Shown one piece after another: positions 1 through 30,936 of a stretch of 30,936 bases of DNA (position 1 is the first letter of the stretch; each line of letters opens with the position of its first letter). Origin of the DNA: an uncultured Verrucomicrobiota bacterium (lineage in GTDB: Bacteria; Verrucomicrobiota; Verrucomicrobiia; Limisphaerales; CAZCUL01). A program made the position numbers and the translations under genes. The stretch is taken from NCBI GenBank assembly GCA_964501475.1, contig CAZCUL010000468.1, positions 1 to 30,936 of the forward strand. The letters run 5' to 3'. Below the pieces are notes generated by a model that was given only the letters and a program-made list of their open reading frames with translations, was not told the DNA's origin and searched no databases.

Positions 1-1
1 T

Positions 2-3000
2 TTCCGCAAATATCTGCCCACCGAGACCAACGCCACCACTCGCGTCAGCATGGAATCCTTCGTCACCACCATCGAGGATTACCCCTACCCGTACGTGATC
101 GGCAACGTTTGCTGGGAATTTCCCTGCATGGTTCCGAGCGATTGGGAGGCGCACAATTTGCAGGGCTCGAATCATCCCGAAACTGTCGAGGACTGGAAAG
201 CGGCGCTGGATGCGGTTGTCATCAAGCAAGGGGTCTTCAACCTCGTTTTTCATCCGCATGGATGGATTCGCAGTGATCAGGTGATCGACCTGATCAACCA
301 TGCCGCCGAGAAATACGGTCCAAGCGTGAAGTTTCTCAGCTTTCGCGAGGCACAGGCACGGCTCGACAAGCATCTGCTCCAAGGCAACCCGCTGCGCAAT
401 CGCCACGGGCGGGACAATGGCGTCCGGCTGATCGACCTGAACCAGGACGGCTTTCAAGATGTGGTGATCGGCAATCCGGAAATGCGAAGAACGCGGCTCT
501 GGCTTCCAACGGCGGCGGCATGGGCCGAGGGCGAATTTCCCACCGACCTGGTCAGGGAGAGCAGCGGCGGGAGCCTGATCGACACTGGCGTGCGCTTTGG
601 AGTGCTTGAGAGCAACACCGTCATGCTCGTGCGCCGGCCGGACCTTGCCGGGGCGTGGCGATTTGACGGGCAACGTTGGGCAGCGGACGGAGCCCTGCTG
701 GCCGGGCTCGAGTTGGAAGGGGAACCGGTGTTCACCGCACGGGAAGGCCGTGACCGGGGCGCGCGTTTGCGGGATCTCGATGGCGACGGCCGTTGTGAGT
801 TCATTGTGGCCAACGAAAGCCAGAACGCGGTGTTCGCGTGGTCGCCGGTGGAACGGAGTTGGCGCAAAGCAAAGTATGCGTTGCCGGAGGGCGGACGGAT
901 TGTCGGCGCCGAAGGGCATGATGCGGGCCTGCGGTGGGTGGACCTCAACGAGGACGGTCACGACGATATCCTTTTCTCCAATCCAGAGCGATGCGGAGTG
1001 TATCTCTTCGTTCCAAAGCCGGTACCGCATCTGGGCTGGGAACGGGGCTGGACCCGGGAAATCCGAAGCGGCAAAGCGGGCGAGGACCGGGCCATCCCGC
1101 AGATCGTGCGCGAAGGTCCGCATCGGAATAACGGCGTCTGGTTCCACTCACGGCGCCTCTGGATGCAAAACGAGGACACCGCCCATCTGCCGGACAAGGT
1201 GGACCGGCGTTCATTTGCGGAACTGCTGACGTTTGAAGCGCCGCCGGCGCGAACGCCCGAGGAATCGTTGAAAGCGCTTCAGGTGCGCCCGGGATTCAAA
1301 GTGGAGTTGGCCGCATCCGAGCCGCTGGTGATGGATCCCGTGGCTTTTGACTGGGGCGCAGACGGCAGGCTTTGGATTGTGGAGATGCGCGATTACCCGA
1401 GCGGGCTGGACGGGCGGGGCAAGCCGGGCGGCCGAGTACGCTTTCTTGAGGATCGGGATGGCGATGGCCGCTACGAGGAATCGACCATCTTCCTGGATGA
1501 CATCAACTTTCCTACCGGCCTGATGCCATGGCGTGAAGGAATTCTGGTAAGCGCCGCGCCGGACATTTTTTACGCCGAAGACACCAACGGAGACGGCAAA
1601 GCTGACAAGCGAGTTGTGCTTTTCAGCGGTTTCAACGAAGGCAACCAGCAGCATCGTGTGAATGGATTTGAGCTTGGTCTCGATGGGTGGGTTTACGGAG
1701 CCAACGGCGACAGCGGCGGGAATATCCACAGTGTGGGCGCGGTCAAGGCCCGCGATCCGGAGCGCACGAATGCCCCGCCCATCGACCTGCGCGGGCACGA
1801 TTTCCGATTCCGCCCGGACGAAGGCGTTTTCGAGACCGTGGAAGGCCAGACGCAGTTTGGGCGGCACCGGGACGATTGGGGGAACTGGTTTGGGAACAAC
1901 AACCCGGCCTGGCTTTGGCATTATTGGATTCCGGAACAATATCTCCGACGGAACCCGCATCTGGCCCTTCGCAGCACCAAGGAATCCCTGGCCAATTACC
2001 CCGGCAATACGCGCGTGTTTGCCGTGAGCCAGCCGCTGGCGCGCTTCAATTGGCCGGGGCTGCTCAACATCCTCACTTCAGCAAACAGCCCCACGCCTTA
2101 TCGTGACGAACTTTTCGGGCCGGACTTCGCCTCGACTATTTTCATCAGCGAGCCCGCCAACAACCTCGTTCACCGCGAGGTGCTCGATCCGTCCGGCGTC
2201 ACGTTTACGAGCCGCCGCGCCTTGGACGAACAGGACCGCGAGTTCCTGGCGTCCGCCGACAACTGGTTTCGACCCACAATGCTCAAGACCGGCCCGGACG
2301 GCGCGCTTTATATAGCGGACATGTACCGCCTGGCAATCGAGCATCTCGAATACGCCCTGCCGGGGATGGAAAAGCAGATTGATGTTCGCGCCGGCGACGA
2401 TAAAGGGCGCCTCTACCGCGTCTATCCCGAGGCGGCTTCGCCTCGCGAGATTCGCCGCCTCGACCAGCTTGGTCCGGTGGAACTGGTGGCGGCTCTGGAC
2501 AGCCCCAACGGCTGGCAACGGGATACCGCGCAGCGCCTGTTGCTGCACGCGCGCGACCGGCGGGCGATTGATCCATTGGCGAACCTGTTCCGAACGACGC
2601 GGAATGCGAAGGCGCGCGTGCAGGCCCTTTGGACGCTTGCCGATCTGGGCGGATTGGATGCCGGCTTGTTGGATGAAGCTTTGAAGGATGCCCATCCCAT
2701 CGTGCGCGAGCATGCCGTGCGTTTGAGCGAACCGTTCGCCCAGCCGCCTCCACCTTTGGCGGGCACGCTGTCGCGTCTGGTGAATGATCCGGAAATCCGC
2801 GTTCGCTACCAGCTTGCCTTCAGCCTGGGCGAGCGCGGCGACGAAGGCGCGGGGCATGCACTGGCGGCATTGGCATTGAGAGATGCCGCTCTTCCGCAAA
2901 TGCGAACAGCCATCATGACTTCCGCGCCGAAGCATTGCGCGACGATGTTGGATGCGTTGGTCCGGCAGCACGCCGCCCGCCCGGAGGCAGTCGATCTGCT

Positions 3001-4099
3001 CGACCAAGTGCTCGCCCTGGCCGTCGCCACCAAGCAGGACGAGTCTGTTTTGCGAGCTCTCCACCAGATTGGGCGCCCGCGCAATCGGACCTTCGCCGCC
3101 TGGCAATTCGAATCACTGGCCGGTTTCCTCGAAGCGCTCGATCGACGCGGCGACTCATTCTCGAAATTTAAACTGCGCATGCAGCCTCAGTGGCAAACAA
3201 CCGTCGAGCAGATCGATCGCGCCTTTGCCGCGGCCGGAAGAGTCGCAGGGAACTCAAGGGCCCCCGAACAAGAGCGGATCGCGGCCATTGGCTTGATGGG
3301 ACACCAGGAGGAAAGTCCGGAACAAAGCTGGCGAATGCTGGGCGACTTGCTCACGGCAAAGGAGCCGCTGGCGATTCAACAAGCCGCCTTGCGGGCCTTA
3401 AGCCGGGCGAAAGACGAGGGCGCGGCCGAGATGGTTTTGGCTCATTGGCGTCAGGTCGGCCCCGGACTGCGAAATCAGGTCCTGGGCGCCTTGCTCAGCC
3501 GTCCGGCCTGGGCCACACGCCTGCTGCGCGCGCTCGAAGCAGGAGAGATTCTGCGCCCCGAGCTTGGACCGGCCCAACAACAAAGGCTTCTTCAGCATTC
3601 GTTGGAAACCATCCGCAAACAAGCCGCCAGAATCCTGGGCGGAGTCGCTGCGGACCGACAGCAGATTCTCAAGGATTACCGGCACGTGCCGCAGTTGAAG
3701 GGGGATGCGGAGAACGGTGCGGCAATTTTTCGACAACAATGCGCGTCGTGCCACCGGTTCCGAAATGAAGGGACAACGCTGGGGCCGGATTTGGGCTCGC
3801 TCTCGGACAAGTCCGTGGAGGCGTTGTTGGTGGGCATCCTCGATCCAAACCGGTCTGTCGAAGAGACGTTTGTGAGCTATTCGGCCACGACCCGCGATGG
3901 GCGCGACTTAAGCGGGATCATCACTGCCGAAACGGCCAACAGCATCACTCTTCGGACCGCAGGCGGAATGGAGGAAATTATTTTGCGGAGCGAGGTGAAA
4001 GAGGTAAAGAGCGGCGGGTTGTCTCTCATGCCCGAAGGATTGGAAAAGGCGATTCCCCCGCAAGGCATGGCGGATTTGATCCGCTACTTGCAGAATTGA
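2..4099 (+). CDS. 5'-truncated multidomain protein: polysaccharide-deacetylase-like segment, FG-GAP/VCBS repeats, PVC-type membrane-bound dehydrogenase (glucose/sorbosone dehydrogenase-like propeller), HEAT repeats and C-terminal c-type cytochrome
   Basis: The frame is open from base 2 (FRKYLPTETNATTRVS precedes the Met at 50), so the gene starts left of the window. Motifs: VFNLVFHPHGW...KFLSF (CE4-like end); DLNQDGFQD, DLDGDGRCE and DLNEDGHDD Ca-binding repeats; PEESLKALQVRPGFKVELAASEPLVMDPVAFDWGADGRLWIVEMRDYP and WFRPTMLKTGPDGALYIADMY (PVC dehydrogenase family); VREHAVRLSE/VRYQLAFSLG HEAT-like repeats; CASCH heme motif at 3740-3754 followed by GPDL and SLMPEGLE. Confidence 0.85.
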   Translation, partial: FRKYLPTETNATTRVSMESFVTTIEDYPYPYVIGNVCWEFPCMVPSDWEAHNLQGSNHPETVEDWKAALDAVVIKQGVFNLVFHPHGWIRSDQVIDLINHAAEKYGPSVKFLSFREAQARLDKHLLQGNPLRNRHGRDNGVRLIDLNQDGFQDVVIGNPEMRRTRLWLPTAAAWAEGEFPTDLVRESSGGSLIDTGVRFGVLESNTVMLVRRPDLAGAWRFDGQRWAADGALLAGLELEGEPVFTAREGRDRGARLRDLDGDGRCEFIVANESQNAVFAWSPVERSWRKAKYALPEGGRIVGAEGHDAGLRWVDLNEDGHDDILFSNPERCGVYLFVPKPVPHLGWERGWTREIRSGKAGEDRAIPQIVREGPHRNNGVWFHSRRLWMQNEDTAHLPDKVDRRSFAELLTFEAPPARTPEESLKALQVRPGFKVELAASEPLVMDPVAFDWGADGRLWIVEMRDYPSGLDGRGKPGGRVRFLEDRDGDGRYEESTIFLDDINFPTGLMPWREGILVSAAPDIFYAEDTNGDGKADKRVVLFSGFNEGNQQHRVNGFELGLDGWVYGANGDSGGNIHSVGAVKARDPERTNAPPIDLRGHDFRFRPDEGVFETVEGQTQFGRHRDDWGNWFGNNNPAWLWHYWIPEQYLRRNPHLALRSTKESLANYPGNTRVFAVSQPLARFNWPGLLNILTSANSPTPYRDELFGPDFASTIFISEPANNLVHREVLDPSGVTFTSRRALDEQDREFLASADNWFRPTMLKTGPDGALYIADMYRLAIEHLEYALPGMEKQIDVRAGDDKGRLYRVYPEAASPREIRRLDQLGPVELVAALDSPNGWQRDTAQRLLLHARDRRAIDPLANLFRTTRNAKARVQALWTLADLGGLDAGLLDEALKDAHPIVREHAVRLSEPFAQPPPPLAGTLSRLVNDPEIRVRYQLAFSLGERGDEGAGHALAALALRDAALPQMRTAIMTSAPKHCATMLDALVRQHAARPEAVDLLDQVLALAVATKQDESVLRALHQIGRPRNRTFAAWQFESLAGFLEALDRRGDSFSKFKLRMQPQWQTTVEQIDRAFAAAGRVAGNSRAPEQERIAAIGLMGHQEESPEQSWRMLGDLLTAKEPLAIQQAALRALSRAKDEGAAEMVLAHWRQVGPGLRNQVLGALLSRPAWATRLLRALEAGEILRPELGPAQQQRLLQHSLETIRKQAARILGGVAADRQQILKDYRHVPQLKGDAENGAAIFRQQCASCHRFRNEGTTLGPDLGSLSDKSVEALLVGILDPNRSVEETFVSYSATTRDGRDLSGIITAETANSITLRTAGGMEEIILRSEVKEVKSGGLSLMPEGLEKAIPPQGMADLIRYLQN

Positions 4100-4359
4100 A
4101 TTCTTTGCGGCCGCCTCGGAACCGCTTCATGGAAGCGAAGCGCTTCACCCCTTTGGCCCAGTCGCGCCACCCCTTATCTTAAGCCGGAGCGCGGCTCCTC
4201 ACCCGCAGCAGATGAGAAGCGCGATGACGCGGGAGAATCTCCCAGGGACCTGTCGAGCTCGTTCGTGCTGCGGCTGGAGACAGCCGCGCTCCGCAAAATG
4301 AGAATTGCTTCGCCACCCCGCTTGTTCCATATGGCGGCGTCGGACACGCTACAAAAGCC

Positions 4360-4387
4360 TTGTCAAGGCGGTCCGGCCCGATACGCT
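4360..4387 (+). promoter_or_regulatory. Putative sigma70-type promoter for tpsA-tpsB, with its -35 inside a short palindrome
   Basis: TTGTCA (4360-4365), 16 nt spacer, TACGCT (4382-4387), then 17 nt to the ATG at 4405. The -35 lies within GCCTTG-T-CAAGGC (4357-4369). Motif match only. Confidence 0.4.
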
Positions 4388-4404
4388 CCCGTCAGGCGAC
4401 CCCA

Positions 4405-7400
4405 ATGAACCCAAGCAGCCTCAACCGGGCTTTTGTTGTCTGCGCTGTCCATGCCTGCCTGCTGAATGCCGGCTACTCGCAGGTGATGTTGGATGGTTCC
4501 CTGGGGCCAGGCGGCCCGCTCGCCGGGCCGGACTATCAAATCGGCGCCGATCTCGGCCGTCAAATCGGGCCAAACCTTTTCCACAGTTTCAGCGAATTCA
4601 ATTTGGTCAATGGGGACGTCGCCAACTTCTCCGGGCCCGCCGAAATCGGGAACATCCTTGCACGGGTCACCGGCGGGAACGCCTCATCCATTGATGGGAC
4701 GCTCCGGTCCGACGTAACGGGAGCCAATTTGTTTTTGATCAACCCGGCCGGCGTCATGTTCGGCCAAAACGCCAGCCTGGATATCAGCGGCTCATTCGTG
4801 GTGACCACAGCCGATTATCTGCGTTTGGCAGACGGCGGCAGATTTGAGGCGCTGGAACCTTCAGCAAGCCTGCTCAGTGCGGCGCCTCCGGACGCATTCG
4901 GGTTCCTGGACAATGCCATCAACGCCATTGAATTGAATCGCGCCCAACTCCAGCTTACCGACGGCCAGTCAGTCTCTCTCGTGGGCGGCGAGGTGTCGAT
5001 GGGTCTGCTTTCGCGCCTTACGGCGCCAGCGGGGCGTGTGGCCATCACCAGTGTCGGTTCCGCAGGCGAGGTCGAAGGGATATTCGACCCGGAACCGACC
5101 TCGGCTGCACTTGGAGGAACGGTCACGCTGGGAGCGCTTTCAAGCATCAATACGGGAGCGGCGCAGGCAGATCAATCGGGGGGCGCGGTATTGATCCGGG
5201 CCGGGCGCCTGGTAATGGAGGATGCGGCGACTATCCGTTCCCATACCAGCGGCAGCGCGGACGGAGGCGAGGTCAGCATCCAGGCTGCGGAGGAGATCCT
5301 CCTCACCGAGGCCGGTCGAATTCTTACTTCCACATCCGGGGCTGGCAACGGCGGGAACATTCGGCTGAGCGCGCCCACCGTTCGGCTGGATGGGGGCGCT
5401 TCACAAGTGGCCCAGGTGGATTCGACCATTAGCGGTCCTGAGGCCACGGGAAGAGGCGGCACCATTACGGTGCAAGCCGACCGGTTGGAATGCTTCCGAG
5501 GCGGGCTCTTCAGCACTCTGACTTCTTCTCCCGGAGCCGGCGGGGACATCGAAGTGCAAGCGAGGGAGATTGTTTTTGACGGCGAGGACATCTTTTTGAC
5601 AGGCCTCGTTGCGGAGACTGACACGGATAGCGGCCCGGTCGGCAGTATATCCGTTACGACGGAACGCCTGGAGATCGGTCCCGGCGGGATCATCACTGCG
5701 ACGACATTTGGCCCTGGCCAGGGGGGGACTATCTCGATTCATGCGAATCAGATCATTTTGGACGCGCGGGGCAACGAAGCGGACCCTGCCGCCATTGTTG
5801 CCCAGGTCGGAGGGGATGGGCCGGGCGGGGCGATTCAGATCGAAACCGAGACGCTGGATTTGCTGGCGGGCGGGCAGATCAGCACTTCGACATTTGGTTC
5901 GGGCAATGGCGGACGACTCGATATCCAAGCCCAGCGCATTTCCATGGATGGGCTCGGAACAGGAATTCCAACCGGGCTCGCCTCCCAAACTGAATCCGAA
6001 GGAGGCGGCGGCAACATCGCGATCGATACCGGAGAGCTCATCATTGCGGACGGGGCGGGCATCTCGACATCCACCTTTGGCCCGGGCGATGCCGGGAACA
6101 TTTCCATACTGGCAAATGAAACGCTTATCGCCGGGCAGGGAATCCAAACCTTTACGGGGATTGCCGCGACCGCTGAACCCGGCTCCAGCGGCAATGGCGG
6201 AAACGTCTCTCTCGAATCGGAAACGGTAACAATCATCGATGTGGGTCACATCCTGACGACGACCGCGGGCTTTGGCTCGGGCGGAAACATTCTCCTCGAT
6301 GCTGAATCGCTTTCGCTCGATCGGGGCGGGTTCATTTCCGCGGAAACCTTCAGCTCCGGTCACGCCGGGAACATCGAGGTTGCGGCCGATGAAATCGATT
6401 TGAACCAGGGCGGATTGATCACCGCCACCACGTTGGGAAGCGGCGACGGAGGGAGCGTGAGTATTCGCGCCGCCATGATCCATATGGACGATTTGGGAAT
6501 GGGATTGCGCACCGGCATCGAAGCGCGCGCCCTGGACTTCTTCGGCGACGGGCGGGCGGGCGATGTCAGCGTCTCTGCCGAAGTCCTGCGCATGTTCGAG
6601 GGCGCCTCCATTTCCACGATCACGATTGGTCCGAAGAGCGCGGGCAACATCGACGTTTCAGCCGGTGAGATATTGCTCGACGGCCGTGGGACGGACACCC
6701 GGATCAGTGCTTCGACATTCTCCGAGGGGGCCGGCGGAGACATTAGTTTGGAAGTCGAGCGGCTGAATTTGCGTGACGGTGGGAACCTCACTACGGCGAC
6801 TCTCGCCGAGGGCAACGCCGGAAATATCGCGATCACAGGTCCCAACGGCGGCCTGGCAGAAGCGATTCTGCTTGATGGCGCCCTGGCTCCAGCGGCGATT
6901 CAGGCTACGTCCGGGTTTTCGAGCGGCCAGGGCGGCAACATCACTATAGGAAGCGCCGGAATAGAAGTGGTCAATGAAGGGTCGATTGTGGCTTCAACCC
7001 AAGGTGCGGGCCAGGGCGGGAATATTTCGATCACGGCAAATCGGTTCCGCCTGGATCAGGGTTCGCTGCTCAGCGCCAGCACCGGTTTCGGTTCCGGCCA
7101 GGGCGGTACGATCCGGGTGGATGGGGGAGCGAGCGTAAGCCTGGCCAATGGCAGCAGCATCAGTTCGGGCACTTTGGGAGAAGGGTTGGCCGGGACCATC
7201 ATTTTCGACATCTCGAGTTTGTCATTGGACGGGTCGGCCACCGTCGAGTCAGGGAGTCTCGGCTCAGGTTCGGCTGGAAGTTTGCAAATCGATGCTTCGG
7301 GCTCCGTTTCGTTGCGCGACCAGTCCCTGCTGAGCACCAGCTCGTTCTTCTCGGATGGCGGCGACATCACGGTCACGGCAGGGCGGAGCATCGAGTTGAG

Positions 7401-7908
7401 GTCCAGCAGCATCTCCGCTCAAGCAGCTTTGGATGGGGGAAACGTTCATTTGCAGGCGCCGCGGCTTGTTTACCTGTTTGGCAGCCAGATCACCGCGGAA
7501 GCCGGTAACAACGGAGGCAACATCACGATTGATCCCACCTTCGTGGTTCTGGACCACAGCCTCATCAACGCCAATGCGATCTTCGGCAACGGGGGGAACA
7601 TCAATATCATCTCGGATTTCTTTTTGCAGAACGACAGCGTCATTACCGCTTCCTCCGAATTCGGTTTTGCCGGCAGCGTGGACATCACCGCGCCGGACGT
7701 GGACCTGAGCGGAAGTTTGACGCCGCTGGCGGTGGTGCTGCTCAGCGGCGCATCGCAGTTGCCCGAACATTGCGCCCGCATGGTGCCGGGCGACGTCAGC
7801 AGCTTTATTGTGCTGGGCCGCGGCGGGCTGCCCATCGTCCCCGGGGGATGGTTGCCCAGTTTTGGCGCGACTCCTCCGAGAAAGGAGAAGCAGGCGGATG
7901 GCTGGTAA
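4405..7908 (+). CDS. Filamentous haemagglutinin-like two-partner secretion exoprotein (TpsA): TPS domain plus beta-helix repeats, about 1167 aa
   Basis: Sec signal MNPSSLNRAFVVCAVHACLLNAGYS|QV, which favours the ATG at 4405 over the track start at 4360. Haemagglutination-activity/TPS domain motifs NLFHSFSEFNL, ILARVTGGNASSIDG and LFLINPAGVMFG. More than 20 Gly-rich repeats of the type I(S/T)xxTxGxGxGGxIxIxA. Adjacent to a TpsB gene. Confidence 0.92.
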   Translation: MNPSSLNRAFVVCAVHACLLNAGYSQVMLDGSLGPGGPLAGPDYQIGADLGRQIGPNLFHSFSEFNLVNGDVANFSGPAEIGNILARVTGGNASSIDGTLRSDVTGANLFLINPAGVMFGQNASLDISGSFVVTTADYLRLADGGRFEALEPSASLLSAAPPDAFGFLDNAINAIELNRAQLQLTDGQSVSLVGGEVSMGLLSRLTAPAGRVAITSVGSAGEVEGIFDPEPTSAALGGTVTLGALSSINTGAAQADQSGGAVLIRAGRLVMEDAATIRSHTSGSADGGEVSIQAAEEILLTEAGRILTSTSGAGNGGNIRLSAPTVRLDGGASQVAQVDSTISGPEATGRGGTITVQADRLECFRGGLFSTLTSSPGAGGDIEVQAREIVFDGEDIFLTGLVAETDTDSGPVGSISVTTERLEIGPGGIITATTFGPGQGGTISIHANQIILDARGNEADPAAIVAQVGGDGPGGAIQIETETLDLLAGGQISTSTFGSGNGGRLDIQAQRISMDGLGTGIPTGLASQTESEGGGGNIAIDTGELIIADGAGISTSTFGPGDAGNISILANETLIAGQGIQTFTGIAATAEPGSSGNGGNVSLESETVTIIDVGHILTTTAGFGSGGNILLDAESLSLDRGGFISAETFSSGHAGNIEVAADEIDLNQGGLITATTLGSGDGGSVSIRAAMIHMDDLGMGLRTGIEARALDFFGDGRAGDVSVSAEVLRMFEGASISTITIGPKSAGNIDVSAGEILLDGRGTDTRISASTFSEGAGGDISLEVERLNLRDGGNLTTATLAEGNAGNIAITGPNGGLAEAILLDGALAPAAIQATSGFSSGQGGNITIGSAGIEVVNEGSIVASTQGAGQGGNISITANRFRLDQGSLLSASTGFGSGQGGTIRVDGGASVSLANGSSISSGTLGEGLAGTIIFDISSLSLDGSATVESGSLGSGSAGSLQIDASGSVSLRDQSLLSTSSFFSDGGDITVTAGRSIELRSSSISAQAALDGGNVHLQAPRLVYLFGSQITAEAGNNGGNITIDPTFVVLDHSLINANAIFGNGGNINIISDFFLQNDSVITASSEFGFAGSVDITAPDVDLSGSLTPLAVVLLSGASQLPEHCARMVPGDVSSFIVLGRGGLPIVPGGWLPSFGATPPRKEKQADGW

Positions 7909-9667
7909 AGCCAGGGGCGGATTCGGGCGTCTCTTCAGGCCAGGCAGCCGGTATGCCGAGGTCCATCTCTTCTTCAGCGGAAGAAAAATCAGAGCCTTCT
8001 TACGCCGGCCGCCACCATTCCTGGGATGGAGTGGAGACGCGCATCTCCGGTTCTGGCTGGCATTGCTTCTTTCTCTTGCAACAGTCGGTGTCTTCGCGCA
8101 GGAGAAACCGCCTGCGGCGGCGCCGCAAGCGGCCCGGCAAGAGCAAAAGCTATCCGACGCGCCGCGCGTCGTGGTGCGCGAATTTCGTTTCGAGGGAAAC
8201 ACCGTGTTCACCGGCGCGGAACTGGCCGATGTGGTCGCCTCTTACCTGAACCGCCCCATCCAGACCGAAGACCTCGAAGAAGCGCGCCGCGCCTTGACGC
8301 TGCACTATGTCAACCGCGGCTACATCAACTCGGGCGCGCTTCTGGAGGATCAACCGGTGGCGGACGGTATCATCACGTTTAGGATTGTGGAAGGACGGCT
8401 CGACGAAGTTCAGGTGGAAGGCAACCGCTGGTTGCGTGACAGCTATATCCGGCCGCGCATTCGCCGCGGAGCCGGGCCGCCCTTGAACATGCGCAGCCTC
8501 AGTCAGGAATTGCTGCTCTTGAAAGAGAATCCCACGATCAAAAGCGTGAACGCAGAGTTGCGGCCCGGCCCGGAACGCGGCAGCAGCTTGCTGGACGTGA
8601 AAGTCACGGAGGAGCTTCCCTTCAGGCTCGGCTTTCAAGTCCGCAACGATCGCCCGCCCAGCGTGGGCGCGGAGTTGTTCGAGCTGCTGGCTGCGCATCA
8701 AAGTGTCCTGGGTTACAGCGACGCGCTCTCGTTGCAATACGGAATTCTTCAGCGCAGCGATAACGGCGCCGAGTTCTCGGAGCTGGACAACCTGGCGGTC
8801 AGTTACGCCGTGCCGGTGACGCCGCGGGATACCACTCTCCAGCTTTTTTATTCGCGCAATAACTATGCGGTCATCGAGGAGCCGTTCGACCAGTTGGATA
8901 TTACGAGCGAATCGACGACTTACGGCGTGAGCATCCGCCAACCGGTTTTCAAATCGACCCGGCGCCAGATCAACCTGGGGCTGTCGGGAGAACGCCGGCA
9001 GAGCAAGACGTTTTTGTTCGACGAGCCCTTCTCGTTTTCGCCGGGAGCGGTGGAGGGCGAATCGACCGTGAGCGTGCTTCGTCTGGTGGCGGAATGGATT
9101 GAACGGAGCCAAAAGCAGGTGATTGCATTTCGTTCCACCGCCAGCGTGGGCGTTGACGTGTTGGACAGCACCGATAATGGCACCTCTCGCGATGGAAAAT
9201 TCTTCTCCTGGCAAAGCCAGGGGCAATATGTGCGGCGCCTCTTTGGCACTTCAGCGGAATTGATCCTGAGCGCGACCGGCCAGTGGGCCAATGACCCGCT
9301 CCTCTCACTCGAGCAATTCAGCATCGGCGGTCTCAACACCGTGCGCGGTTACCGGGAGAACCAGATTGTGCGCGACACGGGCGTGGTTGGATCGGCCGAA
9401 GTGCGTGTCCCGATCTTCAAAGGGCGGGCTGGGAATCCCATCCTGCAGATCGCGCCCTTCTTCGATTACGGGATCGGTTGGAATGTCGATAGTCCGACGC
9501 CGGATCCATCGGACATTGCCAGCGCCGGCCTCGGGCTGCTCTTCGCTCCGACAAAAAAGATTCAAGGCCGTATCTACTGGGGCTACGCCTTCCGCGACTT
9601 CGACACCGACGACGAAGACCTCCAGGATCACGGCATCCACTTCAAGCTCTCGGCGTTCATCTTTTAG
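7898..9667 (+). CDS. ShlB/FhaC/HecB-family outer-membrane transporter (TpsB, Omp85 superfamily)
   Basis: POTRA-like VVVREFRFEGNTVF...LTLHYVNRGYINSGA...ITFRIVEGRLDEVQVEGN; barrel loop motif FSIGGLNTVRGY; terminal Phe. I chose the in-frame ATG at 7898 because AGGAG lies 10 nt upstream; it overlaps the tpsA end by 11 nt. The exact start is uncertain. Confidence 0.93.
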   Translation: MAGKARGGFGRLFRPGSRYAEVHLFFSGRKIRAFLRRPPPFLGWSGDAHLRFWLALLLSLATVGVFAQEKPPAAAPQAARQEQKLSDAPRVVVREFRFEGNTVFTGAELADVVASYLNRPIQTEDLEEARRALTLHYVNRGYINSGALLEDQPVADGIITFRIVEGRLDEVQVEGNRWLRDSYIRPRIRRGAGPPLNMRSLSQELLLLKENPTIKSVNAELRPGPERGSSLLDVKVTEELPFRLGFQVRNDRPPSVGAELFELLAAHQSVLGYSDALSLQYGILQRSDNGAEFSELDNLAVSYAVPVTPRDTTLQLFYSRNNYAVIEEPFDQLDITSESTTYGVSIRQPVFKSTRRQINLGLSGERRQSKTFLFDEPFSFSPGAVEGESTVSVLRLVAEWIERSQKQVIAFRSTASVGVDVLDSTDNGTSRDGKFFSWQSQGQYVRRLFGTSAELILSATGQWANDPLLSLEQFSIGGLNTVRGYRENQIVRDTGVVGSAEVRVPIFKGRAGNPILQIAPFFDYGIGWNVDSPTPDPSDIASAGLGLLFAPTKKIQGRIYWGYAFRDFDTDDEDLQDHGIHFKLSAFIF

Positions 9668-9763
9668 CTGGACTCCTCTGGCCAGTGAGCGGCCCGTCAA
9701 TGAAACCCCTTTAAAGAGCCGGAGCGTCCTCACACCGCTGCTGCCAGGTGGGAGAAGGCCTGT

Positions 9764-10510
9764 TTATTGAGAGCTCTCGTCCGCATCGGCTGCTTCTGCC
9801 AAACCGACCTGCCTTAAGAGTCCGGCGCGGGTGCGCCGCCACTCTGGATTGTCCGGATCGGACTCGGTCAGTTCGCCAAGTGCATCCAAGGCGTCGTACC
9901 AAAGACCGGCCTGCGCGTAGGTTGCGGGGCGTTCGCCGGGGGCAACGCCGGTGAGCTTTTCAGCAGTCTGTTGTTCCAGGGGGGCGCGTTTGATGACGCC
10001 ACTGGCCACAATGTCTTTTGAGCGATTCTCCGGATCGGGCACGACCGAAACGGACCAGCGATACTCGATGCCCGGCGCCAATTTCACATTGTGCCGGCTC
10101 AAATCGATTTTGCGAATCTTCCCCTGGCCGGCTTCCGCCAGCGGGATTTCCAGGAGAGGAGCGATCTCCTGCTCGCTGATGAGCGTGAACTCCATCCGCG
10201 TCTTCGTGGGGCCTGATTGATACCAGAACAAAACGGGCGATTCCCGGCTGGTCAGGGCGGCATGGTCCGGCGCCAAAACCAGCAACCGCGGCCATTCATC
10301 GTCAGCCCCGCGCGACCCGGCGTCCACCCGGACTTTTGGCGCCCCCAGGAGCGGTGGCACGTAAACGACGCGATTGGTGGCCACAGGCCCTTTGGCTTGC
10401 GGACTTTTCTGCTGGACCGGCCGGGCCTGCCGCTTCTCGGCCGCCGAGGCGGCGAGTGAAAGAGCCAGCCACACGGCCAGCGATAGGGATTGGAATCGAA
10501 CAGAGTTCAT
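9764..10510 (-). CDS. Exported DUF928-family protein
   Basis: Signal peptide MNSVRFQSLSLAVWLALSLAASA|AE. Family-like motifs YVPP..GAP..RVDAGSRG, LLVLAP...LT....PVLFWY, L.PG.EYRW...V, and YAQAGLWYDALD.L..L....P.....W..LL.QVGL. Its ATG overlaps the cyclase TGA (ATGA). Confidence 0.82.
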   Translation of the reverse strand: MNSVRFQSLSLAVWLALSLAASAAEKRQARPVQQKSPQAKGPVATNRVVYVPPLLGAPKVRVDAGSRGADDEWPRLLVLAPDHAALTSRESPVLFWYQSGPTKTRMEFTLISEQEIAPLLEIPLAEAGQGKIRKIDLSRHNVKLAPGIEYRWSVSVVPDPENRSKDIVASGVIKRAPLEQQTAEKLTGVAPGERPATYAQAGLWYDALDALGELTESDPDNPEWRRTRAGLLRQVGLAEAADADESSQ

Positions 10511-12441
10511 GTCGTTTCTTTCTCTCCAAAAATCTGAAAGACCTTAACTTTCTGCGCTTTCCCTTTCAAGACGAACGAACCGGCCTCTTTTGCGCTGAAT
10601 CGATCCGAAATCAGCGTCCAGGTCGGTTCGCCCACAAGGACGCGGCAATGAGGCAAAGGCGATTCGGGCGCGTTGACAGTGCGGTCAAAACTTTCGAGAC
10701 GGGAAGCTGTGTTTACCGAGTCGCCCACGACTGTAAACTTCAATCGCTCGCGGCTTCCCAGGCTGCCCGTCACCACCGCTCCCGTGAAAATGCCCACCCT
10801 CATCTCCGCGGTGGGCTTGCCCGCCTCGCGCCAGCGGACATTCAGTTCTGCCAGCGCTCTCCCCATGCCCAGGGCGGCTTCGACCGCCTGAACTGCATCG
10901 TCACGAATTTGACCGGCAGAGGTGCGCGGAACCGGAATGCCAAAAATGGCCATAATGCCGTCTCCGGTGTACTCGTTCAACACCCCGCCGCATTTCAAAA
11001 TCTCCTCGGTCATCACCTCCATATATTCGTTGAGCCAATTCATCATGAAGGCCGGTTCCATCTTTTCGGAAACAGTGGTGAATCCTGCCAGGTCCGTGAA
11101 CAGGATCGTAGCGGTCAGCGACTGCGGGCGCAGGCGATGCCCTTCCATGAAGTTACCGCGATGCTCCCAGATCTCCCGGGCGATCTGAGGCGAGACGTGC
11201 TTGCTGAATAATTGCATGAGCACCATCCGGTCGCGGCGTTCGCGGTAGTATTGGAACGCAGTGCTCATGACGGCCCCTGGAACAAAGGCGGCCGCAGCCG
11301 GCGCCGCCACAATCCACGAATTCATCGCCAGTCCGATCCACGCCGCTCCCGTCAGGATGCAAATGCCGCCGGCGAGTAAAAGGATCACTCTCCAGGGAGA
11401 ACGAATCTGGAAGCCCACCCCCACACCGGCAATCGCCCAAAGCAATATCCACCCCGCCTCGACCCATTCCGGCCAGACCTTCAAAGATTTATCACCCTGC
11501 AGCGCCTGGCGGATCAATTGGTCGATCAAATGCCCATGCAATTCGATGCCATAAGTCACGCGCCGAAGCGGGGTGCTGAAATAATCCTTCACGCTCCGCG
11601 CCGTGACGCCAACAACGGCGATTCGGTCTTTGAGCGTTCCTTGCGGCAAGCGGTTTTCCAACACCTCGGTCAGTGAATACGTTTCAAATTTCGCCGGCCC
11701 CCTGAAGTCGAGAAGAACCTGGTAGCCGCCCGAATCCATGTTCACGTAAGGACCATGATTCGGCCCCAGCCGCGGCAGAACCCGCTTGCCTAACTGCAGA
11801 TCGCCGGGGTTTTCGGCGCTCGGCTGCGGCTCCACACCTTCGGCGCTCAGGTAAAGCAACGCCAATTGCAACGCCAGCCCGGAGTAGTAATTCGTATCCT
11901 TGCTCAGGTAGAGCAGGCCGCGCCGAACCTTATCATCAATCCCTGCATCGGCCGGGAAATCATTGAAGCCGACTCGCTCGGGCCAGGCCGCGAAAAAGGG
12001 TGGTGGCGGAATTCCCGAACTCAACTCGTCGCCGAACTTTTCAATTGCGATGATGTGGGGATGAGCGGCAAAGACCGCATCGAGCCGCGCTCTTCCAATG
12101 CCCGACCGCGGCACTGGAATATCACGATAGAGGTCCAGCCCGATGGATCGCGGTTGCCCGGCTGCCAACCTCTCGAGGAGATCCGCCAGAACCTCGTCCT
12201 CGAGAGCCCAGCCGCCAAATCGCGGATGTTGGATGTCCTCCTCGGTAATGCCAATGAGCACCACCGGAGAAGCGTCAACGGCAGACCGGTTGCGCCATTT
12301 GACGAACTGGTCGTAAAGCCGGAGATCGACGGTCTGCAGCCAGCCTTGACGCCAGAAAAGGAGCGCGAGGCAAAAGGCGGCGGCTCCAATGGCCATGCTT
12401 GCCCCCACGGTCCACCAGGCCTGGCGCCGGGCGCGTGTCAT
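10507..12441 (-). CDS. CHASE2-domain class III nucleotide cyclase, with guanylyl-cyclase-type specificity residues
   Basis: N-terminal TM helix; CHASE2 motifs (VVLIGITEEDIQ, SIGLDLYRD, RIAVVG......DYFSTP, GIELHGHLIDQL); three further TM helices; then the catalytic domain ATILFTDLAGFT (Asp450), NEYTGDGIMAIFG (Glu490, Asp494) and KFTVVGDSVNTASRLES (Lys568, Thr570, Asn577, Arg581). Confidence 0.93.
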   Translation of the reverse strand: MTRARRQAWWTVGASMAIGAAAFCLALLFWRQGWLQTVDLRLYDQFVKWRNRSAVDASPVVLIGITEEDIQHPRFGGWALEDEVLADLLERLAAGQPRSIGLDLYRDIPVPRSGIGRARLDAVFAAHPHIIAIEKFGDELSSGIPPPPFFAAWPERVGFNDFPADAGIDDKVRRGLLYLSKDTNYYSGLALQLALLYLSAEGVEPQPSAENPGDLQLGKRVLPRLGPNHGPYVNMDSGGYQVLLDFRGPAKFETYSLTEVLENRLPQGTLKDRIAVVGVTARSVKDYFSTPLRRVTYGIELHGHLIDQLIRQALQGDKSLKVWPEWVEAGWILLWAIAGVGVGFQIRSPWRVILLLAGGICILTGAAWIGLAMNSWIVAAPAAAAFVPGAVMSTAFQYYRERRDRMVLMQLFSKHVSPQIAREIWEHRGNFMEGHRLRPQSLTATILFTDLAGFTTVSEKMEPAFMMNWLNEYMEVMTEEILKCGGVLNEYTGDGIMAIFGIPVPRTSAGQIRDDAVQAVEAALGMGRALAELNVRWREAGKPTAEMRVGIFTGAVVTGSLGSRERLKFTVVGDSVNTASRLESFDRTVNAPESPLPHCRVLVGEPTWTLISDRFSAKEAGSFVLKGKAQKVKVFQIFGEKETT

Positions 12442-12598
12442 CTCTTTCCCCTCGGGGGTGGGGCAGGGCCGGCCAGGAAAAGGAGAACGGGCTCGGAGTT
12501 TTTTTGACCGTTGATCCGGACGGGCCGGGCGCGCCGTCCTGCGCTCGATTCGGTTTTACCGCCCTGCCGTCGCCCGAGAGTGAACGGGATCATGCCGT

Positions 12599-14914
12599 TC
12601 AAAGCCAGTTTCCAATCAAGAGGTATGGCGACCAATAGTAGGGATGGCCGTAGCGCGGGTCGCTGATGAATTGGAGCTGCGCCAATTGCAACGCCCGCGC
12701 TTTCGATGCGGACTCCAGCTCGAGCTGCTTGTAGAACTCCGTCACTAATGTCGCTGAGGATTGATCGTTCACGGACCAAAGCGTAGCCAGGGCGCTGCGC
12801 GCGCCCGCCTTGAAGGCAACGCCAGCCAGACCCAGAGCCGCGCGTTCGTCGCCCGCCGCCGTCTGACAGGCGCTCAGGGTCAGCAACTCCACCGGTTGCC
12901 CGCGAAACTTTCGCGGTTTGATCAGTCGCTCGAGGTCGTTCAAGCTCAGCCGGTCATTGTAGGTCAGCAGATAAGTGCTGGTGGGATCACGGCTGTTCTG
13001 GCCGAACTCCGCATGCGAAGCCATGTGAACCACCGAGTAGGGCTTCCCCTGGAATTCGGATTCCAGTTTCGCCTTCTGAAACTGCCGGTTCAGGAGGAGG
13101 TCTCCGCCAAACAAGCGGTGGATTTGATCCAGCTCATCATTCACGTAAGGAAGCGCGGACTTGCCCTGCACCGCGTCGGAAACTCCGGTCAACAAAAGAG
13201 CCATGGCGATGGTTTGCAGCCGCTTCGGCTCCATCAGCCGCAACCCGGGACTGATCGCCACCGCAAAACGCTCGACCAGGAACTTCTCCCCATCATGGAG
13301 CGCTGCCGGCGGAATCAGCCGCAACGCGCCGTCCGGAACGAAGACGAGCGTCTTGACTTGATTCGACTCCAACAGCGGCCTGATCGGCTCAATAATCGCC
13401 GCATGAATTGTCTGCGCCAGCGGCAGATACTCGCGCGTCTGTCGCTTCTCCAGCTTCCGGCGCAGTTCGGTCGCGCTCTTCCCCAATTCATCTTGAGTGA
13501 CCGGGCTCTCTCGCCGCTCCAATCCATCTTGCAACCCGACCAGTAACTCTGTCCTGTCCGGCAGCGGAATGACATAGATGACCGCCGTGTCCGCCGCGAT
13601 CTGTTCAATGCCGCTCACTCTGGATAACGCGATGTTGACGCAATCGTCCTGCAAATAGTCCTCGAGCTCGGCGTTCTTGAGCAGCTCCATCGTGTCGCGC
13701 GCTTCCCGAAGAAGCGCCTGCCCCCTGTTCGCGTCCGGTGCGGTCTTTGCCTGCTTTAGAAGCAAATCTGTCCGCTCCAGAAAAAGCCCTCCAAACCCTT
13801 CCCGAAACGATTCAGGGCGAATCTCGTTTCCCGCGGCCGTCATGAGGTCATGCCGCACCCCTTGAAGATGTTCGATGGCCCGGCGGTACGCTGCCAGCGC
13901 GGCGTCAATATCTCCCTCATCGCGCAGCAACCGGGCCAGATTCCATTCCCATCGCATCAAGGCGTCCGGAAGCGGGGTCCGGCTTCCGCTCCAGATGGCC
14001 ATGCGCGTGAACCGTAAAGCCTCGTCGCGCCGCCCACCGGCGTAGGCCCCTTCGCCCAGGTAGCCCAAGGCATACGTCCGGAGGCGTTCATCCTTTAACT
14101 TTTCCGCTGCCGCCAGCGCCTCCTGATAGCACCCTGTGGCGGCATCGAGCGCTTCTTCACCACCGATTTCCTGCAAGGTGCGTCCGACAGAAATGAGGCG
14201 GCTGGCTTGCTCATGCGAAGCCTCCAATTGTTTTATCTTTCGCTCCGCTTCGCGCGCGGCCGTCATCGCTTCTTCCCTATTTCCGGCCATCAGTAGAGCC
14301 CGCGCCTTGTTTGCCAGCGCAAGTGGCTCGATCAGCTTCGCGTCCGCACGCCTCGCCGCGGTTGCCGCCTGATCATAAAAGTCCACCGCTTCGTCGAATC
14401 GCCGCTCGACCAGCCGAAGATTTCCCAGATTATTCAAAATGCTCGCCCGGGCGGCCCCTTCGCCCAGTTCGCCGGCCGCGATCAAAGCGGATTGCAAAAC
14501 CTGTTTGGCCTGCGCTGTCGCGCCCTGAAGGGTGTGAAGAACCCCTGTCAATTCAGCAGCGGCAGCGACCGATTTCGCGTCGCCCGCCTGGCGCGCCGAT
14601 TCCGCCGCCTCCGTTGCCGTCTGCAAGGCAAGCCGCCCCTGGCCCATCGCCTGATACGTGTAGGCCAGCTTGAGCATGCTCTCGATTTGACGGCTCGATT
14701 CGCCGGCTTTGCCGAAGAGCCGGGCCGCCTCCTGCCACGACTTCGCGGCCGCGCCAAAGTCGCCGCGCTCGGAACCCTGTTGGCCCGCCTCAAAATGATC
14801 CGACGCTGAAAAAGCCGAGTGTTTTGAGGCGGCAGGAGATGCCGGAGCCAGAAGGCAGACGACTGACAAAGCTGTCCAGGAGGCAAGAAGAATTGGGAGA
14901 GGGCGTGGCTTCAC
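12599..14914 (-). CDS. Signal-peptide-bearing TPR-repeat CHAT-domain (caspase/HetF-like) peptidase
   Basis: GTG start. Hydrophobic N-terminus MKPRPLPILLASWTALSVVCLLAPASPA. TPR-like repeats such as ASILNNLGNLRLVERRFDEAVDFYDQA. CHAT motifs LVFVPDGALRLIPPAAL, VVHMASHAEF (His634, 13013-13015), LLTLSACQTA (Cys683, 12866-12868), ALATLWSVND and HPYYWSPYLLIGNWL. Confidence 0.93.
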   Translation of the reverse strand: MKPRPLPILLASWTALSVVCLLAPASPAASKHSAFSASDHFEAGQQGSERGDFGAAAKSWQEAARLFGKAGESSRQIESMLKLAYTYQAMGQGRLALQTATEAAESARQAGDAKSVAAAAELTGVLHTLQGATAQAKQVLQSALIAAGELGEGAARASILNNLGNLRLVERRFDEAVDFYDQAATAARRADAKLIEPLALANKARALLMAGNREEAMTAAREAERKIKQLEASHEQASRLISVGRTLQEIGGEEALDAATGCYQEALAAAEKLKDERLRTYALGYLGEGAYAGGRRDEALRFTRMAIWSGSRTPLPDALMRWEWNLARLLRDEGDIDAALAAYRRAIEHLQGVRHDLMTAAGNEIRPESFREGFGGLFLERTDLLLKQAKTAPDANRGQALLREARDTMELLKNAELEDYLQDDCVNIALSRVSGIEQIAADTAVIYVIPLPDRTELLVGLQDGLERRESPVTQDELGKSATELRRKLEKRQTREYLPLAQTIHAAIIEPIRPLLESNQVKTLVFVPDGALRLIPPAALHDGEKFLVERFAVAISPGLRLMEPKRLQTIAMALLLTGVSDAVQGKSALPYVNDELDQIHRLFGGDLLLNRQFQKAKLESEFQGKPYSVVHMASHAEFGQNSRDPTSTYLLTYNDRLSLNDLERLIKPRKFRGQPVELLTLSACQTAAGDERAALGLAGVAFKAGARSALATLWSVNDQSSATLVTEFYKQLELESASKARALQLAQLQFISDPRYGHPYYWSPYLLIGNWL

Positions 14915-15017
14915 GGGAAAGGATAGTTAGCCCCGCCGGTTGCGTTGTCTATACGATTTCTCGCTGGTTTTGGGGGAGCGCGCCGGCATCCGCCGAAGCC
15001 CTGGCCAAATCGGCCCG

Positions 15018-15052
15018 GACAAATAACGATGCGAACCGCATCATTATTTGTC
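15018..15052. repeat. 16-bp inverted repeat with a 3-nt loop, in the glcF-CHAT intergenic region
   Basis: GACAAATAACGATGCG-AAC-CGCATCATTATTTGTC pairs at 15 of 16 positions. There is no U-tract on either side. Confidence 0.85.
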
Positions 15053-15104
15053 GCGAAAGCGGATGTGGGTTCGGCCCGATTCCCTCGCGTCAAGAGTGCT
15101 GAAG

Positions 15105-16412
15105 CTATGCTTCGGACCGGTATGCTTCGGCCAGCAGCGTGATTGGGTGGACGACGCGAACAGGAAGACCTTCCCGGCGGACACCGTTTACGATCTGCAA
15201 TAGACAACCCGGGTTGGCTGTCGCCACGACTTCGGCTCCAGTATTCCTGATGTGACCCAGCTTTCGTTCCAAAAGTTCCCCAGCCATCTCCGGCTGAATG
15301 AGATTGTAGATTCCGGCGCTGCCGCAACACCAGGTGCTCTCGGATAACTCGATCAGCTCGAGATGGGGAATCGCCCGCAAAATCTGCCGGGGCTGCGCCG
15401 TGATTTGCTGGCCGTGACAAAGATGACAAGCCTCATGGTAGGTGACGGTCTGCACGCCGATCTGGGTTTTCGGCTGAGGGGGCCGGAATCCAATCTCCAC
15501 CAGCCATTCATGGATATCCCTTACTTTCTGATCCCAAAGGATCGCCCGGTTTCTGTAACGCGCATCGTCTTCCAACAACTTCGCGTAATGTTTCAAATGC
15601 GATCCGCAACCGGCGGCATTGGTGATGATGGCGTCGAAGTCCCCTGGCGGGAATTGATCGATCTGCCGCCGCGCCAGCCTCTGCGCCAATTCCCATTCAC
15701 CGTTGTGGGCGTGAAGCGATCCGCAACAGCTTTGTTGAGCTGGAGTGACCACTTCACAGCCGTTTTGGGAAAGCACTTCCACGGTGTCGCGATTCACGTC
15801 GCTGAAAACCAAGTCCTGGGCACAGCCGGTGAGAACGGCCACTCGGTAACGTTTCACCCCCCGGGCCGGCGTAATGGGAGCAATCAAGGCGTGGGAAAAC
15901 TCTCCGCGCACGGGCGGCGTCATCGCCTCGAGCTCGCGCAGGCGCTTCGGCAACAGGCGGAGCAGGCCACTGCGACGGACGAAGCTTTGCAAACCGATGC
16001 TTTGGTAAAGCCGGAGAAGCCGCCCGAGCCATTGCAGCCGGGTTTGGTTCATGAACAACCACCGCAGCGTGAAGGCGCGGATCAGACTGCGCCTGGGCGT
16101 GGCCAACGCGCCGCTTTGCTCTGCTTCCGCACGGGCATGTTCGAACAATTCCGCGTAATTGACCCCGGCCGGACAGGCCGTCACGCACGCCAGACAGCCC
16201 AGGCAAAAATACATCTCCTCGCCAAAGGCCTTCGTCGGTTCGAGCCGCTCGTCCGCAATGGCGCGCATCAAGGCAATGCGGCCACGAGGACTGTTGCGCT
16301 CTTCTTTCGTTGCGTCGTAGGTGGGACAAGTCGGCAGACAAAGCCCGCAGTGCATGCATTGCTGCACCACCGAGTAGTCGAGGTCTTTCAAATGCGAATG
16401 GCGGACGCTCAT
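15105..16412 (-). CDS. glcF: Glycolate oxidase iron-sulfur subunit (GlcF-like Fe-S oxidoreductase)
   Basis: Two ferredoxin motifs (CMHCGLCLPTCP, CLGCLACVTACP) and two CCG domains (SCCGSL, WCCGSAG). Lies 1 bp after the glcD stop. Confidence 0.85.
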   Translation of the reverse strand: MSVRHSHLKDLDYSVVQQCMHCGLCLPTCPTYDATKEERNSPRGRIALMRAIADERLEPTKAFGEEMYFCLGCLACVTACPAGVNYAELFEHARAEAEQSGALATPRRSLIRAFTLRWLFMNQTRLQWLGRLLRLYQSIGLQSFVRRSGLLRLLPKRLRELEAMTPPVRGEFSHALIAPITPARGVKRYRVAVLTGCAQDLVFSDVNRDTVEVLSQNGCEVVTPAQQSCCGSLHAHNGEWELAQRLARRQIDQFPPGDFDAIITNAAGCGSHLKHYAKLLEDDARYRNRAILWDQKVRDIHEWLVEIGFRPPQPKTQIGVQTVTYHEACHLCHGQQITAQPRQILRAIPHLELIELSESTWCCGSAGIYNLIQPEMAGELLERKLGHIRNTGAEVVATANPGCLLQIVNGVRREGLPVRVVHPITLLAEAYRSEA

Positions 16413-16413
16413 T

Positions 16414-17832
16414 TCAGGCGGATTCGGCTTGCGCTCCGACAGGCGCGTCCGGGTCGAACATTTTTCCCGGGTTCAAAATCCCTTTCGGGTCCAGCACGCG
16501 GCGCAGCTCGCGCATGACCCGCATCTGGGCGTCCCCGGCGAATTTCGGCAGAAAGCCCTTCTTGGCCAAACCGACGCCGTGCTCGCCCGTGATGGTTCCG
16601 CCCAAACGAATGGCTTCGTCGAAAATCTCCTTAAAAGCCTCCTCCACGCGATGCATTTCCTCCTTGTTGCGTTCGTCGGTAAGGAAAGTCGGATGCAGGT
16701 TGCCGTCGCCCATGTGGCCGAAAGTGCCGATGCGGAGCCTGAATTTCTTTGCGGTCGCCTCGACGAAGCGGATCATCCGCGCCAATTCGCTCCGGGGGAC
16801 GGTGGCATCCTCCAGAATGGTTGTGGGCGAGACTCGCGCCAGGGCGGCGAAGGCGGTGCGGCGCGCGCCGGCCAGCTTCGTCGCTTCGGCCTCGTCCCTG
16901 GCCACGCGCACATCGAGGGACCCCCGCTCGCGGCATATCTTCTCCATCTGGGCGGCCTCGTCCGCCACCACCGCGGGGTGGCCGTCGGTTTCCATCAACA
17001 AAAGCGCTTCGCAATCCAGCGGCAGCCCGATCTTCGCGTAATCCTCGACGCAATGGATGGTGGTCCGGTCCAGGAACTCGAGCGTGCAGGGAATGATTTG
17101 CGCGGCAATGATTGCTGAAACGGCTTCGGCCGCCTGATCCATGCGCGCAAAAGTGGCGACCATGGTTCTCTTTGCCTGGGGTTTCGGGATGAGCCGGAGC
17201 AGTATTTTGGTGATCACGCCCAAGGTGCCTTCCGAACCGACGAAGAGGTCCTTCAATGAATAGCCGGCCACGTCTTTGACGCACTTATTGCCGGTGGACA
17301 TCACTTCGCCGTTCGGCAGGACGACTTCCAAACCCATGACGTAGTTGCGAGTGACTCCGTATTTGAGGCCGCGCAGCCCGCCGGAGTTTTCGGCCACATT
17401 GCCGCCAATCGTCGAGATCTTCATCGATCCCGGGTCGGGCGGGTAGAACAGCCCGGCCGCGCCCGCGGCCTCCGCCACAGCCAGGGTGGTGGCGCCCGGC
17501 TCCGTGAGCAACGTCAGATTCGCGCGGTCCAGTTCGACGATCTTGTCCATCTTCACGGTGCACAGCACCATGCAATTTGGACTGGGAAGACTGCCACCGC
17601 TCAGGCCAGTGCCGGACCCGCGTGTGACCACGGAGGTGCCGGTTTCGTTGGCCAGCTTCAAAACCTCGCTGACGTGGCTTGCAGAAAGGGCAAAGACGAC
17701 GCATCCCGGCATTTCCTGAAGCGCGGCAGTGCCGTCAAAGGAATACGGGATCACATCCTCGGCGGCCGTGAGAATATTTTTGGCGCCCACGATTTGCTCG
17801 AGGCGGTGAAGCGCTTTAGTGGGAAACGACAT
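16414..17832 (-). CDS. glcD: FAD-linked oxidase, glycolate oxidase subunit GlcD / D-2-hydroxyacid dehydrogenase family
   Basis: VTRGSGTGLSGGS, YPPDPGS....TIGGNVAENSGGLRGLKYGVT, GHMGDGNLHP and ITGEHGVG...GILNPGKMF. I chose the ATG at 17832; a GTG at 17838 is also in frame. Confidence 0.85.
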   Translation of the reverse strand: MSFPTKALHRLEQIVGAKNILTAAEDVIPYSFDGTAALQEMPGCVVFALSASHVSEVLKLANETGTSVVTRGSGTGLSGGSLPSPNCMVLCTVKMDKIVELDRANLTLLTEPGATTLAVAEAAGAAGLFYPPDPGSMKISTIGGNVAENSGGLRGLKYGVTRNYVMGLEVVLPNGEVMSTGNKCVKDVAGYSLKDLFVGSEGTLGVITKILLRLIPKPQAKRTMVATFARMDQAAEAVSAIIAAQIIPCTLEFLDRTTIHCVEDYAKIGLPLDCEALLLMETDGHPAVVADEAAQMEKICRERGSLDVRVARDEAEATKLAGARRTAFAALARVSPTTILEDATVPRSELARMIRFVEATAKKFRLRIGTFGHMGDGNLHPTFLTDERNKEEMHRVEEAFKEIFDEAIRLGGTITGEHGVGLAKKGFLPKFAGDAQMRVMRELRRVLDPKGILNPGKMFDPDAPVGAQAESA

Positions 17833-17840
17833 AATCACCG

Positions 17841-18062
17841 CTACCCGCCAGCGACGATTCTTACGATCTCGAGCCGGTCGCCAGTCTTGAGCCGTCTATC
17901 CGAGAATTCCGAAGGCGCCACAGCTTCGCCGTTGTGCTCGACGACGACGCTGCGAGGCGGCAGGTTTTGCGCGCGGAGGAACTCTTCAATAGTGCAGGGC
18001 AATGCGGCGGCCAATGGCACTCCGTTGGCCGTGATCAGCGCTCGTTCGTCGATCGTGCTCAT
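17841..18062 (-). CDS. thiS: Sulfur carrier protein ThiS
   Basis: 73-aa ubiquitin-like protein with VVVEHNGEAV, ending GDRLEIVRIVAGG. The ATG at 18062 overlaps the thiH TGA (ATGA). Confidence 0.92.
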   Translation of the reverse strand: MSTIDERALITANGVPLAAALPCTIEEFLRAQNLPPRSVVVEHNGEAVAPSEFSDRRLKTGDRLEIVRIVAGG

Positions 18063-19261
18063 TCGCTTAATGCGGCGTCCCAATCCTTCCAGACCGGTTC
18101 GTAACCCAGGTGCCGAATCAAGTCGGCCACTTCCGCGGGCGAACGTTCATCGGCAATATCAAACTGCGGGGTCGCCAGGCCGGGCCTGCCCTTTTGAGGC
18201 GCCCACTCGCTGGAGCCGGAAGCGAGCTCGACGATCCGGCCTCGCTCGGTTCGATGCAATTTATCGTGTCCGGCGCCGGTGTACCCGCCGGGCTCGGTAT
18301 GGCTGCCGGCGCTCATCAAAGTAATGCCCAGCGGGATGAGGCCATCTCGAAGCTTTGCCGGTTCCCGAGTCGAGAGCACCAGGCCGACGTCCGGCAGGAA
18401 AAGGCGAAAGGCGCAAACCAGGTGAACCAGGTCGCGGTCGCTCACCTGCGTCAGCGGTTGGAACTCTCCGGCAGAGGGGCGCAGCCGCGGCAACGAAATC
18501 GTCAACTGCGCTTTCCAGCAGGAGCGAAGGAGATGCTCCGCATGGGCCGCGACAGCCAGGGCCTCGATTCGCCAATCGCTCAAGCCAAGGAGCGCGCCAA
18601 TGCCCAGCCGCCGAAACCCGGCCGCATAGGCGCGTTCGGGGGTTTCCATGCGCCATTCAAAATTCCGCTTCGGTCCGGCCGTATGCATCTGCCCATACAC
18701 CTGGCGATGGTAGGTTTCCTGGTACACCACCAAACCTTCCGCGCCCGCCGCGACGAGGGGCAGATATTCCTCCGTTTCCATGGGCCCCACTTCCAGCGAG
18801 ATGCCGGGGATTTCCGGCTGCAGTGCGCGCACGCATTCAGCGAGGTAACCGCTGGAGACGAACTTTGGATGTTCGCCCGCAACCAGCAGCACATTCCGGA
18901 AGCCCTGTTCCCTCAAGGCGCGCGCCTCCCGCATCACTTCATCCACGGAAAGGGTGACGCGCAGAATCGGGTTGTCGCGGGAGAACCCGCAATAGCGGCA
19001 GTTGTTAATGCACTCATTCGAAAGATAGAGCGGCGCGAACAACCGGATGACTTTTCCAAAACGCCGGCGTGTGAGCATCTGCGATTTGCGGCCCAAACTC
19101 TCCAGGCTCCGGGCGCCCGCGGGCGAAATCAGCGCCGCGAAGTCCCACAATGTCAGGCGCGATTTGCGCGAAGACTCCTCCACCATTTGCGCAGTCGCGT
19201 CCTGGCAATGCGCCAGAAGCGCGGGCAAAGGAAGCCTGCTGAACTCCGCTGCGAAACTCAT
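18059..19261 (-). CDS. thiH: 2-iminoacetate synthase ThiH (radical SAM tyrosine lyase)
   Basis: LFAPLYLSNECINNCRYCGFS (CxxxCxxC), VYQETY, TISLPRLRP, LSTRE...LRD and SAGSHTEPGGY. Adjacent to thiS. Confidence 0.92.
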   Translation of the reverse strand: MSFAAEFSRLPLPALLAHCQDATAQMVEESSRKSRLTLWDFAALISPAGARSLESLGRKSQMLTRRRFGKVIRLFAPLYLSNECINNCRYCGFSRDNPILRVTLSVDEVMREARALREQGFRNVLLVAGEHPKFVSSGYLAECVRALQPEIPGISLEVGPMETEEYLPLVAAGAEGLVVYQETYHRQVYGQMHTAGPKRNFEWRMETPERAYAAGFRRLGIGALLGLSDWRIEALAVAAHAEHLLRSCWKAQLTISLPRLRPSAGEFQPLTQVSDRDLVHLVCAFRLFLPDVGLVLSTREPAKLRDGLIPLGITLMSAGSHTEPGGYTGAGHDKLHRTERGRIVELASGSSEWAPQKGRPGLATPQFDIADERSPAEVADLIRHLGYEPVWKDWDAALSE

Positions 19262-19267
19262 GGCAAG

Positions 19268-19295
19268 ACCGTATCAGAAGCGTGGGGGAGGGCAA
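19268..19295 (-). promoter_or_regulatory. Putative sigma70 promoter giving a leaderless thiH transcript
   Basis: On the - strand: TTGCCC (19295-19290), 16 nt, extended -10 TGa-TACGGT (19273-19268), then only 6 nt to the ATG. No Shine-Dalgarno sequence. Confidence 0.5.
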
Positions 19296-19383
19296 GAATT
19301 GGCGGGCGGACCGGGAGTTTCGGAGTTCTGGCGGCATCGACAAGTCCTGAGCGCGATACGACGTTACGATGAGGGAATTTCTT

Positions 19384-19410
19384 TTGCCGGTGCGGAGAAA
19401 CGACTATTCT
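19384..19410 (+). promoter_or_regulatory. Putative promoter giving a leaderless SDR transcript
   Basis: TTGCCG (19384-19389) and TATTCT (19405-19410), then 7 nt to the ATG at 19418. The 15-nt spacer is short. No Shine-Dalgarno sequence. Confidence 0.4.
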
Positions 19411-19417
19411 GGGGTCC

Positions 19418-20218
19418 ATGAATCCCGTGGCACTGATTACAGGCGCCTCCCGCGGCATTGGGCGGGGCATTGCTCTGGCGCTGGCCGAAGTGGGTTATGA
19501 CCTGGTGATCAATTATGCGGGCAACCAGGCCGCCGCAGAGCAGACGGCCACCGATGCGCTTCGCGCTGGCAAGGACCGCGGTCGGGCCATTCGCGCGGAG
19601 ATTTGCCAGGCGGACATTGGGTCAAGGGCGGACCGGGAAAGGCTCGTGGAATTCACGCGAGGGAGCTTTGGCCGGTGCGACCTTCTGGTGAATAACGCCG
19701 GCGTGGCGCCGAACGTTCGCGCCGACATTTTGGAGGCCGGCGAGGAGAGCTTTGACCGTTTGATTGGCATCAACCTGAAGGGCCCCTATTTCCTCACCCA
19801 GCAGGTCGCGAAACAGATGATTGAACAGGTGAAAAGGGCGGGCGCAAATGAACCGGTGTTCAAGCCGAAGATCGTGACCATTTCATCGATCAGCGCTTAT
19901 ACCGCCTCGGTGAATCGCGGCGATTATTGTCTGTCGAAGGCGGCGCTCTCCATGATGACGGCCCTCTACGCCGAGCGGCTGGCGGAATACGGCATCAACG
20001 TTTACGAGATACGGCCGGGAGTCATCGCTACAGACATGACCGGACCGGTGAAGGAGAAATATGACCGGCTGATCGCCGACGGATTGACACCGATCAAACG
20101 CTGGGGCGCGCCGGAGGATGTGGGGAAAGCCGTGAGAGCCATTGCCCAGGAGTCCTTCCCTTTCAGCACGGGCGAGGTGATCAACGTCGATGGCGGCTTT
20201 CATTTAAGGCGACTCTGA
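19418..20218 (+). CDS. Short-chain dehydrogenase/reductase (3-ketoacyl-ACP reductase-like)
   Basis: ITGASRGIG Rossmann motif, LVNNAG, catalytic Ser (ISSIS), YCLSK (YxxxK), [10 protein letters not shown] and VINVDGG. Confidence 0.93.
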
Positions 20219-20400
20219 TTCGAATGCGGGATCGGTTTGAATCGAATGTGAATCTGGCGCGGGATGACAGGGAGAGAATTCCCCTGGATGGCGCGGCACG
20301 AATGGAATTCCTGGACCAGCGCCTGCCCGGGCACTCCAAATTACCTGGATGTGGAGGCAGGTCTCCGGAGAGGAGGGGCATTGGCAAATGCCGGGCCTGG

Positions 20401-21330
20401 ATGCTGCCGGTGCTATGCCTCATCCTGGCCGGGTGCGGTCAACGCGGCGTTTCCCCGGCGGATGCCGGACGGGATCAGGCCCGGGCGCCCGCCAGCACCC
20501 TGCCGGCCGCCGGCGGGAACCCGATGCCCGATCCAGCCGGCCTGCACAATTTGATGAAGGTATCGGACCAGATTTATTCGGGCGGTGAGCCGCATGGCGA
20601 GGAGGGATTTGAGAGCCTGAGACAGCTTGGTATAAAGACGGTGGTGAGCGTGGACGGGGCGAAGCCCAAAGTGGAATTGGCCCGCCAGCACGGCATTCGA
20701 TACGTCCACATTCCACTTGGCTACGGTGGGATATCTCAGGAAGCGGGTCAGATGTTGGCTCGAGTTGTTCGAGATGCGGAGGGGTCGTTTTACTTTCACT
20801 GCCACCACGGGAAACATCGAGGCCCGGCAGCGGTAGCGGTGGCGTGCATTGCGTCGGGAGATAGTGAAACGAAAGAGGGCGCGGCCATGCTCGAGCGGGC
20901 CGGCACCAGCAAAGATTACGCAGGCTTGTGGCGGGATGTGGAAAACTATGTTCGGCCACCGGCGGACGCCAAACTTCCAGAACTGATGGAAGCGGCCGAA
21001 GTCAGTTCGTTTATAGCGGCGATGGCACAGATCGACCGAGCCTACGATCATTTGAAGTTATGCCGCGAGGCGAACTGGAAAACGCCGCCCGATCACCCTG
21101 ATCTGGTTCCCGCGCAGGAAGCCCTGCTGTTGCAGGAAGGATTGTTTGAATCGGCAAGACATCTGGATCAGAAATATGACGAGCAGTTCAAAGTCTGGCT
21201 GACCGATGCCGAGCGGGCGGCGTCTCAATTGTTAGCCGCCTTGAAGGAGGAGAATGAGGAGGAAGCTGGCGACCGACTGAAGGTCATCGAGCAATCATGC
21301 AGGCAGTGTCATCGCCGGTATCGAAATTAG
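20401..21330 (+). CDS. Putative lipoprotein: Cys-based phosphatase/DUF442-like domain fused to a C-terminal cytochrome c'-like heme domain
   Basis: Lipobox LILAG|C. IYSGGEP....FESLRQLGIKTVVSVD and P-loop HCHHGKHR (20797-20820). Helical C-terminal domain ending CRQCHRRYRN (CxxCH at 21298-21312). The start is ambiguous: in-frame ATGs at 20224, 20302 and 20401. Confidence 0.75.
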   Translation: MLPVLCLILAGCGQRGVSPADAGRDQARAPASTLPAAGGNPMPDPAGLHNLMKVSDQIYSGGEPHGEEGFESLRQLGIKTVVSVDGAKPKVELARQHGIRYVHIPLGYGGISQEAGQMLARVVRDAEGSFYFHCHHGKHRGPAAVAVACIASGDSETKEGAAMLERAGTSKDYAGLWRDVENYVRPPADAKLPELMEAAEVSSFIAAMAQIDRAYDHLKLCREANWKTPPDHPDLVPAQEALLLQEGLFESARHLDQKYDEQFKVWLTDAERAASQLLAALKEENEEEAGDRLKVIEQSCRQCHRRYRN

Positions 21331-21474
21331 GTTTTGTCGCCTCGTTCGGGGCTGATCGGGTTCTTCGTTCCTGTCGGGTGATTTGGTGATTGGACTCAAT
21401 GTTTGCCATTCGCGATGTGCTATGGTGTATTGTTTGAAACTTCGCCAAAGTGGCGGGAGCAACCAAATTGAATT

Positions 21475-21885
21475 ATGGCTACGACCACCCCAGACGGCCC
21501 GATCATCCAAAAGACGCGGGAGTTGTGTGAAACCATTCTGCAGCAGCCTGAATACAAGCAGATGCGCCAGCGGATCGACAGTTTCCTTTCGGACGACAAA
21601 GCCAAGACCCAATACCAGACTGTGGTGGAGCAGGGCGAAATGCTGCAGCAGAAGCAGCAAATGGGTATGCCGTTGTCGAACGAGGAAATTGCGGAGTTTG
21701 AAAAGAAGCGCGAAAGCCTGGTGAACAATCCGGTCGCGCGGGACTTTCTCGACGCGCAGCAAGAGGTGCAGAACCTTCAGAAGTCTGTGGCGGAGCATGT
21801 GGCCAAAACGTTTGAGTTGGGGCGCCTGCCCCAGACGGAGGATTTCGACTCCGGTTCCTGCGGCTCAGGTTGCGGTTGCCATTAG
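21475..21885 (+). CDS. YlbF/YmcA-family (Com_YlbF) regulator-like protein with a Cys-rich tail
   Basis: 136-aa helical protein with KTRELCETILQQPEYKQMR and LVNNPVARDFLDAQQEV, ending SGSCGSGCGCH. Confidence 0.75.
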   Translation: MATTTPDGPIIQKTRELCETILQQPEYKQMRQRIDSFLSDDKAKTQYQTVVEQGEMLQQKQQMGMPLSNEEIAEFEKKRESLVNNPVARDFLDAQQEVQNLQKSVAEHVAKTFELGRLPQTEDFDSGSCGSGCGCH

Positions 21886-21919
21886 TGAACTGATTCGGTT
21901 CCTCCGGGCTTCCCCGGCG

Positions 21920-21939
21920 CGCCGACAGGAATGTCGGCG
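21920..21939. repeat. Perfect 8-bp hairpin (REP-like palindrome or terminator stem)
   Basis: CGCCGACA-GGAA-TGTCGGCG, 34 nt after the ylbF-like stop. No U-tract. Confidence 0.65.
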
Positions 21940-22036
21940 TTACGGCTGCGACGACGGCTCGATACGAGTTTTAGAGCTGGCTCCCTCCTGATCTGAATCT
22001 TTGCGTTTTCTCCGCAGCAACGCGTAAGCTGGGTGC

Positions 22037-23404
22037 ATGAACGCATTTTCCCGCCGCCAGTTTCTGGGCAGCGCGGCGACGGTTGGCGCCGCCCTTGCGG
22101 CCACGCCTTCGGTGCTGGCGCAAATTGCCGGCGAACGTCCTGAACGCGCGCCGGCGGTTTCCATTTTGAATCCCCGCACCCGGGTTCCAGTCAGCCTGAT
22201 TATTGACGACTCGACCTGTCTGGTGAATCTGGCCCATTTTTGCATCCCGCAGTTTGCCGAGGTTTTCCCGGATCGTTACAAGCAGGATTGGCGGAGTTTG
22301 CCGCGCGAGATTCCGGATGCGTTTGTCCGCAAGTTTGGCGAGTGGTGCCACGAGCATGGCGTCAAAGGCAAATACAGCATCGTGCCTTACCCTGCTTGCG
22401 TGGGGTGGATCGACCGCGAGATGCCTGGCTGGTCGAAGGCCGAGCTGGATGAAAGTCTGAAGCTGGTGCGCGAATTGATGATGCCGGACTGGGACATCCA
22501 TCCGGAAATGGTCACGCATACCTGGGGCATCAACACGAAGACGGGCCGGCCTTATCCGGAGCGCACGGAACGTTTCATGGAAAACTGGGGGTTCAGCGCG
22601 AACCGGTCGGTGGATTTCCTGGCGGACTACCTCGGTTACGCGCTCACTCTTCTGAAGCACGTCGATTTGCCTTGCGAAGGCATCACGACCCCGGGCGGTT
22701 TTGGCAATCGTGTCCTGCCTGAGCTGGCGCAGGCCACGTTGCAGTCCTGCCGCGACGTCTTTAACGCCGAGATACCGCATTATTTCCGGCACCTTTATAC
22801 CGATGATCGCAGCGTGGCGCCGCGCGTGGAATACGCCTCCGGAATCGGGGGAGCTGATCCCAGGTGCGTGGTTTCAATCATTGGCTGTACGGGCGATTGG
22901 TTCGGCGGCTGGGATGGCCTCGAACGCGGATCGGTGGATCGCTTTATCACCGAAGACCTCAAGGGCGGCCGGATGCCGGAAGTCATCAACAAGGGCGAGC
23001 CTGCCATCATGGTCTGTCATTGGCCGGGGATTTACTTCAACGGCGAGGAAATCGGGTTCAACATTTTCAAGGAAATCGTCCGCCGCCTGCACTCGGCCTA
23101 CGACAATCTGGCATGGATGAAATTGAGCGAGATTGCGCGTTACTGGGCGGCCAGGGAGCTGACGCGCGTTGAATCAGCGAATGGCAGGTTGCACTTTCAG
23201 GCTCCGTTCGCCTGTCCGGCCTTTACCGTGCAGTTGAAGCCGCATGGAGGCATTCCGCCAAAGCTTTTGCAAAGCGGGCAGGAACGTCCGTTGACCGAGG
23301 TGCCGCGCGCCCTCGATCTGAAGAGCGGCACCTGGACGCGCCAGGGCGATCAGGTTATCGCTTGCTTCGATCTGCCCAAGGGACCCTCCGAGCTGCTGGT
23401 TTAA
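22037..23404 (+). CDS. Tat-exported hypothetical protein, probably with a polysaccharide-deacetylase/CE4-like metal-dependent fold
   Basis: Twin-arginine signal MNAFSRRQFLGSAATVGAALAATPSVLA. VSLIIDDS (DD motif), WDIHPEMVTH, GITTPGGF and IMVCHWPG. The fold assignment is tentative. Confidence 0.65.
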   Translation: MNAFSRRQFLGSAATVGAALAATPSVLAQIAGERPERAPAVSILNPRTRVPVSLIIDDSTCLVNLAHFCIPQFAEVFPDRYKQDWRSLPREIPDAFVRKFGEWCHEHGVKGKYSIVPYPACVGWIDREMPGWSKAELDESLKLVRELMMPDWDIHPEMVTHTWGINTKTGRPYPERTERFMENWGFSANRSVDFLADYLGYALTLLKHVDLPCEGITTPGGFGNRVLPELAQATLQSCRDVFNAEIPHYFRHLYTDDRSVAPRVEYASGIGGADPRCVVSIIGCTGDWFGGWDGLERGSVDRFITEDLKGGRMPEVINKGEPAIMVCHWPGIYFNGEEIGFNIFKEIVRRLHSAYDNLAWMKLSEIARYWAARELTRVESANGRLHFQAPFACPAFTVQLKPHGGIPPKLLQSGQERPLTEVPRALDLKSGTWTRQGDQVIACFDLPKGPSELLV

Positions 23405-23562
23405 ACTTTGGCGTGATGGTGCGAGCGCGTTTTTGCAGGAACGGGAGCAGCCCCCGCAAGGAGACTCCGGCTTTCCTGCTCCAAAGCACTGTGAGTCCCA
23501 AGCCGGCTTCGACCGAATTGCGGGTCAGGCGGAAGGTTGCGACTCGCTTCTCCAGGCGGGGG

Positions 23563-25320
23563 ATGCCTTCGGGTTTACCTGCCGACCGCCCGCGGCCCGC
23601 GCCGACTCTGGTCATCCTGTTCCTGTCCTTCTCCGTTTTCATGGCTGGCTCCGCACCGGCCCCCTCTTTGACCGCCAGTTTGAGCCGCAACCTTGTTCCG
23701 GTGGGAGAAACCGTGACTCTGAGTTTGACGCTTCAGAATGCGAATCCTTCCGCCGTTCCCGTGCTGCCGGCTTTGACCAACCTGGTTCAGATCGGGGCGC
23801 CGCGGCCGGTTCATTCAGTGAACATCGTGAACGGCGAGACCTCCTCTCAGACCATTTTCCACTACCAGCTTCAGGCAATGGCTCCGGGCGAAGTGACCAT
23901 TCCGGCGATAAGGGCGCAGGCCCAGGGCAGCTTGCTGACGAGCCAGGCCTTATCGCTGATAATCGTTCCGTCAGCCTCGTCTCAGACGCCATCAAGCCCG
24001 ACCCAGTTTGCCTTTCTCAGGCTGCTCCTGGCAAAGAACGAGATTTTTCTTGGGGAAGCGTTGCCCATCGAGGTGCACGTTTACTACCTGGCGGCGCGCG
24101 AAGCCCATCTTCCGCAATTGCCCAGTCCGGGATTCATCTCCGGAAAAATGGCCCAGGGACCGCAAACCTCTTCCAGAGTTGGGCAGGCCGATTATCATGT
24201 CGTGCCTTTTAAAAGTTACGTCAGAGCTGTCAAAGCGGGCGATCTTGTCCTGGGACCCGCCACCATGACCCTGTCCGTGCCGCGTCCGAACAGCCGGAGG
24301 ACCATTTTCGGCGATTATGCGGGTTGGCAGACCGTGACGTTGCAGAGCGAGTCTCATCAGGTGCGCGTCCTCCCGTTGCCTGCGGAAAACGTGCCTCCGA
24401 CTTTCAATGGCGCGGTGGGCATTTACAGTCTGGCCGCCAGCGCCGGTCCGACCAATCTAAACGTGGGCGATCCGATCACCGTGAAAGCGACCCTGAGCGG
24501 ACGCGGCCTGCTTGAATCGCTTTTGTTGCCCGACCAAGCGCACTGGAGCAATGCTTTCAAGGCCTATCCCCCAAACAGCGCCATCCAGGCAACGGACCAA
24601 TTGGGTCTGGCCGGCAGTAAAACGTTTGAACAGGTCGTCATCCCGCTCGAACCTGAAATCAAGACGTTGCCGCCATTGCGCTTCAGTTATTTTGACGTGG
24701 AACAAAAGGCGTATCGCACCTTGAACGGGCCGGCCTTTCCACTCGAGCTTCGCGCGGCGCCCCCTTCGCCCCTTCCTGCGACGGCTGCGAACGCTTCGTC
24801 ATCGAAAGAGGAACCCGAGTTTGCCCATATCAAAGCGCGCCTCGGTGAAATCCGCAGCTCCGGTGTGCCGCTGCTGATGCGGCCCTGGTTCATTGCCCTG
24901 CAGGCGGCTCCGCTTTTGGCATGGCTGGCTGCGGTATTCTGGCGACGGCACCAACATGCCATGGCCCACAATCCCCGGCTGCGTCGCCGCCGCGAAGCCG
25001 GACGCCAAATGCAGAAGGGGCTGGCAGACCTCCGGCGCGCTGCCGAAACGGGCGATAGCCAAACTTTCTTTCGCACTGTGTCTCGCCTGCTTCAGGTTCG
25101 CATCGGCGAGCGGCTCGACCTGGCTGATTCCTCGATTACCGAAGCTGTGGTCGAGGAGAGGCTCCGCGGCGCAGCCCCCGAGGACGTGTTGGAACGCCTT
25201 CATGAATTGTTCCGCGTTTGCAACCATGCTCGCTATGCCCCCGAGCAGCATGACCACGAATTGACGGCTCTGTTGCCGAAAGTCGAATCGCTCCTCGCCG
25301 ACCTGGGGAAAATCAAATAA
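23563..25320 (+). CDS. batD: BatD-family (oxygen tolerance, Bat operon) protein
   Basis: Hydrophobic N-terminal segment; ASLSRNLVPVGETVTLSLTL, GEVTIPAIR, V.VLPLP....P..FNGAVG.Y, VGDPITVKATLSGRG, KTFEQVVIP and LPPLRFSYFD; C-terminal TM segment. The start is uncertain (frame open from 23362). Confidence 0.8.
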   Translation: MPSGLPADRPRPAPTLVILFLSFSVFMAGSAPAPSLTASLSRNLVPVGETVTLSLTLQNANPSAVPVLPALTNLVQIGAPRPVHSVNIVNGETSSQTIFHYQLQAMAPGEVTIPAIRAQAQGSLLTSQALSLIIVPSASSQTPSSPTQFAFLRLLLAKNEIFLGEALPIEVHVYYLAAREAHLPQLPSPGFISGKMAQGPQTSSRVGQADYHVVPFKSYVRAVKAGDLVLGPATMTLSVPRPNSRRTIFGDYAGWQTVTLQSESHQVRVLPLPAENVPPTFNGAVGIYSLAASAGPTNLNVGDPITVKATLSGRGLLESLLLPDQAHWSNAFKAYPPNSAIQATDQLGLAGSKTFEQVVIPLEPEIKTLPPLRFSYFDVEQKAYRTLNGPAFPLELRAAPPSPLPATAANASSSKEEPEFAHIKARLGEIRSSGVPLLMRPWFIALQAAPLLAWLAAVFWRRHQHAMAHNPRLRRRREAGRQMQKGLADLRRAAETGDSQTFFRTVSRLLQVRIGERLDLADSSITEAVVEERLRGAAPEDVLERLHELFRVCNHARYAPEQHDHELTALLPKVESLLADLGKIK

Positions 25321-25371
25321 AGCGCCCGGCTGCTTCCTCGAGCGGCTCATGGCCAGGATTGGCCCGTTGTT

Positions 25372-25591
25372 AAAGCGCCAGAGGACTAAGAGGACTGGCG
25401 CAGTCCAAAACCTGGCGGACCTCCCAGCGGCTCGGGTGAACGCGAAGCGTCTTGGACTGCGGGTAGTCCTCTACCGCTTTCTTCCGGAGCGTGCTGAGGC
25501 TGATGGGCAAGATTCCCCCGTCGGCCATCCTGTGTCCGCGGGCAAAGCGCCAGAGGACTTAGAGGACTGGCGCAGTCCAAGACCTGGCGGA
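25372..25591. repeat. Cluster of three REP-like palindromic elements in alternating orientation (BIME-like)
   Basis: Copy 1 (25372-25419) and copy 3 (25544-25591) match at 46 of 48 positions: AAAGCGCCAGAGGACT(A/T)AGAGGACTGGCGCAGTCCAA(A/G)ACCTGGCGGA. Copy 2 (25446-25480) is inverted and reads AAAGCGGTAGAGGACTACCCGCAGTCCAAGACGCT on the - strand. Confidence 0.88.
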
Positions 25592-25750
25592 ATCGCCCGG
25601 CTGCTGCGGCTGAGGACAGCCGCACGCCGGTGTAGCGGGCCTGTTGGGGCGGTTGGGACGAAATGGGGTTGAAAGCTTATGCTCGATGTCTCTAGGATAT
25701 TCCCGCACCGAAACAGAGCGCATGGAAGCGAAGCTGTCACGAAGACCAGG

Positions 25751-26257
25751 ATGAAGACAGGGAACGACACTGACACGGCGTTGATGTTGCGCAGTTCGAC
25801 TGTGCTCATTGCGGAGGACAGTTCCGATGACGTGCTGCTGCTGCGTCGAGCCTTTAAGCAACTCGAGTGGGATGGGCCGATCGAAGTTGTTTCGAACGGC
25901 GAGGAAGTCATCCGATACCTGACTGGCAGCGACCGTTATCAGGACCGAACCCGTTACCCCCTCCCCTTTCTTGTGCTGCTCGATCTGAAGATGCCCTGCA
26001 AGGATGGTTTCGAAGTATTGGCGTGGTTGCGCGCTCAACCTCAATTCAAATCGCTCCCCGTCCTGGTCCTGACTTCCTCGACGCATTCAAAAGAGATCGC
26101 GCGCGCATACGAGCTTGGAGCCACCTCTTATATGGTGAAGCCGGGCGCTTTCGAGCACATGGTGGAAACCATCGACGCGGTATTGAAGTTTTGGCGCCTG
26201 ATTCATCAGCCTCCAGCTTCAACCAAGACCGGCACGGAACGGGGGTCCCGCTCTTGA
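25751..26257 (+). CDS. Single-domain response regulator (CheY-like receiver)
   Basis: VLIAEDSSDD acidic pocket, LVLLDLKMP phosphoacceptor Asp, VLVLTSS and SYMVKP. No output domain. The start is uncertain (25679, 25751 or later). Confidence 0.9.
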   Translation: MKTGNDTDTALMLRSSTVLIAEDSSDDVLLLRRAFKQLEWDGPIEVVSNGEEVIRYLTGSDRYQDRTRYPLPFLVLLDLKMPCKDGFEVLAWLRAQPQFKSLPVLVLTSSTHSKEIARAYELGATSYMVKPGAFEHMVETIDAVLKFWRLIHQPPASTKTGTERGSRS

Positions 26258-26341
26258 TCGGCCTCTTTGAATCCGAATTCTTCGGTTCCTGTTTCCTGGA
26301 ATCAACGGCTCTTGGGGTTTCCCAGGGAAATGACGGGCCAA

Positions 26342-27058
26342 CTAACCCGAAGCGGGCTTTTCCCTGTCCTGCCAGTCCAATCCGTCGAAGGGGTTGTTCG
26401 AGAACTCCTCGGACGGCCGGGCGTCATTCTCCGCATCCGGGCGTTCCCGCTGAGGCGACGCCGCTGACTCGCCATCGGGCTGGCTGTCCCGCGGGTTCTT
26501 AGCGCGCTTGTTTCGCGGCAATGGACTCAGCATGACGGTCAGGCCGCGGCCAACCAGGCGAGGCGCCGCGTCGGGATGGCCGTAAGGCGCGACATCCTGA
26601 ATGAATTTCTGCACCACCTGAAAACCAAACTCCTTGTGAGCCATCTCGCGCCCGCGAAATCGGAGCGTCACTTTGACCTTCATTTCGTCACAGAGAAAAT
26701 CGATCGCATGAGTCAGCTTCACCCCGAAGTCATGCGGGTCGATCGAGGCGCTTAACTGAATCTCCTTAACCTTGTGGGCATGGTGGTGTTTGCGCGATTC
26801 CCGGGTCTTTTTGGCCTGTTCGTAGCAGTATCGTCCATAATCGATCAGGCGGCAGACAGGCGGCGTAGCATTTGGCGCCACCTCCACCAGGTCCACCCCT
26901 CTCGAACGCGCGAGGTTGAGGGCATCCCCCAGGCCGAGGATTCCGAGTTGCTGTCCGTCCGCCCCCACCACCCGCACTTCGCGGGCACGGATTCTCCCGT
27001 TGATTCTCGTATTGGAAGCGCCGGAATAAGTAAAACGTGGAGCGTACGGGCGACTCAA
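26342..27058 (-). CDS. infC: Translation initiation factor IF-3
   Basis: RINGRIRAREVRVVGADGQQLGI, DLVEVAPNATPPVCRLIDYG, VKEIQL...IDPHDF..KL and KVKVTLRFRGRE. TTG start preceded by GAGGGGAG. Charged, low-complexity C-terminal tail. Confidence 0.97.
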   Translation of the reverse strand: MSRPYAPRFTYSGASNTRINGRIRAREVRVVGADGQQLGILGLGDALNLARSRGVDLVEVAPNATPPVCRLIDYGRYCYEQAKKTRESRKHHHAHKVKEIQLSASIDPHDFGVKLTHAIDFLCDEMKVKVTLRFRGREMAHKEFGFQVVQKFIQDVAPYGHPDAAPRLVGRGLTVMLSPLPRNKRAKNPRDSQPDGESAASPQRERPDAENDARPSEEFSNNPFDGLDWQDREKPASG

Positions 27059-27146
27059 GCTCCCCTCACCGGTTGAAACTTATCCATGCAGAAATAATCA
27101 CCGTTTAGCTTATCGAACCGACTGCCCAGGCCATTTAAGCGACGGT

Positions 27147-27175
27147 AATCTATGCAGCAGACCTCTCGGCGGCAA
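27147..27175 (-). promoter_or_regulatory. Putative sigma70 promoter of infC
   Basis: On the - strand: TTGCCG (27175-27170), 17 nt, TAGATT (27152-27147). Confidence 0.5.
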
Positions 27176-27322
27176 GTCAAATCCTCTTTGCGATTCGATT
27201 TTCCAGAACATAGTTTTGCCCGGATTATTCGTCGTGGTCGCGGGCATCGGTCGCGGCCTTTATCGTCAATCTTTTAAGCGTGCGCATGGCCGCTGCCGCT
27301 TTTATCTTCGCGCCCAGTCGTC

Positions 27323-28537
27323 ATGCCAACACTCAAACCATTCGCCGCCCTGCGGCCCAAACCCGACTTGGCAGCAAAGATTTGCGAGCTTCCTTATGAC
27401 GTCATGTCGTCCGAGGAAGCGCGTCGGATCGCCGCCGGCAATCCCCTCAGTTTCCTCCGCGTGAGCAAGCCGGAAATCGATCTTCCCTCCGAAACGAATC
27501 CCTATGTCGACTCCATTTATGCAAAGGGGAAGGAGAATTTCACCCGCTTAATCCATGAAGGCGCTCTCCGTCAGGACCAGCAGCCATGCTTCCATCTCTA
27601 CCGCCAGATTATGGGCCGGCACCAACAGCTTGGCCTGGTCGCGGTCGCAAGTTGCGACGATTATCTCCACGGTGTCATTAGGAAACATGAACTCACGCGG
27701 CCGGACAAGGAGCAGGATCGCGTCCGGCATATCGACACACTGGACGCCCAAACCGGCCCGGTCTTTCTGACATACCGGGCCGTGCCCGGCCTGGATTACT
27801 TCTTGAATCGGTTGACCGAGGCAAACCCGGCCGTCGATTTCGTTGCCCGGGATGGGATCAGGCATTCGTCGTGGATGATCGACAGCGCCGACGCCATCGA
27901 GTCGATTCGCCAGGCATTTGTGGGTATCCCCAACCTCTACATTGCTGATGGTCACCACCGCAGCGCTGCCGCCGCGCGGGTGTTCCAGGAACGAAAGGGC
28001 TCGGGAGAAAGCGCCTGGTTTCTGGCGGTGATCTTCCCGCATTCGCAAATGCAGATCCTCCCCTATAATCGCCTCCTCAAAGATCTCAGTGGCCATTCCA
28101 GCGCCGCGCTCCTGGAGAAATTGGAGGGTGTTTTTACTATCCAGGACAAAGGTTCGCCACAACCGGCTCACCGTCACCAATTGGGCTTTTACATGGATAA
28201 ACGTTGGCGCGCCCTCGCTTTTCGGCCGCATCTCGCCGCCATTTCGGACCCGGTCGAGAAGCTCGATGTCACGTTGCTTCAGAAACAGGTGTTGGCTCCC
28301 ATCTTCGGGATCGACGATCCGCGCACCAGTCAACGCGTTCAGTTCGTCGGGGGGATTCGCGGCACTGCCGAACTCGAAAGGCTCGTGGATTCGGGCGAGA
28401 ATGCTTGCGCCTTTTCCATGTTCCCCACCAGCATCGAAGAACTGATGGCGATCTCGGACGCGGGCGGCATCATGCCGCCCAAAAGCACCTGGTTCGAGCC
28501 CAAGCTGCGCGACGGGATGTTTTGTCACTTGATTTGA
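27323..28537 (+). CDS. DUF1015-family protein (ParB/Srx-like DGHHR motif)
   Basis: PFAALRP, LPYDVMS, HELTRPDKEQDR, LYIADGHHRSAAA and a C-terminal MPPKSTWFEPKLRDG. Confidence 0.88.
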   Translation: MPTLKPFAALRPKPDLAAKICELPYDVMSSEEARRIAAGNPLSFLRVSKPEIDLPSETNPYVDSIYAKGKENFTRLIHEGALRQDQQPCFHLYRQIMGRHQQLGLVAVASCDDYLHGVIRKHELTRPDKEQDRVRHIDTLDAQTGPVFLTYRAVPGLDYFLNRLTEANPAVDFVARDGIRHSSWMIDSADAIESIRQAFVGIPNLYIADGHHRSAAAARVFQERKGSGESAWFLAVIFPHSQMQILPYNRLLKDLSGHSSAALLEKLEGVFTIQDKGSPQPAHRHQLGFYMDKRWRALAFRPHLAAISDPVEKLDVTLLQKQVLAPIFGIDDPRTSQRVQFVGGIRGTAELERLVDSGENACAFSMFPTSIEELMAISDAGGIMPPKSTWFEPKLRDGMFCHLI

Positions 28538-28660
28538 GCGCGCGCCGGGGCGGTTCTGGAGCGCAGAATCTCCGCGCGCGAATGGCATGGAGCGCTTGTG
28601 CTTGCGCTCTCCCGGCGGCAGTGGACCCGGTTTATCAGTCGGAAACCGAAGCGGGTGAGA

Positions 28661-30070
28661 TCAGACCACCCGGCGCATTTGCACCGCATCGACCATTTGA
28701 TCGCCGGCGTCCATCGAAGTGATCACCACGCAAGTGTCCCCTTCTTTCAGCAGGTTCCGCTTCAGCAGAGTTTTCAAAGCCAGCCGCACGTTTTGCTCCG
28801 GATCAACGTGATCGTAAGCAATGACAAACGGCGTCACTCCCCGATAAAGTGTCAACGAATCGGCCACCTCGATTCGGTCGCAGAAGGCGAAGATGGGAGA
28901 ATAGTGCGGACGCGCCCAGGCCGCATTCCGCGCCATGTGGCCGCGGAGGGTAAAAACCAGAATCGCGTCTGCTTTCAGATGGTCCGCCATGACCACGGCG
29001 CTCTTGACCATTTTTTGCCGTGGACTGGTGAGATTGGCGTCTTCGTGGTAGCCGGCGCCGCCACTCCGCTCGATCCGCATTGAAATGCGCTCAAACACTT
29101 CGAGGCATTTCAGCGGATACTTCCCCACGGTCGTTTCGCCGCTCAGCATGATCGCATCCGCCTGCTCGAAGACGGCGTTGGCCACATCGGTAATTTCAGC
29201 CCGGGTCGGCAGCGGATTCTCGATCATGCTTTCCAACATGTGCGTCGCCACGATGACCGGGCGGCCCAAACGAGCGCACTCTTTCACGATCTTCCGCTGA
29301 ATGATGGGCATCTCCTCGTAAGGCACCTCAATCCCCAGATCCCCCCGCGCCACCATGATTACGTCGGCTTCCTCAATAATTTCGATCAGGTTTCGCACCG
29401 CCATCTGATCTTCAATCTTGGCCACGATGGGCGGCTTGTGCCGCGAAGAGGCGATCAGTTTTTTCAAATCGGCGATGTCTTTGGCCTCGCGCACGAATGA
29501 CAATGCGAAGTAATCCGCGCCCACTTCCAGGCCCAGTGCGACGTCGGCCTTATCCTTCTCCGTCAGCGAGGGCATGCTGACCTTGACCCCGGGGAGATTG
29601 ATGTGCCGGCGGCTGCCGAGCTTGCCCGGGGTGAGCACTTCGCATTCGACCTTGTTGGCATGTTTGGCCAGCACTTTCATGTGGATCTCGCCATTGTCGA
29701 TCAGGACCACGTCGCCGACCGCGATGTCGTTGACAAAATTCTCGTAATTAACGTCCACCGAATGCAGTTCCTCGCTCCTCTCACCGCGGACGGTCAGCAC
29801 AAAGCGTTGCCCCGGCTGGAGGTCCAGTGGCACCGGCAGATCGCCGGTGCGAATGGCCGGTCCTTGCGTGTCCATCAACACACCCACTGCCGCGCCGCGC
29901 GCCTTGGCCGCGGATCGGATATCGCTGACCACACGGCGCACCCAATTGTGCGGCGCATGCGACATATTCAGCCGCGCGACGTTCATGCCTGCGTCGATCA
30001 GCTTGCCGATCATCTCGGCCGAGTCGGTGGAGGGTCCGAGGGTGGCCACGATTTTGGTCTTTCGCATCAT
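28661..30070 (-). CDS. pyk: Pyruvate kinase
   Basis: KTKIVATLGPS, ARLNMSH, IVAKIE, IMVARGDLGIE, PTRAEITDVANAV and DAIMLSGET. The start is 30070 or 30067. Confidence 0.97.
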   Translation of the reverse strand: MMRKTKIVATLGPSTDSAEMIGKLIDAGMNVARLNMSHAPHNWVRRVVSDIRSAAKARGAAVGVLMDTQGPAIRTGDLPVPLDLQPGQRFVLTVRGERSEELHSVDVNYENFVNDIAVGDVVLIDNGEIHMKVLAKHANKVECEVLTPGKLGSRRHINLPGVKVSMPSLTEKDKADVALGLEVGADYFALSFVREAKDIADLKKLIASSRHKPPIVAKIEDQMAVRNLIEIIEEADVIMVARGDLGIEVPYEEMPIIQRKIVKECARLGRPVIVATHMLESMIENPLPTRAEITDVANAVFEQADAIMLSGETTVGKYPLKCLEVFERISMRIERSGGAGYHEDANLTSPRQKMVKSAVVMADHLKADAILVFTLRGHMARNAAWARPHYSPIFAFCDRIEVADSLTLYRGVTPFVIAYDHVDPEQNVRLALKTLLKRNLLKEGDTCVVITSMDAGDQMVDAVQMRRVV

Positions 30071-30294
30071 GCGTTCTTCGCGAGCAACTTAGAAACAAAC
30101 GGCCCGGGATTTGAAGGCTTTATTTGAAGGGATCTCTCCAGGTCCGGCGAGACCGCAACAAACGTCCTCGTCCAAGATGCTCATCGGACGACTGAAAGCG
30201 GCGCGAATCCACTCGGCGTGACACCAAAAACCACTTGGGGCTTGATCTTTGACCTGCCTGCCGCAGAATGTTCTCGAAGGACAGTTCTGTTTTT

Positions 30295-30540
30295 ATGGCT
30301 GATATTGCGAACCGATACCCCGACAACGTTACAGGCAAATACTTTGTCGATAATCAGTGCATTGACTGCGATTTGTGCCGGGAAACGGCTCCGACCAATT
30401 TTACCCGGAACGACGACGGCGGTTATTCCTACGTCTTCAAGCAGCCCGAAAGCGAAGAGGAAGAGAAGCAGTGCAAGGAAGCCATGGAAGGCTGTCCCGT
30501 GGAGGCCATCGGGAACAACGGCGACCAACCATCTTCATAA
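30295..30540 (+). CDS. Single-cluster [4Fe-4S]/[3Fe-4S] ferredoxin
   Basis: 81-aa acidic protein with CIDCDLC...CPVEAI, divergent from pyk. I preferred the ATG at 30295 to 30268. Confidence 0.9.
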   Translation: MADIANRYPDNVTGKYFVDNQCIDCDLCRETAPTNFTRNDDGGYSYVFKQPESEEEEKQCKEAMEGCPVEAIGNNGDQPSS

Positions 30541-30614
30541 TAGCCGGCGAGGCAGGGCGTAACGAAAGTCGGGGCCTGCTCACCGCGGTTCCTCCCGGGA
30601 TTAGGCGAAAGAAC

Positions 30615-30935
30615 TCAGGGAACGCGCCGCGGAGAACGCCGGAACCCGTTCTGAGCCCAGACCCGCCAGACCATCCAAAAGGCTTCCCGCACGATCTTCC
30701 CCGACATCTTGGAACTGCCTTGAAATCGGTCGGTGAAGATGATGGGCACTTCCGCGATTTTCATCCCTTTCATCCAGATTTTGTGGGTGAGCTCTATTTG
30801 AAAGCTATAGCCGTTGGAGCGAACCGCTTCCAGGTCGATGGACTGAAGCGTTTCTCGGCGGAAACATTTATAGCCTCCGGTGGGATCGGAGAAAGGCATG
30901 CCAGTGATGATCCGCACGTATTTGCCCGCTGCCAT
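30615..30935 (-). CDS. C-terminal part of a GT2 polyprenol-monophosphomannose synthase (Dpm1/Ppm1-like); 5' end lies beyond the window
   Basis: DPTGGYKCFRRETL, SNGYSFQIE and EVPIIFTDRFQGSSKMS. The frame reaches the right edge of the window. Confidence 0.88.
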   Translation of the reverse strand: MAAGKYVRIITGMPFSDPTGGYKCFRRETLQSIDLEAVRSNGYSFQIELTHKIWMKGMKIAEVPIIFTDRFQGSSKMSGKIVREAFWMVWRVWAQNGFRRSPRRVP

Positions 30936-30936
30936 G

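What the first reader, a model, noticed from the sequence alone, without database searches (positions are those of the whole stretch)
4405..14914. Candidate trans-envelope signalling system: TPS adhesin, exported caspase-like protease, CHASE2 cyclase and DUF928
Seen: five contiguous genes in two convergent units (tpsA-tpsB on +; CHAT, cyclase, DUF928 on -). Every product has an export or membrane signal, and together they span cell surface, outer membrane, periplasm, inner membrane and cytoplasm. No toxin-immunity pair or mobility gene is present. Established: TpsB exports TpsA; CHAT domains are His-Cys caspase-fold peptidases; CHASE2 is an extracytoplasmic sensor. Sinorhizobium CHASE2 cyclases (CyaD1/D2/K) depend on the outer-membrane receptor NsrA, and the Pseudomonas TPS adhesin CdrA is released by the periplasmic protease LapG under cyclic-nucleotide control. 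I recall FHA-ShlB-CHAT-DUF928-CHASE2 neighbourhoods in cyanobacterial annotations but know of no worked-out mechanism. Inference: surface contact by TpsA is relayed by regulated proteolysis to a cyclic-nucleotide output, or cyclic nucleotide controls adhesin release. The module may be shared horizontally with cyanobacteria-type loci.
Basis: partly seen in the sequence, partly recalled or inferred. Interest (0 to 1): 0.88.

Follow-up and report, generated by a model that had tools for sequence, protein, structure and literature searches.

The report
Conserved envelope-spanning TPS–protease–cyclase signalling module
Five neighbouring genes encode a secreted filament with its outer-membrane exporter, an exported caspase-like protease, a small periplasmic adaptor and a membrane receptor that makes a cyclic nucleotide; they are kept together in at least five bacterial phyla, which suggests an unstudied system for passing information from the cell surface to the cytoplasm.

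Summary
Window 4405-14914 holds tpsA-tpsB (+) converging on TPR-CHAT, CHASE2-cyclase and DUF928 (-). All five are intact and all have export or membrane segments.

The decisive test, co-occurrence, is passed. Of 42 DUF928-anchored genome loci with enough flank, 36 carry CHAT plus CHASE2 and 36 carry TPS genes. Forty-four loci hold all five genes in about ten different gene orders. They come from Verrucomicrobiota, Desulfobacterota, Beta- and Gammaproteobacteria, Rokubacteria and cyanobacterial plasmids. Anchoring instead on the TpsA C-terminus recovers DUF928 in 13 of 14 loci.

New findings:
- The CHAT His-Cys dyad and its signal sequence are present in 56 of 56 orthologues.
- TpsA carries a family-specific C-terminal module (C…SSFxVxGRGGLPxxP).
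- DUF928 models as an Ig-like plus TPR-like protein. Its best structural match is MtxA, whose gene also sits beside a CHASE2 cyclase.
- The cytoplasmic domain fused to CHASE2 differs between loci (cyclase, histidine kinase, CHAT, none).

These favour outside-in signalling, with DUF928 as the CHASE2 partner and TPR-CHAT as a periplasmic switch protease like DdvA or Craspase. The protease substrate and the direction of signalling remain inferred. I found no paper describing the module.

The parts
4405..7908 (+). tpsA: secreted beta-helical exoprotein, 1167 aa from ATG 4405. An upstream TTG at 4360 is also possible.
   Evidence: Pfam TPS E 5.7e-39. TIGR01901 adhes_NPXG E 2.4e-21. Signal-like N-terminus in the sequence.
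4567..5073 (+). TPS secretion domain of TpsA (residues 70-238 of the 1182-aa ORF)
7771..7860 (+). Family-specific C-terminal module of TpsA: C-ARMVPGDV-SSFIVLGRGGLPIVPGGWLPS. It is a candidate periplasmic handle or cleavage site.
   Evidence: A strict regex for the motif matches 62 of 82 complete TpsA C-termini of module loci. A looser form gives 78 unique matching segments across genome, metagenome and cyanobacterial plasmid loci. Its role is inferred.
7898..9667 (+). tpsB: Omp85-type outer-membrane transporter. The start is uncertain; the ORF is open from 7808. It overlaps the end of tpsA.
   Evidence: POTRA_2 E 3.3e-18, ShlB E 5.9e-29, Omp85 E 5e-13. Signal peptide and VRGY motif in the sequence.
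9764..10510 (-). DUF928: exported protein of 248 aa with an Ig-like sandwich plus a TPR-like helical domain. Proposed periplasmic partner of CHASE2.
   Evidence: PF06051 E 5.8e-36. AF2 mean pLDDT 87.8. Best PDB fold match is the MtxA C-terminal domain 4Z29, E 6.9e-5. Conserved N-terminal stretch Y[KR]PPxRGAPxxRVxGG[ST]RG.
10507..12441 (-). CHASE2 receptor fused to a class III nucleotidyl cyclase, 644 aa. Topology: TM1, periplasmic CHASE2, three TM segments, cytoplasmic cyclase. Its stop overlaps the DUF928 start.
11422..12372 (-). CHASE2 periplasmic sensor domain (residues 24-340)
   Evidence: Pfam CHASE2 E 2.9e-60
10537..11115 (-). Cyclase catalytic domain (residues 443-635). D450, D494, N577 and R581 are present. 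The substrate-determining positions are E490 and T570.
   Evidence: The four catalytic residues are conserved in 65-66 of 66 orthologues. Position 490 varies: K31, D16, Q10, A5, R2. In the PDB alignment E490 lines up with a Glu of chain 2W01 and with a Lys of CyaB 3R5G.
12599..14914 (-). Exported TPR-CHAT caspase-like cysteine protease, 771 aa from GTG 14914
   Evidence: CHAT E 5.6e-57 and TPR hits. N-terminal hydrophobic signal in 56 of 56 orthologues, lipobox-like in Desulfobacterota. AF2 mean pLDDT 91. Foldseek: Csx29 E 5e-15, DdvA E 3e-13, separase.
12608..13423 (-). CHAT protease domain (residues 498-769). The His634 codon is 13013-13015 and the Cys683 codon is 12866-12868.
   Evidence: The dyad is invariant in 56 of 56 orthologues.

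Best explanation
The five genes encode one envelope-spanning signalling module that carries information from the surface or periplasm into the cytoplasm.

**Shown by sequence and comparison**
- TpsB is an outer-membrane TPS transporter, and TpsA is its beta-helical exoprotein.
- TpsA ends in a family-specific C-terminal module.
- TPR-CHAT is an exported clan-CD protease with an intact His-Cys dyad.
- DUF928 is an exported protein with Ig-like and TPR-like domains, which are protein-binding folds.
- The CHASE2 protein is an inner-membrane receptor with a catalytically competent class III cyclase.

**Inferred**
1. TpsA is displayed through TpsB with its conserved C-terminal module still on the periplasmic side. 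HMW1, CdrA and FhaB are precedents.
2. That module is the only part of TpsA that the periplasmic proteins can reach. It is bound, and probably cut, by TPR-CHAT. Like Csx29 and (as proposed) DdvA, TPR-CHAT would be switched on by a partner rather than being constitutively active.
3. DUF928 is the periplasmic co-receptor or ligand of CHASE2. It reports the state of the TpsA/CHAT pair to the receptor.
4. The receptor changes cyclic-nucleotide synthesis. In the window this may be cGMP rather than cAMP, given E490.

The target of the nucleotide is not encoded in the module.
For: **Module**
- Of 42 DUF928-anchored loci with at least 6 kb on both sides, 36 have CHAT plus CHASE2 and 36 have TpsA or TpsB.
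- Forty-four loci carry all five genes, in 12 recorded gene-order strings that reduce to about ten arrangements, across several phyla.
- In the reciprocal test anchored on the TpsA C-terminus, 13 of 14 loci with enough downstream DNA have DUF928.
- No sixth gene family is conserved.

**Compartments**
- Signal or TM segments are present in all five products.
- All 56 CHAT orthologues have a signal-like N-terminus.
- One DUF928 relative is fused to a peptidoglycan-binding domain.

**Active enzymes**
- The CHAT dyad is present in 56 of 56 orthologues.
- The cyclase metal-binding and transition-state residues are conserved in 65-66 of 66.

**DUF928 partners CHASE2**
- The two genes are adjacent in most loci.
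- At least 13 of 18 cyanobacterial plasmid records with DUF928 have a CHASE2 gene within about 3 kb.
- The best fold match of DUF928 is MtxA, whose gene is followed by a CHASE2 adenylate cyclase gene (PMC4439547).
- One protein, P0325, carries CHASE2, cyclase, a TM segment and DUF928 in a single chain with a consistent topology.

**Outside-in direction**
- The cytoplasmic domain fused to CHASE2 is a cyclase, a histidine kinase, a CHAT domain or absent, while DUF928 stays.

**Periplasmic TPR-CHAT as a signalling protease**
- The fold matches Csx29 and the periplasmic TPR-CHAT of the anti-sigma factor DdvA (PMC11506125).

**TpsA handle**
- The C-terminal module is conserved from the Verrucomicrobiota-like loci to cyanobacteria.
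- All 8 long-tailed versions have a second Cys downstream of the motif.
Against: - No experiment or complex model links any two of the proteins.
- The protease substrate is unknown.
- The window's TpsA has a short tail with one Cys, so a disulfide anchor like that of HMW1 or CdrA cannot be assumed here.
- One clade keeps CHAT, DUF928 and TPS but has no CHASE2 gene within 10 kb (L032, L056, L066, L075, L076, L092, L096). The cyclase is therefore dispensable for part of the function.
- Other loci keep only CHASE2 plus DUF928 (L018, L023, L024, L061, L072, L083).
- The mtxA deletion had no phenotype (PMC4439547).
- MtxA is matched by fold only, not by sequence profile.
- The P0325 fusion is a single case and could be a lost stop codon.
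- Many loci come from metagenome-assembled genomes with doubtful taxon labels.
Confidence: 0.42

Rival explanations
1. Retention-and-release system for the TpsA, working like Lap. The main job of TPR-CHAT, helped or restrained by DUF928, is to cut the periplasmic C-terminal module and shed or mature the surface TpsA. The CHASE2 cyclase is an accessory sensor that is merely co-regulated, or it sequesters the protease as LapD sequesters LapG.
For: - A clade has CHAT, DUF928, TpsB and TpsA but no cyclase.
- The TpsA C-terminal module is conserved.
- There is a precedent: LapG cuts the TPS substrate CdrA (PMC4694147).
- A TpsB-CHAT gene pair occurs without DUF928 or CHASE2 in Rhabdochromatium.
Against: - No LapG-type or LapD-type domain is present.
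- The cyclase protein has no cytoplasmic input domain that could drive inside-out control.
- CHASE2 plus DUF928 persist without TPS or exported CHAT in many loci.
- H>C>D is the most conserved gene order.
Confidence: 0.22
2. DUF928, not TpsA, is the protease substrate or pro-ligand. TPR-CHAT processes DUF928, for example at the conserved GG[ST]RG stretch, and the product activates or releases CHASE2. The TPS filament only gates or recruits the protease.
For: - The N-terminal stretch of DUF928 is conserved from the Verrucomicrobiota-like loci to cyanobacteria.
- A CHAT-DUF928 pair occurs without TPS or CHASE2 in L081 and beside CHASE2 in Gloeothece.
- DUF928 is the common member of all sub-modules.
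Against: - The AF2 model gives that stretch pLDDT 75-85. It therefore looks packed onto the Ig-like domain rather than a free linear site.
- CHASE2-DUF928 pairs without any exported CHAT nearby are common.
Confidence: 0.15
3. Envelope surveillance or defence module. The periplasmic TPR-CHAT senses a foreign protein (from a phage or a competitor), as proposed for DdvA. The cyclase then raises an alarm nucleotide, as in Pycsar. TpsA acts as a surface decoy or sensor.
For: - The fold matches the periplasmic TPR-CHAT of DdvA (PMC11506125).
- PADLOC PycC models hit the cyclase domain, E 1e-24.
- A CHAT-DUF928 pair lies next to TIR and trypsin-like genes in L081.
- The substrate-determining residue of the cyclase is variable.
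Against: - The PycC hit is what any class III cyclase would give. The solved CyaB cyclase matches it more strongly (E 1.3e-28).
- No effector with a nucleotide-binding domain and no other PADLOC component is present.
- The flanks in the window are housekeeping genes, not a defence island.
Confidence: 0.08
4. The two convergent units are unrelated neighbours, an ordinary TPS pair next to an ordinary sensor operon.
For: In the window they lie on opposite strands with a 96-bp gap and no shared promoter.
Against: - They co-occur in several phyla and in about ten gene orders. These include single-strand A>B>H>C>D operons in 11 loci.
- The reciprocal anchor recovers the partner in 13 of 14 loci.
- The TpsA C-terminal module is family-specific.
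Confidence: 0.02

Closest known systems
[quoted passage not shown]
   Same: It has an extracytoplasmic TPR-CHAT with a His-Cys dyad and is proposed to act as a signal-activated protease in trans-membrane signalling. The model of the window protein matches it at E 3e-13.
   Different: - In DdvA the TPR-CHAT is fused to a TM helix and a zinc anti-sigma domain. The output is an ECF sigma factor.
- Its active site is incomplete and the protein is dimeric.
- It has no TPS, DUF928 or CHASE2 partner.
- Here the protease is a free exported protein, or a lipoprotein in some orthologues.
Csx29, the TPR-CHAT protease of type III-E CRISPR 'Craspase'
   Same: It is the best structural match, E 5e-15. It shares the TPR superhelix plus CHAT architecture and is switched on allosterically by a partner complex.
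   Different: It is cytoplasmic, bound to Cas7-11 and activated by RNA, and its substrate is Csx30. No sequence-level match was found in the PDB.
LapD/LapG control of LapA and of the TPS substrate CdrA/CdrB in Pseudomonas (PMC4694147)
   Same: A periplasmic cysteine protease acts on the periplasm-exposed end of a surface protein held in its outer-membrane pore, and this is coupled to a nucleotide second messenger.
   Different: - LapG is a transglutaminase-like DUF920 protease, not a CHAT protease.
- LapD binds c-di-GMP and signals inside-out.
- No such domains occur here.
- Here the receptor makes the nucleotide rather than binding it.
[quoted passage not shown]
   Same: CHASE2 cyclases there need an outer-membrane beta-barrel protein to perceive an external signal of protein nature.
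   Different: - NsrA is one large protein, not a TPS pair.
- No CHAT or DUF928 component is reported.
- The window's CHASE2 domain did not hit any Sinorhizobium plasmid at E 1e-8, whereas it hit 31 cyanobacterial plasmid records.
MtxA (MGR_0208) of Magnetospirillum gryphiswaldense, PDB 4Z29 (PMC4439547)
   Same: It is an exported protein whose C-terminal half is an Ig-like domain packed on a TPR-like domain, and its gene is followed by a CHASE2 adenylate cyclase gene. It is the best fold match of the DUF928 model, E 6.9e-5, target-normalised TM 0.58.
   Different: - A DUF928 profile detects no sequence similarity to it.
- MtxA is longer, with an extra N-terminal domain.
- No TPS or CHAT partner is described.
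- Its deletion gave no phenotype.
LysM-FecR protein plus CHASE2 histidine kinase operon of Burkholderia (PMC5192318)
   Same: A CHASE2 receptor is encoded next to an exported accessory protein, and the cytoplasmic output varies. A peptidoglycan-binding domain is also found fused to one DUF928 relative.
   Different: The accessory protein is of FecR type, not DUF928, and there is no TPS or CHAT component.
Surface tethering of TPS substrates by a periplasmic C-terminus: HMW1/HMW1B, CdrA, and the FhaB prodomain processed by DegP/CtpA/SphB1 (PMC8263021; the HMW1 and CdrA details are from my own knowledge)
   Same: In these systems the C-terminus of a TpsA stays periplasmic and is a site of anchoring and regulated proteolysis. 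The long-tailed members of this family have two Cys flanking the motif.
   Different: The motif here is different, the protease class is different, and the window's own TpsA has only one Cys in the tail.

Membership tests
Two-partner secretion (type Vb) | TpsA with an N-terminal TPS domain (NPxG-type motif) | tested here: met
   PF05860 E 5.7e-39; TIGR01901 E 2.4e-21
Two-partner secretion (type Vb) | TpsB with POTRA domains, an Omp85-type barrel and the loop-6 VRGY motif, encoded next to tpsA | tested here: met
   POTRA_2, ShlB and Omp85 hits. VRGY is present in the sequence. The two genes overlap.
Two-partner secretion (type Vb) | TpsB-dependent export of TpsA | not testable with these tools
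   Needs an experiment.
TPR-CHAT clan-CD proteases (Csx29, separase, DdvA) | CHAT domain with a His-Cys catalytic dyad | tested here: met
   PF12770 E 5.6e-57. H634 and C683 are invariant in 56 of 56 orthologues.
TPR-CHAT clan-CD proteases (Csx29, separase, DdvA) | N-terminal TPR superhelix packed on the CHAT domain, giving fold similarity to Csx29, DdvA and separase | tested here: met
   AF2 mean pLDDT 91. Foldseek E 5e-15 (Csx29), 3e-13 (DdvA), about 4e-11 (separase).
TPR-CHAT clan-CD proteases (Csx29, separase, DdvA) | Peptidase activity and partner-dependent activation | not testable with these tools
   Needs an enzyme assay.
CHASE2 class III nucleotidyl cyclases (Cya2, CyaD1/D2/K) | Periplasmic CHASE2 domain between TM segments, followed by a class III cyclase domain | tested here: met
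   CHASE2 E 2.9e-60 and Guanylate_cyc E 6.5e-20. TM segments are visible in the sequence.
CHASE2 class III nucleotidyl cyclases (Cya2, CyaD1/D2/K) | Two metal-binding Asp plus the transition-state Asn and Arg | tested here: met
   D450, D494 and R581 are in 66 of 66 orthologues and N577 in 65 of 66.
CHASE2 class III nucleotidyl cyclases (Cya2, CyaD1/D2/K) | Adenylate-specific Lys (with Asp or Thr) at the substrate-determining positions | tested here: not met
   The window has E490 and T570. E490 aligns with a Glu of chain 2W01 and with a Lys of CyaB 3R5G. Orthologues vary: K31, D16, Q10, A5. ATP versus GTP is therefore open.
DUF928 (PF06051) | Match to the family model above its threshold | tested here: met
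   124 bits against a cut-off of 26. The family is large: 7208 clusters at 50% identity with E <= 1e-3.
Lap-type adhesin release (LapD/LapG) | LapG-type DUF920 protease and a LapD GGDEF-EAL c-di-GMP receptor | tested here: not met
   No such domain is found in any of the nine ORFs scanned in the first 19 kb of the window.
Contact-dependent inhibition (CdiA/CdiB/CdiI) | Pre-toxin motif, a variable C-terminal toxin domain and an adjacent immunity gene | tested here: not met
   TpsA ends 45 residues after the conserved Cys, and TPS is its only Pfam hit. The next genes are tpsB and then the convergent DUF928 gene.
Cell-surface signalling (TonB transducer / FecR / ECF sigma) | TonB-dependent transducer, FecR-type anti-sigma factor and an ECF sigma factor | tested here: not met
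   None is found in the window's module or among the conserved neighbours.
Pycsar / CBASS-type defence | A cyclase plus an effector with a nucleotide-sensing domain | tested here: not met
   Only a generic PycC hit to the cyclase domain. No effector family is conserved nearby.

The most novel reading that the evidence does not exclude
This is a new class of bacterial trans-envelope receptor. A TPS-exported filament serves as the external antenna. Its conserved C-terminal handle in the periplasm is read, and cut, by a partner-activated caspase-like TPR-CHAT protease. The DUF928 adaptor then passes the event to CHASE2. If so, CHASE2 is a sensor of a protein partner rather than of a small molecule. 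Its outputs are interchangeable: a cyclase here, and a histidine kinase or a cytoplasmic CHAT protease in cyanobacteria.
Probability: 0.25. Interest if true: 0.9.

Novelty: new variant of a known kind. Interest (0 to 1): 0.78.

Why it matters
- **CHASE2 input.** CHASE2 was defined in 2003 and its input is still described as unknown (PMC5192318). A conserved periplasmic partner (DUF928) and a conserved upstream apparatus (TPS plus TPR-CHAT) give concrete candidates to test.
- **Extracytoplasmic CHAT proteases.** Only one has been studied, DdvA, and its substrate and stimulus are still unknown. This module offers a free-standing, catalytically complete version with a short list of candidate substrates.
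- **Role of TPS.** It would extend two-partner secretion from adhesion and toxin delivery to signal reception.
- **DUF928.** It assigns a working role to DUF928, a family of several thousand sequence clusters that is named in a single paper of the searched library.
- **Tractability.** The module also occurs in cultured cyanobacteria, so it can be tested experimentally.

Tried and rejected
1. I searched the big protein collection with the TpsA C-terminal 143 aa to look for fusions. Only 28 short fragments came back, with no architecture information.
2. I tested whether the N-terminal stretch of DUF928 mimics the TpsA C-terminal motif. hhalign of the two alignments gave probability 0.14% over 4 columns, so I rejected the idea.
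3. The apparent CHAT-CHASE2 fusion in L001 is a run of N in the record, not a fusion.
4. A DUF928 sequence profile against PDB sequences gave only chance-level antibody light-chain hits (E >= 0.16). MtxA is matched by fold only.
5. I looked for a sixth conserved gene, for example a cyclic-nucleotide receptor, by all-against-all clustering of flanking ORFs. There is none. The next most frequent families occur in 13 of 80 loci. One is a protein with a HYR-like domain and the other has no Pfam match.
6. Rfam gave no match in the window. Promoter-like and terminator-like sites are no more frequent than in shuffles.
7. NCBIfam has no specific model for any of the five proteins. PADLOC gave only a generic PycC cyclase hit.
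8. The look-up of the Azospirillum halopraeferens DUF928 protein (P0101) found no contig on record.
9. The first alignments for the collection scans were too diverse to yield search patterns. The metagenome scan then used beta-helix patterns rather than the GRGGLP motif, so it sampled only close relatives.
10. I built no per-gene phylogenies, so I make no claim about horizontal transfer.
Full report
**1. What is in the window**

ORF listing and Pfam scans confirm five intact genes in two convergent units.

| Gene | Coordinates | Evidence |
|---|---|---|
| tpsA | 4405-7908 + | TPS domain E 5.7e-39 |
| tpsB | ORF open from 7808, first ATG 7898, to 9667 + | POTRA_2 E 3e-18; ShlB E 6e-29 |
| DUF928 | 9764-10510 - | PF06051 E 5.8e-36 |
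| CHASE2-cyclase | 10507-12441 - | CHASE2 E 2.9e-60; Guanylate_cyc E 6.5e-20 |
| TPR-CHAT | 12599-14914 - | CHAT E 5.6e-57 |

- tpsB overlaps the end of tpsA, and the cyclase stop overlaps the DUF928 start.
- Each product has a signal-like N-terminus. The cyclase instead has one TM segment before CHASE2 and three after it.
- Neighbouring genes are housekeeping. Upstream is a DUF7133/cytochrome c protein. Downstream are GlcD/GlcF-like oxidase genes and a radical-SAM gene. Further on are an SDR, BatD, IF-3 and pyruvate kinase.
- GC content is even. There is no mobility gene and no toxin-immunity pair.
- The nearest relatives of the module proteins are labelled Verrucomicrobiota, at only about 45-50% identity.

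**2. Is the association real?**

I anchored on DUF928 and scanned one genome per species. This gave 508 relatives, of which the best 80 loci were kept. I annotated them with the window's own domains.

- Of 42 loci with at least 6 kb on both sides, 36 have CHAT plus CHASE2, 36 have TpsA or TpsB, and 27 have all five at my threshold.
- Including the later loci, 44 carry all five. They were recorded as 12 gene-order strings, which reduce to about ten arrangements:
  - the window's H>C>D> <B<A order, in 15 loci when both orientations are counted;
  - a single-strand A>B>H>C>D operon in 11 loci, mostly labelled Desulfobacterota;
  - A>H>C>D> <B, in 5 loci;
  - <C<H D> <B<A, in 4 loci;
  - several others with one or two loci each.
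- The taxon labels span Verrucomicrobiota, Desulfobacterota, Beta- and Gammaproteobacteria and Rokubacteria. A Scalindua (Planctomycetota) locus carries part of the set. Some labels on metagenome-assembled genomes (Bifidobacteriaceae, Akkermansia, Chloroflexia) look unreliable.
- A reciprocal scan of metagenomes anchored on the TpsA C-terminus gave 14 loci with enough downstream DNA. Thirteen have DUF928 converging on tpsB.
- Clustering of all flanking ORFs found no sixth conserved family.

The TPS pair and the trio co-occur far beyond chance.

**3. Cyanobacteria**

A tblastn search of annotated plasmids found DUF928 in 18 records, all cyanobacterial. At least 13 of them also have a CHASE2 gene of the same subfamily within about 3 kb.

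- Full five-part sets occur in Pseudanabaena sp. ABRG5-3 and Nostoc sp. UHCC 0302.
- In these loci the cytoplasmic part of the CHASE2 protein is not a cyclase. It is a histidine-kinase ATPase domain (L085, L086), an N-terminal CHAT domain (L084, L087, L088) or nothing (L083).
- Interchangeable cytoplasmic domains mark CHASE2, with DUF928, as an input unit.

**4. The individual parts**

*TPR-CHAT*
- H634 and C683 are invariant in 56 of 56 orthologues, within a conserved SACQTAAGDDRAALG block.
- All 56 have an N-terminal hydrophobic segment. It is lipobox-like in the Desulfobacterota versions.
- The public gene call of the window protein starts 79 codons too late and loses this signal.
- The AF2 model (mean pLDDT 91) matches Csx29 of Craspase (E 5e-15), the periplasmic TPR-CHAT of the anti-sigma factor DdvA (E 3e-13) and separase.
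- DdvA is, according to its authors, the only characterised anti-sigma factor with a TPR-CHAT domain. They propose that it is a signal-activated site-1 protease (PMC11506125).

*Cyclase*
- D450, D494 and R581 are conserved in 66 of 66 orthologues, and N577 in 65 of 66. The enzyme should therefore be active.
- The substrate-determining position varies: K31, D16, Q10, A5, R2.
- The window has E490 with T570. E490 aligns with a Glu in PDB chain 2W01 and with a Lys in P. aeruginosa CyaB 3R5G.
- From my own knowledge, 2W01 is the Synechocystis guanylate cyclase Cya2, which is itself a CHASE2 protein. cGMP is therefore possible for the window enzyme, but this is not established.

*DUF928*
- The AF2 model (mean pLDDT 87.8) shows an Ig-like sandwich (residues ~76-175) packed on five TPR-like helices (180-246).
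- The best PDB match is the C-terminal domain of MtxA, which has the same two-domain arrangement (E 6.9e-5).
- MtxA is an exported protein whose gene is followed by a CHASE2 adenylate cyclase gene. Its deletion gave no phenotype (PMC4439547).
- A sequence profile does not detect MtxA, so this is a fold-level and context-level parallel only.
- The family is large, with 7208 clusters at 50% identity.
- Relatives include a version fused to a peptidoglycan-binding domain. Another, P0325, has CHASE2, cyclase, a TM segment and DUF928 in one chain with a coherent topology. P0325 is a single case and could be a lost stop codon.
- A conserved N-terminal stretch, Y[KR]PPxRGAPxxRVxGG[ST]RG, recurs in cyanobacteria as GxxRG followed by Cys.

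*TpsA*
- Apart from the TPS domain it is a plain beta-helix. Nothing shows that it is an adhesin.
- It ends in a module conserved from the Verrucomicrobiota-like loci to cyanobacteria: C-x(5-16)-SSFxVxG[RK][GD][GS][LIV]PxxP (window 7771-7860).
- A strict pattern matches 62 of 82 complete C-termini.
- All eight long tails (46-82 residues after the motif) contain a second Cys. The short tails (12-31 residues), including the window's, contain none.

**5. How it most likely works**

*Shown*
- The module is conserved.
- Four of the products are exported and the fifth is an inner-membrane receptor.
- Both enzymes keep their catalytic residues.
- CHASE2 carries interchangeable cytoplasmic domains.
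- DUF928 is the common member of all sub-modules. CHASE2 plus DUF928 occur alone in L018, L023, L024, L061, L072 and L083. CHAT, DUF928 and TPS occur without a cyclase in L032, L056, L066, L075, L076, L092 and L096. CHAT plus DUF928 occur in another context in L081.

*Inferred*
1. TpsA is displayed through TpsB with its C-terminal module still periplasmic. HMW1, CdrA and FhaB are precedents.
2. That module is engaged, and probably cut, by a partner-activated TPR-CHAT.
3. DUF928 couples this event to CHASE2.
4. The receptor changes cyclic-nucleotide synthesis.

The opposite direction, with the nucleotide controlling release, is less likely. No module protein has a nucleotide-binding domain, and the cyclase protein has no cytoplasmic input domain.

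I put 0.42 on this model. Its rivals are a Lap-like release system (0.22), DUF928 as the true substrate (0.15), envelope surveillance or defence (0.08) and chance (0.02).

**6. Comparison with what is known**

- The module works like trans-envelope systems that use regulated periplasmic proteolysis (Lap/CdrA, cell-surface signalling, DdvA) and like the NsrA-CHASE2 cyclase pathway of S. meliloti.
- It is not a member of any of them. The defining domains of the Lap, CDI, CSS and Pycsar systems are absent.
- Full-text searches found one paper naming DUF928. None combined CHAT with hemagglutinin. None of the top-ranked hits combined CHASE2 with TPS terms.
- I therefore rate it a new variant of a known kind, with a substantial chance that it is a new class of receptor.

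**7. Limits**

- I could run no complex prediction, no phylogeny and no experiment.
- Most loci are from metagenome-assembled genomes.
- My annotation used the window's own domains as queries, so divergent partners may have been missed. If so, the co-occurrence counts are underestimates.

Noticed in passing
window 12599-14914 (-): The public gene call for the CHAT gene (P0145, 692 aa) starts 79 codons downstream of GTG 14914 and drops the signal peptide. Orthologues support the longer form.
   Followed up: yes
window 10972-10974 (-), codon E490 of the cyclase: The substrate-determining residue is Glu in the window but K, D, Q, A or R in orthologues. This much variation is unusual for one orthologous group and hints at differing nucleotide products.
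   Followed up: partly
window 50-4099 (+): A 1349-aa protein with FG-GAP repeats, DUF7133, HEAT repeats and a C-terminal cytochrome c domain lies directly upstream of tpsA. In my experience this architecture is common in the Planctomycetota-Verrucomicrobiota group. It does not appear among the conserved neighbour families in the clustering.
   Followed up: no
window 20224-21330 (+): A 368-aa protein combines weak, below-threshold matches to dual-specificity phosphatase families with a C-terminal cytochrome c' match. This is an odd pairing.
   Followed up: no
window 22037-25320 (+): A 455-aa ORF with no Pfam match is followed by a BatD-family protein. A small ORF and a response-regulator gene lie further on (25349-26257).
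   Followed up: no
L122 6187-12421 (Rhabdochromatium marinum): A three-gene variant: a TM protein with many TPR-like repeats, a TpsB-type transporter and a TPR-CHAT orthologue. No TpsA, DUF928 or CHASE2 gene lies within 10 kb. It suggests a direct TpsB-CHAT link.
   Followed up: partly
L081 1068-16535: A CHAT-DUF928 pair is embedded among TPR, TIR, RyR, trypsin-TPR and S41 peptidase genes, with no TPS or CHASE2. This looks like a different, possibly conflict-related, context for the same pair.
   Followed up: no
P0325 and P0346 (DUF928 relatives): P0325 has CHASE2, cyclase, a TM segment and DUF928 in one 932-aa chain. P0346 has a PG_binding_1 domain fused to DUF928. Tandem double-DUF928 proteins of about 450-500 aa also exist.
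   Followed up: partly
L003 7288-9465 and 12 other loci: A protein with a HYR-like four-cysteine domain is encoded next to the module in 13 of 80 loci; in L003 it lies just upstream of tpsA. It may be a clade-specific extra surface component.
   Followed up: partly
L001 about 7950-8060: A run of N at the CHAT/CHASE2 junction makes the two genes look fused in a stop-to-stop ORF list. This is an artefact.
   Followed up: yes
L001, L002, L003, L009, L013, L036 (record titles): Metagenome-assembled genomes labelled Bifidobacteriaceae, Akkermansia muciniphila or Chloroflexia carry modules with the same gene order as the Verrucomicrobiota-labelled loci and DUF928 about 45-48% identical to the query, like them. 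The labels or the binning are doubtful.
   Followed up: no

Follow-up and report, generated by a model that had tools for sequence, protein, structure and literature searches.

A CHASE2-linked class III cyclase from an uncultured Verrucomicrobiota bacterium carries a Cya2-like Glu/Lys pair and may prefer GTP

To our knowledge, few bacterial cGMP pathways have been proven, namely those of Cya2, Rhodospirillum centenum, Xanthomonas and S. meliloti Clr, and no study of cGMP in PVC bacteria, the group to which the host phylum Verrucomicrobiota belongs, came up in our literature search; a first-pass annotation of this DNA had likewise known of none. The cyclases of R. centenum (GcyB/GcyC-CgrA) and Xanthomonas campestris (XC_0250-XC_0249) are class III enzymes with cGMP as second messenger, but they have other domain architectures, devoid of CHASE2, and each is tied to an identified receptor gene, whereas none was found in the window analysed here (the whole 30,936-nucleotide stretch of DNA). 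A closer system is Cya2 (sll0646, Synechocystis sp. PCC 6803; PDB 2W01), a guanylyl cyclase which, like the window protein, joins CHASE2 and transmembrane segments to a class III domain, an architecture described in PMC5995499. This CHASE2-linked guanylyl cyclase relies on a Glu-Gly pair in which the Glu is "assisted by a supporting Lys" (PMC6005667), much as the first-pass annotation had stated; E488K alone switches it from GTP- to ATP-specific (PMC5995499); its Tyr raises guanylyl cyclase activity (PMC4215837); and it discriminates by turnover, not affinity (PMC4284465), so that such discrimination is not predictable from sequence.

The cyclase of the window is encoded by an intact gene, laid out as follows.

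10507-12441, minus strand: cyclase gene, an intact ORF of 644 aa, CHASE2 plus class III nucleotidyl cyclase
12349-12417, minus strand: transmembrane helix at the N-terminus, residues 9-31 (Kyte-Doolittle hydropathy, peak of 2.0 with a window of 19)
11422-12372, minus strand: predicted periplasmic CHASE2 sensor domain, residues 24-340 (PF05226)
11254-11466, minus strand: three predicted transmembrane helices, residues 326-396, then the linker/transducer segment LMQLFSKHVSPQIAREIW (hydropathy)
10537-11115, minus strand: class III cyclase catalytic domain, residues 443-635 (PF00211, AF2 model, Foldseek)

A Pfam profile search of the 644-aa protein assigned residues 24-340 to PF05226 CHASE2 (E 2.9e-60) and residues 443-635 to PF00211 Guanylate_cyc (E 6.5e-20; 71.9 bits against a cut-off of 21.9). 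Cyclase homologues were numerous (n = 360 at E<=1e-10), the closest sharing 50% identity, and the relatives listed are annotated "adenylate cyclase" or "adenylate/guanylate cyclase", the kind of label that automated pipelines had been expected to give. Within the linker/transducer, the LMQLFSKHV segment is conserved highly enough for use as a search pattern. The AF2 model of the catalytic domain (pLDDT 94.9) has the cyclase-homology-domain fold, with TM of 0.8-0.9 against CyaB, CyaC and Cya2. The best match is CyaB of Pseudomonas aeruginosa (PDB 3R5G), a CHASE2-type class IIIb adenylyl cyclase (E 1.2e-29; Foldseek TM 0.82-0.91); the corresponding values for Cya2 are a phmmer E of 6.6e-25 and a Foldseek TM of 0.83-0.88, with rmsd of 2.0-2.2 A and 32-33% identity.

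The residues on which catalysis and purine selection bear were located by alignment, the metal and transition-state residues being confirmed codon by codon.

11092-11094, minus strand: Asp450, metal ligand (codon check and alignment)
10972-10974, minus strand: Glu490 (GAG), purine-selecting position, occupied by Lys in adenylyl and by Glu in guanylyl cyclases, four residues before metal ligand Asp494 (alignment)
10960-10962, minus strand: Asp494, metal ligand (codon check and alignment)
10738-10740, minus strand: Lys568 (AAG), charge partner of position 490 by covariation (alignment, covariation)
10732-10734, minus strand: Thr570 (ACA), canonical second specificity position, Asn577 minus 7 (alignment)
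10711-10713, minus strand: Asn577, transition state (codon check and alignment)
10702-10704, minus strand: Ser580, at the site of the Tyr that enhances guanylyl cyclase activity in Cya2 (VNTASR against Cya2 VNLTYR)
10699-10701, minus strand: Arg581, transition state (codon check and alignment)
10699-11094, minus strand: span with Asp450, Asp494, Arg548 (phosphate), Asn577 and Arg581 (alignment)
10564-10566, minus strand: Lys626, just beyond the catalytic-residue span (aligns with its CyaB/Cya2 equivalents)

The six residues and codons given by the first-pass annotation (Asp450, Glu490, Asp494, Lys568, Asn577 and Arg581) were all exactly placed, and its view that the metal and transition-state residues are intact is borne out by the alignment, in which D450, D494, N577, R581, R548 and K626 match their CyaB and Cya2 counterparts. 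Of 145 representatives, 140 keep the D/D/N/R quartet. Since every catalytic residue is present, we discarded the idea of a dead enzyme.

The two motifs concerned read N-E-Y-T-G-D (residues 489-494) and K-F-T-V-V-G-D (residues 568-574), while the majority forms in 120 CHASE2-cyclase homologues are [DNE]-K-[YF]-[IV]-G-D and E-Y-T-V-I-G-D, in agreement with the forms that had been put forward as typical of bacteria. In the alignment, Glu490 faces the Lys of CyaB (3r5g) and CyaC (1wc0) and Glu488 of Cya2 (2w01), and the engineered adenylyl cyclase Cya2 E488K (6fht) has its K exactly in the Glu490 column with K-Y-G unchanged. The earlier assignment of Glu490 to the purine-selecting position thus stands. 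As for the second motif, the canonical specificity position lies seven residues before the transition-state Asn. The claim that Lys568 marks guanylyl cyclase specificity holds in that this residue aligns with the Lys of Cya2 "rtKYGvvG" and, by spacing from Asn/Arg, corresponds to the Arg of GC-A R-Y-C; it does not hold in that the classical second specificity residue is Thr570, of unchanged class IIIb type, which lines up with the Thr in CyaB "DYT" and CyaC "DFT" and with the Gly of Cya2 "KYG". Of the two class IIIb adenylyl-cyclase traits, one is therefore present, Thr570 occupying the second purine-binding position in place of Asp; the other, Lys at the first, is absent, Glu490 standing in its stead. 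By the secondary-structure register of the AF2 model, Glu490 lies in strand 487-492, and residues 568 and 570, being i and i+2, are on the same face of strand 567-572.

With CyaB the window protein shares the Thr of the second specificity position and the Ser that precedes the transition-state Arg, and it differs in Glu490 against Lys (N-E-Y-T-G-D against D-K-F-V-G-D) and Lys568 against Asp (L-K-F-T against M-D-Y-T). With Cya2 it shares the Glu at the purine position (Glu488 = Glu490), the Lys that precedes the second specificity position by two residues (K-F-T here, K-Y-G there) and the same metal and transition-state residues. Cya2 in turn has Gly562 where the window protein has Thr570, Tyr before the transition-state Arg in place of Ser580, and uses Arg450 for phosphate, whereas the window protein keeps the canonical Arg548. 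Two of the four Cya2 determinants are thus absent: both Thr570 and Ser580 are of adenylyl-cyclase type, matching the residues of the family's adenylyl-cyclase-type majority. From the alignment and from the design of BlgC (see below), we infer that the "supporting Lys" of the Cya2 literature is the beta5 Lys.

Eukaryotic guanylyl cyclases (GC-A, sGC beta and RhGC; E ... R-Y-C) also carry Glu at the first position, and their residues are basic at Asn-9 and small and polar at Asn-7 (R-Y-C against K-F-T here). Glu490 and Lys568 fit this pattern, Lys568 replacing their Arg, while Thr570 resembles Ser chemically but is not the Cys/Ser of that family. Identity to the window protein is only 23-26% and, unlike these enzymes, the latter has a class IIIb-like scaffold, is predicted to be homodimeric and is fitted with a bacterial sensor.

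The reciprocal exchange of charge that had been noticed at the two positions is a genuine and recurrent covariation, apparent in both of the sequence sets compared (120 and 265 sequences), and the pairing is not due to chance. In the 120 homologues, Lys or Arg at 568 occurs in 39 of the 43 sequences with an acid at 490 and in 3 of the 77 others (Fisher p = 2e-23, a statistic that ignores phylogeny). Among 265 family members the 490/568 pairs were K/E (n = 119), D/K (n = 53) and E/K (n = 15), and no like-charged or same-residue pair (K/K, E/E, D/D) was found. On a crude neighbour-joining tree the 490/568 state takes 12 parsimony steps, and position 490 is unusually variable in the family (K, D, E, Q, R, N, S). 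Charge covariation thus gives a simple sequence rule, an acid at 490 with Lys at 568, that picks out about 25% of the large CHASE2-cyclase family, members from Nitrospira and anammox Scalindua among them.

E/K is common to the two nearest relatives, P0002 (50% identity) and P0003 (49%); a sequencing error or SNP was rejected for this reason and since two coordinated codons would be needed. The closest sequences outside the window's small clade are all of the K/E/T adenylyl-cyclase type, and the cyclase-domain identity of this clade is at most 56% to K/E sequences and at most 49% to other E/K or D/K sequences. Being nearer to the former, the clade appears to have acquired the charge swap independently, from adenylyl-cyclase-type ancestors; a single G<->A transition separates each of Glu490 and Lys568 from the adenylyl-cyclase state. 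Cya2 comes from a different phylum, and here too E/K in the window clade was seemingly gained independently. E/K/T and E/K/A were seen only in metagenome proteins, and a scan of GTDB species-representative genomes found no E/K/T relatives among the best 80 loci.

Since Glu490 and Lys568 reproduce the Glu and Lys of Cya2, the product is probably cGMP rather than cAMP, and we lean, by a modest measure, towards a window cyclase that prefers GTP; the GTP-specific enzyme foreseen in the first-pass annotation is at this strength a reasonable prediction. As Thr570 and Ser580 take the places of the Gly and Tyr of Cya2, the enzyme may discriminate less sharply than Cya2 does. The protein would be a homodimeric, catalytically competent class III nucleotidyl cyclase, held by a transmembrane helix at the N-terminus and three more in the centre, in which the periplasmic CHASE2 domain would drive the cytoplasmic catalytic domain. 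In its predicted purine pocket, the Lys of the beta2-beta3 hairpin is replaced by Glu490 and the beta5 acid, two residues before the class IIIb Thr, by Lys568, leaving a charge-swapped pair. As in Cya2, Glu would read guanine and Lys would support Glu through a putative Glu490-Lys568 contact, an arrangement that would mirror the E...R-Y-C of eukaryotic guanylyl cyclases and would make 3',5'-cGMP the most likely product. Cys or Ser in other guanylyl cyclases is believed to donate to guanine O6, and the hydroxyl of Thr570 could plausibly do the same.

Engineered enzymes bear on this proposal in both directions. BlgC (bPGC) is a guanylyl cyclase engineered from Beggiatoa bPAC by K197E/D265K/T267G, and at pattern-matched positions it carries the same Glu and Lys as the window protein (K197/D265/T267 being equated with 490/568/570 by pattern and by a residue count in which 5m27 is taken to carry a 3-residue tag). 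BlgC shows that a class IIIb adenylyl cyclase shifts towards GTP when given the E/K pair; its conversion further required Thr->Gly, a change that the window protein lacks, and this artificial E/K/G enzyme is described as of low activity and only about 7:1 GTP:ATP, with 1 cAMP per 4-7 cGMP. In Ma1120 K101E/D157T guanylyl cyclase activity goes up, yet kcat/Km favours ATP about 14-fold. Judged from these analogues, Glu is not sufficient on every scaffold.

An adenylyl or dual (cAMP and cGMP) cyclase, in which Glu490-Lys568 would be mainly a structural salt bridge while Thr570 and Ser580 keep ATP a good or preferred substrate, we regard as possible, though on the doubtful side. It would agree with the family-majority identity of these two residues, with the K/E/T state of the nearest sequences beyond the window's own clade, with the ATP preference of the Ma1120 mutant and the cAMP leak of BlgC, and with the orthologous module of another verrucomicrobium (L027), which is of Lys type (K/E/A). 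Against this, Ma1120 belongs to a different subclass and is devoid of the supporting Lys; in Cya2, the nearest characterised scaffold, specificity is decided by the Glu488 position alone; and it is difficult to see why a strictly maintained double change should recur in several clades if it had no functional effect. Another product (e.g. a cyclic pyrimidine or cIMP), or a mainly non-catalytic regulatory partner in the CHAT/DUF928/TPS module, is very improbable: the variability of position 490 suggests diversification beyond A/G and the partner genes belong to function-unassigned families, but the two Asp, Arg548, Asn577, Arg581 and Lys626 are intact, the purine-pocket residues fit known guanylyl cyclase patterns and nothing characteristic of another product class was seen.

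The cyclase, whether or not it prefers GTP as we propose, lies in a conserved neighbourhood.

9764-10510, minus strand: DUF928 gene, signal-peptide-like N-terminus (PF06051, E 5.8e-36)
12599-14914, minus strand: TPR-CHAT gene (caspase-like protease fold), signal-peptide-like N-terminus (PF12770, E 5.6e-57, and TPR families)
4360-9667, plus strand: two-partner secretion pair, convergent with the cyclase operon (PF05860, PF03865, POTRA_2)
4360-7908, plus strand: TPS-domain exoprotein gene of the pair
7808-9667, plus strand: ShlB/FhaC-type transporter gene of the pair (listed ORF; the true start is probably later)

The DUF928 gene starts within the end of the cyclase gene, its ATG and the cyclase stop codon lying in a shared 4 nt (ATGA). 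DUF928 adjoins the cyclase in most related loci, and in some relatives CHASE2, DUF928 and cyclase are fused in one protein. The TPR-CHAT gene, 157 nt upstream on the same strand, is also a conserved neighbour in related loci, and the two-partner secretion pair is conserved with the module in many phyla. The TPR-CHAT / CHASE2-cyclase / DUF928 / ShlB / TPS module is thus conserved, and the literature searched contained no description of it. The cyclase would act as the cytoplasmic output of an envelope module made of exported TPR-CHAT, DUF928 and the two-partner-secretion pair, and this module may define what CHASE2 domains sense.

None of the 20 window ORFs gave a profile match to cNMP_binding, GAF or a phosphodiesterase, and a tblastn search with the phosphodiesterase and GAF proteins of L085 had no hit in the window. 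Related acid/Lys/Thr cyclases adjoin CRP, GAF and class-II phosphodiesterase genes, which indicates that the variant type works in real cNMP pathways; the CRP beside a Nitrospira D/K/T cyclase has a CAP-like "RS" phosphate-binding cassette, uninformative on cAMP versus cGMP.

We tentatively suggest that the 490/568 swap is a recurrent two-transition switch that retunes the output of the module from cAMP to cGMP, or to another product in the commoner Asp/Lys/Thr form. If so, about a quarter of module cyclases, found in Verrucomicrobiota, Planctomycetota (Scalindua), Nitrospirota, Desulfobacterota and Zixibacteria, would not be adenylyl cyclases. cGMP signalling in environmental bacteria would then be far wider than the handful of proven cases, and its receptors would be the CRP / GAF / class-II phosphodiesterase cassettes that adjoin D/K/T cyclases in Nitrospira. 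The window cyclase itself would be a further Cya2-like enzyme. If it is a guanylyl cyclase, the Glu/Lys/Thr triad would be enough without the Gly and Tyr of Cya2, which would refine annotation rules for thousands of "adenylate/guanylate cyclase" genes, and cGMP signalling would extend to Verrucomicrobiota.

The cyclase of the window is encoded by an intact ORF, in which all residues named by the first-pass annotation were found where it had placed them: D450, E490 (GAG, 10972-10974), D494, K568 (AAG, 10738-10740), N577 and R581, so that the metal-binding and transition-state residues are all present in the translation.

10507..12441, minus strand: CHASE2-cyclase gene, intact ORF, 644 aa
residues 24-340, minus strand: CHASE2 domain (Pfam, E 2.9e-60)
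residues 443-635, minus strand: class III cyclase domain (Pfam, E 6.5e-20)

Hydropathy places one transmembrane helix at the N terminus (9-31) and three past CHASE2 (326-396), and therefore a periplasmic sensor and a cytoplasmic cyclase. Residue equivalences were obtained by phmmer against PDB sequences, with unambiguous alignments anchored on motifs. The stretch 'ggvlnEYtGDgim' aligned with 'ggtidKFvGDcvm' of the adenylyl cyclase CyaB, 'qgtvdKFvGDaim' of the adenylyl cyclase CyaC and 'ggtidEFmGDgil' of the Synechocystis guanylyl cyclase Cya2; because it pairs with the Lys of the former two and the Glu of the latter, Glu490 lies at the purine-selecting position, four residues ahead of the second metal Asp. 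Likewise, 'rerlKfTvvGdsvNtasRles' aligned with 'trmDyTiiGrevNlasRles' (CyaB), 'qersDfTaiGpsvNiaaRlq' (CyaC) and 'ekrtKyGvvGaqvNltyRies' (Cya2), and Lys568 therefore corresponds to the Cya2 Lys and to the acidic residue of adenylyl cyclases. The second specificity residue, seven before the transition-state Asn, is Asp1018 in the adenylyl cyclase type, Gly562 in Cya2 and Cys566 in RhGC (table, PMC6005667). In the window protein this classical position holds Thr570, the class IIIb adenylyl-cyclase residue, which the first reading had overlooked. R-Y-C of human GC-A (P-R-Y-C-L-F-G-D-T-V-N-T-A-S-R) matches K-F-T at identical spacing. In the AlphaFold2 model (residues 435-644, pLDDT 94.9), E490 falls within strand 487-492, while K568 and T570 are i and i+2 of strand 567-572 and so share a face. 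The nearest structures by Foldseek were CyaB (TM 0.82-0.91), CyaC and Cya2 (TM 0.83-0.88, rmsd about 2.1 A), and Glu490 stays at the purine position in alignments at both sequence and fold level.

Cya2 is a CHASE2-linked guanylyl cyclase (PMC6005667) that selects by turnover rather than affinity (PMC4284465), and its Gly works sterically, jointly with a Tyr (PMC6005667; PMC4215837). The wild type is GTP-specific and E488K is ATP-specific (PMC5995499), the PDB sequence of the latter construct (6fht) being changed at position 488 alone. The window protein retains two of the four Cya2 determinants (Glu and Lys) and lacks the other two, with Thr570 for Gly and Ser580 for Tyr. Conversion of bPAC into the guanylyl cyclase BlgC (K197E/D265K/T267G) introduced the same Glu and Lys and, additionally, Thr to Gly, and gave weak activity with a selectivity of only about 7:1 (PMC4569695). 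Guanine O6 is believed to accept from Cys/Ser in other guanylyl cyclases (PMC7384201); the Thr570 hydroxyl could donate to it likewise, which would make the Glu/Lys/Thr triad compatible with GTP. We lean towards a GTP-preferring guanylyl cyclase. An adenylyl or dual-specificity enzyme is possible, if less probable: on the unrelated Ma1120 scaffold, K101E/D157T raised guanylyl cyclase activity several-fold, yet kcat/Km still favoured ATP (3.16 vs 0.23 x10^6; PMC4215837). Another product or a non-catalytic role is improbable, and a dead enzyme seems unlikely given that every catalytic residue is intact. More distant CHASE2-cyclases from Desulfobacteraceae, an uncultured bacterium and Rokubacteria (L039, L041, L043) have Glu first and Gly second, as in Cya2, but Ser/Ala in place of its supporting Lys.

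The reciprocal swap proposed by the first-pass annotation proved to be a recurrent, coupled change at positions 490 and 568. An alignment of 120 CHASE2-cyclase homologues, read at 490/568/570, comprised K/E/T (n = 50), D/K/T (n = 26), Q/E/(A,V,L) (n = 12), E/K/T (n = 11), R/E/x (n = 7) and N/K/T (n = 3), the remainder being minor types. Lys/Arg at 568 accompanied an acid at 490 in 39 of 43 cases, versus 3 of the 77 sequences that lack the acid (Fisher p = 2e-23, a value that overstates independence, since the sequences are related). A library of 1.84 billion proteins, clustered at 50%, contributed a further 145 representatives and brought the set to 265 sequences, with the 490/568 pairs K/E (119), D/K (53), Q/E (19), E/K (15), R/E (15) and K/D (15), and not one K/K, E/E, D/D or E/D. 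The coupled change occurs in several separate clades; with these columns masked during tree building, a crude NJ tree required 12 parsimony steps. Such covariation points to a physical interaction between residues 490 and 568 and to their selection as one unit. One G<->A transition suffices for each change (AAG<->GAG), and the neutral pairs Q/E, K/Q, E/Q, N/K and K/N, which also occur, could be intermediates. The window protein groups with its nearest relatives P0002 (E/K/T) and P0003 (E/K/A). Beyond this trio, the cyclase domains closest to it belong to K/E/T types, with identities of up to 56%, and the remaining E/K or D/K sequences reach at most 49%, which suggests that the window lineage swapped independently.

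The commonest non-Lys variant is D/K/T (about 20% of the 265 sequences), found in Scalindua, Nitrospira/Nitrospirales, deltaproteobacteria and Zixibacteria (loci L001-L004, L008-L014, L019-L023, L025, L029, L034; proteins P0022, P0036 and others); Glu and Asp interchange at 490 inside a single clade. The window holds no cNMP-binding, GAF or phosphodiesterase genes. At locus L085 (E/K/T; 1-7298) the cyclase adjoins a GAF-histidine kinase, a tandem array of six single-domain response regulators, and a class-II phosphodiesterase. In Nitrospira sp. T9 (L014, D/K/T; 2329-13619) the flanking genes encode a CRP-family regulator, a class-II phosphodiesterase, two GAF kinases and a GAF-sigma54 activator. 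This phosphodiesterase is the metallo-beta-lactamase-fold cNMP type, with homologues in L019, L021, L025 and L034. Such cassettes, from essentially one lineage and not revealing the nucleotide, show that acid/Lys/Thr cyclases serve real cyclic-nucleotide pathways.

A three-gene operon, convergent with two further genes, has the cyclase in the middle.

12599-14914, minus strand: TPR-CHAT gene, first in the operon, 157-nt gap to the cyclase
9764-10510, minus strand: DUF928 gene, 3' of the cyclase, 4-nt ATGA overlap
4360-7908, convergent to the operon: TPS-domain exoprotein
7808-9667, convergent to the operon: ShlB/FhaC transporter

The TPR-CHAT and DUF928 proteins both have signal-peptide-like N-termini, and the 4-nt overlap is a predicted translational coupling of DUF928 to the cyclase. 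The listed ShlB start (TTG, 7808) overlaps the TPS-domain ORF end by about 100 nt; because the first ~100 residues are Arg/Gly-rich and look non-genic, the true start is probably downstream. The five-gene module (4360-14914) is also found around both of the nearest E/K relatives (L081, L083) and in a second E/K/T clade (L084), and recurs irrespective of triad in Scalindua, Nitrospira, deltaproteobacteria, Zixibacteria, cyanobacteria, Rhodospirillaceae and a verrucomicrobium whose cyclase is K/E/A (L027), spanning at least six phyla (other loci: L002, L004, L006, L008, L009, L011, L020, L026, L028, L035). In some relatives CHASE2, DUF928 and cyclase are fused into one protein. A literature search for DUF928, CHASE2 and CHAT together found nothing relevant. 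From this conservation and these fusions, the cyclase seems to act as cytoplasmic output for an undescribed envelope module in which the nucleotide produced has apparently been re-specified repeatedly.

The PVC origin of the window holds. The pyruvate kinase encoded there (28661-30070, minus strand) shares 74-78% identity with its best matches, of which those with a name (73-76%) come from Verrucomicrobiota, including subdivision 3 / Limisphaerales, and the first ORF encodes a large exported protein typical of PVC.

50-4099, plus strand: first ORF, 1349 aa, with FG-GAP repeats, DUF7133, HEAT repeats and a C-terminal cytochrome c

An ORF at 20224-21330 (plus strand, 368 aa) unusually combines a weak dual-specificity phosphatase match (PTP-NADK / Tc-R-P) with a C-terminal cytochrome c' segment, all matches being near or under curated thresholds.

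As a bacterial class III cyclase that carries the Glu and is linked to CHASE2, the window protein belongs to a known kind, that of Cya2, from which it differs in its second shell (Thr/Ser instead of Gly/Tyr), its phylum and its apparently independent origin. Bacterial guanylyl cyclases were reportedly surveyed by Ryu et al. in 2015, and that survey may already cover triads like E/K/T. The predicted GTP specificity is sensible and cheaply testable, and would hardly astonish specialists; most worth following are the charge covariation seen across the family, the Asp/Lys/Thr form, which is common, and the conserved CHAT/CHASE2/DUF928/TPS module.
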